Below, in pieces: positions 1 through 64,000 of a stretch of DNA of 64,000 nucleotides (the stretch's first letter is position 1; each line of letters starts with the position of its first letter). The notes under the pieces are model-generated. The model did not search any database. It saw only the letters and a program-made list of their open reading frames with translations, and was not told the origin of the DNA. Position numbers and translations under genes: made by a program. Source of the stretch: a virus; the IMG/VR virus record IMGVR_UViG_637000095_000001; one strand, written 5' to 3'.

Positions 1-480
1 TAAAATAGCGTGGTATGTCGGATAGTGCTTCAGGTCGTCCTTCTTGAACTTATAGAATTTATCCACCCGCTTGAAGTGCATGAGCATCTTTTCCACAAAG
101 CTGTCATAGATCGGATAGTCCTCCGGGAAATGGTGGCTGCAATACTTGGTGGCAAACGAATAAAAATTGATGGTCTTCTGGCCGTTAACCTTAACCACGG
201 CAATGTCGTTTACGAGAGTCAGATCCCGGTTGCCAAGACGTTGGTCGATATCCAAATCGACTATGTGTTGGGCAACGGTAAATGGTGAAAAAATGTTCGT
301 GCTGTAAAAGTCGTTCAGCGAACAGACCTTGATCAGGACATCATCCATATCGACATTTCTGGGGTACGTCTCAGCGAACAGTTTTCTGAGGCTGCTCTCC
401 TGCAGTACATAATTGTCCAACGAATCCCACCGCTCCAGATACATGCCCACCTGCTCCGCCGACGGTCTGACTTTATTCAT
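1..480 (-). CDS. Hypothetical protein, 3'-truncated by window edge; possible HhH-GPD/glycosylase-like fold
   Basis: Manual translation from ATG at 480: MNKVRPSAEQVGMYLERWDSLDNYVLQESSLRKLF...NFYSFATKYCSHHFPEDYPIYDSFV..., open to base 1; ATG overlaps the stop of 473..1588 (TATGAATAA). Absent from the ORF track because it has no stop in the window. Fold guess is weak. Confidence 0.75.
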   Translation of the reverse strand, partial: MNKVRPSAEQVGMYLERWDSLDNYVLQESSLRKLFAETYPRNVDMDDVLIKVCSLNDFYSTNIFSPFTVAQHIVDLDIDQRLGNRDLTLVNDIAVVKVNGQKTINFYSFATKYCSHHFPEDYPIYDSFVEKMLMHFKRVDKFYKFKKDDLKHYPTYHAIL

Positions 481-1588
481 AGAGCGCATCCTCGTTGATA
501 TAGGTTGAGTCGTCGTCCCCCTCAGGCTTGATTGTGAAAAGGCATCGGTAGCAGCCTTCTTCCTTCAGGTATTCAATCGGGTCATCTTCCAACCGGAAAA
601 ACTCACGCAGCTTTTTTGACAGGCGCGGTTTCTGGTCTTTGACCTTGAAGGATGCATGCTGGCTCTGCCAATCAATCTGACCGCGAGAATCAGCAAAGGC
701 TCTGAAGAGCTCCCAAGGAATTGTCGGGTTCCCGTTTCTGGTATTGGCCATTCCCATCTGGGTGTAATTGTACTGGCCGTGCGATTTGGTTGTGCGGATT
801 GAAACGGTATGGCCGTCAATAAACTTGATGGTGATGCCGCTCCAGTTGATACCGGCAGGCGTGTCGAAATGGACCATGCCACCGGAATCCGGCTCAGGTA
901 CATCTGCCTGAAAGGTTGCAAATACATCGGTCGCTGACCTAAGAGCCTTCAAGCTACCATTGGCTTGAATGGAAAATTCCTCGCTCAGCACGATACATAT
1001 TGAACCACTCCGGCCCAACAGATCTTCAGTCCGGGGTGTCAATTGTTTGCGGGTTGAAATGATCAGCGCATAAGGAGCCTGACCAAGCAGGCTGACATTC
1101 CTGACGCTTTCGAGAAGTTCGTCCGGGTCATTCTTGAAGGTCAGATAAACCGGAAAATTGAAACCGGCGGTCGGCGTGTAATCACCCAAACGGAAAACAC
1201 CGGGAATGCCATCGAGGGTATTTTCATTTCGTGTAATGCCCAGCCCGGTACAGATGCTTTTGTGGAATGCTGACCGGTTCAATGTATAGACCAGCACATC
1301 CCTCTTGTTCAGTCTGTAAGGCTTCTCTTCCTGCTCTGGGCACACCGCAGCGATATCATCGGCGGCATGCTCGACAACTTTTCTGGGGCAGCCCTGTCCA
1401 CATTCCGTCCGGCAATTGACAGCAGATGCACGCTGATCGGTCAGCTGCAGGAACTTCCTTTCAAATCCGTTGAAGGAATCCCAGCCGCCAAACTCATCCT
1501 GCCATTCACACCACGGGGCATTCTGCTTAGGGTGCTCTTCTAAGAATTGCCAAAGCCGGGTTTCACTCACCGTCATCCTCCGAATCAA
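473..1588 (-). CDS. Hypothetical protein (Cys cluster CxxxCxxxC; possible C-terminal winged helix)
   Basis: 371-aa ORF overlapping its neighbours on both sides; true start may be ATG 1576 or the nearby GTG. Confidence 0.8.
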   Translation of the reverse strand: MIRRMTVSETRLWQFLEEHPKQNAPWCEWQDEFGGWDSFNGFERKFLQLTDQRASAVNCRTECGQGCPRKVVEHAADDIAAVCPEQEEKPYRLNKRDVLVYTLNRSAFHKSICTGLGITRNENTLDGIPGVFRLGDYTPTAGFNFPVYLTFKNDPDELLESVRNVSLLGQAPYALIISTRKQLTPRTEDLLGRSGSICIVLSEEFSIQANGSLKALRSATDVFATFQADVPEPDSGGMVHFDTPAGINWSGITIKFIDGHTVSIRTTKSHGQYNYTQMGMANTRNGNPTIPWELFRAFADSRGQIDWQSQHASFKVKDQKPRLSKKLREFFRLEDDPIEYLKEEGCYRCLFTIKPEGDDDSTYINEDALYE

Positions 1589-2729
1589 CGATGATAAAGC
1601 CCCGGCGGATCAGCCACTCTTCAAGAATCTCGGCGTCATCATCCCGTTTGAACTGAGCCCGGTTACCAGAGCTGAGTGTAACGGTTCGCGGTGTTTTGGA
1701 ATCGGAAAACTTGATCTGGAAGCTGGCCTTGCTCAATCGCCCACCGTTGGGAATCGTGCGCTCTCGCTCTTCCAATGAAGCAAAGATGTCCTCGGCTTTG
1801 CGGATCTCGATCTCTTTGTGTGTTCCGCCACGGAAGATCTGGAACTCCTTCAGGCGCACCCAATCAATCCCTTCAACATCATCACAGAGGACGGACGCCG
1901 AACCTACCTCCCGTAAGGGCTCCAATGTGAATTTGCTTTTGCCGTCGAAAAACTCGCTGTCACCGAAAAGGTGCAGGCCAAACTTCGTGCGGTACAGTTC
2001 CTTTTCACCCTTGGAGCGGGCGTTCATCCGGATCTCACCATTTTCCGGGCTGTAAACGAGCACGTCATATTTTTCCGGCCGATAGAACAGGCTTTTGGAT
2101 TCACCATCCTTGATGATCGACTCCCGGGTGAATGGCTCTCCATGGCGGACAAGGAACCAGACATAGTCCTCTTTCACATAGATGAAAACCTTGGAAGCAC
2201 GGCCACGGCGTTTCTTGGCAAACCATTCATCCAGATCCGCTTCGAGGGCGGTGATGGTTTCTTCGCTTGGCTCTTCAAAATCAGGAATGGTTTCACGGGT
2301 GCATTTGAAATATTCAAATGAGCGCGGGCGAAACAGGAACTGCTCGGCATGGAGTCGCTCGATGATGTTGCGGTCCTGCACCCATACCTGCAAAGCCAGG
2401 TCACCGTAAGCGGCATCTTCGGAGATGTTGACATCGATCTCAGTGTCGGCAATGGCCTCCTGTATCAGGTCGAAGCCTTCAGGAGTCGACATCTCGTTAA
2501 TGTAATAGAGAGCTTCCGACATCTCAGGAGGTGTGCTGGTGTTCGGGTTCAGCAGCACGTTACTCATGACTGTATAATCCAGTCCGTTTTCTGCGGCTGC
2601 CGATGGCAACTCTATCCCTCGCCCGGATAGATATTCGGTGTAGGGCTCAAGAAATGTGATCAGATGGCTCCGGTCGATCTTCCGGAGCATTTCCGGCTTC
2701 GAAAAGCGGCGAAGGTTTAAAGTTGCCAT
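1563..2729 (-). CDS. Hypothetical protein in the repressor operon
   Basis: 388-aa ORF with AGGAG upstream of ATG; 50 nt downstream of lexA, same strand. Confidence 0.85.
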   Translation of the reverse strand: MATLNLRRFSKPEMLRKIDRSHLITFLEPYTEYLSGRGIELPSAAAENGLDYTVMSNVLLNPNTSTPPEMSEALYYINEMSTPEGFDLIQEAIADTEIDVNISEDAAYGDLALQVWVQDRNIIERLHAEQFLFRPRSFEYFKCTRETIPDFEEPSEETITALEADLDEWFAKKRRGRASKVFIYVKEDYVWFLVRHGEPFTRESIIKDGESKSLFYRPEKYDVLVYSPENGEIRMNARSKGEKELYRTKFGLHLFGDSEFFDGKSKFTLEPLREVGSASVLCDDVEGIDWVRLKEFQIFRGGTHKEIEIRKAEDIFASLEERERTIPNGGRLSKASFQIKFSDSKTPRTVTLSSGNRAQFKRDDDAEILEEWLIRRGFIIVDSEDDGE

Positions 2730-2779
2730 TAATTTCTCCTGTTTTTTTTAGCTTATAGCTGTCCTTACATAGTGTTCTC

Positions 2780-3403
2780 TCAAATTCGTTTACGGCCCAC
2801 CACTTTGCCGAGAATCCTCAATTCATCTTCAGGTTTGACCCTGATCGGTTTCAGCCTCGGATTCTCCGGGACCAGCTCGATGAGCTCATTATCAATTTTC
2901 AGCCTTTTGACCGTGGCTTCATCGTCAAGCAGCGCAATAACGATATCACCGTCTTCGGCAATTGGCTGACGCCTCACAATGATCAGGTCGCCGTCGTTTA
3001 TTCCGGCATCGATCATACTGTCGCCCTGTGTGTACAAGGCAAAGCACTTGCCTGATCCGACAACGGATGCTTCCACCAGAACCTCGCCCGTGATGTTCTC
3101 ATGAGCGAAAATCGGATGACCGGCTGCAACCGTGCCGACAATCGGAACCGCCACAAGGGCGACCGCGTTTGTCTGAGGATGCTTGGTCACGGTCAGACCG
3201 CGAGCCTTACCTTCCTCTCTTTTCAAATAACCTTTGCGAACCAGCTGGTTGATCCGGTCATGCACACTGGCGTGACTGATTCCAAATGTTTCGCTCATTT
3301 CCTTAACCGTCGGCGGATACCCTTTGGCTGAAACGTACCGGCATATTTCATCAAGTGTTTCCTGCTGCAACGGCGTAATGTCGTCTTCTCTGTTTCTGCC
3401 CAT
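2780..3403 (-). CDS. lexA: LexA-family repressor (S24 autopeptidase)
   Basis: N-terminal wHTH (GYPPTVKEM...GISHASV), Ala-Gly cleavage site VAAG, catalytic GDSM and TVKRL. Confidence 0.92.
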   Translation of the reverse strand: MGRNREDDITPLQQETLDEICRYVSAKGYPPTVKEMSETFGISHASVHDRINQLVRKGYLKREEGKARGLTVTKHPQTNAVALVAVPIVGTVAAGHPIFAHENITGEVLVEASVVGSGKCFALYTQGDSMIDAGINDGDLIIVRRQPIAEDGDIVIALLDDEATVKRLKIDNELIELVPENPRLKPIRVKPEDELRILGKVVGRKRI

Positions 3404-3459
3404 AGCGTCCTCCTTCCTTTAAAAGACAGAGAGCCCCAGTTTGGGCCGAATAACACATA

Positions 3460-3488
3460 AATATACGACCTTATATCCATCAGGTCAA
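3460..3488 (-). promoter_or_regulatory. Sigma70-type promoter of the lexA operon
   Basis: Minus strand TTGACC-N17-TATATT, about 55 nt upstream of the lexA ATG. Confidence 0.75.
3467..3486. promoter_or_regulatory. Candidate repressor operator GACCT-N10-AGGTC (copy 1)
   Basis: GACCT tatatccatc AGGTC overlaps the -35 box and spacer of the lexA promoter; second copy at 6775. Confidence 0.6.
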
Positions 3489-3509
3489 GAAATCTTATAA
3501 ATAAAACTT

Positions 3510-3540
3510 CCGACGGATTGAAGTCCCTCCCGGTAAGTAA
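3510..3540 (+). promoter_or_regulatory. Element-specific bipartite promoter motif, copy 1
   Basis: CCGACGG-N13-CCGGTAAGTAA upstream of the small ORF/DUF2924/recombinase operon. Confidence 0.8.
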
Positions 3541-3610
3541 CCTCCGAAAGTTCCGAGGGTTCGTCTCGGACATGAGTTAGAAACCAGACAATTGGCCGGA
3601 TGCCAGGCAG

Positions 3611-3660
3611 AGGCGGTTGTGGGTGCTGAAAAACGCGCATCCCAACCGCCTTTTGTTTTT
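3611..3660 (+). terminator. Leader terminator/attenuator hairpin
   Basis: AGGCGGTTG(T)GGGTGC...GCATCCCAACCGCCT followed by TTTGTTTTTT. Confidence 0.6.
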
Positions 3661-3706
3661 GGCACCCGCAGCTTCCCTCATCGGCACCGGCCCAACGGAG
3701 GCCCTT

Positions 3707-3970
3707 ATGCTTGATGTGGAATTAGCACCAGAAAACCCTTACTCAAACCAGTTGACCGACGACCAATTGCCGGATGCTGAAGGCATTAACCCGGAGCAGC
3801 GGCTGGATGCCATTGCGGCCATTCTGGCCATTGCCGCACTCAGGAGTCGGTATCGTAAGGCCAATAATGCCAACAACTTAAAGAATGTTGCAGATTCTTC
3901 CGGAACCTTCGGAGAAGGACTTGATTCTTCTGCCAGAAAGAGCGTCATTCATGACAACCGAGTCCTGTAA
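3707..3970 (+). CDS. Small hypothetical protein upstream of DUF2924
   Basis: GGAGG RBS then ATG 3707; 87 aa, PEQRLDAIAAILAIAALR helix. Confidence 0.6.
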   Translation: MLDVELAPENPYSNQLTDDQLPDAEGINPEQRLDAIAAILAIAALRSRYRKANNANNLKNVADSSGTFGEGLDSSARKSVIHDNRVL

Positions 3971-3990
3971 TCGAATATAAGGAGTTGAAA

Positions 3991-4497
3991 ATGAATGACT
4001 TGAAAAACAAAAAAACGGAGCCGACCAAGACCTCGGTGTTGAGGCAATTGGCAACGCTCCAGAACATGAGCCTTGATCAGCTCAGAGAGAAATGGCTGGA
4101 CCTTTATGGAACCGAGCCACCCCAGTACAAGAAGCAGTTTCTGGTTAAACGGCTGGCGCACCGGATTCAGGAGCTCTTTTACGGCGGCCTGTCGGAGCAG
4201 GCCAAATCTCACCTGAAGAAAGTTGCCGAGACCGATCCGGTGGCAACGGTCATCCGCAAGATTCCGGAAGAACGAAAATCACAGGAAGCCATTCTGCCGG
4301 GCACCCGGTTTGTCCGGATTTGGAACGACCAGCGCTATGAAGTGATCGCCCGGGAAAGCGGCTTTGAGTACGACGGGCGCATCTTCAGATCACTGAGCGC
4401 CATAGCGAGGGAAATCACAGGCACCCGCTGGAACGGCAAGATCTTTTTCGGCCTGAAGAACAGTCACAGAAAAAAGGAAGGTGGTCCGAATGCTTAA
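3991..4497 (+). CDS. DUF2924 family protein
   Basis: LREKWLDLYG..PP...L..RLAHRIQE..YGGL and PGTRFVRIWN...F.YDGR..RSLSAIAREITGTRWNG..FFGL; AAGGAG RBS. Confidence 0.85.
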   Translation: MNDLKNKKTEPTKTSVLRQLATLQNMSLDQLREKWLDLYGTEPPQYKKQFLVKRLAHRIQELFYGGLSEQAKSHLKKVAETDPVATVIRKIPEERKSQEAILPGTRFVRIWNDQRYEVIARESGFEYDGRIFRSLSAIAREITGTRWNGKIFFGLKNSHRKKEGGPNA

Positions 4498-6073
4498 CAA
4501 TAACAACACACAAAACGGCCAGCGTAAAACGCTCCGCTGTGCCATCTATACCCGGAAAAGCCACGAGGAAGGTCTGGATCAGGAATTCAATTCACTCGAC
4601 GCCCAGAGGGAGGCCGCCGAAGCCTACATCGAAAGTCAGAAGCTGCAGGGATGGAAGGCCATCCCTTACCGATATGATGACGGCGGCTTTTCCGGCGGCA
4701 CCATGGAACGTCCGGCTCTGCAGAGACTGCTGGCGGATATCGATGCCGGTAAGATCGATGTCATCGTTGTTTACAAGATCGACCGGCTATCCCGATCCCT
4801 GCTGGACTTCATGAAGATGATTGAGCTTTTCAATGAAAAGGAAGTGAGCTTTGTATCCGTCACCCAGCACTTCAGCACCACTGACTCGACGGGCCGCATG
4901 TTTCTGGGAATCCTGATCACCTTTGCCCAGTATGAGCGTGAGGTCATTGGTGAGCGTATCCGGGACAAGGTGGCCGCCGCTAAACGCCGGGGAAAATACT
5001 GCGGCGGGCCTGCTGTACTCGGTTACGACGTGGACCGGGAAAACAAAAAGCTGCTCATCAACCAGAGCGAGGCACCGCTGGTGAAACTCATCTTCAGGCG
5101 ATACACGCAGGTGGGATCGGCAAAGAAGGTGGCGCAGGAGCTTAACGAGCAAGGATACAAAACCAAGTCATGGACCACCAAGAAAGGCAAGGAGCGGATC
5201 GGTACCGAATGGAACACGGCTCAGGTCTATCGCCTTCTCAACAACAGGCTCTATATCGGAGAGATCGCTTACAAGGGTAAAAACTATCCGGCGGAGCATG
5301 ATGCCCTGATTGATCAAAACACATGGGACAAGGTTCAGGCGCTGCTCTCGGAAAACAATCGAACCAAGATGAGCAAGGCCCGGGTGAAAATGGTCTCGCC
5401 CCTGAGCGGAGTGATCCGGTGCGGCCACTGCGACAGCGCCATGGGCATCACCTATACCAACAAAGGCGACCGCCGCTACTCCTATTATATATGTGAAAAG
5501 GATACCAAACGCGCCGTCAGCCGGTGCCCTTTGAAACGGGTTCCTGCCGGAGACATCGAGTCGGTGGTACTTGACCAGCTGGGAGCCGTATTCAGAACAC
5601 CGACCTTGGTGGCCAAGACCTACTTTGCCGCCAGAGAGATCGAGGCCGAAGAACGAGAGCGCTTGCAGGTCCAGAAGAAGGAACTCGAACAATCCCTGCA
5701 GAGCGTCAGGCAGGAAGCTCTGAAGCTGATGTCGCCCGACAATGATGATCCCGACCGGAACAGCCGACTGCCCTTGGTCAATCAGCAGGCCGTCGATCTG
5801 ACCAAACAGCTCACCAATGTATCGGCCCGATTGAAGGTAATTGATACCGAACAGATTTCCGAGGGGGATGTATCCGAAGCCTTTCAGAGCGTGAAAACCT
5901 TCTGGGAGGATCTGTTTCCCCTCGAGCGAAACCGACTGATCCAGCTTCTGGTGGAAACCATCGAAATACGGGAAACGGGAATCGACATGGAACTGAAAAC
6001 CAACGGTCTCACAAACCTTGTCACCGAGCTGGCCGGTCTGGCCTGTGAAGTCAGGGAAAGGAGTAACAGCTGA
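4490..6073 (+). CDS. Large serine recombinase (integrase)
   Basis: AIYTRKS (catalytic Ser), DDGGFSGGTMERPALQRLL, KIDRLSRS, recombinase domain, Zn ribbon CGHC...YYIC. Confidence 0.95.
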   Translation: MLNNNNTQNGQRKTLRCAIYTRKSHEEGLDQEFNSLDAQREAAEAYIESQKLQGWKAIPYRYDDGGFSGGTMERPALQRLLADIDAGKIDVIVVYKIDRLSRSLLDFMKMIELFNEKEVSFVSVTQHFSTTDSTGRMFLGILITFAQYEREVIGERIRDKVAAAKRRGKYCGGPAVLGYDVDRENKKLLINQSEAPLVKLIFRRYTQVGSAKKVAQELNEQGYKTKSWTTKKGKERIGTEWNTAQVYRLLNNRLYIGEIAYKGKNYPAEHDALIDQNTWDKVQALLSENNRTKMSKARVKMVSPLSGVIRCGHCDSAMGITYTNKGDRRYSYYICEKDTKRAVSRCPLKRVPAGDIESVVLDQLGAVFRTPTLVAKTYFAAREIEAEERERLQVQKKELEQSLQSVRQEALKLMSPDNDDPDRNSRLPLVNQQAVDLTKQLTNVSARLKVIDTEQISEGDVSEAFQSVKTFWEDLFPLERNRLIQLLVETIEIRETGIDMELKTNGLTNLVTELAGLACEVRERSNS

Positions 6074-6492
6074 TGAAGAAGATTAAACCAACCATCAAAC
6101 TTTCAGACAGCGGAAACCTGCACATCCATATCCCCATGTTCATCCGGAGAATGCGCGGCCGCAAAATGGTATTCACACCTGATACGCTGGACGGTGAAAA
6201 CGAAGGCATGCCGGAAACGGTGCAGACGGCCATTGTCCAGTCGCTGGCCAGAGCCTTTTCATGGGCGGACATCCTTGAGAGTGGTGAGATCAAGTCCATC
6301 AGCGAGCTGGCCAGAGATCTCGATGTGGATTCATCCTACGTCGCCAGAACCCTGAAACTGACCACACTCGCCCCGGACATTATCGAAGCCATCATTAACG
6401 GTGAAGAGCCCAGCGGATTATCCCTATCAAAGCTGGTGAAAACATTCCCTCTCGACTGGAGTGAACAGCGATCATTCTTTGGTTTCAGCTGA
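6073..6492 (+). CDS. Recombinase-associated HTH protein
   Basis: TGATG coupling; SISELARDLDVDSSYVARTLKL helix-turn-helix. Confidence 0.8.
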   Translation: MKKIKPTIKLSDSGNLHIHIPMFIRRMRGRKMVFTPDTLDGENEGMPETVQTAIVQSLARAFSWADILESGEIKSISELARDLDVDSSYVARTLKLTTLAPDIIEAIINGEEPSGLSLSKLVKTFPLDWSEQRSFFGFS

Positions 6493-6519
6493 TCGCTATC
6501 CCAAACCATCATCCTCAAC

Positions 6520-6544
6520 AGCCGACCTTGTGTCGGCTTTTTTT
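6520..6544 (+). terminator. Intrinsic terminator
   Basis: AGCCGAC cttgt GTCGGCT followed by a T-run. Confidence 0.8.
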
Positions 6545-6774
6545 ATGCCCTGACGAGTGAGCCCAACGAAATTTCACTGAGGGGTGGTAAAAAAAGTTAA
6601 AAAATATTTCCCCGCCTCATTCAATCAAATCCCACTCAAATTCAAGGCATTAGCCAATCCAAGCGCATCTGTATCGGGTGAAATTTCAGTGGTCCAACGA
6701 AATTTCGCCAAAGAAGGGTGACAGGTCTGGTGAACAGAAAAACGTTCACGACCTCACCCGGAGAAATCATGCCG

Positions 6775-6794
6775 GACCTGTCTTCCGGGAGGTC
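6775..6794. promoter_or_regulatory. Candidate repressor operator GACCT-N10-AGGTC (copy 2)
   Basis: (G)GACCT gtcttccggg AGGTC(C), just upstream of the RBS of the operon containing the sigma gene. Confidence 0.55.
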
Positions 6795-6814
6795 CTCAAC
6801 AAAGGAGGTTCGGC

Positions 6815-7141
6815 ATGAACCAGATAAAGAAGACAGAACTAAACGAGCCGCAGCAAAAGCTCATCGAGCTGATGCAGCAAATCAACTTCGGGCGCATTTC
6901 CAACATACCGGTTGTGGGCGGAAATCCCGAACTCACCGCAGACACCATTATCGAGCGTGAAATCAAACTGGGCGGCCAGAACGGTAACCGTCCGGAGCTG
7001 GCCAAGGATGACTTCACCCTGAAGCAGGAAGTGCTCGCTCTTATCGAACACCTTACCCGCATGGGTGATGGAATCATCCGTCATCTTGAAATCAAGCATG
7101 GGTTGCCATTCCTGATCCGTATCGAGGAACGGGCAGCATAA
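6815..7141 (+). CDS. Hypothetical protein (108 aa)
   Basis: AAGGAGG RBS, ATG 6815. Confidence 0.8.
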   Translation: MNQIKKTELNEPQQKLIELMQQINFGRISNIPVVGGNPELTADTIIEREIKLGGQNGNRPELAKDDFTLKQEVLALIEHLTRMGDGIIRHLEIKHGLPFLIRIEERAA

Positions 7142-7356
7142 CAAACTGAGAATTTAGACACTTCGACAACAAGCTGGACGCAAGGCGGAGGCTGTTGTGG
7201 GTGTCGCCGAGCCAAACCTGACCGTGTGTTTATCAGCACGGCAGGTGGCAGAAAAGGCGAACCTGCGACACTCCGCTTGTTGGATCAGCTCCTTCCTCTG
7301 TTTCCGGCCCGTGCCGACACCCACGCGGTGCTCCTCCTCGCTCCGAGGAGGACCAA

Positions 7357-7941
7357 ATGTTTTATCGAAATTCCTATGACGGCATCGATGGCTATGCCGC
7401 AGACCTTATTCGGCACAAGGCAAGACAACTGGTGGGTAAAGCAGGACTGACAGAAGACGATCGGCAGGATCTCGAGCAGGAACTGATGATCGATCTGCTG
7501 GGCAGGATGAAGCACTTCAATCCAGCCAAGGGCAAAAAGACAACCTTCATGACCCGCATCGTTGAGCGGCGGATCTCAACCATTCTGGAAGCCCGCTTCG
7601 CGCAATGCCGGGACTGGCGCAAATGCACCGCCTCTCTCAACGATCCCATTCCGGGCGGAGATAACGATTCCGCCGAGCGTATCGAGCAGGTCTGCAGTGA
7701 TGGACAGATGGGACATCACGGCCGGGATACCAACGAGCAACGGCAGAACGACATCCGCTTCGATCTCGAACGGGTCATTGCCGCACTGCCGGAAGACCTG
7801 CAGGAGCTCTGCGAAAAACTGCAGTCGAGCAACATGGCTGAAATCGCAAGGGAGATGGGCGTTCCGCGCAGCACCCTCTACGGAAAACTGACCAAGCTGC
7901 GGGACGCATTCCGGGATGGTGGATTGGAAGAATACCTCTGA
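7357..7941 (+). CDS. Sigma-70 family (ECF-like, regions 2 and 4) RNA polymerase sigma factor
   Basis: Region 2: DRQDLEQELMIDLL...FNPAKG..TTFMTRIVERRI; region 4 HTH: LPEDLQELC...SNMAEIAREMGVPRSTLYGKL; GAGGAGG RBS. Confidence 0.85.
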   Translation: MFYRNSYDGIDGYAADLIRHKARQLVGKAGLTEDDRQDLEQELMIDLLGRMKHFNPAKGKKTTFMTRIVERRISTILEARFAQCRDWRKCTASLNDPIPGGDNDSAERIEQVCSDGQMGHHGRDTNEQRQNDIRFDLERVIAALPEDLQELCEKLQSSNMAEIAREMGVPRSTLYGKLTKLRDAFRDGGLEEYL

Positions 7942-7945
7942 TCGA

Positions 7946-7976
7946 CCGACGCATCGCCCGGGGTTCCGGTAAGTAA
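7946..7976 (+). promoter_or_regulatory. Element-specific promoter motif, copy 2
   Basis: CCGACGC-N13-CCGGTAAGTAA, 4 nt after the sigma stop, heading the replication operon. Confidence 0.85.
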
Positions 7977-8049
7977 GCATCGTGCCGCATGAAGCGGACG
8001 ACCGGGGCCTCGGTAAACAGAAAACCTGCAAAACAACAGGAGATTAACA

Positions 8050-8370
8050 ATGGAAACTTACAAGTATCGCTTTGATCAGTCGGTCCCGGCTCAGGACTTG
8101 GAAGATACCTTCATGCTGGCGTTGCTGGCTGTGGAAAGCATGTATGGACACTCCAGAGTGAGGATGGAATCCCGCTTCAATCTGGATAAGCAAAACCGCA
8201 CCTGCTTTATCGACGCAGCGACCAAGGTCGGCTGTGATCTGGCGAGCATCTTTACCGGATTCGCCACCAAGGAGTATGGCGAACGAGCGGTAATGATCGA
8301 CCGTGAGCCCGCCAGTGGCGGATGCGCCTGCAATGCAAAGGCACCTTCAGCAATGGAGGTGGCGGTATGA
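8050..8370 (+). CDS. Hypothetical protein
   Basis: AGGAG RBS; ATGA overlap with the next gene. Confidence 0.75.
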   Translation: METYKYRFDQSVPAQDLEDTFMLALLAVESMYGHSRVRMESRFNLDKQNRTCFIDAATKVGCDLASIFTGFATKEYGERAVMIDREPASGGCACNAKAPSAMEVAV

Positions 8371-9383
8371 GCGAATTGATGACCACCACGTATTCCATGT
8401 GGCGGCTCTTCCGCAATTGCCGCAAGGCTTGTGAATACCGCTACCTGAGGAACCTTGTTCCTCTGGAGCGGGATCACAACCTGGCTTTCGGATCGGTCAT
8501 TCACGACTGCCTTGAAATCTGGCATGGCCAGCGGGAGCTCGAAAAGGTTCTCGAACACATTGATCAGGTCTATGCCAACCGGGCACAGGATGATCATCAA
8601 CTCGCCGACTGGCATCTGGCCACCGCCATGATGAGTTCATACTCGGAGCATTATCCCGTCGAAGACTTTGACGTGGTTGCTCTGGAGAAGACCTTCGAAG
8701 GTCCCATCGTCAATCCGGATACCAACGCCGCATCGAGAAGTTTCGTGCTGGCTGGCAAGGTGGACGGTTTGGTCCAGCAGGATGGTCAATACTTCCTGCT
8801 GGAGCACAAGACCGCCTCACAAATCGATGCCGGTTATCTGGAGCGGCTTTGGACTGATTTTCAGATCATTATTTATGCGTGGTATCTGGAACAGACCCTC
8901 GGCATCCGTATCTCCGGCATCATCTACAACGTGCTGGTCAAAGCCAAACTGCGCCAGAGCAAAGGCGAAACGGAAGCTGAGTTTGAATCCCGCCGTGCCG
9001 AGCTGATTGCCAAATCCAAAACCGGCAAGAGCAGCGCCAAGCGCAAGATGCCCGAGCCGGATGATGTCTTTCAGCAGCGCCTCAAAGACAAATACCTCGA
9101 ACCCGGCATGTTTCACCGGGAGATGCTCTACATCTCCCGCGATCAATTCGACGAGCTTCGCAGTGAGCTTTGGGAACTATCCAAAGCCATGTTGGATGCC
9201 CGTCGCCGCAACACCTTCTACCGCAATACGGCCTTCTGTTTTCAGTATGGACGCGCCTGTCCTTACTTCCCGCTGTGCCGGAGCGGTGAGAACCCCAACG
9301 TCATTGAAAACCATTACCAACGGGTGCTCCCGCACGAAGAGCTGCGGGATGGAGCAAGTGAAGACGCTGCCCCTGTTTTTTAA
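8367..9383 (+). CDS. PD-(D/E)XK exonuclease, RecB/AddB/Cas4-like with Fe-S staple
   Basis: LAGKVDGLV...LLEHKT...Q..IYAW; Cys at NCRKAC and CFQYGRACPYFPLC; start moved to ATG 8367 (GGAGG RBS). Confidence 0.85.
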   Translation: MSELMTTTYSMWRLFRNCRKACEYRYLRNLVPLERDHNLAFGSVIHDCLEIWHGQRELEKVLEHIDQVYANRAQDDHQLADWHLATAMMSSYSEHYPVEDFDVVALEKTFEGPIVNPDTNAASRSFVLAGKVDGLVQQDGQYFLLEHKTASQIDAGYLERLWTDFQIIIYAWYLEQTLGIRISGIIYNVLVKAKLRQSKGETEAEFESRRAELIAKSKTGKSSAKRKMPEPDDVFQQRLKDKYLEPGMFHREMLYISRDQFDELRSELWELSKAMLDARRRNTFYRNTAFCFQYGRACPYFPLCRSGENPNVIENHYQRVLPHEELRDGASEDAAPVF

Positions 9384-9408
9384 CCCAAACCATACAAGGA
9401 GATAAATC

Positions 9409-10179
9409 ATGCTTCCAAAAAGCAAAACCAAACCGAAAGCACACCTGAACGACCTGACCGCGCTGGTCTACGGTCCAAGCAAAATCGGCAAGAGCACGTG
9501 GTGCTCCCATGCGGAGAACGCCCTGTTTCTCGCCACGGAACCGGGCCTGAACGCCCTCGAAGTGTTCGAAGCGCCTATTACCTGCTGGGACGACCTTCTG
9601 CAGGCGTGTGCCGAGATTGCCGAAGGCAAACACGACTTCAAGACCATCGTCATCGATACGGTGGATAACGCCTATCGCATGTGTGCGGATTATGTCTGCA
9701 AGAAGTTCAAGATCGAGCACGAGTCCGACCTTGGCTACGGCAAAGGCTATGCCCTCATCAACAATGAGTTTCAGCGCGTTCTCAACAAACTGGCCTTTCT
9801 GCCATACGGCCTGATCCTCATTTCCCATTCCCACGAGCGTGATATCGAAACACGCACCGGGAAACACACACGCATCGTGCCGACCCTGCCGGACAAGGCC
9901 CGCAAGCTGGTGACCGGTCTGGTGGACCTGATCCTGTTCTGTGATCTGGACATGAAAACCGGTGACGACGGCAAGCCCATCTATCAGCGGGTGATGCGAA
10001 CCAAGCCAAGCCCCAATTACGACGCCGGAGACCGTACCGGCCGACTTCCGGAGATGATCCCTCTGGATTTCCCGACCTTCCTGAAAGCTTTCAATCAAAC
10101 GGCTGCCGGTTCAGCGGTGAGTGCCGCCCGGACAAAGTCGGAGCCAGCCACAACGGCTAAACCTCAAACTAAGGAGTAA
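9409..10179 (+). CDS. Phage AAA ATPase (AAA_24/Sak4-like)
   Basis: Walker A GPSKIGKST, Walker B IVIDTVD. Confidence 0.85.
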   Translation: MLPKSKTKPKAHLNDLTALVYGPSKIGKSTWCSHAENALFLATEPGLNALEVFEAPITCWDDLLQACAEIAEGKHDFKTIVIDTVDNAYRMCADYVCKKFKIEHESDLGYGKGYALINNEFQRVLNKLAFLPYGLILISHSHERDIETRTGKHTRIVPTLPDKARKLVTGLVDLILFCDLDMKTGDDGKPIYQRVMRTKPSPNYDAGDRTGRLPEMIPLDFPTFLKAFNQTAAGSAVSAARTKSEPATTAKPQTKE

Positions 10180-10658
10180 TGACAATGAGTTGGAATAACG
10201 ATGACACCATGGACCTCGCGCAGTTCGACGATGATTTCGTTTCTGCGGATGTTGAAGAAAAGGACTTTGAAGCTGTTCCCGACGGGAAATATCAGGTCAA
10301 GGTCGATCGTGTGGAACTGACCCGCTCGGAAACTTCCGGCAATCCCATGCTCAAGTGGGCGCTGAAGATTCTGGGTCCCACGCATAAAGGCCGTCTGCTC
10401 TGGCGTAACAACGTCATTGCCAGCAAGGACAATGTGAAATGGCTCAAGCAGGATCTTTATACCTGCGGCCTGCAGATGGACAAGCTCTCCGATCTCCCGG
10501 GCAAACTGGAAACCCTTCTGGATGTCGGACTCGAGGTGACTAAGCGCACGAAAAACGAATTCGAGAACATCTACTTCAACCGCCGGATTGTGCTTTCGGA
10601 TGAAGACGCCGCCGCACCGTCGACCGGTCACGATGTAGACGACATGATTCCGTTTTGA
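10179..10658 (+). CDS. DUF669 family / putative single-strand DNA-binding protein
   Basis: VPDGKYQVKV...SETSGNPMLKW.LKI; acidic C-tail ending DDMIPF. Confidence 0.8.
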   Translation: MTMSWNNDDTMDLAQFDDDFVSADVEEKDFEAVPDGKYQVKVDRVELTRSETSGNPMLKWALKILGPTHKGRLLWRNNVIASKDNVKWLKQDLYTCGLQMDKLSDLPGKLETLLDVGLEVTKRTKNEFENIYFNRRIVLSDEDAAAPSTGHDVDDMIPF

Positions 10659-10660
10659 GG

Positions 10661-11137
10661 ATGGGCATGGTTACCGTTGTCGTTGATACCCGGGAACAGG
10701 AGCCTTACGGATTTGATTCGGAATCAGTCGCATCAGTCCGCAAGGCCCTCCCGGCGGGAGATTACTCCATCGAGGGATTCGAGACCCGGGTGGCGGTGGA
10801 AAGAAAGTCCATGGCGGATTTTGTCTCCACTGTCATCAGAGGCCGAAAGCGTTTTCACAAGGAGCTGGAAAAGCTCCGGCATTATGACGCGGCCTGTGTC
10901 GTCGTTGAGGCCAATTACCGGGATATTCTCGGGGCCTGCTACCAGAGCGACGCTCATCCAAACGCCCTCATAGGAACCATTGCCTCCATCATCATCGACT
11001 TCGGTGTGCCCGTTTATTTCTGTTCAGACCGTCAGGCAGCCTGCCGGTTTGTTGAAGAGTTTTTAATGCGCTTTCACCGGAGGTTCGCTCAATGCCAAGA
11101 AAAACAAACTCCCCGGCAAAACTCCGGGGAAGAATAG
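10661..11137 (+). CDS. ERCC4/XPF-domain nuclease
   Basis: VVDTREQ...GDYS...VAVERKSMADFV. Confidence 0.88.
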   Translation: MGMVTVVVDTREQEPYGFDSESVASVRKALPAGDYSIEGFETRVAVERKSMADFVSTVIRGRKRFHKELEKLRHYDAACVVVEANYRDILGACYQSDAHPNALIGTIASIIIDFGVPVYFCSDRQAACRFVEEFLMRFHRRFAQCQEKQTPRQNSGEE

Positions 11138-13314
11138 AGAGAGTTTATTATGCCGGGCCAAAGTTTTCCGCAGGCCGTTTGCTCACCGCCACAGGAGAGG
11201 AAATCCAGTTTGCCGGAAATCTGTTTGCCCGTGAAAATCAGCCCGTGGTCCTTTTGGGGACGTGGGCCACCCATCCGAAATATGGTCGCCAGTTCAAGGT
11301 CGATGCCATGGAGCACGATCTTGATCTGAACCCGGAAGGATTGATTCACTATCTGGCCAATCACCCTGACATCAAAGGGATTGGTCCTGCCAAAGCCCGC
11401 CTTATCGTTGAAGAGTTCGGCGATTCTTTCGAGGAGACCCTGATTGAATCCCCGGAGCTCATCGCATCAAAAGCCAGAATTTCCCTCGATGCCGCTAATC
11501 GTCTTAAGGATGAATGGTGTAAAAACCGCAGCGTCAATGCCGTCCTGGCATGGCTCTCCGCCTTTGGGTTGACCCACCATCAGGTAACCACGCTGGTCGA
11601 TAAGCTGGGCGGGAACTGTCTGGAAATCCTCAAAGCCGATCCTTACATCCTCATCCGGGAACTGCGTGGATTCGGCTTCAAGAAAGTCGACAAGATTGCC
11701 CGCAAACTGGGTACGCCCAAAGACCACACCCCAAGAATCCGTGCCGGTATCCAGTACTGCATGCACGAGGCGCTGGATCAGGGAAACTGCTGGGTCGAAT
11801 ACGAGGACCTAGTTGATCAGGCCAATCTGCTGCTGGTGATGGATAATCTGGACAGCCGCATCCGTATCGAAGCCTCGCTGGACAATCTGATCAGTGAAAG
11901 ACTGCTTTCCTGTGAATCACACGCGGGACGTTTTCTGGTGGCGCTTTCCGATATCCTGAAAATGGAACAGGATATCGCCGCCATTTTCACCAAGGCGGAT
12001 GCCTCGAACCCTCATTTCAAATCGACCCGCAATCTACAGAAGCTGATTCTTCGTCAGGCGGAAACGCTCAATGAAAAGCAGCTCGAAGCGGTTCACTCTG
12101 CTTTGCAGCACTCCATCAGTCTGATATCCGGTGGAGCCGGATCGGGAAAAAGCTACACCGTATCGGTCATCAACGCGGTATGTGAAGAGTGCGATCTGGA
12201 AGTGGTTCTTTCCGCTCCGACAGGCAAAGCGGCCAAAAGGCTCGAGGAAGTGAGCGGTCGCACCGGAACCACAATCCATCGACTGCTTGGCTATGACGGC
12301 AAGTCCTTTTCAAAGGACAGTAACAATCCCATCGATGCCGACATCCTGATCATCGATGAGTTTTCCATGGTGGATGTTTCTCTGGCATGGCACCTTTTCA
12401 ATGCGGTGGACTTTGCCAGAACGGCCATTGTCATTGTGGGAGACCATAACCAGCTACCGCCGGTCGGACCGGGAAATATCCTTCGGGATCTGATTCACTC
12501 GAATGCCATCCCCACGGTCATTCTGGATAAGGTGGTCAGGCAGGCCGGTGTGTTGAAGGAAAACAGCACCGCCATTCTCAAAGGCGAAGTTAGGAAAACC
12601 AGTGATGCCAGTACACAGGGCTGCCGGGATTGGTATCTGGCGGATCAGTTCACCGACCCGGGTGCTGCTCGAAATTTCCTGCTGGATCTCTTTGACAAGC
12701 GGCTCGATGCCCTTGGATTTGATCTAATCAAGGATGTGCAGGTGTTGACTCCAACGCACAAGGGGCCGCTGGGAACCAAGTCACTCAATGAAGATTTGCA
12801 GCGGCTTATCCAAAAGCGTCTCTGGAATGTGAGCGTTCCGGAAACGCAACTGGGTCGCCGGTCGCCATTTTTGAAACATGACAAGGTCATTCAGACCCGC
12901 AACAACTACGACCTGAACGTCATGAACGGTGCCATCGGTCATGTGGTCGATGTGCTGCCCAACGGCACGCTGCTGATTGATTTTGAGGGTGTGGCAGTTG
13001 AGATTGAAAAAGGTTCACCGAACCTTCAGGACATCCAGCTGGCCTATGCGCTGACAATCCACAAAACCCAGGGATCGGAATTTCCTTGCGCTGTTGTGGT
13101 GGTCCATAAGGCGCACTCGTTCATGCATCATCGCAACCTGCTGTACACCGGTGTCACCCGTGCCCGCAAGACTGCGATTGTACTCGGTGACCGCTGGGGC
13201 ATCCGCAATTGCGCCAAGAAATGTCAGGTGGATGACCGCAAGACCTTTCTTTCCATTCTGTTGAACAATTTGAATTGCCCTGAAGAGCAGTCAGCTTGTG
13301 CGGGGGCATTATGA
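11092..13314 (+). CDS. recD2: RecD2-like SF1B helicase
   Basis: N-terminal OB and HhH (IKGIGPAKA), Walker A GGAGSGKS, IIDEFSMVD, GDHNQLPPVGPG, AYALTIHKTQGSEF, LLYTGVTRA. Confidence 0.92.
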   Translation: MPRKTNSPAKLRGRIERVYYAGPKFSAGRLLTATGEEIQFAGNLFARENQPVVLLGTWATHPKYGRQFKVDAMEHDLDLNPEGLIHYLANHPDIKGIGPAKARLIVEEFGDSFEETLIESPELIASKARISLDAANRLKDEWCKNRSVNAVLAWLSAFGLTHHQVTTLVDKLGGNCLEILKADPYILIRELRGFGFKKVDKIARKLGTPKDHTPRIRAGIQYCMHEALDQGNCWVEYEDLVDQANLLLVMDNLDSRIRIEASLDNLISERLLSCESHAGRFLVALSDILKMEQDIAAIFTKADASNPHFKSTRNLQKLILRQAETLNEKQLEAVHSALQHSISLISGGAGSGKSYTVSVINAVCEECDLEVVLSAPTGKAAKRLEEVSGRTGTTIHRLLGYDGKSFSKDSNNPIDADILIIDEFSMVDVSLAWHLFNAVDFARTAIVIVGDHNQLPPVGPGNILRDLIHSNAIPTVILDKVVRQAGVLKENSTAILKGEVRKTSDASTQGCRDWYLADQFTDPGAARNFLLDLFDKRLDALGFDLIKDVQVLTPTHKGPLGTKSLNEDLQRLIQKRLWNVSVPETQLGRRSPFLKHDKVIQTRNNYDLNVMNGAIGHVVDVLPNGTLLIDFEGVAVEIEKGSPNLQDIQLAYALTIHKTQGSEFPCAVVVVHKAHSFMHHRNLLYTGVTRARKTAIVLGDRWGIRNCAKKCQVDDRKTFLSILLNNLNCPEEQSACAGAL

Positions 13315-16300
13315 GCATGGGCGGTTCAGACAATGTCAGAGAATACTACCGCCTGATAACCGAGCTCGATATCGGAGATGTGGCAAGGGATCTTCTGGCC
13401 GGAAGGATCACACAGGAATCCCGGCAGCGGCTTCAGTGCGATTGTCCGCACCACCAGAGTCAGTCCCGTCGCTCCCTTCATGTGATGCTCGACAAACAGG
13501 GCTGGTATTGCTTCGGCTGCGGTGTGGGCGGAGATGTCCTCCAGCTCGTCGAGTTTGTTCAATCGGGAACGGTTACGGCCGGTCAATCCGGTCCCATGCC
13601 CGACAGCCATCGGCAGGCCCGTGACTTCCTCGCTGGTAAAGCCGGGATGCCGCCACTGTCGCGTTATGGCCTCACGCAGGAACGATTGGAGCAGACGGAA
13701 AACGATCGATCGTTTGAGATCCGGGTCAAAGATGCCCTGACCGAACTGGCCCGCTACTATCACCAGCGGCTCAAGGAAAATCAGGAGGCGCTGACCTGGC
13801 TGAAGGAAAAGTACGCCATCAGTGATGAGACCATCGACGACCTGCTGATCGGTTTTGCCGACAATGAATCCGGTGTCATTGCAGCTCTGCGCTCCGGCGA
13901 ACATGGCTTCAGCAAACGGGAGCTTTCCGCCACAGGTGCCTTTCGCCCGACCAGTCAGGATGGATTGAATCCGTTTTTTGAGAAACGCATCATTTTCCCA
14001 TACTGGAGCCGTGGTCGTGTCGTGTTTATGATCGGCCGCAAAACACCGTGGACTCCGGACGTAAACTGGGAACAGGGAAAGTACAAGAAGCTGCCGGTTC
14101 ACGATGAACATCAGCGCCCTTATGTCGCCCGCTTCATCAACAATGCGGTGCTGTTCAATGAAGACTGCCTGCTGGGCAAGCCCGATCACATCATCATTAC
14201 CGAAGGTGTGACCGATTGTATTGCTCTGATGCAGCAGGGATTTCCCGCGCTCTCTCCTGTAACGGTAAGAATCAGGGCCGCAGACTGGGAACGTCTGGTT
14301 CCAAAGATGCGCGGACTCAAGACCGTCTATATCTGTCAGGACAATGAAATCTCGGAGGCCGGGCTCAAGGGAGCCTTGCAGACTGCTCGCACGCTGGCCG
14401 AACACAAGATTGATACGAAGCTGGTTACCATTCCTCTGAATGAGCCCCAGCAGCAGGCTCGGCAGGAACTTTCGCGACGGTTCAACCTGACGGCAGCTGT
14501 CGGTCCCCGGGAGTTGGCCAAATTACTCGAAGGCCATTCAGACGAGGATATCCGGGAGGCTGAAACGCTGCTGGCCAACGCCAAGATCGATGTGAACGAC
14601 TTCTTTGCATCCCGTAATGGCAAGGCCGAGTTTGAGGAGCTGCTTTCTTCGGCCTGTACGCCGGTTGAGTTCGGCATTCAAAGTCTGCCCGAGGATGCCC
14701 CGGAGGAAGAGAGAAACCGCCAGCTCGAGCCGGTTCTGGCTGAAATTTCGGCGCATTCACCGCTGGAGCAAAGCCGTCTGCTGAAACTGGTTCAGGAACG
14801 GCTGGGTAAAGCGGTTCCAATGGCGACCCTCAAGGAGCAGGTGCGCTCTGTTCAGCAGAACCGACGGGACAGCGCCAAGAAGGAAAAGAAGAAAGCCAAA
14901 CGTCTCAGCGGATCACCGCCCGGTTCCTGTCGCGCCCGGGTCGATGAGGTACTGATTGATACAGAGCTGGAAAACGGTGCTCCGGATTATACCGCTGCAG
15001 CTGAAGCGGCCTATGACTGGTTTACCGCCAACGGAGCCCAGTTCTTTCACACCCAGACCGGTGAGCCATTTATGTATTTCGATAACTCCATCTACTGGAT
15101 GGATTCACCCGACCGTGGGCGCAAGAGACAGTATGCGGCCATGCTCTATAAGCACACCGGCATGGTTCCGACATCCAACGGCGGTCGCACCTTTTTCGAG
15201 GTATTGCCGAGTCTGGCGATGATTCGTGGTCAGGTGCGAGACCATTTCTCGTGGCTGCATTCGGATATTTCCAATTTCACGGTCTATTTTAACTTGAATA
15301 ATCAGGACCATGAGATTGCCCGGATCACACCGGATGGCATCGAGATTCTGAAGAACGGTGGAAATGCCGATGGGATCATTCTCGACGGCTCCCGCAAAAT
15401 GAAGCCGCTGAAGTTTCTGAAGGAAGCCTCTCCGGAGGAAGCCGACAAACTGCTGGTCGATCTTCTGATCAACAATATGACCTGCTCGCAGGGAGACCGC
15501 TTTCTGATTCTGTCCTGGCTGACCTGTTTTCTGCTGATCGACTTTTCCGGAACCCGGCCCATGACCCGTTTTGAAGGTTCGGCCGGTTCGGGTAAGACCA
15601 CCGCCAGCAAGCTAATTTCGGCGCTGCTTTACGGTGAGCCCCAGCACAAGAAAGCCACCGATGCGGCCAACTATACCGATGGTTCCCAGAATCCGCTTAT
15701 CGTCCTCGACAACATCGAGGTCAAGCAGATGACCGAGGATCTGACCACCTTCATGCTGACCAGCATCACCGGCATTGCCAAAGAGAAACGCAAGAGCGGC
15801 ACCGACAGCGAAACCGTAACCGAGCGAACCAAATGTCTGCTGAATACCACCGGCATCGAACCGTTGTGCGGAGAGCTGTCCGAAATTCAGTCCCGTAGCT
15901 TTGTGATCAATTTTGATATCGGTAATCAGGGCAACGACTGCTTCATCGAGTCGGAGGTGATTGCAGCTCTTCAGCGCAACCGGGACCTGATCATTTCCGC
16001 TTTGATGAAACGGACCAGCGAGGTGCTGGCCATGATGAAAGACGGGATGCGGACACAGGCGATGAAGCTGCTGCACGAGGCCCTTGGCAACCATGACAAA
16101 CGGCGCTGCAACGAATACCTCAGCCTGATGTATCTGATGCTGCTGGCCGGGTCATCTCAGGATCAGATCGAACAGGGAATGTCGACTCTGGCTCCAGCCT
16201 TCAAGCAGCAGATCCAGACCATCAACCAGACCAGTCGTGAAACGGCACGGGATTCCAATCACACCGCAACGGCGCTCTCGACTTTGTTCAAGGCATGGCG

Positions 16301-16613
16301 AACAGCCGTGGAGGCCGATCGGAAAGACATGTACAACGATCGCCGAGTGGATCACATTCAGGAGTTCGTTGCCCGCTATCAGGTGCAGCTTGAAGAAGAC
16401 GGCTGCCTCAAGGAGGTATTGTCCCGGGAACTGTTCGTGGCGCTCAAGCGTGTGGCCAGAGATTTTGGTCTGCGCTTTGAAATGGATTCATCGAGGCAGT
16501 TTGCCCAGCGCTTTGCCAACGATCTTGAAACCATCCGCGAGGCCGGATTCGATGTGGTCATCAGCCAGAAACGCTACGGAACCAAGCTCTATACTATCCA
16601 GACAGTCGAATGA
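13311..16613 (+). CDS. DnaG-type primase (Zn finger + TOPRIM) fused to a C-terminal P-loop ATPase/helicase
   Basis: CPHH...WYCFGC zinc finger, IITEGVTDCIAL and ICQDNE TOPRIM, FEGSAGSGKTT Walker A; ATGA overlap at 13311. Confidence 0.88.
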   Translation: MSMGGSDNVREYYRLITELDIGDVARDLLAGRITQESRQRLQCDCPHHQSQSRRSLHVMLDKQGWYCFGCGVGGDVLQLVEFVQSGTVTAGQSGPMPDSHRQARDFLAGKAGMPPLSRYGLTQERLEQTENDRSFEIRVKDALTELARYYHQRLKENQEALTWLKEKYAISDETIDDLLIGFADNESGVIAALRSGEHGFSKRELSATGAFRPTSQDGLNPFFEKRIIFPYWSRGRVVFMIGRKTPWTPDVNWEQGKYKKLPVHDEHQRPYVARFINNAVLFNEDCLLGKPDHIIITEGVTDCIALMQQGFPALSPVTVRIRAADWERLVPKMRGLKTVYICQDNEISEAGLKGALQTARTLAEHKIDTKLVTIPLNEPQQQARQELSRRFNLTAAVGPRELAKLLEGHSDEDIREAETLLANAKIDVNDFFASRNGKAEFEELLSSACTPVEFGIQSLPEDAPEEERNRQLEPVLAEISAHSPLEQSRLLKLVQERLGKAVPMATLKEQVRSVQQNRRDSAKKEKKKAKRLSGSPPGSCRARVDEVLIDTELENGAPDYTAAAEAAYDWFTANGAQFFHTQTGEPFMYFDNSIYWMDSPDRGRKRQYAAMLYKHTGMVPTSNGGRTFFEVLPSLAMIRGQVRDHFSWLHSDISNFTVYFNLNNQDHEIARITPDGIEILKNGGNADGIILDGSRKMKPLKFLKEASPEEADKLLVDLLINNMTCSQGDRFLILSWLTCFLLIDFSGTRPMTRFEGSAGSGKTTASKLISALLYGEPQHKKATDAANYTDGSQNPLIVLDNIEVKQMTEDLTTFMLTSITGIAKEKRKSGTDSETVTERTKCLLNTTGIEPLCGELSEIQSRSFVINFDIGNQGNDCFIESEVIAALQRNRDLIISALMKRTSEVLAMMKDGMRTQAMKLLHEALGNHDKRRCNEYLSLMYLMLLAGSSQDQIEQGMSTLAPAFKQQIQTINQTSRETARDSNHTATALSTLFKAWRTAVEADRKDMYNDRRVDHIQEFVARYQVQLEEDGCLKEVLSRELFVALKRVARDFGLRFEMDSSRQFAQRFANDLETIREAGFDVVISQKRYGTKLYTIQTVE

Positions 16614-18125
16614 TTATTCGGGTCGGTTATAGCCGTCTTTCACTGCCTGTTCCATGGCCGACAATTCTTCATCGGTCAGGAAGTCAAAGTGAGCGGATCT
16701 CTTCCTTGCAGAAAGGCTGCCGTTGTTCTGCAGACACAACTGGATGAATAAGTCGATCAGGCGGTCAGGCATATCAATGATGTCCTGTATCGCCTTCTTG
16801 GTATTGTCGTAGTTGGCCAGAAAGCTGAGTTCTTCCACAAGCTCTTCTTCAATCGTTTTGGTAACAAACTCATACAAGGCTTCTGACTGAGCTGTCATAT
16901 CCATATACTGATACCAGCATGCGGTATCGTTCTCGACGGTCATTTGCCCCATTTCATCCAACCGATAATCGATGAGTTGCAACAAGGGTCGAGAGAACGC
17001 TTCCAGTGATGCATCATAGGCCGCCGGATTTTTGAGCATGACGGCCGAAACCGGAAACATGAGTCCGCGTGGCACCAGCTCCTGCAGCGACAGAATGTTA
17101 TGTATCAGAAACCGATGAATTCGTCCGTTCCCATCTTCAAACGGGTGCAGGAACACAAAGCCATAGGCAATGCTCGCCGCATGAATGACCGGAGATACAT
17201 TTCCCACTTTCATCCGCTTATGGGAGTCAATCAATCCCTCCATGAGGCTTTGCAGATCATCAGGTTTTGGACAAATGAAATGTATGATCTCCTTTTGATA
17301 GGCAACCGTCTGGCCGACATAATTCTGGCTCACCCGATAGTCACTGTCTTTGAAACGCGGATCGACGATTCGGTTCTGAAGCTCTATCAGCCTTTCCTTT
17401 TCACAGAAGTCTTCCTTTTCGGCAAGCTCCAGCGATGTGATGAATTTTTCAGTACGGGAAGCGTTGGGCTTTATGTGCTCAATTTCAAAAGATGACTTCG
17501 TTTCCTTGTTGTAGAGGTAGCTCAGTGCCCGGCGAAGCAGTTCCGGTGGATATGCGGTGACAATATCCTCACACCTTTTTCGCAGGTCGGCTGAATCCAG
17601 CTTGGCAAGCTTTTCGGTCCTTCTTACGACAGGGCAAAACGATTTGGGGCCAAGAAGGTTGTTTACAATGCGGTGACGTGAAGATTTTTCTCCGTTCTGA
17701 ACGGTGTAATAATCTTTGGCTTCCAATGCATCGACATAATTGCCGGAAGTCAGGTCATCGACAGGCAGTTGTTTGCCGGTCAGAAACTCATAGAAGAACC
17801 AGACTCTCCGAGCATACTTCCCCGTAGGTTTGGATTTGATGAACTCGGTTAGCTCATCCTGAGAAACCTTTTCGAAGATTCGAGCCAGTAAGCCCAGATT
17901 GACCCCGTCATATTTCAGCACGAATTCAAGATGGTCTCCGACCTTTTCCCCGGGCCAGTACCTTATAGGGTAGATGTCTTCTATTGTTCCATCCTGAACC
18001 TTCGATCTGTGAGTTCCTGATGAAGACACAAACGAGGTATGCCAATGGGGCATGCCTGTCAGCCCCATCATATCAAGCAGATACGCGTAGCCTGCCGGGC
18101 GAGATTCCAAAACGTTTATATCCAT
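16614..18125 (-). CDS. Fic-domain protein
   Basis: Complete HPFEDGNGRIHR motif; start moved to ATG 18125 behind GAGGAG. Confidence 0.9.
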   Translation of the reverse strand: MDINVLESRPAGYAYLLDMMGLTGMPHWHTSFVSSSGTHRSKVQDGTIEDIYPIRYWPGEKVGDHLEFVLKYDGVNLGLLARIFEKVSQDELTEFIKSKPTGKYARRVWFFYEFLTGKQLPVDDLTSGNYVDALEAKDYYTVQNGEKSSRHRIVNNLLGPKSFCPVVRRTEKLAKLDSADLRKRCEDIVTAYPPELLRRALSYLYNKETKSSFEIEHIKPNASRTEKFITSLELAEKEDFCEKERLIELQNRIVDPRFKDSDYRVSQNYVGQTVAYQKEIIHFICPKPDDLQSLMEGLIDSHKRMKVGNVSPVIHAASIAYGFVFLHPFEDGNGRIHRFLIHNILSLQELVPRGLMFPVSAVMLKNPAAYDASLEAFSRPLLQLIDYRLDEMGQMTVENDTACWYQYMDMTAQSEALYEFVTKTIEEELVEELSFLANYDNTKKAIQDIIDMPDRLIDLFIQLCLQNNGSLSARKRSAHFDFLTDEELSAMEQAVKDGYNRPE

Positions 18126-18136
18126 GCGGTCTCCTC

Positions 18137-18329
18137 GTAAAACTGTTATTCTGCTGGTAATATAGTTAAAAACAGGGCATTTGTCAATAAAACAATTAAA
18201 ATTCAACCATTGTCTGGTAAAACAATTACGAGTGAGCTGCCAACATTTAGAAATTGGCATCTGGCTGGCGAAACTATTATTCGGCTGGTAAAATGATTAG
18301 AAAACGGCATCTGGCTGGTAAAATCGTTA
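18137..18329. repeat. Seven degenerate 11-12-bp direct repeats upstream of the Fic gene
   Basis: GTAAAACTGTTA 18137, GTAATATAGTTA 18157, ATAAAACAATTA 18187, GTAAAACAATTA 18217, GCGAAACTATTA 18268, GTAAATGATTA 18288, GTAAAATCGTTA 18318. Confidence 0.6.
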
Positions 18330-18343
18330 CAAAGGCCGCCGGT

Positions 18344-18664
18344 GTAGAAAGACCTTTCTACAATGTAGAATGTCCAAAAAGCACCTTTCTACAGCGCAAG
18401 TCCTTGTTATTTATGGTGTTACGCGGCAGGCGTAGAAAGTGTAGAAAGGTTTCAGAGATTACTCCCCCTTACTGTTCATTTTTTCAAACCATAGGATGAA
18501 GGCATGCCTGAAAAAAAACGGGCTATGCGTAAGTAATATTTCTATACCTTTCTACACTTTCTACAAAAATATCTATAACTAACTGCTATTACTACTGTTA
18601 AGAGATGTAGAAAGGGGGTGTAGAAAGGTCTCTGGGCGTAGAAACCCCTTTCTACGCTTTCTAC
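18344..18664. repeat. GTAGAAAG iteron-like array, putative replication origin
   Basis: 11 exact copies: plus strand 18344, 18432, 18441, 18607, 18620; minus strand 18354, 18385, 18548, 18557, 18648, 18657; AT-rich stretch near 18565-18605. Confidence 0.7.
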
Positions 18665-18667
18665 CAT

Positions 18668-18698
18668 CCGACACTCAGGCTCCGGCTCCGGTAAGTAA
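18668..18698 (+). promoter_or_regulatory. Element-specific promoter motif, copy 3
   Basis: CCGACAC-N13-CCGGTAAGTAA. Confidence 0.85.
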
Positions 18699-18736
18699 CG
18701 GGAAGAAAAATAAACCCGAACTTCCGGAGGTCATCC

Positions 18737-19525
18737 ATGAGCCTTTTACAAACCATGCTCACGCATCTCGATTCCCCTGAGTGTGAGCCTTCTGAACAAG
18801 CTCCTCCGCCTGTTGAAAATGACAGCAGCGCACCGGAGCCCGATCTTTTTGTATCCACCGATCTGGATACCGCACAATTCGAGTGGGTCGTCACGTCTGC
18901 CAGCGACGTTGAATACAATGGCAAAATCTATCGACGTCTCGAGCCGGAGTATTTCGCATGGCTCCGTTCACGGATGCTGGCAGCCCAGTCCGCTTTCAAA
19001 GCCGGTAAGCTTTCTGAATCAACATGGGAAAGCCTGAAAAGCAGGTTCAACCCGCTTCAGGAATACGCGGTTCAGAAATTCGGCAAGGAAGATTTACAGC
19101 AGACATCCCGGCAGTTCAGCCCACAGAATTACCAAGCTCCCCGCCATGTTCCGGTAAAACCCGAGATACCTGCAGAACCTCCCAAGAACAACTGGATTTA
19201 TCCGCCAAACGAAGCTTGGAATTGTATAGAGCACGTCAGCTCCGACGCATTGGCCAAGGTTGATGCCATCAAGGAGGAAGCCATGTCCCGGAAATGGTCT
19301 GAAGCCAGGTTATACCAGAATCAGGGACGATACCGCTTCCCCTGCGGTCAGGACTATGGGCTGGTCTGCTTTGTCGGCGGTGACCGTAAGATCGGTGCCG
19401 TGACCGAAAGATATATCGAAATCATCCACAGTCCGGATACACCGCGTCCCAGCACGCTCAGGTTTCACAACCCGGATGTTCCGCAGCCGTGGTTGAAGAA
19501 AGTGGAGAGTAACCATGAGCATTAA
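18737..19525 (+). CDS. Hypothetical protein (262 aa)
   Basis: GGAGG RBS; overlaps the next gene. Confidence 0.8.
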   Translation: MSLLQTMLTHLDSPECEPSEQAPPPVENDSSAPEPDLFVSTDLDTAQFEWVVTSASDVEYNGKIYRRLEPEYFAWLRSRMLAAQSAFKAGKLSESTWESLKSRFNPLQEYAVQKFGKEDLQQTSRQFSPQNYQAPRHVPVKPEIPAEPPKNNWIYPPNEAWNCIEHVSSDALAKVDAIKEEAMSRKWSEARLYQNQGRYRFPCGQDYGLVCFVGGDRKIGAVTERYIEIIHSPDTPRPSTLRFHNPDVPQPWLKKVESNHEH

Positions 19526-19790
19526 GAAATACGCCAATGCCGAACACATCCTCCCGAGAGAGCTGCTCAAGGAGGTACAGAAGCATCATTCCGGCATTCT
19601 TTGGATTCCAGCGCCGGGCAGTTTTTACAAGGAGCGCAGGCAGCTGGTTATCGCCCTCAAAAGTCAGGGAATCGAAACCGATGAAATTGCCAGCCTCGCC
19701 GGTATCACACGTCGCCGGGTCAATCAGATCCTCGCGGACCACCGAAAAGAGGCTGACGCCCGACAGGTTGAGGACTCTTCCGGTATGTAA
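19515..19790 (+). CDS. CD3324/Mor-like HTH transcriptional regulator
   Basis: KYANAEHILPRELLKEVQKH.SGILWIP N-terminus; C-terminal HTH TDEIASLAGITRRRVNQIL. Confidence 0.65.
   Translation: MSIKKYANAEHILPRELLKEVQKHHSGILWIPAPGSFYKERRQLVIALKSQGIETDEIASLAGITRRRVNQILADHRKEADARQVEDSSGM
19760..19790 (+). promoter_or_regulatory. Element-specific promoter motif, copy 4 (variant)
   Basis: CCGACAG-N13-CCGGTATGTAA; the final TAA is the stop of the 91-aa gene; upstream of putative terS. Confidence 0.7.
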
Positions 19791-19878
19791 GGCTTGAGGT
19801 TCGGGAAAACGGGCTAAATCTGCCTTCCGCCCCGAACCCCGAAATTTGGAAACAAAATTGATAAACCGGAGATGAGCC

Positions 19879-20412
19879 TTGGGCGTTACAAAAAAAGACG
19901 AACAGAATCTGGATCGCTGGCATCGGAATGAGGGCCGGACAGACCATGATCAGGCAAAGAGCAAAGCGGGAGCTAAAGAAGGAAACCTTCGCACGCTCAA
20001 GCATGGCATCTTTGCCGACCGCTGCCTGACACCGGAAGAAAAGGTCATGTTCGACAGCATCATCGAAAAGCTGCATGAGGATTTTCAGTTCAACAAATCC
20101 AGTGACTTCCTGCAGGTCGAGCTTGTGGGCATCTACTCGGTAAAGCTGGTCCGGGCACAAATCGAAGGAAACACACAGGCGGCCGAGAGTCTCGACCGGA
20201 TGATCCGCTGCCACATGAAGGATCTCAAGACCACCAAGATTGCCCGCGAGGGTGAGGAGCCGAAAGGTCCGCAGACGTCTCCTGCCGAATGGGCCTCCGC
20301 TCTTCTTGAAAAAGTGAGTGAAGCCGCCGCCCAGAAGACCGCTTCCGTGAAAAAGCCGAAAAAAAGTTCAGATAACACCAGAGCCTCGAGAAGAAATAGC
20401 GCGAAGGATTAG
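19879..20412 (+). CDS. Putative terminase small subunit
   Basis: GNLRTLKHGIFA resembles the GNxNAxKHG motif of TerS N-termini; helical, basic C-tail; start uncertain (TTG). Confidence 0.55.
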   Translation: MGVTKKDEQNLDRWHRNEGRTDHDQAKSKAGAKEGNLRTLKHGIFADRCLTPEEKVMFDSIIEKLHEDFQFNKSSDFLQVELVGIYSVKLVRAQIEGNTQAAESLDRMIRCHMKDLKTTKIAREGEEPKGPQTSPAEWASALLEKVSEAAAQKTASVKKPKKSSDNTRASRRNSAKD

Positions 20413-20571
20413 GCAGTTATGGAGGCTCAAGATGACAGGAATTTCAGATAAGACGTGTTCCTTGCACTTTCGGAATCGGCATTCTTCGGCCGCCGATCAT
20501 CATTTCCACTCCTCTATTTCTTCCTGCAGCTCTCGATACCCGATTGGCATGTGTGCGCATAAGCCGAGCCG

Positions 20572-20774
20572 CATAAGCCAAGCAGATATTGGCATGTTCA
20601 CGCCGGGGCTCTCTCACACAACCCAAGTAAATATGGGCATGTCGAGCCCCAGGCAGAACCGGCCAGGCCCCGCAAACAGCCATTTTTTCGGCAGCGGCCC
20701 CCACATAAGCCAAGCAGATATTGCCATGTGTGTTCCGCGCCCGGAGCGCACAAGCCAAGCAGTTATAGCGATGT
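20572..20774 (+). repeat. Four 26-bp direct repeats in two pairs
   Basis: CATAAGCCAAGCAGATATTGGCATGT 20572, CACAACCCAAGTAAATATGGGCATGT 20617, CATAAGCCAAGCAGATATTGCCATGT 20704, CACAAGCCAAGCAGTTATAGCGATGT 20749. Confidence 0.8.
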
Positions 20775-20929
20775 GCGGCCGACAGACAGAAAAGGAGAAA
20801 TTCCGGTCAATCGATATTTCCCGCTCCGCCCGGGAGGCCGAGAACCATCGTCATGATCATTCATCATCGGCGGATGTGTTCTTCTGCGGGCACTGTCATT
20901 CACTGTCTTCGATACTGTCTTCCCCAACG

Positions 20930-20955
20930 AAAACAGGAGCAGCCGAGGCCGCTCC
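20930..20955 (-). terminator. Intrinsic terminator of the tyrosine-recombinase cassette
   Basis: Minus strand GGAGCGGC ctcg GCTGCTCC TGTTTT, 20 nt after the recombinase stop. Confidence 0.65.
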
Positions 20956-20975
20956 CATCGTCGGGTCCGGAAGGA

Positions 20976-21890
20976 TCAGAGGCGTTCGAGGGCTTCCTCG
21001 AGCTGGCCGTCCACGAGGTGGGTGTAGATCTGGGTGGTGGACACGTCCCGATGCCCCAAGGCCCGCTGCACCACGAGCAGGTCATTGGTCGCGCCGTAGA
21101 GGTGGGTGGCGAAGGTATGCCGCAGCCCGTGCGGCGTCAGTTCCTTTTCGATCCCGGCCTTCCGCAGCCAGTGGGCGAGCCGGTTGGCAATCTGCCGCTG
21201 GCAGAGTCTGCCGTCCCGGTTCGACAGGAACAGGGCTTCCATTTCCGGACGGCCATGTCGGCGGCGCTCGGCCAGGTAACGGCGCAGCAATGTGCGGAGG
21301 TCGGTCTTGATGAACTTGACCTGCGGTACATTCCCCTTGGCCCGCACCCGCAGATGTTTGGCGTCGAGGTCGATGTCATCCATGTCGAGCGCGGCCAGCT
21401 CGCCAAGCCTGATCCCGGTGCCCAGCAGCACCTCGATCATGGCGCGGTCGCGCAGAGCGGAGAAGTCGGTCCGTCCCTTGAGTTCCTTGAGCAGTCGTTT
21501 CTTTTCGGCGGTGGTCAGGAACACCGGCAGCTTTCTCGGCAGCCGATGCATGCGGATGGACCGGGCCGGATTGTCATCGACCACGCCAGCCTCGGAGGCC
21601 CAGGCGAAAAAGGCCCGCACCGCCGCCTTCATCCGATGGAGCGAGGCCGCCGAGCGTGGGCCGCGCCCGCTCTCGGTGACCGCCCCGGCGGAGAACGCCC
21701 GGTCGAGGAGCCCGGCCGTGATCGCCCGGCAGATGATGCCCGGGGCCAGCTCATCGGCAACGCGGGCCACCAGGGCAAGGTCCCGGCGGTATGCGGCTAT
21801 GGTCGCCGGGGAGCGTCCTTCGGCCGACAGGCGGGCACAGAACGCCTCTGTCGCGCCCGTCAGGTCGAGGTCAGCCGTTCGGTTGCTCAT
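20976..21890 (-). CDS. XerC/D-like tyrosine recombinase
   Basis: RDRAMIEVLLGTGIRLGEL, KGN, LTPHGLRHTFATHL, LGHRDVSTTQIY (R-K-H-R-H-Y set). Confidence 0.93.
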   Translation of the reverse strand: MSNRTADLDLTGATEAFCARLSAEGRSPATIAAYRRDLALVARVADELAPGIICRAITAGLLDRAFSAGAVTESGRGPRSAASLHRMKAAVRAFFAWASEAGVVDDNPARSIRMHRLPRKLPVFLTTAEKKRLLKELKGRTDFSALRDRAMIEVLLGTGIRLGELAALDMDDIDLDAKHLRVRAKGNVPQVKFIKTDLRTLLRRYLAERRRHGRPEMEALFLSNRDGRLCQRQIANRLAHWLRKAGIEKELTPHGLRHTFATHLYGATNDLLVVQRALGHRDVSTTQIYTHLVDGQLEEALERL

Positions 21891-22245
21891 CGCTGGACTC
21901 CTTCACCCTGCTGTGACCCATGGGTGTGCTCTTGGGCAGCGGCAGCTCCTCGATGCGCCCCGATTCCCTGGCCCATACCATCATCATGCGGAACACCCGG
22001 ACGGTCTTGGCGACGGTGCGTTCAGCCCGCTCCTTGCCGTCGGGGAGTTTGAGCAGCAGATCCGACTTGTAGAACTTGCCGACCTGGGGAAGCCGGATCT
22101 CGGTGAGCTGGCGATCCGCCCCAAAGAAGACCTCCACTACATCGAGGTCCTTCCGGTAGGTGTAAAGGGTCCGCTCTTTCTTTCCGGATTCCCGCAGGTG
22201 GCCGATGAAAGCCTCGGCGGCTTGATGCACGGTGCATTCGGTCAT
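21871..22245 (-). CDS. Stand-alone integrase N-terminal (SAM-like core-binding) domain protein
   Basis: AAEAFIGHLRESGKKERTLYTYRKDL...TVAKTVRVFRMMMVWA parallels the N-terminus of the adjacent recombinase; AAAGGAG RBS. Confidence 0.7.
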   Translation of the reverse strand: MTECTVHQAAEAFIGHLRESGKKERTLYTYRKDLDVVEVFFGADRQLTEIRLPQVGKFYKSDLLLKLPDGKERAERTVAKTVRVFRMMMVWARESGRIEELPLPKSTPMGHSRVKESSDEQPNG

Positions 22246-22278
22246 GTCGATGTCTCCTTTGTCGGTGGCCCGGTGTGT

Positions 22279-22473
22279 TCAGGACAGGAACTCGTCCAGC
22301 TCCCGCAGCAGTTCCTCGACGTGACCGAGGGAGCCGACGCTCGCCCAGGTGATGTCCGGCTGCTTCGCGTCTGCTTCGAGCTTGCCGCGAATGCCCTCGA
22401 TCAGCCGGGCGATATTCTCCTGCTTTTCTCGGTACGCCTTGAGTGCCTGCTGGCGGTTTCTGTCGTAGGTCAT
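22279..22473 (-). CDS. Small prophage protein (64 aa)
   Basis: GGAGG RBS, ATG 22473; DITWASVGSLGHVEELL motif. Confidence 0.7.
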   Translation of the reverse strand: MTYDRNRQQALKAYREKQENIARLIEGIRGKLEADAKQPDITWASVGSLGHVEELLRELDEFLS

Positions 22474-22521
22474 GGCCTGCCTCCGGTTCCGTTTTCGTGG
22501 ATGCGGGACCATCCCGCGTCA

Positions 22522-22557
22522 CATCCAATGACGCTTCTATTTCGTTGGAAATCAAGT
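22522..22557 (-). promoter_or_regulatory. Accessory-cassette promoter motif ACTTGATTT-N10-AGAAGC (copy A)
   Basis: Minus strand ACTTGATTTCCAACGAAATAGAAGCGTCATT; same motif at 62441. Confidence 0.5.
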
Positions 22558-22612
22558 GTTTGCAGAGATCTTTCTGCATGTGCCCCAAACCCATAACCCA
22601 AAGGAGATCAAC

Positions 22613-22885
22613 ATGTTGAAGAAGACCCTCGAATGGACCATCCCACTGGCGCTGGCCGGGATCATGACCGGCTGCGCCACCTACCGGCCTCCGGCCCAGA
22701 TCCAGTCGGCGGTGGCCACCGTCAACCGCCACACGCCCGAGTACGTGACCGAGGCCAACAAGGCGCTGCGCGAGGTCGGCCACCCGGACGCCGAGCGCCT
22801 GACCGGAGTCGGTCTGCGCCTGCAGACCGCCGTGGACGCCCTTGACCAGTGGGCCAACGGCTCGAACCGGGAGGCAGGCCAATGA
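22613..22885 (+). CDS. Lipoprotein (90 aa)
   Basis: AAGGAG RBS; signal peptide ending in a lipobox-like IMTGC. Confidence 0.75.
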   Translation: MLKKTLEWTIPLALAGIMTGCATYRPPAQIQSAVATVNRHTPEYVTEANKALREVGHPDAERLTGVGLRLQTAVDALDQWANGSNREAGQ

Positions 22886-23160
22886 AAGAGATCCTTCAGG
22901 AAAACAGCGATGCCGTTCGCCAGGCCGGTGAGGCCCTGGTCGAAATCGGCACCGAACTGGCGGCGGGACGGATCGAGAACGCCCTCGGCCGTCTGGAAGC
23001 GGCCCAGCAGCAGTACCGGGCCTGGGCGGAGTTGGACCAGGCCATCATCGACATTCAGGAGGCTGTCCACGACAGGAAGAACACTCTGGCTGTGCAGCAG
23101 ATCCTGACGGAACTGGTGGGCACCATCCTCGGCAGCGCCTTGAGGACGGGAATGCACTGA
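22882..23160 (+). CDS. Small helical hypothetical protein
   Basis: ATGA overlap with the lipoprotein; TGATG coupling to terL. Confidence 0.7.
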   Translation: MKEILQENSDAVRQAGEALVEIGTELAAGRIENALGRLEAAQQQYRAWAELDQAIIDIQEAVHDRKNTLAVQQILTELVGTILGSALRTGMH

Positions 23161-24683
23161 TGGCGGTAACCGACAAGGAGCGCAAACTTGCGGCGACCCT
23201 GAGCGATCCCGTGTTGTGGGGGCAAGCCTACCTCTACAACCGGGATGGCTCAGGCCGCGACTATTGGCCGCATCAGGTGGAGGACCTGCGCTGCCCGGCC
23301 AAGAACATCATCCACCTCGACGGCCGGGACGTGGGCAAGTCCATCGTTCTCTCGACCGACGCGCTCCATTACGCCTTCACCACCCGAGGCGGCCAGGGCC
23401 TCGTCGCGGCTCCGCACCAGGGGCACCTCGATACCATCATCGAGGAGATCGAGTTCCAGCTCGACACCAACCCGGATCTGATGAACAGCATTGCCCTGAC
23501 CAAGTACGGCAAGCCCAAGATCCACCGCAAACCCTACTTCAGGCTGGAGTTCACCAACGGTTCGGTTCTCTATTTCCGCCCGGCCGGGGCCTATGGCGAC
23601 GCCTTCCGGTCCTTGCATGTCGGCCGCGTCTGGGTCGATGAAGGAGCCTGGCTGACCGAACGGGCCTGGAAGGCGCTGCGCCAGTGCCTCAAGGCCGGGG
23701 GGACGCTACGCATCTACTCCACGCCCAACGGCCTGCGCGACACCACCTATTACCGGCTCACCTCGTCGGAGCAGTTCCATGTGTTCCGCTGGCCGTCCTG
23801 GCTCAACCCTCTTTGGACCGAAGATCGCGAGGCCGAACTGCTGGAGTTCTACGGCGGCCGCGACAGTTCCGGCTGGCAGCACGAGGTGGCCGGTGAACAC
23901 GGCAAGCCCTCCTATGGGGCCTTCAATGTCGAACAGTTCAACCTCTGTCGGCAGGATCTGCTGGAGTATCAGAAGATCGTCATCACCGATTCCGAGCTGC
24001 GCGATTGCGACACTGAGGAAGCGGCCCACGACCGGCTGGAGATGCTGCTCAACCTCACGCCCCGCAGCGGGCAGTTCTGGGTCGGCGGCGACCTGGGCTA
24101 CACCAACGACCCCACCGAGATCGTCGTATTTCAGGAGATGGAGGTCGGCGAGCGGACGCTGCTGAAGATGATCCTGCGCGTGCATCTTGAACACGTTTCC
24201 TATCCGCACATCGCCCAGATCATCGCGCTGCTGGAGCGTTACTACACCCCGGCTGGCATCGGCGTGGACAACGGCGGCAACGGCCTGGCCGTGGTTCAGG
24301 AACTGCTCACCCTGGACAAGTACAAAGGGCTGGAGCTGGAAGGCAGGCTCAAGGGATACGACTTCGGCGGCATGACCCGGCTGGCGGTGCGGGACGGAAA
24401 GGAAATCAAGAAGCGGACCAAGGAGCTGATGACCAGCCTCATCAACGGAGCACTACAGCGCAAGCAGCTCATTTTCCCCTCGGACGACCTGGAGGTGGAA
24501 GACCAGTTCACCACCCACACCTACACCCTGCGGGACGGCAAGATCATCTATTCCAAGGGCAACGACCACATCATCGACGCGGTGCGCTGCGCCATGCTGA
24601 TCCGGGAGGAAGGCAACCTCGACCCGGTCGGCGAAGAGGTGGTCTCGCTCAAGCCGGTCCTCACCAATCCGGTTTTCATCTGA
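23160..24683 (+). CDS. terL: Terminase large subunit
   Basis: YWPHQ adenine motif, GRDVGKS Walker A, VWVDEG Walker B, YSTPNG, RNase H-like GGDLG...NDHIIDAVRCA. Confidence 0.9.
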   Translation: MAVTDKERKLAATLSDPVLWGQAYLYNRDGSGRDYWPHQVEDLRCPAKNIIHLDGRDVGKSIVLSTDALHYAFTTRGGQGLVAAPHQGHLDTIIEEIEFQLDTNPDLMNSIALTKYGKPKIHRKPYFRLEFTNGSVLYFRPAGAYGDAFRSLHVGRVWVDEGAWLTERAWKALRQCLKAGGTLRIYSTPNGLRDTTYYRLTSSEQFHVFRWPSWLNPLWTEDREAELLEFYGGRDSSGWQHEVAGEHGKPSYGAFNVEQFNLCRQDLLEYQKIVITDSELRDCDTEEAAHDRLEMLLNLTPRSGQFWVGGDLGYTNDPTEIVVFQEMEVGERTLLKMILRVHLEHVSYPHIAQIIALLERYYTPAGIGVDNGGNGLAVVQELLTLDKYKGLELEGRLKGYDFGGMTRLAVRDGKEIKKRTKELMTSLINGALQRKQLIFPSDDLEVEDQFTTHTYTLRDGKIIYSKGNDHIIDAVRCAMLIREEGNLDPVGEEVVSLKPVLTNPVFI

Positions 24684-24692
24684 CCGCATCCT

Positions 24693-24723
24693 CCGACGCT
24701 TTCCACCCCGCTCCGGTAAGTAA
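24693..24723 (+). promoter_or_regulatory. Element-specific promoter motif, copy 5
   Basis: CCGACGC-N13-CCGGTAAGTAA, 9 nt after the terL stop, heading portal-MuF. Confidence 0.85.
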
Positions 24724-24797
24724 CCGGCATCGAGCCGGGTTCGGCCCACACGGGCCGGATGTGCGGCTGTCATGGCCGAAACTACCGAGAGGATCAC

Positions 24798-26306
24798 GTG
24801 GAAAGCACCGCCCATCAGGACGAACAACCCGAAAGCCTGGACACCACCGGCTTTGTCATCGCGCCGCTGGCCGCAGCGGCAGCGCTCGACTCGGCCGCCT
24901 TCGCCAAGGTGAACGCCGCCGAAGCGATTCCTGCCACCTGGGAAGAACGCGCCCGCAAGGCCTGGGAATACTACGTCGAGGAGCCGCTGGTGAAAAACTG
25001 CGTCAACTCCTGGCGCACCTTCGCCGTGGGCGACGAGATCAAGATCACCAGCGATGACGAGACCCTCAAGGAGCAAGCCCTGGAGGCCGCCTGGCGGCTG
25101 AACGTCTCGCAGTTTATCAAGGACATGGTTCTTCAGCTCCTGGTGAAAGGCGACGCCATCGGCTTCAAGCGCTTCAGCAAGTCCGGCCAGGACATCGAGG
25201 AGCTGGTCTGCGTCAACCCGGTTTCGGTCAAGGTCAAATACGCCCAGGGCGAACTGATCGAGGCCCGGCAATTTCCCGAAGAAACTCTCGGCGGCGGGGA
25301 ATCCATCCCACTGCCCGTCGAACAGGTGGTCCACCTCAAATGGGACGCACCGGCCTTCTCGCCCCGGGGCAATTCCCTCGTGCTTCCCGCCTTTCAAGCC
25401 ATCGAACTGCTGCGCGACTACCGCCGGGCCGAACAGGCCATCGCCAAGCGCTGGGCTACGCCCTTTCGCCTGCTCAAGGTGGGCGGCGCGTTCGGCCAGA
25501 AGATGGTGATGCCGGACCAGCGGATGCTCGAACAGGTCCGCGACATGGTCAACAAGATGGACATGAAAAGCGGCCTGGTGGTCCCGTTCTACGTCAATGT
25601 CGAAACCCACGGCACCGATGGCCAGGTCCTCAACGTCGAGGACAAGGTCAAGGAGGTGAAGGAAGACATCGTGGTGGCCCTGGGTCTGTCACGCTCGCTG
25701 GTAACCGGCGACGGCCCGAATTTCGCCACCGCCTCGGTGAGCATGCAGAAGATGATGGTCATGATCCGCGAGATCAAACAGGCCGCACGCAAGCTCCTCG
25801 ACTGGGTGTTCGACGACTGGATGGAGCTGAACGGCCATGGCGACAAGAGCATCCAGTTTATCTTCAACGACCTCGACCCCAGCGACGCGGTCGATTTCAA
25901 GAAGCTCCTCATCGAACTCTACGACCGCAAGCTCATCAGCCGCTCCAGCCTTCAGCTCAAGATGGACCTGGACCCGGACATCGAGGCCGCCAACCGCGAG
26001 ACCGAACGTAAGCAGATCGACCTGATGGACGAGAAGCAGGTGAAGCCGGTGGTGGATATGGTCGTCTCCGGCATCCTCAGCGTGCCTCGCGCCCGGAAGA
26101 TGCTCGGGATTCCGGCCGAGGACGATGAACCCACGGCGGAGGCGGCATTGGTCTGGTCGGGTGACCTGGAGTCCACCGGCATTGCTGCCGTGTGCGACGA
26201 GTGCAGCCACTTCATCGCTGACACCAACCACTGCCGGGTCCACAACAGCGAGCGCACTTTCGACGCCCCGGCCTGTCGTTTCATCGACCGCCGGGAGCCC
26301 CGCTAA
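24798..26306 (+). CDS. Portal protein
   Basis: Position after terL; EPLVKNCV, QVVHLK...PRGNS, DIVVALGLSRSLVTGDGPNFATASV; GTG start behind GAGAGGA. Confidence 0.85.
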   Translation: MESTAHQDEQPESLDTTGFVIAPLAAAAALDSAAFAKVNAAEAIPATWEERARKAWEYYVEEPLVKNCVNSWRTFAVGDEIKITSDDETLKEQALEAAWRLNVSQFIKDMVLQLLVKGDAIGFKRFSKSGQDIEELVCVNPVSVKVKYAQGELIEARQFPEETLGGGESIPLPVEQVVHLKWDAPAFSPRGNSLVLPAFQAIELLRDYRRAEQAIAKRWATPFRLLKVGGAFGQKMVMPDQRMLEQVRDMVNKMDMKSGLVVPFYVNVETHGTDGQVLNVEDKVKEVKEDIVVALGLSRSLVTGDGPNFATASVSMQKMMVMIREIKQAARKLLDWVFDDWMELNGHGDKSIQFIFNDLDPSDAVDFKKLLIELYDRKLISRSSLQLKMDLDPDIEAANRETERKQIDLMDEKQVKPVVDMVVSGILSVPRARKMLGIPAEDDEPTAEAALVWSGDLESTGIAAVCDECSHFIADTNHCRVHNSERTFDAPACRFIDRREPR

Positions 26307-29300
26307 TGCCGTCGGACCTGAAGCAGCGCATCCAGACGGCCACCCTGAAAAGTCTGACGGCCCGCAACCGCTACAACGACCAGGTCACGGCCCAGCTCAC
26401 CCAGGCGCTGAAACAGGCCGAAGACGAGGTCGCCCGCGCCATCCTCCAGTACCGCTCCCTCGGCTCCCTGCCGGACAACAAGCTCGCCGCCCTCAAGGGG
26501 CTGGAAAAGCTCCAGCTCGAACTCGACGACACCATGAAGCGGCTCAAGCGGGAGCAGACCCTGCTCTTTCGCAAGACGACCAAGGACTCCTTCAAGCTCG
26601 GCATCCAACAGGGAATCGGAGAGCTCGCCGACGCGGCGCTGCCGTTCTACGCCGACCTCAAACCCGAAGGCATCGACAAGCTGGCCACCAAGGTGTTCAC
26701 CATCGTCGACACCAATGCCCTCGACTTCATGGCGCAGTACAACCTCACACTCGCCGGTGACGTTCACCGAGAACTCGCAGACGGCATCAAGCGCACCATC
26801 CTGAACGGCGTCGCCACGGGCAAGGGAGCCGACGACATCGTCCGGGACATGGGCAAGGTGATCATCGACAAGGACTCCTTTCGCCAGGCCGGAAGCCGGG
26901 TGTTCAGCAAGGCGCAGTACCGCATGGAGATGATCGCCCGCACCGAGGTCCTCCGCGCCCACAACATGGGCAGGCTCAAGTTCCACGAGCGGGTCGGCAT
27001 CCAGAAACTGGAATGGCTGGCCATGGAGGACGAGCGCATGTGCCCGGTCTGCGGCGGCCAGGACGGCAAGACCTTTCCCATCGACAAGTTCCCGCAGCAA
27101 CCCGCGCATCCGCACTGCCGCTGCACCAATATCGTGGCTTGGCCGATGACCGTCTGCGGCAGCGAGATGGCCGCCAAGGCCGCCACCCAGGCATCGCAGG
27201 GGGACGCCTGCATTCTCCCGCCCCACGTGCTGGAAGGCATGGCCGACGCCCAGGCCAAGGAGAACGCCAAGCTCAAGAGCGCCTTTGAAAACGGCGACAT
27301 CGCCGACCTCGGCTCGCTGACGGTCAAACAGCTCCAGACCCTGGCGAAACAGAACGGCGTGGCCATCGCCCGGACCAAGGCCGATTTCATCAAGCTGCTC
27401 GATCTGGCCGAACCCGGCATCGATCACGGCGACCTGGCCGGAGCGGCACTCAGCGCCAAGCTCAAGGAACACAAGATCGGCCTGCTGCGGACCAAGGAAG
27501 AACTGGTCGATCTGCTCGGGCTGAAGCAGACGGAACTCAAACAGGCCAAGCTGCTCGCCGCCCAGATGGCAAAGATCCCTCCAGCCGAGGGGCTGGAGGG
27601 CATGACCGCCCAGCAGCTCAAGGAGATGGCGAAGGAAAACGGCATCTCCCTCAATATGACCAAACAGGAGACCATCGAGCTGCTCGACAAGCTGGAACCC
27701 GGAGTGGATCACAGCGGCCTGATGGGCAAGGAACTCGCGGCGGCCAAACAGAAGCACGGCATCGGCATCCTCAAGAACAAACAGCAGCTCGTCGAGGCGC
27801 TACAGAAGAAGGCCGGTGCCGATATGGCCGAGTCGGTCAAGAAAAAGGCGGTCGACGAGGCCAAGCAGAAGTTGATCCTGAAACAGAAAACGGCACTCGA
27901 AGACGCCGCCAAGGCCGTGGTCGTTCCCGACACGCCGACCGGCTACAAGGATTTCCTCGACGCGATTGCCAAGGCGGAACAGGCGGTTTCCGGCGGCACC
28001 GATCTGCCCCAGGAACTGCTTGCGGCCCACAGCAAGGAAATCGCCCTCAAGAAACAGCTCTTCCAGGATCAGGTCGGCAAACTGAAATCGGCAGAGCTCA
28101 AGACGCTCGCCAAGGAGACCAAGGTCCAGTATTGGCAGTGGGCCAACAAAGACGAGCTGACCACGCTCTTCACCGAGACCGACCCCGCGAAAATCAAGGC
28201 GGTTCAGGTCAGCATCGACACCAAGCACGCCGCATGGGCCGAAAAACATGGCGGCAAGAAGAAAACCGCTCCTGCCAAGCCCGCCACACCGAAGAAAGAG
28301 CCACCGAAACCGGCTCCACAACCGAGCCCGGTCAAGCCGCCCGAGCCCAAGATCGGCAAGAAAGGTGCGGAGTTCGCCACAGTCGATTCAGCGTGGCAGC
28401 AGAAAGGTCTGCCGTCAAAATTCAAGAAATCCGGCAAGGCCGCTGTCGGCGGCGCACATGAAAAGGAGTTCTGGACCGACGAAAACGGCGACAAATGGCT
28501 GTTTAAGCCCATTGGCCGCAAGGACGATGAGTTCATCGCCTTCGGAGAGGAAGCCGCCTACAAGATTGGCCGCCTGATCGACCCCCATTCCATCGAGGTG
28601 CGCACCATCCAATTGAACGGCCGCACCGGCTCCATCCAGAAATGGCGCACCGATCTGCGGGACGACTTCGATTTTCGCAACATACTGCCCCAGGATCTGA
28701 CCACCATCGAACTGGAGCAGATCCAGCGCGAGCATGTGGTCGACTGGCTGATCGCCAACCACGACGGACATTCCAAGCAGTTCATCCGCGCCCGGGACGG
28801 TCGCGTCTACGGCATCGACAAAGGCCAGGCATTCAAGTTTCTGGGCCAGGACAAGCTCTCGCTCGACTATCACCCCAACGGCGTCTGCGGCGAGGAAGAG
28901 CCGTTTTACAACAAGGTCTTCCGGGCGGCCAAGGAAGGGAAGGTACGGGTCGATCCGAACGCGACCCTTCGCTACATCCAGGAAGTCGAAAAGATCGCCG
29001 ACGAGGATTATCTCGATCTGCTGCGCCCCTACGCCGAGGGCCGGTTCGCCAAGGACCCAGCCGGGCTGAGGCATTTCTACGATCTGGCCCTGGAACGAAA
29101 GCACAATCTTCGACGGGACTTCGAGGCTTATTACGCCGATGTGCTGGGGGATCGGGGGTTCCGTTTCGACAAGCTGACGGCCGCCACCGGCAAGAAAAAG
29201 CTGCTCTCCTCCGCCGAGGAAGCCCTGGTTGAGGAAGCCCGCAAACTCGGCTGGCAAGGCAAAACATTGCCCTTCGACAGCGGCGACGTGGAAGATCAGA

Positions 29301-30895
29301 ACGCGCTGATCTTCACCGAGACCTTCAAGGGGAAGAAGCGCACCGTGGTCAAGATGAAGATCCGGCCGGACACGGACCGCCGCATCGACGAAGTGCTGCG
29401 CAGGTATGTGCAGACGGCGGTCGGGGAAAAGGGACAACCGCTGGTCGAAGACAGCTTCTTTCCGACGATTCTGGACGCCGTCAAGAACGTCAATTTCCAC
29501 GTGGGCGACGGCAAGTACAACCGGACCAAGATCGACAAGGCCCTGCGCCTGCGCAAGAAACTGGAAGCCCTGCAAAAGAGCGCCGACCCCAAGGTCAAGG
29601 AGATGGCGGACCACTATCTGAAATGGGTCAAGGAGATCGAAGAGTCCGTCGACTGGGACCGGGCCACCAACGGCGTATTCGATCAGTACTTGCCCAAGCT
29701 CGACGCGCAGAAACCCAAGGAGAAACCGCCGTTCAAGGTGGAACGTGGCAAGGTGACCCATACCAAGCGCAGGATCGGGTCCGGCACCATTACCGTCGAG
29801 GCCGACGACATCGACAACCGGACGCTGTTCAATCACAACTCCCGCATGCAGGACGGGCACCAGTACACCGTCACCTTCGAGGACGGCACCCGGGTCCGCT
29901 ATCGCCCCTGGTCCGACACCAACCTCTATGCCCAGCGCGGCGAGCTGGAAATGATCCTGGACGGCGACGCCACCCCTGGACGGGTCGAGGCGATGCTGGA
30001 AAAGCTCGAACAGCTTGGGATCGATACCCGGGTGGCCACGGCGGAAAACGCCGAGCAGATGTATCTCGAAAAGCTCGCCTACATCCGCAAGACCGACAAG
30101 AGCGCCGACTACAAACGACTGCAGAAATCCCTCGACGACCGCAATGCCACCACCACCGAGCGGGTCCAGGCTCTGCGCGGCTATTGGCAAAAGGAACTGG
30201 GCGTTCAGGACATCACCCAGCTTTCCGGATACAACCCGCTGGGCGAATACCAGGCGGGTTTTCTGGACCGCGACGCCAAGGGCGGATACCGGCACCAGTT
30301 CCGGTTCGACATCACCGATGAGGAGCTGGAAAAACAGATGAAGGGCTATTCGCTGGTCCACGATCTGACCAACGGCGAGAGCATGTCCGGCTTCATCGAC
30401 TTGATCATGGAGAACAACGGAGCCATGGTCAGCACGGTCGAGAAGATGCGCATGGGCGTGGCTCCGGGCGGAATGTCCCCGGTGGCCGACATGCAGACCG
30501 GCGGCGCGAGCTATTTCTTCACCCGAATCAAGAAGCAACCGGCCAGCGACGCCTCACCGGCCCTCTACTTCAAGAAACAGATGCTGCGGCGCATGGACGC
30601 CATCAGCTATGACCATGACGCCTACGGCAAGGTGATTGACGACTACGTGCAGCGCAACCGGGGAGCCAGCATCGATGATTGGAAGCGGTTCTCGCAGCGC
30701 CATGGCAACGAGACCATCTTCAAATACTCGGTGACGCTACTGGACAACATCGAGTTCATCGTGGCCAGAAGCGACAACGAACGCCGGGAGATCGTCCAGA
30801 GTTTCACCCGGCGCGGCATCAAGAAACTGCCCGACGGGCGCAAGGTGGAGGACATCGTCCATACCCCGCAAAGCTGGAGCAAACGCAAACAATGA
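26306..30895 (+). CDS. MuF/SPP1-gp7 head morphogenesis protein with helical repeats, HipA/PI3K-like kinase and putative ART domain
   Basis: MuF core IARTEVLRAHN..G...W...DERMCPVC...HPHCRC; kinase WLFKP...DWLIANHDGHSKQF...IDKGQAF; C-terminal LVH...YFFTR...NETIFK. Confidence 0.85.
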   Translation: MPSDLKQRIQTATLKSLTARNRYNDQVTAQLTQALKQAEDEVARAILQYRSLGSLPDNKLAALKGLEKLQLELDDTMKRLKREQTLLFRKTTKDSFKLGIQQGIGELADAALPFYADLKPEGIDKLATKVFTIVDTNALDFMAQYNLTLAGDVHRELADGIKRTILNGVATGKGADDIVRDMGKVIIDKDSFRQAGSRVFSKAQYRMEMIARTEVLRAHNMGRLKFHERVGIQKLEWLAMEDERMCPVCGGQDGKTFPIDKFPQQPAHPHCRCTNIVAWPMTVCGSEMAAKAATQASQGDACILPPHVLEGMADAQAKENAKLKSAFENGDIADLGSLTVKQLQTLAKQNGVAIARTKADFIKLLDLAEPGIDHGDLAGAALSAKLKEHKIGLLRTKEELVDLLGLKQTELKQAKLLAAQMAKIPPAEGLEGMTAQQLKEMAKENGISLNMTKQETIELLDKLEPGVDHSGLMGKELAAAKQKHGIGILKNKQQLVEALQKKAGADMAESVKKKAVDEAKQKLILKQKTALEDAAKAVVVPDTPTGYKDFLDAIAKAEQAVSGGTDLPQELLAAHSKEIALKKQLFQDQVGKLKSAELKTLAKETKVQYWQWANKDELTTLFTETDPAKIKAVQVSIDTKHAAWAEKHGGKKKTAPAKPATPKKEPPKPAPQPSPVKPPEPKIGKKGAEFATVDSAWQQKGLPSKFKKSGKAAVGGAHEKEFWTDENGDKWLFKPIGRKDDEFIAFGEEAAYKIGRLIDPHSIEVRTIQLNGRTGSIQKWRTDLRDDFDFRNILPQDLTTIELEQIQREHVVDWLIANHDGHSKQFIRARDGRVYGIDKGQAFKFLGQDKLSLDYHPNGVCGEEEPFYNKVFRAAKEGKVRVDPNATLRYIQEVEKIADEDYLDLLRPYAEGRFAKDPAGLRHFYDLALERKHNLRRDFEAYYADVLGDRGFRFDKLTAATGKKKLLSSAEEALVEEARKLGWQGKTLPFDSGDVEDQNALIFTETFKGKKRTVVKMKIRPDTDRRIDEVLRRYVQTAVGEKGQPLVEDSFFPTILDAVKNVNFHVGDGKYNRTKIDKALRLRKKLEALQKSADPKVKEMADHYLKWVKEIEESVDWDRATNGVFDQYLPKLDAQKPKEKPPFKVERGKVTHTKRRIGSGTITVEADDIDNRTLFNHNSRMQDGHQYTVTFEDGTRVRYRPWSDTNLYAQRGELEMILDGDATPGRVEAMLEKLEQLGIDTRVATAENAEQMYLEKLAYIRKTDKSADYKRLQKSLDDRNATTTERVQALRGYWQKELGVQDITQLSGYNPLGEYQAGFLDRDAKGGYRHQFRFDITDEELEKQMKGYSLVHDLTNGESMSGFIDLIMENNGAMVSTVEKMRMGVAPGGMSPVADMQTGGASYFFTRIKKQPASDASPALYFKKQMLRRMDAISYDHDAYGKVIDDYVQRNRGASIDDWKRFSQRHGNETIFKYSVTLLDNIEFIVARSDNERREIVQSFTRRGIKKLPDGRKVEDIVHTPQSWSKRKQ

Positions 30896-31404
30896 CCATG
30901 AAGGACTTTATCGAGCAGGAAAAACGGCGGCTGCAAGAATCGCTGCACTGGTTCAACAGCCGGGGCAGCCGCATGACGGTCAGAGAATCCGGGGATCTCT
31001 TTCTGGATACCCTGGTGGACAGCTTCACCGTCACCCGGATCGCACCCCATTTCGACGCTGCTGGCAACCATCTGCGCACCGATTTCTGGCTGTTGTGGAA
31101 GGCGCTCGGTTACGACGAGGGCTTTCAGCACGCCCACACCATCAAAGTGGTCGATGTCCGGGTCGAAGACACCCTGATGGCCGAACATGACGGCAAGGAG
31201 GCCGAAGGCTGGCTGATTGTCGAGCTGACCGACGATCTGGGCCGGATTCACCATGTCGAAATGATGGAGCCGGTCTCGGAGCCCGAGCTCGCGGCGGACT
31301 GGCAACGCTGGATCGCCTACCGACAAAAAAACGCCGAAAGATTCCACCGGATCGACGCCCAGCTTCTGGAAGAGCATCTCCAGATCGCGGAGGACTGGTC
31401 ATGA
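30892..31404 (+). CDS. Hypothetical protein (candidate immunity/partner of MuF)
   Basis: ATGA overlap with the MuF stop; 170 aa. Confidence 0.7.
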   Translation: MTMKDFIEQEKRRLQESLHWFNSRGSRMTVRESGDLFLDTLVDSFTVTRIAPHFDAAGNHLRTDFWLLWKALGYDEGFQHAHTIKVVDVRVEDTLMAEHDGKEAEGWLIVELTDDLGRIHHVEMMEPVSEPELAADWQRWIAYRQKNAERFHRIDAQLLEEHLQIAEDWS

Positions 31405-31754
31405 AACTGCGCTATATGATCGACTCGATAATGGCCGACCGGCAAGCCACCGTCCCGGAATACGTGCCCGTGGGCGTCTGGGTTCAGGGGCCGGGTCCCG
31501 GTCTGGATGTGGAGATGTACTACCTCGACCGGGGGCCGAACGGGCTTGCCGACCGCAAGGACGAGGCCGCCTGGGTGGTCAACCGTCTGGTCGAGGCCGA
31601 GGCCACCTCGCTTCCGGCGAATTTTCTCGAATATCACCGGCTGTCCCGCTCCCCCTATGACGGGGTCTTTTCCGAGATCACCGAGAGCGACGAATACCCC
31701 TCCCTCGACGCCTGCGGCAAGGCCGTTCTGGCCCGGCTGAACCCCACCCGCTGA
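31401..31754 (+). CDS. Hypothetical protein (117 aa)
   Basis: ATGA overlap; GGAGG upstream. Confidence 0.7.
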   Translation: MKLRYMIDSIMADRQATVPEYVPVGVWVQGPGPGLDVEMYYLDRGPNGLADRKDEAAWVVNRLVEAEATSLPANFLEYHRLSRSPYDGVFSEITESDEYPSLDACGKAVLARLNPTR

Positions 31755-31770
31755 AATTCTCCGTCACCCT

Positions 31771-31801
31771 CCGACACATCAACGACGCTTCCGGTAAGTA
31801 A
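31771..31801 (+). promoter_or_regulatory. Element-specific promoter motif, copy 6
   Basis: CCGACAC-N13-CCGGTAAGTAA heading the protease-capsid operon. Confidence 0.85.
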
Positions 31802-31854
31802 CCGCTGAACGCTCCCCGCAGGTCGCGGAGAGCACAGCAAACTGACCGGAGACG

Positions 31855-34254
31855 TTGATGGAACTGTTCGCCACAGACCTGGAAAGGCTGGCGTTTCTAC
31901 TGGAGGCCGATGCGGCGCTGACTCTCGATCCCGATGCGCTCGGGACCGAGGCCGCCGAACAGTCCGCTCCTGAAGAGCTCCCTCCCGAGAAGCGCCCCAA
32001 GTACATCACCAACTACATCGGCAGTAAGCAGAAGCTCGTCGACTGGATCTGGAAGCATACCCCGGAAGGCGTTGGCACCGTGCTCGACGCCTTTTCGGGG
32101 TCTGCGGTCGTGGCCTACATGTACAAGACCAAGGGCCTCCAGGTCATCGCCAACGACCGGCTCCGCTACTGCCACCACGCCGCCAAGGCGATCATCGAGA
32201 ACAACTCGGTTCGCCTGAGCGAGGACGAGATCGAGGCGCTCCTGGCCGACAACGCCAAGGCGGGCAGCTTCGTTCAGGACAACTTCAAGGGCATTTTCTT
32301 CGCCAAGGGCGTCCATGCGCTGATCGACACCATCCGCGCCAACTGCGACAAGCTCTCCGGCTTCAAGAAAGACATCGCCCTGTTCGGCCTCGGCAAGACC
32401 TGCATGAGCGGCAAGGGCGGCTTCGGCCACTTCTCGTCGTCCACCGACTATGGCCGCCGCCAGGACACCCCAGACGAATTCAAGGATCGTCTGCGCAAGA
32501 ACCTGCAGCGCATCAACGCCCTGGTCTTCGACAACGACAAGGAGAACAAGGCCCACCGGCAGGACATCAACGACCTGCTGCCGAAAGCCAAGGCGGATCT
32601 GGCCTACTTCGATCCGCCCTACGCCACCGAGTTTTCGACTACCAACTACGAGCGGGCCTACCACTTCGTGGAAGGGCTCATGACCTATTGGGAAGGGCTC
32701 GAAATCAAGGCCGACACCAAGGTCAAGTATTACGAGACCGACCACAAGACCGTCACCAAGGCCAACGCCAGCGAGTTCTTCCAGACCTTTCTCGGCAATG
32801 CCAAGCACATTCCGCACTGGCTGATTTCCTACCGCGATCACGCCTATCCCAACGAGCAGGAGATGAAGCGGATCATCGGCTCCTTCGGCAAACAGAGCCG
32901 GATGAAGTCCAAGGATCACCACTACGCCATCACCTCCAAGCACGGCGAGGCTTCCAACGCCAAAGAACGTCTGTTCGTCTGCGCTCCCGGGGCCAAGGCC
33001 AGCGCCGAACGGGAGGAGAAACCCGTTCCGATGGCCGCCGCCGCGAACTTCCACACCAGCATCCCCGTGGACATCCGGCTGGGCGATGGTGAACGCCTCG
33101 CGACCGAGGCCATGGATGTCGGTTCGGCGGGCGACCCCCAGTTCAGCTTCGTGCTCTGCCGAACCGGGACCAACAAGAACGGCGACCACTTCACCGCCGA
33201 GGAGTTGTCCGGTCGGCACATGACGGCCGTGAACAAGAAGGTCGATCTGCAGCATTCGCAGGAGTTCAACGACATCGTGGGTGGCATCGTCGCCGCCGAC
33301 TACCTGGAGGACGACAACGGCGGCCGCGTGGAATGCGTCGGCGAGCTGTATGTCCACGACACCCCGGCCGCCCGGCTGGCCTACAAGCTGATGAAGCGCG
33401 GGATCATCTCCCAGGTCTCCATGGAGTGCGACTACCAGGAAGGCGAATGCTCGGTCTGCCACAAGCGCTTCCAGAACAAGGCCGACTACTGCACCCACCT
33501 GCGCAAATTCAAGGGCCGTGATGTGGGCGGCCAACCCGTTTTCGAGATTCTGCACGGCGTCACTTTCACCGGACTGGGACTGCTCGACCGCAAAGGCGCG
33601 GACGAGAACGCCAGGATTCTGCAGGTGGCGTCCCTTCAGAGCCAGCCCGACCAATCCCAACCCGAAGGAGATTCCACGATGGAAGACAAAACCAAACCTA
33701 CAGATGAACCGGCCGTCGAAGCGGCCAAGAAGAAACCGGCCCAGCAGGAAGGCGATCCTGCCCGCGTTACCGACCTGGAAAAGGAAAACCGGCAGCTCAA
33801 GGCCCAGGTGGCCGAGCTGCAGAAACGAGTCCAGGAACTGGAAGCCGAACAAAAGGCGGCCGCCTGCCGCTCCCGGGCCAAGAAGCTGCTCACCCGTCTG
33901 GAGAAGCAGGGGCTCTCCTTCGCTTCCGAGGAGGACCGGGAAGCCGAGCTGAAACGCCTGGCCGAACTGTCCGACGAAGCCTTCGCCGCCACCGAGGCCG
34001 CTTACGAACGCCTGCCCAAATCGGCCAAGGCGGACAAGGACAAGGAAGAGAAACCCGCCGACAGCGACCAGGGCGGCAAGCCCGCCGCCAAGGCATCGAC
34101 GGAAACCCCGCTACGCAGCGACGCCGGTGTCCGGCCCCACGATGTGGACGACCGCAAGGTGTCGCTCGAGGACCGTCTGCGCGACGGGTTCATGGCCGCT
34201 TACCGCAACCGTGTCGGCGAGGACTTTCCCGAACACTCGCAAATCAACGCATAA
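31855..34254 (+). CDS. DNA adenine methyltransferase (D12/Dam class) fused to prohead protease and scaffold
   Basis: NYIGSKQKL, VLDAFSGSAVV, YFDPPY (N-half); KKVDLQH...IVGGI...QVSMEC...CSVC...YCTH...FTGLGLL...AD.NARI (protease); coiled-coil acidic tail; single uninterrupted frame. Confidence 0.85.
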   Translation: MMELFATDLERLAFLLEADAALTLDPDALGTEAAEQSAPEELPPEKRPKYITNYIGSKQKLVDWIWKHTPEGVGTVLDAFSGSAVVAYMYKTKGLQVIANDRLRYCHHAAKAIIENNSVRLSEDEIEALLADNAKAGSFVQDNFKGIFFAKGVHALIDTIRANCDKLSGFKKDIALFGLGKTCMSGKGGFGHFSSSTDYGRRQDTPDEFKDRLRKNLQRINALVFDNDKENKAHRQDINDLLPKAKADLAYFDPPYATEFSTTNYERAYHFVEGLMTYWEGLEIKADTKVKYYETDHKTVTKANASEFFQTFLGNAKHIPHWLISYRDHAYPNEQEMKRIIGSFGKQSRMKSKDHHYAITSKHGEASNAKERLFVCAPGAKASAEREEKPVPMAAAANFHTSIPVDIRLGDGERLATEAMDVGSAGDPQFSFVLCRTGTNKNGDHFTAEELSGRHMTAVNKKVDLQHSQEFNDIVGGIVAADYLEDDNGGRVECVGELYVHDTPAARLAYKLMKRGIISQVSMECDYQEGECSVCHKRFQNKADYCTHLRKFKGRDVGGQPVFEILHGVTFTGLGLLDRKGADENARILQVASLQSQPDQSQPEGDSTMEDKTKPTDEPAVEAAKKKPAQQEGDPARVTDLEKENRQLKAQVAELQKRVQELEAEQKAAACRSRAKKLLTRLEKQGLSFASEEDREAELKRLAELSDEAFAATEAAYERLPKSAKADKDKEEKPADSDQGGKPAAKASTETPLRSDAGVRPHDVDDRKVSLEDRLRDGFMAAYRNRVGEDFPEHSQINA

Positions 34255-34266
34255 GGAGGAAACACC

Positions 34267-34629
34267 ATGTCATTCATCAATCCGTGTCACCGCAGCCTCG
34301 CCTATGGCGACGGCCACATCCAGGGCGACGGCCAACTCGGCCAGGTGGTCCGCGTGGTCGGCGACGACCTGTTCGCCGTCAACACCGATCCCACCAAGCG
34401 CTCCTTCGGCATCCTGATCAAGGATTACGCCGGTGGCGAAATGCCCGGCATCTACTGCGACGGCGGCGTTTACGAGACTGACGCCTTCGAAGGGACCGTC
34501 GTCGCCGGAGACGACCTGAAAGTTTCGGCGAGCGGTCGGCTGACCAACGGCATCGCGGCCGGAGAGCACGTCGTCGCCCACGCCATTTCCGTACAGAGCG
34601 GCGTCCTCAAATTCCGCCTGCTCGTCTAA
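34267..34629 (+). CDS. Head decoration/cement protein
   Basis: 120-aa beta-rich protein between protease and capsid; AAGGAGG RBS. Confidence 0.7.
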   Translation: MSFINPCHRSLAYGDGHIQGDGQLGQVVRVVGDDLFAVNTDPTKRSFGILIKDYAGGEMPGIYCDGGVYETDAFEGTVVAGDDLKVSASGRLTNGIAAGEHVVAHAISVQSGVLKFRLLV

Positions 34630-34647
34630 CCCAAGGAGCCAACGCAC

Positions 34648-35511
34648 ATGAAAACCAATCAGTTGAAGATCCATTCCCAGGAATACATGGAAACCATGGC
34701 GCGGCTCATGAGCGAGGCTCTCGAGTCGCCCGAAGGCATGCGGGCGCTTGCCGCCGCCATTGCCGCGCCCATCGAACAGGAGATCAAGCGCAAGGAGATC
34801 TCCTCGCTGCTGCTCACCAAGCACACGCTGCCAAAGGGCGAACGTCCGGTTTACCAGAAGAAACCGACCGTCAAGGCCCACTGGATCAGCAAGGACGGCG
34901 ACGCCCAGGAGCAGGAGGTGGGCAAGGACGAAGTCGAGTTCCCCACCAACCGCATCCACTCCAATCCGATGGTGGACGTGTCCGTCCTCAAGAACGGCAA
35001 CATCGGCACGCTGATGGACATCCAGACCAGCGCCGCCGACGCCATCCGCAAGGAGATGGACCGCCGCACCATCTCGGTGCTCTCCTCGGCCATCCCGGCG
35101 ACCAACACCATCGAGGTCACCGGCGACCTGCTCACCGAAGAGGCGCTGAACGAAGCCATCTCGATCATCGAGGACCTGGAGCTGTCGGTGAAGTACATCG
35201 TCATGCGCGGCCGCCGGTTCAACGACATGCGCGGCTGGAACCTCGATCCCCAGACCAAGCTCGAGCTGCGCCAGAAGGGCGTCATCAAGAACTACGGCAC
35301 CGGCGGCATTCTGCTGACCGCCTCCATGCCGCTGGACGAGATCATCATCGTCCCGGATGAAGAGGTCGGAAAGATGCCGGTGCGCGAAAACCTGAAGACG
35401 GAGTCCATCGATCAGAAGACCCGCTTCAAGACCGGCTGGCTGGTGTGGTCCGAAATCGGCCAGGGCATTACCCGCCCTGACATCATGGCCAAGGTCAAAC
35501 TGGTTCCGTAA
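34648..35511 (+). CDS. Major capsid protein (HK97-like fold)
   Basis: Position; VEFPTNRIHSNPMV...IQTSAADAIRKEMDRR..., terminal GWLVWSEIGQGITRP. Confidence 0.82.
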   Translation: MKTNQLKIHSQEYMETMARLMSEALESPEGMRALAAAIAAPIEQEIKRKEISSLLLTKHTLPKGERPVYQKKPTVKAHWISKDGDAQEQEVGKDEVEFPTNRIHSNPMVDVSVLKNGNIGTLMDIQTSAADAIRKEMDRRTISVLSSAIPATNTIEVTGDLLTEEALNEAISIIEDLELSVKYIVMRGRRFNDMRGWNLDPQTKLELRQKGVIKNYGTGGILLTASMPLDEIIIVPDEEVGKMPVRENLKTESIDQKTRFKTGWLVWSEIGQGITRPDIMAKVKLVP

Positions 35512-35529
35512 TCCGGGAGGTGACGTGAG

Positions 35530-35889
35530 ATGAATCGAATCAAGAACATCCGTCCCGGCGTTCTGGTGATCCCCGACGCCGGGCTGAAACTCAAGCCCGG
35601 CCAGGTAGTCGAGGTGGAACGCCTCACCAAGCAGATCCAGGCGGCGCTCAAGAACGGCCGCCTGGCCATGGCCGACAAACCGAAGCAGGAACCGCTCGCC
35701 CCTCCAGAGCCAGACCAGGACGCGGAACCGGTGGACCTGAGCAAGCTCTCCGCCACCGACGCGATTTCCAAGGTCAACGAGGAGGCCAATCCGGAGACCC
35801 TCAAGGGCTACATGGAAACCGAGAAACGCCGCACGGTGATCGACGCGCTCAAGAGCCGTCTGGAGGGCCTGCAAGGTGCTGCTGAGTGA
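35530..35889 (+). CDS. Hypothetical head-associated protein
   Basis: GGAGG RBS; C-terminal DLSKLSATDAI...EKRRTVIDALKSRL helical domain. Confidence 0.7.
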   Translation: MNRIKNIRPGVLVIPDAGLKLKPGQVVEVERLTKQIQAALKNGRLAMADKPKQEPLAPPEPDQDAEPVDLSKLSATDAISKVNEEANPETLKGYMETEKRRTVIDALKSRLEGLQGAAE

Positions 35890-36340
35890 CCTGATCGCCG
35901 ACCTGCGGCTCGACCTGTCCGATCCGGGCGCATCTCTCTTCGAGGACCAGACTCTGGAGAGATGCGTCCGGAAGGCCGTTTTCCGGGTCGGCCGTGACCT
36001 CGACCAATCGCTGACGATCACGGCCGGAGAGATCACCCCCGATCCCACCGGCGAGGTCCGCGAGCTTCTGGTGATCATGGCGCAGATCCACGCCTGCCAG
36101 GTCATGCGTTCGGCCACCGCCAACGCCTTCTCCTTTTCCAGCGGCGACAAGCGGGTGGACAAAACCGGCCAGCCCGGCCACTGGGCCAAGCTCGAGGCCG
36201 ATCTGCTCGCGGACTACCGGCAACGCATCGCCGAACTGTTACCTACCGCGCAGGTCGATCCTGAATCCTACATCCTGACCCCGAGCGGCCTTACGCCGGT
36301 CATCTACGAACAAGGGATCGATCTCGATGTTGTTGAATGA
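35876..36340 (+). CDS. Head-tail adaptor
   Basis: Position after capsid; SFSFSSGDKRVD motif. Confidence 0.65.
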   Translation: MLLSDLIADLRLDLSDPGASLFEDQTLERCVRKAVFRVGRDLDQSLTITAGEITPDPTGEVRELLVIMAQIHACQVMRSATANAFSFSSGDKRVDKTGQPGHWAKLEADLLADYRQRIAELLPTAQVDPESYILTPSGLTPVIYEQGIDLDVVE

Positions 36341-36686
36341 CCGGGAACGCGCCGAAGCCGTGGCCGACGTCGCCCGGCTGATCCTCTCCTCGGGCCAGAC
36401 AGCACGCGTCCTGCGGGTGGTTCCCGGCGAGCGGCTCTACGGCACCGACGATGCCGAATACACGGAAATCTCCGTCATCCCCCTCGAACTGAACGAAACC
36501 CCGCCGGAGGAGCTGAGCGGCAAGATCGACGCGCTTGCCTGTGTCCTTCCGGATGCCGATGTCCGGGGTGAAGACCGCCTGGCCTCAGACAGGGAAACCT
36601 ATCGCATACAGAGTGTGGAAGAAGAACACTTCTTCGGCACCGTCACTCATAAGAACCTGCAACTGGTGAAGCTCAATGGGCGTTAG
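36327..36686 (+). CDS. Head closure protein
   Basis: Position, size, beta-rich pattern. Confidence 0.6.
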   Translation: MLLNDRERAEAVADVARLILSSGQTARVLRVVPGERLYGTDDAEYTEISVIPLELNETPPEELSGKIDALACVLPDADVRGEDRLASDRETYRIQSVEEEHFFGTVTHKNLQLVKLNGR

Positions 36687-37161
36687 GCGGACCGGTGACT
36701 GGGACAAGGCCCGCGCCAAGCTGACCACCGGCATGGGGCCGCGCCTGGCCACGGCCCTGCGTCAGGCCACGATCCGCAACGCCCTTTTTCTGGTGCGCGA
36801 GATCCAGCGGGGGATTCGCTCCCAGGCCCCGGGCGGACAGGCTTTCGTGAAACTCGCCGAAAGCACCATCGAGCGCAAAGGTTCCAGCAAGGCGCTCATC
36901 GACACCGGCTTTCTCATCAACGCCATCACCCAAAAAATCATGGCAGACAAGGCGTTCGTCGGACTGCTGCGCGGCACCGTCAACAAGGACGGTGAAGACA
37001 TGGTGAACATCGGTGCCGTCATGGAGTACGGAGCCACCATCAAACATCCGAACGGCGCGACCATCATCATCCCCGCCAGACCTTTTCTACATCCGGTGAT
37101 GGAGAAGTACCGCGAGCAGATCCTCCAGAACTATCGTGAGGCGATCCGCTCCGCGCTTTGA
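36676..37161 (+). CDS. Neck / virion morphogenesis protein (HK97 gp10 or Mu gpG-like)
   Basis: LAESTIERKGSSKALIDTG.L...GAVMEYGA...IPARPFLHP. Confidence 0.8.
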   Translation: MGVRRTGDWDKARAKLTTGMGPRLATALRQATIRNALFLVREIQRGIRSQAPGGQAFVKLAESTIERKGSSKALIDTGFLINAITQKIMADKAFVGLLRGTVNKDGEDMVNIGAVMEYGATIKHPNGATIIIPARPFLHPVMEKYREQILQNYREAIRSAL

Positions 37162-37165
37162 GCCT

Positions 37166-37196
37166 CCGACACATCGCCAGCGCTTCCGGTAAGTAA
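37166..37196 (+). promoter_or_regulatory. Element-specific promoter motif, copy 7
   Basis: CCGACAC-N13-CCGGTAAGTAA, 4 nt after a stop, heading the tail operon. Confidence 0.85.
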
Positions 37197-37220
37197 CCAG
37201 GCAGAAAACGGAGGCGTCCC

Positions 37221-37844
37221 TTGAGCACGATACAGACCGTCACAGAAACCCTGATCCGCCTGGCCAAGCAGGCCATCCATCCGGACACCGTGCTGGTGTT
37301 CCCGGATGACCTGTTCGAGGTCCAGCGCACCCCCAGCGTCATCCTCCAGGGGCCGAAACTGACGGAAGACCGTTTCCGCCGCAGCCAGAGCCGCCTATTC
37401 GAGAAGAATGTTGCGGAGCTGACTTTCGAGGAGTGCCGGTTTCCCAGGCTCTATCACCTCGATTTCGATCTGGTGGTGACCGTGGACCGGGAGGCCGAAC
37501 TGCTCGGTTTTCACGAGTCAGTGTCGCGGTTCCTCCAGCTTCACGCGGAGATCGCCATCGCCGACCAGGGCAGTTTGAACCTCACTGAACTGGTTCCTCT
37601 GGGCGGTCTGGCCCGGGTGAACCTCTCCAACCTCCGGCAAAGCTCCGGACGCATCCGTATCGAATCCTGCCCGGTGTACGACGGCGACCTGCGCGACGGT
37701 CGGCTGATCCGGGACCGGACCTTCCAGTTTCATGTCGCACATCCCTGTGCTCCACCCCTTCGGGGCGACCTGCGGTCGTGCCAACCGGCTGTCCTGCCGG
37801 TTGGTCACGGCGACGTGACAGAGCAACGAACCATTCAACCGTAA
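37221..37844 (+). CDS. Tail terminator/completion protein
   Basis: Position before sheath; GGAGG RBS with TTG start. Confidence 0.6.
   Translation: MSTIQTVTETLIRLAKQAIHPDTVLVFPDDLFEVQRTPSVILQGPKLTEDRFRRSQSRLFEKNVAELTFEECRFPRLYHLDFDLVVTVDREAELLGFHESVSRFLQLHAEIAIADQGSLNLTELVPLGGLARVNLSNLRQSSGRIRIESCPVYDGDLRDGRLIRDRTFQFHVAHPCAPPLRGDLRSCQPAVLPVGHGDVTEQRTIQP
37731..37805. repeat. 75-nt four-hairpin REP-like segment inside the CDS
   Basis: GCACA-tccc-TGTGC, CCCC-ttc-GGGG, CGACC-tgc-GGTCG, CCAACCGGC-tgtcct-GCCGGTTGG in tandem, flanked by TCA. Confidence 0.6.
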
Positions 37845-37856
37845 AGGAGAACAACC

Positions 37857-38114
37857 GTGATCGAGATCAGAAACCTGCAGTTCCAACCCCTGACGTTCAA
37901 CCTCTCCGGCCAGGGAACCCTTCACCTCGGGCCGCGAGAACGCAAGAGCATCGCCCGCAAGGACCTCTCCGCCGAGATCAAGACCGCCGGAAAACGCGGC
38001 CTGGTGCGCATCACCGACCTGACCGGCGGCGCGGAACCGGAACCGGAAAAGCCCACGGCAACCGAGGACGCCGCAGCCGATGAGGCCAAGACCACCAGCA
38101 AGCGGAGGAAATAA
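37857..38114 (+). CDS. Small protein preceding the sheath
   Basis: AAGGAG RBS; 85 aa. Confidence 0.7.
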   Translation: MIEIRNLQFQPLTFNLSGQGTLHLGPRERKSIARKDLSAEIKTAGKRGLVRITDLTGGAEPEPEKPTATEDAAADEAKTTSKRRK

Positions 38115-38116
38115 CC

Positions 38117-39646
38117 ATGCCGACCTATCTATCGCCCGGGATTTACACCCGGGAAACGGACTTCAGTTTCTATGTGAAGCAGATCTCGACCTCGTCGGCT
38201 GCCATGGTCGGAGTGGCCGAGAAAGGCCCGATCAACAAGCCCGTGCTGGTGACGAGCTGGGAACAGTTTATCAACCGTTTCGGCTCCTATATCAACGAAA
38301 GCTATCTGGCCTACGCCGCACGGGCGTTTTTCGACAACGGCGGGGCGGTCCTCTACGTCACCCGCATCGCCCATCTCACCGACTCCACCGACCGGGACAC
38401 CCTGACGGCGCTCAAATCTTCCATCGTGCTGCAGAACCGGGAGGCGACGCCCGCCGACGCCCTGCGGATCGAGGCCGTGAACGAAGGCGTCTGGGGCGAC
38501 CGACTCTCCATCTCCATCGAGGACGGTTCTCTCGATCCGGCCAACCATTTCAACCTGGTGGTCCGGCACAAAGGCGATGTGGTCGAGGTGTTCAAGGATC
38601 TGAGCATGGACGAGACGCTGCCGAACCATGTGGAGCTGGCGATCAACGACCGCTCGGATTTCATCTTGGTCCAGGATCTGGCCGCAGCAATGGGAACGCC
38701 CAGCGACCGTCCGGCATTGGGCGTGTTCACGCTCAGCGGCGGCGACAATGGTCTGACCGATCTGGCCGATGCGGACTTCATCGGCGATCCCTCGCAGCAT
38801 ACCGGCCTCTATGGCTTTGACGAGATCGACGCCCTGAACCTGCTGATGGTCCCCGGCGTCACGACGGTGCCGGTGATCAACGCCGGAATCGCCTATGCCG
38901 AGGGGCGCAAGGATCTGCTGTTCATCGCCGACACGCCCATGCACCTGGAGCCGCTCGAAGCGGTAGATTTCCGCAAGGGACAAGGGATGTACAGCCACGC
39001 GGCCTTCAACTCCTCCTACGCGGCGCTCTACTACCCCTGGCTGGAGATCAGCGATCCGGTCAACTCGCGCAAGAAGCTGGTGCCGCCCTGCGGCGCGGTG
39101 GCGGGATGCATCGCCCGCAGCGACCAGAAGACCAACGTCTGGAACGCGCCCGCCGGTATCGACCGTGGCCGCATCTTCAACACGCTCTCCCTGGCCTACA
39201 AGACCAGCCGTGGCGAGCGCGATGTGCTCTATCCGGAAGGGGTCAACGTCATCGCCGTGTTCCCCGACACCGGCATCAACATCTGGGGCCAGAAGACGCT
39301 GCAAAGCCAGCCCTCGGCCGTGGACCGCATCAACGTGCGCCGTCTGATGATGTTCATGGAGGAAGCCATCTCGGAATCCTCCCGCTTCGTGGTGTTCGAG
39401 CCGAATCATCCCCAGACCTGGCGTGCCCTCGGCCGCCTGATCAATCCCTTCCTGCAGGACATCAAGGACAAGGGTGGCCTCTACGACTTCGCCTTCCAGT
39501 GCGACGAGGAGACCAATACCCCGGCGGTCATCGACCGCAACGAAATGGTGGCCCGCGTGTTCGTCAAGCCGACCAAGACGGCGGAGTTCATTGAGCTGAA
39601 CTTCATCCTGACCAGCACCGGCGCGGACTTCAAAGAAATCATCTAA
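38117..39646 (+). CDS. Contractile tail sheath protein
   Basis: YLSPGIYTRE, AALYYPWLEISDP...PPCGAVAG, WNAPAG, IWGQKT, INVRRL...FEPN, VKPTKTAEFI. Confidence 0.95.
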   Translation: MPTYLSPGIYTRETDFSFYVKQISTSSAAMVGVAEKGPINKPVLVTSWEQFINRFGSYINESYLAYAARAFFDNGGAVLYVTRIAHLTDSTDRDTLTALKSSIVLQNREATPADALRIEAVNEGVWGDRLSISIEDGSLDPANHFNLVVRHKGDVVEVFKDLSMDETLPNHVELAINDRSDFILVQDLAAAMGTPSDRPALGVFTLSGGDNGLTDLADADFIGDPSQHTGLYGFDEIDALNLLMVPGVTTVPVINAGIAYAEGRKDLLFIADTPMHLEPLEAVDFRKGQGMYSHAAFNSSYAALYYPWLEISDPVNSRKKLVPPCGAVAGCIARSDQKTNVWNAPAGIDRGRIFNTLSLAYKTSRGERDVLYPEGVNVIAVFPDTGINIWGQKTLQSQPSAVDRINVRRLMMFMEEAISESSRFVVFEPNHPQTWRALGRLINPFLQDIKDKGGLYDFAFQCDEETNTPAVIDRNEMVARVFVKPTKTAEFIELNFILTSTGADFKEII

Positions 39647-39661
39647 CGGGAGAACACGGCT

Positions 39662-40123
39662 ATGAGAAGCGGAAATATGCCCAAGAGCCTTTACCAGAAC
39701 TGGCAGTTCGCCATCGAGGTAAACGGCTTCGACGTGGCCCTGTTCCACAAGGGACAGGAGCCCAAAACAGAATTCGAGGAAGTGGCCTTTGCCCCGGCCG
39801 GTTCGATGTTCGACCAGAAGGTGGCGGGGCGGGTCAAGTTCGAGGACATCACCCTCGAGAAAGGCAACCTGCAGGACGGCTCCGACGAGGCGGCACGCGA
39901 ATGGATCAAGAAACAGGTGGACGTGAACGCCGTCACCGGCGGCCTTCCGGCCGACTACATGCGCGACATCGACGTTGTCCGCTACGACCGCACCGGCAAC
40001 GAGACCCGCCGCTGGACCCTGCATGGGGCCTGGGTGAAGGCGCTCGAATACGACGAGCTCGAAGGCGGCAACACCGAGAACACCATCGAGAAGCTCACCA
40101 TCTGCTTCCAATACTGGACCTAA
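39662..40123 (+). CDS. Tail tube protein (T4 gp19-like)
   Basis: FAIEVNG...KFEDITLEKG...W...RRWTLHGAWVK...IEKLTICFQY. Confidence 0.9.
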   Translation: MRSGNMPKSLYQNWQFAIEVNGFDVALFHKGQEPKTEFEEVAFAPAGSMFDQKVAGRVKFEDITLEKGNLQDGSDEAAREWIKKQVDVNAVTGGLPADYMRDIDVVRYDRTGNETRRWTLHGAWVKALEYDELEGGNTENTIEKLTICFQYWT

Positions 40124-40138
40124 ACCGGAGGATCGACC

Positions 40139-40816
40139 ATGTACAGCTTTGAACTGCCAAGCGGCACTGAACTCGAGCTCCGGGAAATGACCGGGGCTGA
40201 GGAAGAACTACTCACCAACCAGCGCCTGATCCGCTCCGGAGAGGCGATCAACCAGGTGCTCCGCAACTGTTTCGTCCGGCTGGACGAGAAGACCGCCCCC
40301 GATCTTTCCGAGGTGATGAACCTGCTCTCGGGTGACCGGCTGTTCGCCCTGGTCCGCCTGCGCCAGATTTCCCTTGGGGACGAGGTGGAGCTGGAGCTGA
40401 GCTGTCCGAACAGCGCCTGCCGCATGACCAATTTCGTGACCGTCAATCTCGAGGATCTCAAGGTCACCCCCTACGGCGAGGAGCGGGAGTTCTCCTTCAA
40501 GCTGCCCGGCTCGAAGAAAACCGTGCGCTTCGGATATCTCGATGGCCACAAGGAAAAGCGACTGGCCAGCCTGCGCGAGCCCAATATCAGCTCGGCCATG
40601 CTCATACGTATCCTCGACATCGACGGCAAGGCTCCCTCCAAGAAGAGCCTGGCGGAAATGTCGATGCGCGACCGCAACGCGCTGCGGCAGGAGATGTCGC
40701 GGGTCGACGCGGGAATCGACACCTCGGTCGAAACCGAATGCGATGGCTGCGGCACCAAGATCCGCACCCGCCTGGAGGCCGAACCGGCTTTTTTGTTCCC
40801 AGGAGTTCGCTTGTAA
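40139..40816 (+). CDS. Tail assembly chaperone (G-like)
   Basis: Between tube and tape measure; LREMTGAEEELL, GDRLFALVRLRQISLGD, CPNSAC and CDGC. Confidence 0.8.
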   Translation: MYSFELPSGTELELREMTGAEEELLTNQRLIRSGEAINQVLRNCFVRLDEKTAPDLSEVMNLLSGDRLFALVRLRQISLGDEVELELSCPNSACRMTNFVTVNLEDLKVTPYGEEREFSFKLPGSKKTVRFGYLDGHKEKRLASLREPNISSAMLIRILDIDGKAPSKKSLAEMSMRDRNALRQEMSRVDAGIDTSVETECDGCGTKIRTRLEAEPAFLFPGVRL

Positions 40817-40959
40817 GCGACGCATTCTTTCTCGCTTACGGCGGACTGCACTGGGGCTGGTCGGAAACCCGCTCGCTGCCGCTCAGGGTCCGGCGTCAGT
40901 TCGTCGAGGCCCTCGAGCGGCAGCTTGATTTTGAACGTGAGCAAACGGAACGGCGATAG
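40789..40959 (+). CDS. Chaperone GT extension via -1 frameshift at T TTT TTG
   Basis: Slippery heptamer 40789-40795 in the G frame; the -1 frame stays open to 40959 (FFLAYGGLHWGWSETRSLPLRVRRQFVEAL) and has no RBS of its own. Confidence 0.7.
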   Translation, partial: FFVPRSSLVSDAFFLAYGGLHWGWSETRSLPLRVRRQFVEALERQLDFEREQTERR

Positions 40960-43900
40960 ATGAACGGCGATCTCGGACTGGGCATAGTGGTATCGATGAA
41001 GGATGCGTTCTCGCAGAACGCGCAGCGCATCCGTGGCTCCATGATGGACCTCGATTCCACCGTGGCGGATGCCAGCGAGCGGATGACCCGCAACCTGGAC
41101 CGTATCCAGCAAGGCACCATGATGCTTGGGGCGGGGCTGGCCCTGATGGCAGTGCCCGCCGCCTTGGTCGCCTCCACCGCCGCGACCCAGAAGGCCCTGG
41201 GAGAGCTGGCGTCCTTGGGCGTGCAGGATCTCCGTGCCATCGAGGACGCCGCCGAATCCTTCACTAACCAATGGTCCGGTGCCGACAAGGCCGCCTTCAT
41301 CACCGCCACCTACGATGTGAAATCGGCCCTGTCCAACCTCAGCGACGAGGCGGTGGGCGTCTTCACCTCCATGGCCGCCATGACCGCCAAGGCGACCAAG
41401 GCCACCACCCAGGAGATGGTCGGCACCTTCACCACGGCCTACGGGATCTTCAAGCCCATCATGGCCGACATGAACGACATGGAATGGGCGACCGCCTTTT
41501 CCGGAGCCATGGCGCAGACCGTGGCCTCGTTCAAGACCAACGGCACCCAGATGGCCGACGCCATCAAGAACATCGGCGCGGTGGCGGCCGCGAGCAATAT
41601 TCCGCTGAACGAGCAGCTCGCCGTGCTCGGTCAGCTCCAGACCACCATGCCCGGCTCAGAGGCGGGCACGCTGTACAAGGCGTTCATCATGAAGGCGGCC
41701 GAGGCCGGTGACGAGCTTGGCCTGTCCTTCACCGACACCAGCGGCCGTCTCAAGGGCGTGGTTCCCATCCTGCAGGAGATCAAGCGCCAGTTCCCCGATC
41801 TCTCCAACGCCGCCGCCCAGGTGAAGCTGAAGAAGGCCTTCGGCTCCGACGAGGCGGTCAAGTTCCTGCTGCAGATGTCGGCGGGCATGGAGAGCCTCGA
41901 AGGGAATATCCAGTCGGTGGGCCGGGCCATGAAGACCGGCACGGCGGTCACCGAACAGATGGCCGACGCCATGAACCAGGATATCGGAGCCCGGTTCCTG
42001 CTCCTGCGCCAGCAGATGGCCAACCTCAGCGAAATCCTGGGTCGCACGTTGTTGCCGGTGGTCACGCCGGTGATAAACGGCGTCTCCCGCGTCATTCTGT
42101 TCCTGCAACGCATGGCCAAATCGATGCCGGGTGTGACCCGGGTGGTCCTGGGGCTGTCCATGGCCCTCGGCACCATTCTGGTCGTGGCCGGAGCCGTCAC
42201 CGCCGCCGTGGGCATGGTGGGACTCATGCTTCCAGCCATCAAGGCCGGGTTCGTGGCCATCAGCGCCGCGTTGGCCGGGGTGGGTTCGGCGGTCGCGACC
42301 TATTTTCTGCCCGTCACCGCGATCATCGCGGGCGTGATCCTCTCGGTGTATCTGCTCAAACGCGCCTGGGAAACCAACTTCGGCGGCATCCAGGACGTCA
42401 TAACCGGGGCCTGGAACAAGGTCTCGCTGGTGTTCCGGGGGGTCAGAGAGCTGGTGGGTTCGCTCAGCGGCGGCGTCGGACAGATGTCGGCCGAACTGGC
42501 CCAAAAGCTCGAATCCGCCGGTCTGCTGGGCTTCGTGGTCACCGTCTTCAAAGCCTATTACCGCGTTCGTGAGGCCCTGGCCGGATTGTGGGGCGCTTTT
42601 TCCCATGCCTTTGGCCGCATCCGCGCCATCCTCGAACCGACCGTCCGCACCCTGATGAGCGCCTATGCGGCGCTGGCCAGCGCGGTCTTTTCGGTGGTGG
42701 AGATTTTCGGTGTGGCGGCCAGCGCCACCGATGGTTCGTCCTGGCGAACGTTCGGCACAGTCATCGGCACTGTCGCCGGTGTGCTTCTTCAGGGGTTGGC
42801 TTTCGCACTCAAGATCGTGGCCTGGAACCTGTCTCTCATCGTCCGAGCCCTGGCGGTCGTAGTGCGCAGCGTGGTCTGGGTCGGCAAGATCATCGTCGGC
42901 ACTTTGGTCGGTGCCGCCAAGTTCATCTACAAGTTTCTGTTGCCCGTGCGGATGATCGGCGAGGCCTTCGTGGCCGCTGGGAAGATCGTCTATGCGGTCT
43001 GGCAGGTGCTGAGCGGAGATATCTCTCTGCTCGACGGCCTGAAGGCCATTGGCGGCGCGGTCTACGATTTTCTGGCCACCCCGTTTCGCTGGGCGCGGGA
43101 TGTGGTGGTCGGCGTCTGGAATTTCATTTCCGGCATTTTCACCTCCATCGGCCGCCTGGTGGCCGACGCCGCCGGACAGATCGGCCAGGCGATTCTGAAT
43201 CTGCCGATCATCAGCACCCTGCGGGATCTGTTTGCCACCGTGCGCTCCTTCTTCGCCGGGGATACCACCTTTTTCGAGGCGGGCAAGAAGCTACTGATCA
43301 CCCTTGGCGAAGGGATCTGGTCGGCGGTGACCTATCCCTTCACCATGCTTAAGAACGCCCTCGGCAAGCTGCGCAATCTGCTGCCGTTCTCCGATGCCCG
43401 CGAGGGACCACTCGCCAGCCTGACCGCCTCCGGTTCCGCGCTGCTCAAGACCCTCGCCGACGGCATGAGCCTTACCCAGTCGCTGCCCGCGAAAGTTTTC
43501 GGCTTCGCCGCTCGCGGGATTCTCTCGGACGCTGCGGGAGCCTGGCAGCAGATCAAATCGGCGGGCGGCAACCTCATGGAAGCCGCCTCGGCTCCCTTCC
43601 GGATGGCTGGAAAACTCTGGGATGGGCTGACCACCGGGGCTCAATCCGTCGCGGCCAAGGCCGGTGCCATCTTCGGCGGTCTCAAACAATCCCTGTTTGG
43701 CGACACGCCCGAACTGGCGCTCACGCCGCCCCAGGTCAATACCTGGGACGCGCTGGCCACAGGAGCCGTCAATCTCCGCGACCGGATCGTTGCCACGCTG
43801 TCTGCCGTCCCCGGGGCTGTCGGTCGAATCTTTACCAACGCCGGTGCCGAGGGGCAAACCCTCTGGCAGAGGCTTTCCACCGGCGCGAGCGCGGGCATTC

Positions 43901-44595
43901 AGGCGATCAAGGATAGAAGCGCTGGGATCGCCAACGGTTTGCTCTCCTCCGCTCGTGCCATGCTGGGAGTCCAGACCCCGATTCCGCAGGTGGCCGAGCA
44001 GAAGCAAACACTCGGAGCTGCGCAGCCCGCCGAATCGATTGGGCAACGCATCATCGAAAGCGTGCTGAGTCTCGTGCCGCGTCTGGACGAGCGCCTGGTG
44101 CCCAAGGCCCTGAGCGCCATGCTGATGCTCCAGCCGGTCATGGCCACTGCCGCGCCGCCTCCGCAACCGATGAACGGCATCGTGCAGACCGTCGCAGCGG
44201 CCGTCGAGCCGGTAAGTAAGAGCTATATCCAGCCGTTCGCGGTGGAACCGCCACTGGAAAACGGAGATGCCTCTCTGGCTCCGGCCGGGATCGAGCGGCC
44301 CAAGACAACCGCGCCGACTCCGATAGCGAAGCCCCTGCAATCCGGACTCACCGAGACGGTGCCTTCCGAACGGTTGATCGCTCCGGCCCGCACCGCTCCC
44401 GCGACACCCATGCGCGGAGAGGAAGCCGGTCCGGGAGTGCGCGAACTGCTGGAATCCCTGCTCTCGCGCCTCGATGGCCTGGCCGACCGCCCGGTGGAAT
44501 TGAGCGTGACCACCAACATCGATGGTCGGAAGGTGGCCGAGGCGGTCTACAAGGACCTGCGGGAGCGGAAGATCAGAAACTACGAAACCCTGTGA
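40960..44595 (+). CDS. Tape measure protein (TP901-type core)
   Basis: 1211 aa, Ala/Gly-rich amphipathic helices, Trp-spaced repeats. Confidence 0.92.
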   Translation: MNGDLGLGIVVSMKDAFSQNAQRIRGSMMDLDSTVADASERMTRNLDRIQQGTMMLGAGLALMAVPAALVASTAATQKALGELASLGVQDLRAIEDAAESFTNQWSGADKAAFITATYDVKSALSNLSDEAVGVFTSMAAMTAKATKATTQEMVGTFTTAYGIFKPIMADMNDMEWATAFSGAMAQTVASFKTNGTQMADAIKNIGAVAAASNIPLNEQLAVLGQLQTTMPGSEAGTLYKAFIMKAAEAGDELGLSFTDTSGRLKGVVPILQEIKRQFPDLSNAAAQVKLKKAFGSDEAVKFLLQMSAGMESLEGNIQSVGRAMKTGTAVTEQMADAMNQDIGARFLLLRQQMANLSEILGRTLLPVVTPVINGVSRVILFLQRMAKSMPGVTRVVLGLSMALGTILVVAGAVTAAVGMVGLMLPAIKAGFVAISAALAGVGSAVATYFLPVTAIIAGVILSVYLLKRAWETNFGGIQDVITGAWNKVSLVFRGVRELVGSLSGGVGQMSAELAQKLESAGLLGFVVTVFKAYYRVREALAGLWGAFSHAFGRIRAILEPTVRTLMSAYAALASAVFSVVEIFGVAASATDGSSWRTFGTVIGTVAGVLLQGLAFALKIVAWNLSLIVRALAVVVRSVVWVGKIIVGTLVGAAKFIYKFLLPVRMIGEAFVAAGKIVYAVWQVLSGDISLLDGLKAIGGAVYDFLATPFRWARDVVVGVWNFISGIFTSIGRLVADAAGQIGQAILNLPIISTLRDLFATVRSFFAGDTTFFEAGKKLLITLGEGIWSAVTYPFTMLKNALGKLRNLLPFSDAREGPLASLTASGSALLKTLADGMSLTQSLPAKVFGFAARGILSDAAGAWQQIKSAGGNLMEAASAPFRMAGKLWDGLTTGAQSVAAKAGAIFGGLKQSLFGDTPELALTPPQVNTWDALATGAVNLRDRIVATLSAVPGAVGRIFTNAGAEGQTLWQRLSTGASAGIQAIKDRSAGIANGLLSSARAMLGVQTPIPQVAEQKQTLGAAQPAESIGQRIIESVLSLVPRLDERLVPKALSAMLMLQPVMATAAPPPQPMNGIVQTVAAAVEPVSKSYIQPFAVEPPLENGDASLAPAGIERPKTTAPTPIAKPLQSGLTETVPSERLIAPARTAPATPMRGEEAGPGVRELLESLLSRLDGLADRPVELSVTTNIDGRKVAEAVYKDLRERKIRNYETL
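44189..44219 (+). promoter_or_regulatory. Element-specific promoter motif, copy 8 (inside the tape measure gene)
   Basis: CCGTCGC-N13-CCGGTAAGTAA. Confidence 0.65.
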
Positions 44596-44603
44596 GAGGA
44601 CCG

Positions 44604-44915
44604 ATGAAACGCATCTTTGTCTGCAGCCCGTTCGCGGGCGGCATAGCCCGAAACGTCAGGGTCGCCGAGGCGCTTTGCCGCCGGATCATGCGAAGTGGTC
44701 ACGCGCCGTTCGCGCCGCACCTGCTGTATCCGACCTTTACCGATGACAGCGTTCCCGAGCAGCGGGAGACGGGCATCGCCTGCGGCCTGGCTTACATGGA
44801 ATGTTGCAACGAGGTATGGGCGTTCACCGGCAACGGCATTTCCAGCGGCATGCGGCTGGAACTCGACCGGGCCGGACAACTGGGCAAGCCGATCATCGAG
44901 ATCGCCGAGGTGTAA
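44604..44915 (+). CDS. DUF4406 / nucleoside 2-deoxyribosyltransferase-like protein
   Basis: IFVCSPFAG...APFAPHLLYP...CCNEVWAF...ISSGMRLE...GKPI. Confidence 0.75.
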   Translation: MKRIFVCSPFAGGIARNVRVAEALCRRIMRSGHAPFAPHLLYPTFTDDSVPEQRETGIACGLAYMECCNEVWAFTGNGISSGMRLELDRAGQLGKPIIEIAEV

Positions 44916-44918
44916 GGA

Positions 44919-45389
44919 ATGGCCTGGGATCAACAGCCCATCAAGGGATATCTGGTGGATGCCGACACGGGGGAGCGGCTCGAATTCCAGTACAACCCCA
45001 ACTCCATCAGCGACGAGAAGTCGACCGACTACGCGACGATCAAGATCCCCGGCATGAGCCATCCGCGTTACCAGTACGTCGCTGGGGAACCACGCCGGAT
45101 CGCCTTCAAGGTCGAGCTGTTCAAAGGGCCGGTAAAGCAGAAGGTCGACTGGCTCCGCTCGTTGCAATACCCGGAGCACGCCGGAACCATGCTCAAGAAT
45201 GCGCCGCACCGCGTGCTGCTCATCTTCGGCGATCTCTATCCCGGCGTGACCTGCATCGTCCGGCAGGTGAAGGCGCGGTTCTTCGGCCTGTTCGATCGGG
45301 ACAACCTGCTGCCGCAACGGGCCGAGGTGGACATCGTCCTCGAGGAATACGTGGACCGTTCCATCAACTGGTCGGAGGTGCGCTCATGA
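44919..45389 (+). CDS. Tube-initiator / CIS-tube-like baseplate protein
   Basis: LEFQYNPNSISDEKS...QYVAGEPRRIAF.VEL...PHRVLLIFG...RAEVDIVLEEY. Confidence 0.8.
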   Translation: MAWDQQPIKGYLVDADTGERLEFQYNPNSISDEKSTDYATIKIPGMSHPRYQYVAGEPRRIAFKVELFKGPVKQKVDWLRSLQYPEHAGTMLKNAPHRVLLIFGDLYPGVTCIVRQVKARFFGLFDRDNLLPQRAEVDIVLEEYVDRSINWSEVRS

Positions 45390-45676
45390 TCGGCCGTGAT
45401 TCCCGATACGCCCGCTGCGTTCTCTACCGGGACAGCGACGGCACCTCCCTCGGCATGCGCCAGCGCATCGACACCACCCCCAGATACGACGACCGCCTGC
45501 ACACCGTGGTCGAAGGCGACCGCCTGGATCTGCTCGCGCACCGCTATCTGGGCGATGCCCGGCTCTGGTGGATCATCTGCGACTACAACGACATCTTCTT
45601 TCCGCTGGAACTCGATCCGGGCCTGGCGCTGCGCATACCCTCCCGCGAACACGTCCAGATGCGCCTGCTCGACTGA
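45386..45676 (+). CDS. LysM/gpX-like tail protein
   Basis: HTVVEGDRLDLLAHRYLGDARLWWIICDYN...LRIP; start moved to ATG 45386. Confidence 0.85.
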   Translation: MIGRDSRYARCVLYRDSDGTSLGMRQRIDTTPRYDDRLHTVVEGDRLDLLAHRYLGDARLWWIICDYNDIFFPLELDPGLALRIPSREHVQMRLLD

Positions 45677-45681
45677 AGCGT

Positions 45682-45712
45682 CCGACACCTCGCCATGCCT
45701 TCCGGTAAGTAA
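45682..45712 (+). promoter_or_regulatory. Element-specific promoter motif, copy 9
   Basis: CCGACAC-N13-CCGGTAAGTAA. Confidence 0.85.
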
Positions 45713-45742
45713 GCAGGGAACTGCGAACCGCCGGAGAAACGC

Positions 45743-47026
45743 ATGGATCTGGATACCTTCAAGCCGACATTTCTGATTCAGATTGAGGGGCAAGACCTCT
45801 CGAAGGACATCACCCAGGAGATCACCTCGTTTGTATTCACCGACAACGAGGAGGAGCTGGATGTCCTCGAACTGTCGGTGACCGACCGCAATCTGCAGTT
45901 CGTCGACGATCCGCTGTTCCAGGAAGGCAACGAGATCGTGGCCCGCTTCGGCTACGTGGGGAACCTCTCTCCGCGCAAGAAGGCGGTCATCAAGGACATC
46001 GATTACGACTTCCCGGAAAACGGCGATCCGACCATCCGCATCAAGGCCTACGACAAGGGCTTCAAACTCGCGGGCAAGGAGAACCAGAAAGTCTGGCAGA
46101 AACCCGCTCCCGGCATCCTCTATTCGGAAATCGCCGAACAAGTCGCCGCCGCCAATGGCCTCACCCCGGTGGTCACGGCCACCAAGGGAACCCATCTCCG
46201 CGTCACCCAGAGCAACATCTCGGACGCCCAGTTTCTCAAGGAGTTGGCGGAAAAGGCCCGCGACCGCGATGGCGACGGTGTGAGCGGCTATGTCTTCTAC
46301 ATCCAGGACGACGAACTCCATTTCCATCCCCGCGAGCTCGACCAGACGCCGCTTCTGACCCTCGAATATTTCACCGACACCAAGGGCCTGCTGCGCTCGT
46401 TCCGCCCCAGCACCCAATCCCAGGGGGCCAAGGGCGCGGGTGTCGAGACCAAGACGGTCGGCGTCGACCCGCGCAAGAAGGACGTGGTCGAGCACAAGGC
46501 AAACAACGCCACCACCCCCGAGCGGACGGCCCTGGGCAAGCAGACCTATCTGGTCGACGGCAACACCGGCGAAGGCAGCTTCAAGGAACAGGAGACGGGG
46601 CAGATCGTGCCCAGCTTCGACCGTTCCGAAGGCTTTCACGAAGAGCCGCGCCAGGAGCCCGCCCAGGACAGCGCCGAAGGCAAATTCCGCGAGGCCGAGC
46701 TGCGCCAGGTCGAGGCGGATGCGGCCACCATCGGTATTCCCCAGCTACGCGCCAAGAAGAACGTCGAGATCAAGGGCGTGGGACGGAAGTTTTCCGGCAT
46801 CTACTACTGCCACTCGGTGCGCCACAGCAGCAGCGGCGCTGGCTATCTCTGCGAACTCAAACTCAAGAAGAACGCCCTCGGCAAAGGCGCGGGTGACAAG
46901 TCCGCCGAGTCCCAGGGCAAACCCAACGATAAGGAGGCCCCGCCCACGCCGCAAAACGAGCCGCCAGCCATGGTGACCATCGACGCGGACTCCGGCGCGG
47001 TCACACAAGGAGGCGGCAATGGGTGA
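45743..47026 (+). CDS. Baseplate hub (gpD / late control D-like)
   Basis: TQSNISDAQFLKELA...YVFYIQDDELHF, IGIPQLRAKKNVEIKGVGRKFSGIYY. Confidence 0.85.
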   Translation: MDLDTFKPTFLIQIEGQDLSKDITQEITSFVFTDNEEELDVLELSVTDRNLQFVDDPLFQEGNEIVARFGYVGNLSPRKKAVIKDIDYDFPENGDPTIRIKAYDKGFKLAGKENQKVWQKPAPGILYSEIAEQVAAANGLTPVVTATKGTHLRVTQSNISDAQFLKELAEKARDRDGDGVSGYVFYIQDDELHFHPRELDQTPLLTLEYFTDTKGLLRSFRPSTQSQGAKGAGVETKTVGVDPRKKDVVEHKANNATTPERTALGKQTYLVDGNTGEGSFKEQETGQIVPSFDRSEGFHEEPRQEPAQDSAEGKFREAELRQVEADAATIGIPQLRAKKNVEIKGVGRKFSGIYYCHSVRHSSSGAGYLCELKLKKNALGKGAGDKSAESQGKPNDKEAPPTPQNEPPAMVTIDADSGAVTQGGGNG

Positions 47027-47393
47027 TCTCAGCAAGAATTTCAACCGTTCGGAATTCGCCTGCAAAGGCACGAACTGCTGCGGCCATTCGGCTGCAGTCC
47101 ATCCCGACCTGGTCGACGCCCTGCAGGCGTTGCGCGACCACATCGGCAAACCGCTGTCCATCACCAGCGGCTTTCGCTGCAACAGGCACAACAAGGCGGT
47201 GGGCGGCGCGGAGCAGAGTTTCCACACGCTGGGCATGGCTGCCGACGTGAGCTGTCCCGCAGGCGTTTCGCCCGAGGAACTGGCGGTCATCGCCGAGGAG
47301 ATCCCGCTCTTCCGCGAGGGTGGCATCGGCGTCTATGCCTCCTGGGTCCATCTCGATGTGCGCCAGTCGGGCAAGGCGAGGTGGCGGTCATGA
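47019..47393 (+). CDS. Peptidase M15A (endolysin-like D-Ala-D-Ala peptidase)
   Basis: NFNRSEFACK, ITSGFRC..HN..VGG, SFH..GMAAD, VHLD. Confidence 0.88.
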   Translation: MGDLSKNFNRSEFACKGTNCCGHSAAVHPDLVDALQALRDHIGKPLSITSGFRCNRHNKAVGGAEQSFHTLGMAADVSCPAGVSPEELAVIAEEIPLFREGGIGVYASWVHLDVRQSGKARWRS

Positions 47394-47809
47394 GCGCTGA
47401 AACCAAGACCCTGTTTTCCGGCACCGCGCTGGGACTGTCCGGGCCTCTTCGGGTGGAGATCCTGCCCAATGGAATGACCGCGAGGCTGACCCAGCCGTTC
47501 CGTGTCCGCACCGGCGCTGGCCGCATCATCGAAGTGCCCGCCGGGTTCGAGACCGACTTCGCCTCGGTGCCGCGCCTGTTCTGGCGCGTGGTGCCGCCCT
47601 GGGGGCGATATTCCCCGGCGGCCGTCGTTCACGACTACCTCTACCACACCGGCAAGGTCTCGCGGCTTGCGGCCGACCGGCTCTTTCTCGAACTGATGGC
47701 GGCCCTGGGCGTGCCTCTGTGGAAACGCCAGTTCATGTATTGGGCGGTTCGCCTGGGCGGCTGGCTGGCCTGGAACGCCAGTCGAAAGCGGGAGGCGGAG
47801 CATGCTTGA
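47390..47809 (+). CDS. DUF1353 family protein
   Basis: VPAGFETDFASVPR...AAVVHDYLY...ADRLF. Confidence 0.85.
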   Translation: MSAETKTLFSGTALGLSGPLRVEILPNGMTARLTQPFRVRTGAGRIIEVPAGFETDFASVPRLFWRVVPPWGRYSPAAVVHDYLYHTGKVSRLAADRLFLELMAALGVPLWKRQFMYWAVRLGGWLAWNASRKREAEHA

Positions 47810-48851
47810 AACCCGCGACCGTCAATCCGAGGAACGCTACCGCAACCGCTGGTACGGCAAGTACCGGGCCTTCGTGCGCGATAACAACGACCCCGAACGC
47901 CTCGGCCGGGTCCGCCTGGAAATCCCCGCCGTGCTCGGCTGCGGGCGTGAGAACTGGTCCGAATGGGCCGCGCCCTGTTTTCCCTACGGCGGTAACGACG
48001 ACACCGGCATGTTCCTGGTCCCCGAGGAAGGGGCCTCGGTCTGGGCCGAGTTCGAGGGCGGCGTCGTCCAGCATCCGATCTGGACCGGGGTCTGGCTGGC
48101 CAAGAGCAATCCCGGTGAGCAGCCCGAAGAATCCAAGCGCACCTGCGCGAACGCCTTCTGTCATGACTGCGAGGACAAGGTCGAGCATCAGACCAACCGG
48201 CACGACGATCTCGAACACAAGAAGTACCACGGCCATCCGCCGTATTACTGCCCACGCCTGAAGGTCCTGCTCAAGACCGAAACCGGCCACACCATCCTGG
48301 CCGATGACCGCGACGGCGACGAGCTGCTGCGGATCATCGACCGCGCCGGACAGATCCTCACCATGGAAGGGAAAGTGAAGCCCGAGATACAGAGCGGCAA
48401 CGCCCTGCGCCGAGGCACGAAGGACGCCGAGAAAGGCGACCAGCTCGACATCGCTTCGCAGATCGTCGGCTCCCGCGCCCGCATCCAGCTCACCGACCTC
48501 TGCCGCCAGCAGGTAATCCTCGAAGCCTGGCAGGACAAGGAGAAGGTCCACATCCTCTCGTGCGACAAGGGCCGCTCCCGCTGGCAGAAGATCCTCATCG
48601 ATACCACCAAGGGTCGGGAGAAGGTTCACATCTGGGGGCTCAACGGCACTCAGGAAATCCTCGTCGACTCCACCGCCGCCGCCGAACAGATCCGGCTCAC
48701 CGACAAGGCCGGTCAGGTGGTGCGCATGAACGCCGCGCCCGGCCAGGAGAGTATCAGTGCCACCGACAAGTCCGGCAGCCTCGTGTTCATGGATGGGGTG
48801 GCCGGAAACATCATCATTCGCTCGACGAACACCGTCTTGATCAACACCTGA
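47802..48851 (+). CDS. Baseplate spike gpV/VgrG-like
   Basis: YGKYRAFV..NNDPERLGRV, WAAPCFPYGG...P..G..VWAEFEGG....PIWTG OB fold; beta-helix repeats. Confidence 0.9.
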   Translation: MLETRDRQSEERYRNRWYGKYRAFVRDNNDPERLGRVRLEIPAVLGCGRENWSEWAAPCFPYGGNDDTGMFLVPEEGASVWAEFEGGVVQHPIWTGVWLAKSNPGEQPEESKRTCANAFCHDCEDKVEHQTNRHDDLEHKKYHGHPPYYCPRLKVLLKTETGHTILADDRDGDELLRIIDRAGQILTMEGKVKPEIQSGNALRRGTKDAEKGDQLDIASQIVGSRARIQLTDLCRQQVILEAWQDKEKVHILSCDKGRSRWQKILIDTTKGREKVHIWGLNGTQEILVDSTAAAEQIRLTDKAGQVVRMNAAPGQESISATDKSGSLVFMDGVAGNIIIRSTNTVLINT

Positions 48852-48863
48852 AGGAAGCATTGC

Positions 48864-49238
48864 ATGGGAGAAAGAACAACAACGCCCTCCGGACTCTCGG
48901 CCAGCGAGGAATTGCTGGCCCGGACCTTCGAGCATTGGCGGGAGGAATTCCGCAGCATCCTCGAAAACCACCGCCGGGAAATCCAGGACCGCCTCGAGAA
49001 GATCGAGCGCGAAATCGAGAAGAAATCGGACAAGGAAAACGTCGAGGTGCTGGTCCGCTCGATCTATTCCGATCTGCACCGGCACGCCGAGGAGATTGAC
49101 CGGCTGCATGCCCGGGTCGGCTCCAAGATGGGGACCGAGACCATGTGGAAGATCGTCGGCCTGGTGCTGACCATCGGCAGCACCATCGGCGGACTCGTCG
49201 GCTTTCTGATCCATCTGCTGCTGAAGGTGAACCCATGA
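48864..49238 (+). CDS. Coiled-coil protein with C-terminal TM helix (holin/XhlA-like candidate)
   Basis: Heptad-rich N-part; IVGLVLTIGSTIGGLVGFLIHLLL. Confidence 0.6.
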   Translation: MGERTTTPSGLSASEELLARTFEHWREEFRSILENHRREIQDRLEKIEREIEKKSDKENVEVLVRSIYSDLHRHAEEIDRLHARVGSKMGTETMWKIVGLVLTIGSTIGGLVGFLIHLLLKVNP

Positions 49239-49498
49239 GCTCCCAGGCGCGACTCGGCGACATCAGCAGTCACGGCGGCGTCATCATCACCGGGGCGAGC
49301 CGGACGCTGGACAACGGCATGCCGGTGGCCCGCATGGGTGATCTGCACGTCTGTCCCATCCCTGGGCATGGCGTGACGCCCATCGTGACCGGCAGCTTCG
49401 ACACCATCACCGAAGGATTGCCCAACGCCCGCATCGGCGACATCACCGCCTGCGGAGCCATCATCGTCACTGGCAGTCCCGACACCATCGACAACTGA
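49235..49498 (+). CDS. PAAR spike-tip protein
   Basis: ARLGDISSHGG, PVARMGDLHVCP..GHG, PNARIGDITACGA. Confidence 0.92.
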   Translation: MSSQARLGDISSHGGVIITGASRTLDNGMPVARMGDLHVCPIPGHGVTPIVTGSFDTITEGLPNARIGDITACGAIIVTGSPDTIDN

Positions 49499-49508
49499 GG
49501 GGGACGCC

Positions 49509-49817
49509 ATGAACAATCTCGAACAGCCGCAGGAACCGCACTACTGGGATGTTTTCCCGAAACTGATCCGGGTCTCGCGATCCCCATTCGTCCAGCGCAT
49601 TCCGCTCTCGATCCGGGGTCTACCAGAAGCGCCGGTGTTCGAATCGTCCAATCCCGACGTGGCCAGTGTCGATGAGGACGGCAATGTCGAGTGCGGCTTC
49701 GTTCCCGGGGCGGCCATGATCCTGGTCTGGGATTCTGCCGAGCGGCTCAGCCTGCGTCACGTCCAGGTCGAGGTCTATGGCGGCGGCGTCTCCGCACCGG
49801 TGGAGGTTCCTTCATGA
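49509..49817 (+). CDS. Ig-like (Big_2) domain protein
   Basis: PVFESSNPDVASVDEDGNV. Confidence 0.75.
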   Translation: MNNLEQPQEPHYWDVFPKLIRVSRSPFVQRIPLSIRGLPEAPVFESSNPDVASVDEDGNVECGFVPGAAMILVWDSAERLSLRHVQVEVYGGGVSAPVEVPS

Positions 49818-50824
49818 CGGATACCCCGCCAGCCTTTAGCCACTGGGAGGTTCAGCCTCGCTCCATCCGCCTCTCCGCTGGCGAGTTCGAGCAACGGGTT
49901 CCGCTCTCCCTGCGCGGCGACGTGGACGCCCCGGTCTTTGCCTCCAGCAACCCGGAGGTCGCGGAGATCGAGCCGGATGGTGTCATTCGCTGCGGCTGGA
50001 CCATCGGCAACGCCGTGCTCATGGTCTGGCGATCCTCGGCCCGGGACAGCCTTCGCCATGTTCTGGTGGAGGTCCGCGATCCGTCCTGGTTCGCCGACCA
50101 CCCGGACTTTGCCAGCGGAGCATCGGTCTTCCTCAGTGGCACGGTGATCAACGCCCTCAACACCAGCGGCGTCGGCAACGCGCTGATCGAATTCCGCCGC
50201 TCGGAAACCGGCCCGGCGGCGTTTCAGACCTTCGCCAACGCCTATGGCGGGTTTGAGCTGTCCGTGCCCGAGGGATTCTATTACGTGGAGGTCACAGCGC
50301 CGGGATACATCGCCTGGCACGGCTGGGTGAACGCCGACCCCAACACCTCCGGCGACATCCAGATCGTTCTTTCGCCCGAGCTCGACGGCCAGGTCGCCCG
50401 CATCGTGTTGCAGTGGGGCCTCAACCCCAGGGATCTCGATTCCCATCTCACTGGACCGACGCCATCGGGCGGCAGGTTCCATGTGTTCTATTCCCACACC
50501 ATCGAAAACGAGGCGGCGGAATTGGACGTGGACGACACCAGCTCCTACGGGCCGGAGACCATCACCATCCATCGGCTCATCCCCGGCGTCTACCGCTACG
50601 CGGTCCACGACTACACCAACCGCAACGCCAATCCGAGCACCGGCCTGGCGCAGTCGGGAGCATCGGTGAAGGTGTTCTTGAGCGATGGCCGTGAGCAGAC
50701 CTTCACCGTTCCCAACGCCCCGGGCACGGTCTGGACCGTGTTCGAAATAGACGGCGCGACCGGGACTGTGACGCCGGTCAACGCCATGAGCTATCAATCC
50801 CAACCCGCCAACGTCGGCATGTAA
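49814..50824 (+). CDS. Ig-like + carboxypeptidase-regulatory-like + YfaP-like virion protein
   Basis: FASSNPEVAEIEPDG; LSGTVINA...YYVEVTAPGY; IVLQWG..PRDLDSH...LDVDDTSSYGPETI. Confidence 0.75.
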   Translation: MTDTPPAFSHWEVQPRSIRLSAGEFEQRVPLSLRGDVDAPVFASSNPEVAEIEPDGVIRCGWTIGNAVLMVWRSSARDSLRHVLVEVRDPSWFADHPDFASGASVFLSGTVINALNTSGVGNALIEFRRSETGPAAFQTFANAYGGFELSVPEGFYYVEVTAPGYIAWHGWVNADPNTSGDIQIVLSPELDGQVARIVLQWGLNPRDLDSHLTGPTPSGGRFHVFYSHTIENEAAELDVDDTSSYGPETITIHRLIPGVYRYAVHDYTNRNANPSTGLAQSGASVKVFLSDGREQTFTVPNAPGTVWTVFEIDGATGTVTPVNAMSYQSQPANVGM

Positions 50825-50836
50825 TGGAGGTTGTCC

Positions 50837-51727
50837 ATGATTTCCGAAGAACCCGCCGACTTGCAGGCCACCATCGAACAAACCGATTCCGGCCAACAAC
50901 AGTATGTGCTGCGGGCGCTCTGCGATCACCTGTCCGGCATCCGTGAAGAACTTTCCGGCATCCGCACGCTGCTGGAGGCCAGTCACGCCGCCTCGGAGGC
51001 GATGCGTGGCCAGGCCCAGGCCTATCTTGAGGCCCAGCAGGCCAGGACCCAGGAGTACCTGGAGCAGGTACAGATCGAGCCGGAGCCCGATTTTTATCCC
51101 TTTGTCGAACTGCCAGCGGGCACCGAACCCCGGGATCTGCCGGATGGCAACCGGCTCTTCACCTTGCCCGACGGCATGATCCTGCGGACCACGGACGACC
51201 AGCGAATTTGCGTTATCGACGGCGGGGAACAGCAGGTCATCACCCCCGGACCCGGCACGGCCATAGAGGTCGCCCCGGGACGCCTTTACACCCTGGTCGA
51301 GTCCTATCTGAGCGCGACCCAGGAGGCAGCCGGTATCAGCGGACTGCCCGCCGGGATCGAGCCGACCGCCATGGGCGCGGAACGCTTCGCGGTGGATCTA
51401 CCCGAGGGCATCCGTCTCGACGTCGATCACCGGGAGCGGTTCATCACCCTCATCAATCCGGCCGGACCTATCGACATCATCGGCATCGGCCGCATCGAGG
51501 GCATCGGCGAAACCATCGCTGTCCGTCTGCTCTCCGGCGGAGCCAAAGGATTCCAGTGCGGCCAGTCCGACCACGGCGGGCTGATCGAGGCGGACGGAAC
51601 CATCCATCTGGGACTCAAGAGCGGTCTAGATCTGGTGGTCCGGTTCCAGGGAGAAGCCATCGACGACGGCGCACCGGAAAATGGCTGCTCGGGACAGTGC
51701 GGCCTCGACTGCGAGGAGCGTACCTGA
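50837..51727 (+). CDS. Hypothetical protein
   Basis: GGAGG RBS; TGATG coupling to gp25. Confidence 0.75.
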   Translation: MISEEPADLQATIEQTDSGQQQYVLRALCDHLSGIREELSGIRTLLEASHAASEAMRGQAQAYLEAQQARTQEYLEQVQIEPEPDFYPFVELPAGTEPRDLPDGNRLFTLPDGMILRTTDDQRICVIDGGEQQVITPGPGTAIEVAPGRLYTLVESYLSATQEAAGISGLPAGIEPTAMGAERFAVDLPEGIRLDVDHRERFITLINPAGPIDIIGIGRIEGIGETIAVRLLSGGAKGFQCGQSDHGGLIEADGTIHLGLKSGLDLVVRFQGEAIDDGAPENGCSGQCGLDCEERT

Positions 51728-52644
51728 TGAGCTACGACTTTCTCGGCAAGGGGCTGCGTTACCCGTTCCGGTTTCAGTCGGTATCCGGCGGCACCCAGAT
51801 ATCGACCGCCACCTCCCGTGAGCACGAGCATATCCGCGAAAGCATCCTGCAGATCCTCGGCACCCGGATCGGCGAACGGTTCATGAATCCAGAGTTTGGC
51901 TCCCGGCTGAAGGATCTGGTTTTCGAACAGAACGACGAGGTGCTCAAGGGCCTGCTGCGCCACTACGTGATCGACGCCATCAAGCGCTGGGAAAAGCGGG
52001 TGATCATCACGGAGGTACACTTCGACGACCGGCCGCTGAACATCGACGGCAACCTGCTGCTGGTGCATATCGCCTACCGGGTGATCCAGAGCCAGGTGGA
52101 CGGCAACCTGGTCTATCCCTTCTACAGAGAAGACCCGAACAATCCCGCACCCAGCTATCCCCAGCCGGAGCCCGAGCCAGAGCCGCCGCCGGTGCGCAGC
52201 GTGCGCCTGTCGCCGGACGTGCGCACGCTGTTCAATCTGCTCTGGTTCGACGCGGCCGAAATGAGCCCCGATCCGGACGACTCCTTGATCTGGCCAGCCG
52301 GGGAATACGAAGTCGCCTACATCGAGGGAGCCTTTCAGGACCGCAACGGCAAGTGGATCGTCAGCGATCCGGGTGACAACCACGGCCATTACCTGACGTT
52401 CGAGGGAGCGCCAGAAACAGAAGCGCCCCAGGCCGAGCACGCCCTCTATCTGGCCGCGAGCGGTCTGGGCTTCGACACCCAGAGTCAGGCGGAAGACAAC
52501 GCCGCTGGCACCGTTCACCGGATCACCACCCTGGAGCCGGGCCGCATCGGTCTATTCTATTTCGAGGGCAAGAAGGAATCCCACTACCTCAACAACACCT
52601 CTGGGCAGCCCAATCCCGTCTGGCAACTGCGCGGCCCGCTCTGA
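51727..52644 (+). CDS. gp25/gpW baseplate wedge protein with C-terminal extension
   Basis: HIRESILQILGTRIGERFMNPEFGSRL..LVFE...WEKRV; then PQPEPEPEPPP linker and about 150 extra aa. Confidence 0.85.
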   Translation: MSYDFLGKGLRYPFRFQSVSGGTQISTATSREHEHIRESILQILGTRIGERFMNPEFGSRLKDLVFEQNDEVLKGLLRHYVIDAIKRWEKRVIITEVHFDDRPLNIDGNLLLVHIAYRVIQSQVDGNLVYPFYREDPNNPAPSYPQPEPEPEPPPVRSVRLSPDVRTLFNLLWFDAAEMSPDPDDSLIWPAGEYEVAYIEGAFQDRNGKWIVSDPGDNHGHYLTFEGAPETEAPQAEHALYLAASGLGFDTQSQAEDNAAGTVHRITTLEPGRIGLFYFEGKKESHYLNNTSGQPNPVWQLRGPL

Positions 52645-52656
52645 GGCATCCCGCCT

Positions 52657-52687
52657 CCGACACATCCAGGCCCCTTCCGGTAAGTAA
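52657..52687 (+). promoter_or_regulatory. Element-specific promoter motif, copy 10
   Basis: CCGACAC-N13-CCGGTAAGTAA heading the baseplate J to fibre operon. Confidence 0.85.
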
Positions 52688-52743
52688 CCGGCGTGGCGAG
52701 AGCATCAGGCGCTCTCGCATAACCGCCGAAAACCGGAGAGACC

Positions 52744-54153
52744 ATGGGCCGCGCAAGCATCGGATACATCAACAAGGATTACGAATCGATCCGCCAGGAG
52801 CTGTTGGCGAAGATCCCGCAGCTCACCGACCGCTGGACCGATTTCAACCACTCCGATCTCGGCGTCGTCCTGCTCGATCTGTTCTGCGGCGTGGGCGACA
52901 TGCTGGCCTACTACCTGGACGCCCAGGCGGCGGAGGCCTTTCTGCCCACGGCCCGCCAGCGCCAGAACGTCATCAACCTCTGCAAGCTCATTGGCTACCG
53001 GCTGGATTCGCCGGTGGCCTCCACCACCACGCTGCGTTTCCGCATCTCCGCCCCGCTCGGCAAGGACCTGACCATTCCGGCGGGGACGGCCTGCCGCGCC
53101 TTGCTGAGTGACGGCGAGGCGGATTTCGAGACGGTCGAGGATGGCCTGCTCCCGCGAGGCGTGCTCTCGGTGGACATCCCGGCCCGTCAAGGCGAGCGCC
53201 GCACCGAGACCTTCACGTCGTCGGGGCTGCCATTCCAGCGCATCCGCCTGACCGGCGACGTCATCGCCCAGGGCTCCATCACCGTTACTGTTGGGGACGA
53301 CGCCTGGAGCGAGGTCGATCATTTCCAGGACAGCCTGGCCGACAGCCGCCATTTCATGGCCGACCTCGACGCCCTCGACATCTCCACCCTGATTTTCGGC
53401 GACGGGCAAAGCGGCGCTGTACCCGCTCAGGGAAGCGCCATCACCGTCAGCTATCTGCAGACCATCGGAGACCAGGGCAATCTCGGTTCGAACCGGATCA
53501 CCCAACTGCTGAGCCCGGTCTACCTCGACGGCGGCCAGGTTTCCCTGACCGTCACCAACCCGGTGCCTTCCACCGGAGGAGCGTCGCGGGAAGCCCTCGA
53601 ACATGCCCGCCGACAGGCACCGGCGGAGCTGCGCAGTCTCTGGAAAGCCGTCACCCTGGAGGATTACCAGGCGCTCGCCGAAGGTTACCCCGGCGTCGCC
53701 AAGGCCAAGGTGCTCGACACCAATGCCTGCCAGAACATCCGCTATTACAACGTTCAACTGGCCATCGCCCCCAACGGCGGCGGAATGCCCTCGGCGCTGC
53801 TCAAGCGGGACCTCGCCGAGTTCCTCGAACGCCGCAAGGTCATCACGGTCGAGATCAACCTGTTCGACCCGATCTACCGCCCCGTTTCCATCGACGCCGA
53901 GGTCTACGTCTGGCCCGGTGAACCGCTGGAAAACGTGCGCAGCCGCATCGAAGCCGCGCTCACCGATTTCTTTTCCTTCGAGCGGGTCTCCTTCGGGCAG
54001 ACCATCCACTTCTCCGACCTGGTGGCCCTGATCGACGGCGTGCGCGGCGTCAGCCACATGCATCTCTACGCGCCGCAGCAGGACATCGAGCTGCGCCACG
54101 GCGAAATCCCGGTTCTCGGCACGGTCAACCTCGATCTGCGGAGGGCCGGGTGA
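52744..54153 (+). CDS. Baseplate J / gp47-like
   Basis: KDYESIRQELL...WTDFNHSDLGVVLLDL...YYLD.QA.E.FL.TA, AVTLEDYQALA. Confidence 0.9.
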   Translation: MGRASIGYINKDYESIRQELLAKIPQLTDRWTDFNHSDLGVVLLDLFCGVGDMLAYYLDAQAAEAFLPTARQRQNVINLCKLIGYRLDSPVASTTTLRFRISAPLGKDLTIPAGTACRALLSDGEADFETVEDGLLPRGVLSVDIPARQGERRTETFTSSGLPFQRIRLTGDVIAQGSITVTVGDDAWSEVDHFQDSLADSRHFMADLDALDISTLIFGDGQSGAVPAQGSAITVSYLQTIGDQGNLGSNRITQLLSPVYLDGGQVSLTVTNPVPSTGGASREALEHARRQAPAELRSLWKAVTLEDYQALAEGYPGVAKAKVLDTNACQNIRYYNVQLAIAPNGGGMPSALLKRDLAEFLERRKVITVEINLFDPIYRPVSIDAEVYVWPGEPLENVRSRIEAALTDFFSFERVSFGQTIHFSDLVALIDGVRGVSHMHLYAPQQDIELRHGEIPVLGTVNLDLRRAG

Positions 54154-55727
54154 TGGCGGATTGGTTCAAGGACAATCTGCTCGGCCTGCTGCCGCCGCTT
54201 TACGAGCACAACGACGAGGCCGGTGACCTGCGCACCTTTCTGAGCCTTCCCGCCGGAACGCTCGACGAGCTCAAGCAGGCCATCGACGATTTCCCGACCA
54301 TCTTCGATGTGGATCATTGCGACGAGCGCTTCCTGCCGTTGCTGGCGAGACTCGTCGGCCTCGAAGTGGACGGCACCTGTTCGCCGGACTGCCAGCGCCG
54401 CCGTGTGCGGGAGGCGGTCGAAATCTATCGTCGAAAGGGGACCATTCCGGCCATCGAACGCGACTTCAATGCGCTTGGTTGGCAGGGGAAACTGCAGGAG
54501 ACCTTCCGCTCGGCTCTGCGCCTCAATGCCCGTTCCAGACTCAGCAGCGCCAAGCTGCCCGGGCTGGTGTTCAGCCTCGGCGTGTTTCGCGTGCTGTGTC
54601 TCAACCAGACCGAGGGGCTGCGCGACGCCCTGGTGTTTCACCACCCGGCGGGCACGCGCTGTTTTTGGCTCCAGTTCCTGCTCGAATGGATCGAAGGCGG
54701 CGCGATGCTCGACTTCGGACACGCCAACGCCGTGCGCCGTATCGTATTGGCGTTTCTCGACGAGACCTTCGTCCTTGGCCGCTCCTCGCTCGGTTCCTGC
54801 CGTCACCTGACCAACAAGCAGAGAGTCTGGGAGCTGCTGCAGCTCACCAGCACCACGGAGATGCTCCCGGAAATCGACCGGGCCGCCGTTAAGGTCTTTC
54901 GCTTTCACGGCCGTCAGAATCGGATGCGTCTAAACCACCGGACCCTCAACGCCTGGCGGCTTCCGTACACCCGCGTCGGCGAGGACCGGGTTTCCTTCTG
55001 CACGCCCATCTACACCGGCCGCGACTTCGAAGGGGATGTGCTGGAAAGCGGTTTCGGGCTCGGCGAAAGCCATCTCAACCGTAAATCACTGACCCATGGC
55101 GAGACCGCGCTGCGCTACTGCTTCCGGCAGAAGGATTTCTTTTTCGACACGCAGGCTGAACCGGTCGAGCGGGCGGAGGCCAAGTACGACCTGCGCCTGC
55201 CCTTGGAATCTCGACACCGTCTCTGCTTCCAGCTCGGCCGCGCCAGGCTCAACGCTGGTCTCGACCTCACCGCCAACCAGGGCGGGATCAGCAATCTGCT
55301 GCTCGCCTCCACCGCTGGCTGCGACGCGGACGTCACCCTGGCCGTGGACCGGATCGACCGATGGCGGCGGAGAGGGCCTGTGTTCCGGCTCAACGCGAAC
55401 ACCCTGAACACCCGGTATCTGAGCAATGCGAATCTGACCGGCGAACGGGCCTCGCTTGAAGTCTACGTGGACACGGGCTCTCTCCAGCGCCATCGGGTCG
55501 AGACCATGAAGCTGGGCGCGAGCCCACTCAACACCACCGGCCTGCGCCTCTCCGTTGACCGGACCCGCCCGATGCGCATCAGCCGCATGCGCCTCAATCA
55601 GGCCGGATTCCGCTGGTCGCGGCCGTCCTACCGCTGGCTGTTCCGTCAGCAGGACCTGCACGCGCCCACGCAGGCCGGGTTCGAGGCCGCCAACAACAAC
55701 TATCGCGCCACCCAGTGGCCCATCTGA
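54153..55727 (+). CDS. Tail protein I / baseplate wedge (gpI-like) with repeat-rich C-terminus
   Basis: LP.LY...FLPLLARLVG...YRRKGT..AIE; HHPAGT; repeated FxL(G/N)xxxLN. Confidence 0.75.
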   Translation: MADWFKDNLLGLLPPLYEHNDEAGDLRTFLSLPAGTLDELKQAIDDFPTIFDVDHCDERFLPLLARLVGLEVDGTCSPDCQRRRVREAVEIYRRKGTIPAIERDFNALGWQGKLQETFRSALRLNARSRLSSAKLPGLVFSLGVFRVLCLNQTEGLRDALVFHHPAGTRCFWLQFLLEWIEGGAMLDFGHANAVRRIVLAFLDETFVLGRSSLGSCRHLTNKQRVWELLQLTSTTEMLPEIDRAAVKVFRFHGRQNRMRLNHRTLNAWRLPYTRVGEDRVSFCTPIYTGRDFEGDVLESGFGLGESHLNRKSLTHGETALRYCFRQKDFFFDTQAEPVERAEAKYDLRLPLESRHRLCFQLGRARLNAGLDLTANQGGISNLLLASTAGCDADVTLAVDRIDRWRRRGPVFRLNANTLNTRYLSNANLTGERASLEVYVDTGSLQRHRVETMKLGASPLNTTGLRLSVDRTRPMRISRMRLNQAGFRWSRPSYRWLFRQQDLHAPTQAGFEAANNNYRATQWPI

Positions 55728-55737
55728 AGGAGAACCC

Positions 55738-56331
55738 ATGGCGATACATCTCTATCTTAACGAAGCGCTGACCCAGCAGATTTCCGAGGGGGATTTCAGC
55801 CGCCCCGAGGCCGAGAGCTACAACGGCACCGACGGCGACATCAAGGATCGGCAGCTCTACGTCGCCAACGAGCAGACGAGCCTCCCTACGGCCATTGACG
55901 CGGCGCAGACCTCCATCGCCCTGGCCGACCCGCGCTTTGCCGACGGCGAACTCATCATCATCGATGGCGAGCAGATGCTCATCGAAAGCGGCGGCGGCAC
56001 CGCCAACCTCACCGTGCAGCGGGGCGTGGCCAACACCGCTCCGACCGCGCACGACGCCGGGACGACCATCTATTCCGGCTACGACTACACCGGGCTGGTG
56101 CTCGATCCCATCGACGAAACCGGCACCGACGAAGCGGTCTGGTACCGCCTGGCCCTGACCCAGGCCGAACTCGACACCGCCACCCAGGGCGCACCGCTCA
56201 ATCTCGGCGACAAGGCATTCCAGCAGACGCTGTCTTTCTGGCGGCGCTGCACCGTACTCCCGGGCACACCGGTGCAAAACAAACTCGACATCAAGCTGCG
56301 CCTGACCGGCACGGAAAACCCGATTCTCTAA
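55738..56331 (+). CDS. Tail/fibre-associated structural protein
   Basis: AAGGAG RBS; IIIDGEQM...LTVQRG..NT.P.AH.AG. Confidence 0.65.
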   Translation: MAIHLYLNEALTQQISEGDFSRPEAESYNGTDGDIKDRQLYVANEQTSLPTAIDAAQTSIALADPRFADGELIIIDGEQMLIESGGGTANLTVQRGVANTAPTAHDAGTTIYSGYDYTGLVLDPIDETGTDEAVWYRLALTQAELDTATQGAPLNLGDKAFQQTLSFWRRCTVLPGTPVQNKLDIKLRLTGTENPIL

Positions 56332-56341
56332 GGAGGCCGCC

Positions 56342-57331
56342 ATGGCATACCACAGCATTCAAGGACTCGCCCACGGTCGGCTCGACCTACTCAATCAACT
56401 GCGGACCTTTCTGGTGACCACCACCGGATGGACCCTGCACGACGACCAGTCGGCCGACCCGCAGCCATATTTCGTCTTCAAGTCGCACGGGGAATCCGGG
56501 GCCGAGGACGTCTATCTGCAGTTTCGTATCAGCACCACCTCCGGGCGGATTCACGTCGCTGCATTCCAGTATTGGGACTCGGCTACCCACACCGGCGTCA
56601 ACGAGGCTTCGCACACCAGTTACACATACCTGCGGGTGGAGGACAGCGCCGACTTCATCTTCTGGCTGTTCGCCGACCTGGACCACGTCTTCGTGGTGAC
56701 CAAGCTCGTCTCCACCTACTACGGCCATTACAGCGGATTGCTGAAACGGTTCTGGTCCGGGGCCGTCGCGCTCACGCAGGCGGCGGTCACTGCCGGAAGC
56801 GGCGTGGTGCTTCAGGTCAACGACGCCACCGTGGTCACGCCCGGACAGGACTATGTGATCAAGGACGACGCGGGCATCGAACGCGTGCGGGTGAGCGCCA
56901 TCGACAACGCTGCCACGCCGAACACCATCACCGTAGAGACCCTCGTTCGGGATTACGCCTCGGGAGCCAAAATCGGCGAGGACCCACAGCCGGTCGTCAA
57001 CAGCTACTACAACGCGCCGGGCACCTTTTACGCCGTGAACAAGTTCGACGGCTGGACCTCCGCCTCCGGCCAGCAGGGCCGCTGCGGCGCGGCAAATGGT
57101 GGGCTCCAGGGCGAAACCGATCCGGAGACACGCTACGGCACCACCATCCTCTTTCCCTGGCTCGCCTCGATGTCCGGCTCCGCCGTCTACCAGGAACTGC
57201 GCGGCGAACTCATCGAGATCTTCTCCGTGGGCGGCGGCAACGTCGCCTCGGAAGACACCATTCAGATCGGAACGGACAGCTACCGCGTGTTCAACCTGAC
57301 CACCGGCGGCTGGTGCGCGGTGAAGGAGTAA
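56342..57331 (+). CDS. Putative virion/fibre protein
   Basis: AAGGAGG RBS; beta-rich 329 aa. Confidence 0.65.
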   Translation: MAYHSIQGLAHGRLDLLNQLRTFLVTTTGWTLHDDQSADPQPYFVFKSHGESGAEDVYLQFRISTTSGRIHVAAFQYWDSATHTGVNEASHTSYTYLRVEDSADFIFWLFADLDHVFVVTKLVSTYYGHYSGLLKRFWSGAVALTQAAVTAGSGVVLQVNDATVVTPGQDYVIKDDAGIERVRVSAIDNAATPNTITVETLVRDYASGAKIGEDPQPVVNSYYNAPGTFYAVNKFDGWTSASGQQGRCGAANGGLQGETDPETRYGTTILFPWLASMSGSAVYQELRGELIEIFSVGGGNVASEDTIQIGTDSYRVFNLTTGGWCAVKE

Positions 57332-57335
57332 CGCC

Positions 57336-57467
57336 ATGGCAACGCATAGCGGAAAGCTCAAAACCATCACCACGATCACCGGTCAGCGTCGCCCGGAAAC
57401 GCTCCTGTCCATGAACCGTGGCCAGGCGCTCAAGCTCAGCGGGAGGATTCGCCGTGGCCGTGCATAA
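57336..57467 (+). CDS. 43-aa ORF paralogous to the N-terminus of the next gene
   Basis: AAGGAG RBS; MATHSGKLKTITTITGQRRPETLLS; below the ORF-track cutoff. Confidence 0.5.
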   Translation: MATHSGKLKTITTITGQRRPETLLSMNRGQALKLSGRIRRGRA

Positions 57468-57915
57468 GGGACAACTGGCATCCATTACCACCCGCCGAGG
57501 CATCCGGCGGCCGGAACTGCTCGCCATCGGCGCGGCGCAACCCGGAGCGCTCTTCGAGCTGTTTTCCGGGGCACCGGTCAGGCGCACGGTGATGGTCCGG
57601 GCCGACAGCGCGGTGCGGGTCGCCCATCGGCTCGAACGTCGATCCGACCTCGCGCTTCGCGTGAACAACCGCCTGAACCGGAGCGCCGACCTGTGGCTCG
57701 TCGTCCATGGCCGTCTGGGCGTCGATGCCGACGCGGCGGTGCGGGTGACGCGCCCCTGGCTGCGGAGCATCGACACCAGCGTCCGGACGTCCGGCGCACA
57801 CATCAGTCTATCCGACACCGTTCAGCGCATCGCGATCCCGGCCGGGATGCTGGCCGACACGCGCCAGATCCTGTTCGCGGTGCTCATCGATCAAGACCAC
57901 GAAATTCAGACCTAA
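57454..57915 (+). CDS. Hypothetical tail-region protein
   Basis: GGAGG RBS, GTG start; MAVHKGQLASITTRRGIRRPELL. Confidence 0.6.
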   Translation: MAVHKGQLASITTRRGIRRPELLAIGAAQPGALFELFSGAPVRRTVMVRADSAVRVAHRLERRSDLALRVNNRLNRSADLWLVVHGRLGVDADAAVRVTRPWLRSIDTSVRTSGAHISLSDTVQRIAIPAGMLADTRQILFAVLIDQDHEIQT

Positions 57916-57927
57916 AGGAGAACAGCA

Positions 57928-58461
57928 ATGGCACTGGGACTCATCGTCAAAACCGGCCGGATACTGACGGCCAAACTCCTCCTCGGCCAGGCCGTGGACG
58001 GCATCACCCACTGCGCCATCGGCGACGGGGATGCCAGCTTCAGCGACCCGCAGAATCCGCCCGCGCCGGACATCGGCCAGACCGGGCTCAGAAACGAACG
58101 CGCCCGCAAGTGCTACTACAAGCGGACCTTCCTCAAGGAGGACGCCGAAGGGGCGCTGCTGGTCAACGGCGTGCGCTATCTCGAAACCGGCGAGGAGACC
58201 AACACCATCGGCATCTTCTTTCGCTTCGACGAGGCAGAGGCCAACGGCATCACCATCCGCGAATACGGCTTCTTCGGCGGCGACGTGCAGTACGTGCAAA
58301 GCGTCACCGGGGATCTCGCCATGGGCGGCGTGTTCCATCAGGACACCAATCCGACCGGCGAGGTGCTGCGCCCGGGCTACCTGTACGAGGTGAAAAACAT
58401 TCCCGACTTCAACAAGATTTCCGACACCCGCGTGGAGCTGGTCGGGATCATCAAGATCTAA
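57928..58461 (+). CDS. Tail collar/fibre attachment protein
   Basis: GRILTAKLL...ITHCAIGDG...P...QTGLRNERAR, ITIREYGFFGG. Confidence 0.7.
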   Translation: MALGLIVKTGRILTAKLLLGQAVDGITHCAIGDGDASFSDPQNPPAPDIGQTGLRNERARKCYYKRTFLKEDAEGALLVNGVRYLETGEETNTIGIFFRFDEAEANGITIREYGFFGGDVQYVQSVTGDLAMGGVFHQDTNPTGEVLRPGYLYEVKNIPDFNKISDTRVELVGIIKI

Positions 58462-58476
58462 CTGGAGGATTCAAAC

Positions 58477-61400
58477 ATGAGCATCTCACGTGAGACATTC
58501 GACCCGACCAAGAATTACAAGCGCATCCGTTACCATCAGGATCGCGACCTGCTGGATTCAGAACTCAACGAACAACAGGACATCGTCAACCTGGAGCGGC
58601 GCAAGATCGCCGACATCCTGTTCAAGGAAGGCTCCATCATCATGGGCCTCGAGGTCAGCGCGGCCGCCAACATCCTGACCCTGGCCCCGGGCGTGGTCTA
58701 CATCGACGGCCACCTGGAACAGGTGAGCGGCGCGACCCTGACCTATGACCCGGCCACCACCAGCGGGGCCGATTACGTCTATGTGGAGCTGCTGAAGTAC
58801 AACTACGGCTACACCCAGGACCCGGCCCTGATCAATCCGGCCACCGGCGAGCCCACCGCCGAAAGGGAAAAATGGGTTCTTTCTCTCAAGGCGACGGACA
58901 CCAGCGGCCAGACGCTGCCCAACAACGTGGCCGAGCGCCGGGTGATACCGATCTACAAGTTCGACCGCGAGAGCGGCGACGTCACGCCCACGGTGCAGGA
59001 GAAATCCAACCTCTACCTGCGGGATCTGCTGGGCACGCTGCCGGGCAGCCGGATCACCGTCTCCTCGATCACCGAGGACCAGCTCTCCTTCGCCGCCGCC
59101 GAGGGGCTCAACTCACTGATTCAGAACCTGGCCGAGCGCACCTTCGACCAGGCCGGAAGCTATCTGGTGCGGGGCTTCGACACCTTCATCGGCGGCGTCG
59201 ACGACGACAGTGTGGAGGCGATCACCAACGCCGGACGCGCCTACATCCAGGGCTTCCGGCATCAGCGCGATCTACCCACCTCGTCCCTGGTGCCCAAATC
59301 CATCGCCACCAAGTCGGTGCGCGGCGAGCAGAAAACCTTCGACATCAACAAGCGCCGCTATCCGGTCAACTCCACGCCACTCAAGGAAACGACCCAGGTG
59401 GAGGCCATCGTCGAGATCACCCGCAACGTCACTCGCGGCTCGGTGGGCGGCGGCGAAGACCTGCTCGACCCCAATCCGGTGGTGGACATCCTCGAGGTCA
59501 GCCAAGGGGCGACCATCTTCCAGGAGGGCGTGGACTGGCAGCAGTCGGGCAACCATGTCGACTGGCTCGGCTCCGGCAACGAACCGGCCATCGGCACCAC
59601 CTATACGGTGCGCTGGACCTACACCAAGCAGATGATCAAGGGCACCGACTACGTGGATAGCGGCTGGTTCGGACAGGCCAACCATCCAGCGGCCGGAAAC
59701 TATTTCTATCTGGTGACCGCCTACAACGCCACCGGCGAGACGGCCTTCAACGCCGCTGCGGTCATTGCCCGGGCCACCGCCGCCGGGGAGATGAACAAGC
59801 TCTCCTGGCTGCCGGTCAGCGGCGCGACCGGCTATCGCGTCTACCGGGCCGCCACCAACGGCGCACGCACCGACTACAAGCGCCTGATGGAACTGGGCAG
59901 CGATGCGCTCTCCTACGTCGACGACGGCGTCGAGGAGATCGGCACCGCTTCGCCTCCGGCCACCAACACGGCCGGACTCACCATGTCGCCGGTCCAGCTC
60001 GAGCTGGGCAACCTCAACGTGATCAACTTCGGGCGCGGCAGCCTCGGCGACCAGCCGGTGAACGGCTCCAACTGCAGCCTGGACTACGACTATTACCTCG
60101 GCCGCCGCGACATCGTTTACGCCACCACCACCGAGATCAAACGGCTGGAAGGGGCTCCTGCCGATTTTCCGAAGCTGCCCATCGTGCCGGAAAACGCCCT
60201 GGGGCTGTGCAGCATCGACTGCCCGCCCAACTCCACCGACATGGAGATCCGCAACTTCGGCCTGACCCGCATCACCATGGACCAGATCCACGACATCATT
60301 CAGGACGTCGAGGACCTGAAGTACAACGATGCCCAGTACCAGATGAACAACGAGCTGCAGAACCGGGACGCCCAGACCAAGAAAGGTATCTACTCGGACG
60401 ACTTCTCGAACACCGCCCAGTCGGACATCTACCACGCCGAATGGGACGCCCGAGTAAACGAGATCGCCCGCTTCGTCGCGCCGGACCGCATTCCGCACTC
60501 CACCGTGCTCTCGGTCGATCAGGCGGGCAGCAACGCCAGCTTCTTTGGCAGCCTGGCGCTGCTGCCGGGCAACGAGACCGTGCTGGTGGAGCAGAACGAC
60601 TGGTCCGAGGAGCGCAACATCAACCCCTACGCGGTGTTCGACAAGCCCCCGGCCATGCTGCAGATCACGCCCAACCTCGGGCGGCGCGGCCAGACCGGCA
60701 TCGCCGTCACCGGCATCAACTTCACCCCGAGCAAGTCCGGCATCGTGCTGCGCTGCGACGGCCAGGTGATGGCCAGCAACCTGATCAGCGACGAGGCCGG
60801 TCGGGTCAGCGCCTCCTTCACCATCCCGACCAACGCCCGCAACGGCAACCGGATCGTGGAGATGGCCGACGGCGTCTACTCGGCCCGGGCCAGCCTGCAG
60901 ATCAACGATCCGCTGGTCATCACCCGCATCGAGCGCATCATCGAGAACCGCATCATCCGCGTGCCCGTGGTGCAAGTGGTCTGGCGCACCCAGACCATCT
61001 TCGTGCCCCGCGATCCGCTGGCCCAGACCTTCAGTTTCACCCAAAACCAGGTGATCTCCAGCATTGGTCTGCAGTTCACCGCCAGGGACCCGAGCATCCC
61101 GGTCACGGTGCAGATTCGCGGCGTCACCACCGGTCTGCCCAACGGCGTGGTGTTCGCCGAGAAGGTGCTGGCCCCGAACGAGATCAGTCTGAGCGGCGAG
61201 ACCCGCATTCGTTTCGACGACCCGTTCTACGCCGAGGCCAACACGAGCTACGCCGTGGTGCTGCTGACCAACAGCACCAACTACAAGGTGCGCACCGCCA
61301 CCCTGGGCAAGATGGGCCGCTGGGGCATCATCACCCGGCAGACCTACATGGAGGGCGTGCTGCTGGAGAGTTCCAACGCCGAGACCTGGACGCCGCTCAA

Positions 61401-62025
61401 CGGCTCCGACCTGGCGATGAAGATCTACGGCTACAACTTCCAGTCCGAGGGCATGATCCGCTTCCAGCCGATCAACGGCGTGCAGTTCTCCGATATCAAC
61501 CTCGACGAATACTCGGCCATCCCCCAGGGCACCGGTCTCGACTGGGAATACTCCACCGACGGCGGCGTGACCTGGGACGCCATGGTTCCCGCCGAGGAGG
61601 AACGGCTGCCCAACCTCGCCACCCGGGTCCAGATCCGCGTGCGCCTGAGCAGCTCGCTTCCCAACGACACCCCGGCCATCAACTTCCGCGACGTCAACCT
61701 GGTGGGCTACCTCAACAAGACCACCGGGGCCTACCTGACCCGCGAGAACGAGCTGACTCAGGGGGTGGAATCGACCAAAGCCTATGTGCAGATGCAGATC
61801 CCCAGCGGCACCACCCTGCAATGGTTCGCCAGCAACGACGGCGGCCTGACCTGGGAGGCGATGACCGTCCAGGACACCCGGCCCATCGACGAGAACTGGA
61901 CCGAGTACACCCTGGTGCGAACCTTCACCGACAACACCGGCAACAAGGTCCGTTACAAGGCCGAGATGACCGGCACGCCGCTGATCTACCCGCGCATCCA
62001 TTCGCTGGGCGCAACCCTGAGCTAA
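58477..62025 (+). CDS. DUF4815-like large tail/baseplate fibre protein
   Basis: FDPTKNYKRIRY...SELNEQQD, GRAYIQG, GIYSDDFS, RDPLAQTF. Confidence 0.8.
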   Translation: MSISRETFDPTKNYKRIRYHQDRDLLDSELNEQQDIVNLERRKIADILFKEGSIIMGLEVSAAANILTLAPGVVYIDGHLEQVSGATLTYDPATTSGADYVYVELLKYNYGYTQDPALINPATGEPTAEREKWVLSLKATDTSGQTLPNNVAERRVIPIYKFDRESGDVTPTVQEKSNLYLRDLLGTLPGSRITVSSITEDQLSFAAAEGLNSLIQNLAERTFDQAGSYLVRGFDTFIGGVDDDSVEAITNAGRAYIQGFRHQRDLPTSSLVPKSIATKSVRGEQKTFDINKRRYPVNSTPLKETTQVEAIVEITRNVTRGSVGGGEDLLDPNPVVDILEVSQGATIFQEGVDWQQSGNHVDWLGSGNEPAIGTTYTVRWTYTKQMIKGTDYVDSGWFGQANHPAAGNYFYLVTAYNATGETAFNAAAVIARATAAGEMNKLSWLPVSGATGYRVYRAATNGARTDYKRLMELGSDALSYVDDGVEEIGTASPPATNTAGLTMSPVQLELGNLNVINFGRGSLGDQPVNGSNCSLDYDYYLGRRDIVYATTTEIKRLEGAPADFPKLPIVPENALGLCSIDCPPNSTDMEIRNFGLTRITMDQIHDIIQDVEDLKYNDAQYQMNNELQNRDAQTKKGIYSDDFSNTAQSDIYHAEWDARVNEIARFVAPDRIPHSTVLSVDQAGSNASFFGSLALLPGNETVLVEQNDWSEERNINPYAVFDKPPAMLQITPNLGRRGQTGIAVTGINFTPSKSGIVLRCDGQVMASNLISDEAGRVSASFTIPTNARNGNRIVEMADGVYSARASLQINDPLVITRIERIIENRIIRVPVVQVVWRTQTIFVPRDPLAQTFSFTQNQVISSIGLQFTARDPSIPVTVQIRGVTTGLPNGVVFAEKVLAPNEISLSGETRIRFDDPFYAEANTSYAVVLLTNSTNYKVRTATLGKMGRWGIITRQTYMEGVLLESSNAETWTPLNGSDLAMKIYGYNFQSEGMIRFQPINGVQFSDINLDEYSAIPQGTGLDWEYSTDGGVTWDAMVPAEEERLPNLATRVQIRVRLSSSLPNDTPAINFRDVNLVGYLNKTTGAYLTRENELTQGVESTKAYVQMQIPSGTTLQWFASNDGGLTWEAMTVQDTRPIDENWTEYTLVRTFTDNTGNKVRYKAEMTGTPLIYPRIHSLGATLS

Positions 62026-62037
62026 GGAGGCACGGCC

Positions 62038-62295
62038 ATGATCGTTCGACGCAAAGGCGGCCTGACCGAGTTCATCCCCACGCCGCAAGAGAAGCGCGAC
62101 GGCTTGATCCGCGACCACGTCCTGGGCCTGCTGGAGAATCTGCACCAGCGCCTGGCGCGGCTGGAGCGGGCGTCAAAGCTCCCGGCCGACGAAGCAGAGG
62201 CCTTCACGGCGCTGCTGGCGCGGATGCGGGCCGACGAGTCGCGCAACCTCGAGCTGCACGCCAGCCTGATCACCTCTGATACCGCCTCCGGCTGA
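62038..62295 (+). CDS. Small hypothetical protein (possible fibre chaperone)
   Basis: AAGGAGG RBS; last gene before a hairpin. Confidence 0.65.
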   Translation: MIVRRKGGLTEFIPTPQEKRDGLIRDHVLGLLENLHQRLARLERASKLPADEAEAFTALLARMRADESRNLELHASLITSDTASG

Positions 62296-62319
62296 CCCGC
62301 TCGCTGCCACCGCCAATCC

Positions 62320-62359
62320 AGAAACCCCGGATACGGCCAGCCCGTTCCGGGGTTTCTTC
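62320..62359 (+). terminator. Terminator-like hairpin ending the structural operon
   Basis: AGAAACCCCGGA...TCCGGGGTTTCT 12-bp stem. Confidence 0.6.
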
Positions 62360-62440
62360 CGTCTGTGCGCCGCCCAATCCGGCCAAGTTCGCAAGTCATT
62401 GAAAATAAACGTGTTAAATGTCGGCTTCGGCTGTTCTTCT

Positions 62441-62472
62441 ACTTGATTTGTGTCCGGAAAGAAGCATTCATT
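62441..62472 (+). promoter_or_regulatory. Accessory-cassette promoter motif ACTTGATTT-N10-AGAAGC (copy B)
   Basis: ACTTGATTTGTGTCCGGAAAGAAGCATTCATT upstream of the amidoligase. Confidence 0.5.
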
Positions 62473-62544
62473 CATGGTGTAAGCAGAGGCTAAAAAGCCT
62501 TGCCAGACAACGACTTAGAAGCGCCATGAACGACGGAGGCACGC

Positions 62545-63501
62545 ATGAACCTGAAAGAGATCCACTACGGGATCGAGATCGAGACCGTAAAACGCACCCG
62601 GGAGCAGATCGCCTGGGCCATCCACTCGGTGGTGGGCGGCACGGTCCGCCATGTCGGCATCCCCAGCAGCTATGACCCCTGGGAGGTCGAGGACCTGCGC
62701 GGCCGCGTCTGGAAAGTGGTGGGGGATGCCTCCCTGACCAGCGTCCCGGCCCACCTGCGGGCCGAGGTGGTCAGCCCGGTGCTCGGCTACGACGACATCC
62801 CGCAACTGCAGGAGGCGGTCCGGGCCATCCGCCGCGCCGGGGGCAAGATCAACAGCCAGTGCGGCATCCACATCCATATCGACGCCGCGCCCTTCGACGG
62901 CAGGCACCTGGGGAACCTGGCCAAGATCATCTACAAGCAAGAGCCGCTGATTCTCCACGCCCTCGGCATCAGCCGCGACCGGCTCAACCGCTACACCCGG
63001 CCGGTCAGCGACGAGCTGATCCAACGCATCGAACAGCATCGCCCGCGCACCAAGGACCAGCTCAACCGCATCTGGTACGGCTACCACAACCGCCAGCCCC
63101 AGCACTACGACAACAGCCGCTACCACGGGGTCAACCTGCACAACGTCTGGTACCGGGGCACGGTGGAGTTCCGCTGGTTCGAGGCGACCCTTCACGCGGG
63201 GCGGATCAAGGCCTACCTGCAGTTCTGCCTCGCCGTCGCCGCCAAGGCGCTCAACGGTCGGGCCGCCTCCAGCCGCAAGCGGGACTTCGATCCCCAGAGC
63301 GCCAAGTACGACTTTCGAGTCTTCCTGCTCCACCTCGGCCTGATCGGCGACGAGTTTAAGACCGCCCGCAAGCATCTGATGGCCAACATGCCCGGCGACG
63401 CCGCCTTCAAGAACGGACGGCCTAAACCGGAGGAGGTCCTTCCGGACGAAACCACCACTCACACCAACGAGGCCGGGCAAGTTCCCGGCCTCACTGTTTA
63501 A
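62545..63501 (+). CDS. Putative amidoligase (Amidoligase_2 / COOH-NH2 ligase family)
   Basis: [42 protein letters not shown]. Confidence 0.88.
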
Positions 63502-63512
63502 GGAGGGGCTCC

Positions 63513-64000
63513 ATGAAAATTCTGATCCGCTCCACCCGGCTTTCCGGCGAACCGATCCCCGGCAGCGGGGAAACCCTGCAGGCCGCCGACTGCCTCGAAG
63601 TTGTCGAGTTGATGCGCGGCCAGACGCCGTTTACCGCCAGCCGAGCGCCCCGGGACTACATGACCGAGGTGCTCTCCGGCATCGAAGGCGGTCCGACCCA
63701 GCCGTTGCCGGAGGACGCCGCCGCTGCGGCCGCCGAGTTTCTCACCCGCCTGGCGCGGCACGGCCTGATCGAGTTCCTGCCCGACGACAAGGCCAGCGAT
63801 CCCTGGCCGGAACGATTCCTCGAAGCCCTGGAAACGGTGCGGCTCTCCGGGCGCACCAACATGCTCGACCACCTGGAGGTGACCCGGCTGACCGCCGAGA
63901 TGGGCTACCCAGAGGTGGCCGAGTGGCTGACGGGCCACCGGCGCGAGTACGCGGCCTTCGTCCTCGATGGGACAAGACCGCTCGGCAAGAACTTCGGCGG
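63513..64000 (+). CDS. DUF5049-like domain protein, truncated by window edge
   Basis: AAGGAGG RBS; manual translation is open to the end: ...LETVRLSGRTNMLD...MGYPEVAEWL..HRREYAAFVLDG. Confidence 0.7.
   Translation, partial: MKILIRSTRLSGEPIPGSGETLQAADCLEVVELMRGQTPFTASRAPRDYMTEVLSGIEGGPTQPLPEDAAAAAAEFLTRLARHGLIEFLPDDKASDPWPERFLEALETVRLSGRTNMLDHLEVTRLTAEMGYPEVAEWLTGHRREYAAFVLDGTRPLGKNFG

Follow-up and report, generated by a model that had tools for sequence, protein, structure and literature searches.

What is a DNA adenine methyltransferase doing in one reading frame with the protease and scaffold of a phage head? The question is raised by a single open frame, read as 799 amino acids, in a 64,000-nucleotide stretch of viral DNA (the window). 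The earlier note had read this frame as a methyltransferase followed by a prohead protease and a scaffold, and the open reading frame, the profile matches, the sequence motifs and the predicted folds all bear that order out: a D12 methyltransferase (aa 54-380), a disordered linker, a prohead protease (aa 426-592) and a scaffold (aa 635-799).

Genomic context and start of the fusion gene

The phage is temperate, has a contractile tail and is about 90 kb in size, as judged from a related viral contig. That contig has direct terminal repeats. In the window the genes run in the order TerL, portal, a 1529-aa MuF protein, two small ORFs, the fusion gene, a 120-aa ORF and the major capsid protein, the last being the presumed partner of the scaffold (Table 1). 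The fusion gene thus lies between the MuF and major capsid genes, in the slot of a head-module protease, as had been claimed for it. The late-type motif noted ahead of it is also real. This phage-specific promoter-like motif, GGTAAGTAACC, has eight copies in the window at no more than one mismatch, five of them exact and all on the plus strand, where 0.12 would be expected by chance; the six copies that were placed fall in gaps between ORFs, each at the head of a gene block.

Translation could begin at either of two adjacent codons. ATG 31858 is the likelier start, which would give a protein of 798 rather than 799 aa, because it stands 6 nt behind the GGAG sequence and because 798 aa is also the length of phrog_27806, which matches the protein over its full length, and of the database homologues. 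A short helix near the N-terminus is conserved, with L16 kept in at least 90% of an alignment (A1) of 11 sequences at 38-100% identity, including 10 cluster representatives at 38-68%. Residues 19-57, which follow this helix, form a disordered stretch. A (G/A)-T-E-A sequence near the N-terminus (aa 31-34) was considered as a conserved cleavage site and rejected, the stretch not being conserved in A1.

Table 1. Features of the fusion gene and of its neighbourhood in the window.
Feature	Position	Strand	Details
MuF-type polyvalent minor head protein	26306..30895	+	1529 aa; PF04233 E=1.9e-14, phrog_6577, phrog_115
Phage-specific promoter-like motif GGTAAGTAACC	31793..31803	+	upstream of fusion gene
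Shine-Dalgarno (SD) sequence and start codons	31848..31860	+	GGAG 31848-51; TTG 31855 / ATG 31858
Full-length methyltransferase-protease-scaffold ORF	31855..34254	+	799 aa from TTG, 798 aa from ATG
Conserved N-terminal helix	31876..31905	+	aa 8-17, LERLAFLLE; AF2 helix, pLDDT about 66
D12-class (Dam-fold) N6-adenine DNA methyltransferase domain, predicted	32014..32994	+	aa 54-380; PF02086, AF2, Foldseek
SAM-binding motif DAFSGS	32086..32103	+	aa 78-83
Catalytic motif DPPY	32611..32622	+	aa 253-256
Disordered linker	32995..33129	+	aa 381-425; pLDDT 23-31
Prohead (capsid maturation) serine protease domain, predicted	33130..33630	+	aa 426-592; AF2 fold, weak profiles, invariant His/Ser
Candidate catalytic residues	His467 33253-55; Ser522 33418-20	+	conservation and fold
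CxxC..CxH zinc-finger-like insertion in protease	33448..33498	+	C532, C535, C546, H548
Internal ribosome-binding site and start	33666..33681	+	AGGAG 33666-70, 8-nt spacer, in-frame ATG 33679-81 (M609)
Nested scaffold-only ORF	33679..34254	+	191 aa; internal start conserved
Major capsid protein	34648..35511	+	287 aa; phrog_2522 E=3e-98

The methyltransferase domain

The N-terminal domain is matched by Pfam PF02086 over aa 54-294 (90.6 bits against a cut-off of 22, E=1.7e-25). The NCBIfam model for Dam proper, TIGR00571, scores 25.7 bits, below its threshold of 114.85, so that by its profile matches the domain is a divergent D12 enzyme and not a canonical Dam. PDB sequence searches with each half of the protein and with a profile gave no significant match, and fold searches were therefore used. 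The AF2 model of the domain has a pLDDT mostly between 80 and 97, and Foldseek places it with E. coli Dam, T4 Dam and DpnM (probability 1.0, E-values from 1e-4 to 1e-6, TM by target 0.5-0.57). Residues D78, F80 and G82 of the SAM-binding motif are invariant in A1, as is the DPPY motif, which was found at each locus covering that part of the gene. The domain thus has the look of a working enzyme, predicted to be a Dam-fold adenine methyltransferase.

The linker and the prohead protease

Two motifs in the disordered linker are kept across loci, HTSIPV at aa 400-405 and, at aa 415-419, L-x-[AT]-E-A, which is possibly a site of self-cleavage. This second motif is also found in relatives that carry no methyltransferase and so is not specifically a site for methyltransferase release. 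A third copy of a T-E-A-type motif (FAATEAA) lies inside a conserved scaffold helix.

Profile matches to the protease domain fall below threshold, both for PF04586 (S78; 17.4 bits against 21, E=0.005) and for TIGR01543 (HK97 proheadase; 18.9 bits against 59, E=0.0013), and Foldseek returns only weak E-values for the model. The core of the AF2 model has a pLDDT above 95, and VIA-align superimposes the model on T4 gp21 (5jbl) with a Z of 11.4 and an rmsd of 2.8 over 129 aligned residues. Herpesvirus proteases follow (VZV Z 10.8, HCMV 8.3, KSHV 7.8), unrelated chains scoring 6.9 or less. Judged by its modelled fold, the domain is an assemblin/T4-gp21-fold prohead protease. His467 and Ser522 are invariant in 27 sequences (alignments A1 and A2 together) and lie within the S78-aligned stretch; conservation and fold make them the candidate catalytic residues. 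The four Cys and His residues of the zinc-finger-like insertion are likewise invariant in A1 and A2, and homologues give weak zf-C2H2 matches.

The scaffold and a nested internal start

Downstream of the protease the AF2 model consists of helices at 635-684 (50 residues, coiled coil) and 692-718 and a C-terminal helix at 771-787, the last a presumed capsid-binding tail; the scaffold part gives weak coiled-coil Pfam matches. Ahead of this part lies an internal start. AGGAG or GGAGG stands 8 nt ahead of an in-frame ATG, GTG or TTG at the M609 position in 58 of 59 distinct sequences, a pairing found at 1.2% of start-like codons as background. Sequences without Met609 have GTG or TTG in its place. 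The internal SD sequence makes use of the glycine codon GGA, which is rare here (3 of the 53 glycine codons of the gene). The gene probably makes, as we infer from this conservation, a second product, a 191-aa scaffold-only protein beginning at ATG 33679.

The earlier note had pointed to a different internal start, at ATG 33031, from which a protease-scaffold product lacking the methyltransferase could be made. GGAGGAG (33013-19) and the ATG (M393, in the linker) are indeed both present in the window, and homologues that consist of protease and scaffold only have their N-terminus at roughly the position of M393. In relatives at 64-93% identity, however, the codon at this position is CTG, CTT, TTG or TTA, and in more distant ones the position is absent; the SD-like GAG GAG codons ahead of it are not kept either, and the spacer is long (11-13 nt). 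The internal start that is conserved is the one at 33679, and a protease-scaffold product from 33031 is most improbable.

Recurrence and selection

Recurrence in independent genomes, which had been proposed as a check on the fusion, is extensive. We inspected 80 genome loci, in 70 of which the contig spans the gene; both domains are in one frame in 70 of these 70, which range from 48 to 100% identity and come from records labelled with many phyla. The fused frame is also intact in the 10 cluster representatives at 38-68% identity. No split-gene relative occurs among the 70 spanning loci, the methyltransferase-less relatives being simply without the domain. Of the sites that differ between six near-identical copies in the methyltransferase part, 50 are synonymous and 8 non-synonymous, and since synonymous changes outnumber non-synonymous ones in these close copies the gene is, on this count, under purifying selection. 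The same architecture is found in closed chromosomes and in many independent assemblies. Desulfosarcina alkanivorans PL12, Desulfofustis glycolicus DSM 9705 and the organism of the RNA runs are candidate lysogens carrying an intact copy. The gene is covered from end to end, with no indels, by contigs from RNA libraries of four runs, each belonging to a different study, although such libraries may contain DNA and the contigs come without transcript ends, strand or level. An assembly artefact or a decayed pseudogene fusion is effectively excluded by the independent assemblies, the synonymous excess and the indel-free RNA-library contigs.

The N-terminal region is variable in content. Some lineages have two tandem methyltransferase modules ahead of the protease in the same polypeptide. 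The methyltransferase-less relatives have the same head module, and in them the N-terminal place is empty or taken by a different domain of about 90 aa. Because relatives hold nothing or another domain at the same place, the N-terminus ahead of the protease looks like a cargo slot. Among isolated phages, gp19 of phage G is a homologous region, located between the portal and capsid genes. A megablast search against isolated phages gave no match, and tblastn gave only separate methyltransferase or protease relatives.

Possible functions of the fusion

We put at slightly better than even the proposal, made by analogy with known head proteins, that the fusion protein co-assembles into proheads, with its methyltransferase as particle-bound DNA protection, beside the nested scaffold-only product. 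The gene would then yield a long form (methyltransferase, linker, protease, linker and scaffold) and the short 191-aa scaffold-only form, the short one being the bulk scaffold and the long one a minor species, as with lambda C/Nu3, Mu I/Z, HSV UL26/UL26.5 and HFTV1 gp17/17.5. The long form would join the prohead core via the shared C-terminal scaffold part and so bring the protease, and the Dam-fold methyltransferase with it, inside the shell. There the protease would cut the scaffold and itself, perhaps at the L-x-[AT]-E-A motif of the linker. The likeliest purpose would be particle-bound protection of the DNA, the methyltransferase being retained in the head until it exits together with the DNA, or else acting on the DNA as it is packaged.

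The product ratio, prohead incorporation, cleavage, retention and ejection are steps that we infer. Of the earlier proposal that the methyltransferase is co-assembled into the head, the physical basis stands: the same protein carries a scaffold part able to co-assemble, and the enzyme therefore probably enters the prohead. Once there, the methyltransferase might itself be degraded by the protease, like the scaffold. In P2 gpO and in HSV-1, N-terminal protease parts stay in mature capsids (bioRxiv 10.64898/2026.09.13.751334). It is possible, if doubtful, that the methyltransferase is true virion cargo, present at between a few and some tens of copies in each head, surviving maturation and methylating DNA on entry or during packaging; that the copy number would then depend on how much long product is made relative to short is an equally tentative suggestion. 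That some lineages carry methyltransferases in tandem is in keeping with selection for a set of DNA-protecting enzymes.

A methyltransferase made late as a separate protein would protect the DNA of the progeny too, so the fusion could serve only the timing of expression. Orphan phage methyltransferases have an established way of protecting, which is to methylate progeny DNA before packaging. The present enzyme could be a cytoplasmic late methyltransferase whose work on newly replicated phage DNA is done inside the producing cell, ahead of assembly, with nothing functional reaching the next host, an account that we think rather unlikely. The fusion would in that case, with similar reservations, tie the amount and timing of the methyltransferase to those of a low-level late protease, after which the enzyme would be locked in proheads and degraded. 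Such an account agrees with a promoter motif that is common to structural gene blocks, with the fact that the attached scaffold has to be degraded by the protease anyway, and with homologous head modules that function without any methyltransferase. It is harder to reconcile with the 70 spanning loci of the 80 inspected, none of which has a split form although they come from many phyla and identity falls as low as 48%: were there nothing to gain from physical linkage, one would expect separate genes to have appeared and to be tolerated. A second methyltransferase, where one has been gained, was moreover added in the same polypeptide.

An improbable alternative is that the methylation controls packaging, the enzyme marking packaging or terminal-repeat sites in the phage genome and being linked to head assembly to match the supply of proheads. 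P1, in which Dam methylation licenses pac cleavage, offers a precedent, and the position of the gene in the head and packaging module and the terminal repeats of the related contig would suit it. The tandem methyltransferases of relatives, however, suit a protective role better than they suit one regulatory mark, and the head module of other relatives functions without a methyltransferase.

Comparison with known systems

Mu I/Z is a nested protease/scaffold gene. Nested genes of this kind are also known as lambda C/Nu3, HSV-1 UL26/UL26.5 and HFTV1 gp17/gp17.5 (bioRxiv 10.64898/2026.09.13.751334). As in all four, protease and scaffold follow one another in one frame in the fusion gene, and a conserved internal in-frame start is predicted to give a scaffold-only protein whose C-terminus is common with the protease. 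Location just upstream of the major capsid gene and the assemblin/gp21 protease fold are further likenesses to genes of the lambda C/Nu3 type. Unlike these, the present gene has a complete adenine methyltransferase of about 330 aa (two in some lineages) before the protease and a CxxC..CxH insertion within it, and its two products are predicted from sequence.

The text of Iyer, Burroughs, Anand, de Souza and Aravind (2017, PMC5512222) describes polyvalent proteins with a C-terminal assemblin-like peptidase, for which a role in virion assembly is proposed, and names N6-adenine methylases as hub domains of polyvalent proteins. In the polyvalent proteins of that text, effector or enzyme domains precede an assemblin-like peptidase and the genes belong to phage head modules; the fusion protein resembles them in both respects, its enzyme domain coming before the peptidase. 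It differs in that the peptidase is not C-terminal, a scaffold part of about 190 aa coming after it, and in that the methylase typical of polyvalent proteins as described there is a DarB-type LPD36-methyltransferase-helicase, whereas here it is a Dam-fold D12 enzyme. Neither a protein of D12 methyltransferase, assemblin and scaffold nor a nested scaffold start appears in the text of PMC5512222.

According to the same text, P1 DarB is a methyltransferase-containing virion head protein, and incoming DNA is protected in cis from type I restriction (PMC5512222). DarB is a giant of methyltransferase and SF2 helicase; its loading is assisted by other Dar proteins, and it is unfused to protease or scaffold. 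The present protein has a methyltransferase of another class and no helicase: the LPD36 and SF2 helicase module is absent, a Pfam search of the protein having given neither a helicase nor another domain besides the methyltransferase above threshold. The earlier note had taken capsid-delivered anti-restriction to be undescribed. This is too broad, given P1 DarB and the polyvalent proteins as the text of PMC5512222 presents them, and only the particular architecture appears to be undescribed. Our literature searches found no description of a methyltransferase-protease-scaffold architecture or of a near-identical prophage, and no virion proteome of the phage.

The internal proteins IPI* and Alt of T4 enter the prohead core by way of a capsid targeting sequence. 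Cleavage of this sequence by gp21, the prohead protease, releases them, and they are ejected along with the DNA; IPI acts against restriction and is a further case of capsid-delivered anti-restriction. In T4 a short N-terminal targeting peptide binds the scaffold core, whereas here the cargo would sit covalently on the protease-scaffold polypeptide. The orphan phage Dam enzymes T4 Dam and P1 Dmt share with the present domain the fold, the catalytic motifs and a presumed DNA-protecting role; they are free cytoplasmic enzymes, unlike the methyltransferase here, which is tethered to head-assembly domains. By these analogies the fusion would be a variant of the known loading of anti-restriction enzymes into virions. 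If the enzyme is loaded by covalent attachment, this would be a third route to anti-restriction virions, beside the T4 targeting peptides and the MuF/Dar-type carriers, and the N-terminus of a nested protease-scaffold protein would be a natural cargo slot, usable to load chosen proteins into phage capsids. If the fusion merely couples expression, it would be a curiosity of gene organisation.

Possible target sequence and host range

Many 6-bp palindromes are avoided by the genome. GATC occurs 447 times (483 expected) and TGATCA 34 times (32 expected), and neither is avoided; GGATCC (0 observed, 23 expected) and CGATCG (7 observed, 30 expected) both are. This pattern is suggestive of GATC as a possible target sequence of the methyltransferase, given the enzymes that we take to be blocked by Dam methylation. 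If the enzyme does travel in the virion, it would be a concrete host-range factor for a phage lineage found in very different bacteria, and virion-borne protection together with extreme restriction-site avoidance would help to explain the occurrence of one lineage across phyla. A single phage lineage, 95-98% identical at the nucleotide level, is present in closed genomes belonging to two different phyla and also in a draft genome that is labelled as a third.

Organization of the fusion gene

The fusion gene lies within a head module whose gene order (terminase, portal, MuF, fusion gene, capsid) agrees with the placement ahead of the capsid gene proposed in the earlier note. A GGAG at 31848-51 stands 6 nt upstream of ATG 31858 and just 3 nt upstream of TTG 31855, a spacing that makes the ATG the most likely start of a predicted 798-aa fusion protein. 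The family phrog_27806, 798 aa in length, matches this protein end to end (1762 bits). The "late-type motif" reported ahead of the gene is real and in excess of chance: GGTAAGTAACC occurs eight times in the window at no more than one mismatch (five copies exact), all on the + strand, where 0.12 copies are expected. The copy at 31793 lies ~50 nt ahead of the fusion gene, and all six copies placed relative to ORFs are intergenic and upstream of gene blocks. GGTAAGTAACC is probably the promoter element recognized by a transcription factor or sigma factor that the phage itself encodes.

Features of the window and of the fusion protein (aa counted from TTG 31855; aa rows and their confidence from the full-length AF2 model)
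Feature	Position	Strand	Remark
Large terminase	23160-24683		
Portal	24759-26306		
MuF polyvalent protein	26306-30895		1529 aa
Small ORFs	between MuF gene and fusion gene		n=2
Fusion gene	31855-34254	+	799 codons open in frame
120-aa ORF	between fusion gene and major capsid gene		
Major capsid protein	34648-35511		
GGTAAGTAACC copies	3532, 7968, 18690, 24715, 31793, 37188, 45704, 52679	+	
Short conserved helix	aa 8-17		pLDDT about 66
Disordered stretch	aa 19-57		low confidence
Methyltransferase	about aa 57-380		pLDDT mostly 80-97
Disordered linker	aa 381-425		pLDDT 23-31
Second globular domain (protease)	aa 426-592		pLDDT mostly 72-92
Disordered linker	aa 593-634		low confidence
50-residue helix	aa 635-684		
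Two shorter helices	aa 692-718		
Disordered stretch	aa 723-770		low confidence
C-terminal helix	aa 771-787		

Conservation of the fusion

Scanning a single genome for each species gave 201 relatives, of which the best 80 were inspected. The DPPY and protease Ser motifs share one open frame in 70 of 70 gene-spanning loci, at 48% to 100% identity to the window's fusion protein, so that the fusion recurs in independent genomes, the check that had been proposed against an assembly artefact. The other 10 loci are fragments in which a contig end interrupts the gene, and no split gene was found among them. All of the more than 120 protein clusters with 97-99% identity fall within 798-803 aa, and a search of 1.8 billion representatives recovered relatives that are full-length, fused and 38-68% identical. 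When the window is compared with six near-identical copies, 50 codon positions in the methyltransferase part differ synonymously and 8 non-synonymously, with a like synonymous excess across the whole gene. RNA-seq library contigs from four studies, in libraries that may carry DNA, cover the entire gene without indels; one, also open to DNA carry-over, runs from methyltransferase aa 265 into the next gene. The intact frame across loci, the distant relatives, the synonymous bias and the indel-free contigs together show that the fusion did not arise as an artefact and is not in decay.

Methyltransferase and protease domains

Both enzymatic assignments of the earlier note, a Dam/D12-class methyltransferase and a prohead-protease-like domain, hold. 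The Pfam profile for D12 adenine methyltransferases matches aa 54-294 (90.6 bits, cut-off 22), and the structural matches of this domain in Foldseek include E. coli Dam, T4 Dam and DpnM. Its sequence is divergent, scoring 25.7 bits on the Dam family profile (threshold 114.85), and a PDB sequence search gave no match; the catalytic motifs are invariant. Protease family profiles are both sub-threshold (S78, E=0.005; HK97 proheadase, E=0.0013). A separate AF2 model of aa 395-799, made from 27 sequences and with a core pLDDT above 95, aligns best with the T4 capsid assembly protease gp21 (Z 11.4, rmsd 2.8, 129 residues), followed by the VZV (Z 10.8), HCMV (Z 8.3) and KSHV (Z 7.8) proteases; the first unrelated chain has Z 6.9. 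His467, Ser522 and the cluster C532/C535/C546/H548 are invariant among relatives, and conservation and the S78 alignment make His467 and Ser522 the candidate catalytic residues.

A conserved internal start

Within the disordered linker at the protease/scaffold junction, AGGAG (33666-70) precedes an in-frame ATG at 33679 (M609) by an 8-nt spacer. In 58 of 59 distinct sequences, AGGAG or GGAGG stands at the same distance upstream of an in-frame start-like codon (ATG, GTG or TTG); sequences with Val or Leu instead of Met have GTG or TTG there. By comparison, an SD site of this kind accompanies only 1.2% of the start-like codons in the rest of these genes. The junction SD makes use of GGA, a codon that serves for only 3 of the 53 Gly residues in the fusion gene. 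This pattern reflects nucleotide-level constraint on a ribosome-binding site, whose conservation predicts a 191-aa scaffold-only product from ATG 33679.

A protease-only product had been suggested from ATG 33031 (M393). That codon and its preceding GGAGGAG are present in the window, close to where stand-alone homologues begin. A 93%-identical copy has CTG at this codon, others have CTG, CTT, TTG or TTA, and distant relatives lack it; nor are the SD-like codons conserved. ATG 33031 was therefore rejected as a conserved internal start.

Variation within the family

Some lineages carry two tandem methyltransferase modules ahead of the protease, in a protein of about 1291 aa. A second lineage, of this doubled form (loci L066-L088, many copies exactly 1291 aa), is spread, like that of the window, over records with the labels Syntrophus buswellii (closed chromosome), Desulfobacterium, Zixibacteria, Anaerolinea, Ozemobacter and Phycisphaerae. 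Other relatives consist of the protease-scaffold alone (about 390-410 aa), or bear one or two copies of a ~90-aa N-terminal domain ahead of it (homologous proteins P0171, P0168, P0198, P0145 and P0218); in P0140 this domain (residues 1-90) precedes the methyltransferase. The domain has the pattern W-E-E-T-x-x-E-I-R-x-R-x-x-D-P-x-x-F ... G-K-L ... and no match in a Pfam search. From this variation, the protease-scaffold N-terminus appears to behave as a slot taking extra domains. A methyltransferase-less relative keeps the order MuF, small ORF, protease-scaffold, small ORF, capsid, and no separate methyltransferase gene was found adjoining the protease-scaffold gene among the relatives examined.

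Possible role of the fusion

The arrangement is like that of lambda C/Nu3, HSV-1 UL26/UL26.5 and HFTV1 gp17/17.5, and Mu I/Z has the same nested protease/scaffold organization. In lambda, HSV-1 and HFTV1, the last of these profiled recently, the shorter product serves as the abundant scaffold and the longer one is the protease, recruited through the shared C-terminus (bioRxiv 10.64898/2026.09.13.751334). By analogy, the long product with its methyltransferase would be present in small amounts in the prohead core, and the methyltransferase would very probably enter proheads. Its retention in the mature capsid is plausible, since N-terminal protease fragments remain in mature capsids of P2 and HSV-1 (bioRxiv 10.64898/2026.09.13.751334). 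A conserved L-x-[AT]-E-A motif 10-15 residues ahead of the protease core, also found in methyltransferase-less relatives, is a candidate cut site.

In the chief alternative, which we consider less likely, the methyltransferase acts late and in the cytoplasm, and its fusion does no more than couple expression. The invariant catalytic motifs, the doubled methyltransferase of some lineages and the retention of the fusion in all gene-spanning loci inspected favour a role requiring physical linkage, namely particle-borne DNA protection.

The window is nearly or wholly devoid of several 6-bp palindromes (observed/expected: GCCGGC 0/59, GGCGCC 0/35, CCGCGG 0/35, GGATCC 0/23, GCGCGC 0/23, CGCGCG 0/17, GGGCCC 0/12, CGATCG 7/30), and CTAG is likewise depleted (2/26), an avoidance that reads as the signature of strong, varied restriction pressure. 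GATC (447/483), TGATCA (34/32), CTGCAG and CCCGGG are not avoided. GATC adenine methylation blocks GATC cutters (MboI type) and BclI (TGATCA), not BamHI or PvuI. The site pattern thus fits GATC methylation, short of proof, a specificity suggested solely by site statistics.

Capsid-borne anti-restriction, which the earlier note took to be undescribed, is established as such. T4 IPI is a capsid-borne anti-restriction protein. The text of Iyer et al. 2017 presents P1 DarB as a virion methyltransferase-helicase with this function, and places assemblin-like peptidases at the C-termini of some polyvalent proteins, which they probably process in assembly (PMC5512222). With the principle in print, what appears undescribed is the combination: no account of a Dam-fold D12 methyltransferase set before a nested protease/scaffold gene whose scaffold start is conserved was found in the literature searched, including the text of PMC5512222 (figures and FTP tables apart).

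Spread and make-up of the phage lineage

The head and tail module (22396-44329) has 95-98% nucleotide identity to prophages in records labelled different phyla (loci L005, L006, L009-L024, L043 and L047 compared). Near-identical modules occur in the closed chromosomes of Desulfosarcina alkanivorans PL12 (Desulfobacterota) and Kiritimatiella glycovorans (Kiritimatiellota), in Ectothiorhodospira shaposhnikovii DSM 243 (Gammaproteobacteria), Desulfofustis, Desulfobulbus (2 copies), Desulfocarbo and Thiovibrio, and in Verrucomicrobiota, Geobacteraceae and Desulfuromonadales MAGs. For a temperate phage to be nearly identical across phyla would be very unusual, and no paper on such a prophage was found in the literature searched. 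The Kiritimatiella copy starts only with the fusion gene, preceded by host genes, and is thus a truncated prophage.

Compared with L006:4772-9771 and L005, window 27130-31740 (MuF core to fusion gene) is a variable slot, holding here the long polyvalent MuF tail and two small ORFs. In the Thiovibrio copy, a 287-aa MuF is followed by an opposite-strand gene for a 1597-aa helicase-like protein (AAA_11/AAA_12, MTES_1575) and an HTH gene.

G+C content steps at about 20 kb from 0.49-0.55 (1-20000) to 0.60-0.65 (20001-64000). The window has 41% of its sampled 31-letter words in common with the nearest genome compared and 26% with a related 90,363-bp viral contig that has terminal repeats; it may be a single phage genome of two compositionally different halves. 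In that nearest genome, a 633-aa double D12 methyltransferase (L004, G001:C1:1594163-1598188), 35% identical to the phage methyltransferase domain, adjoins an AlwI-family restriction endonuclease.
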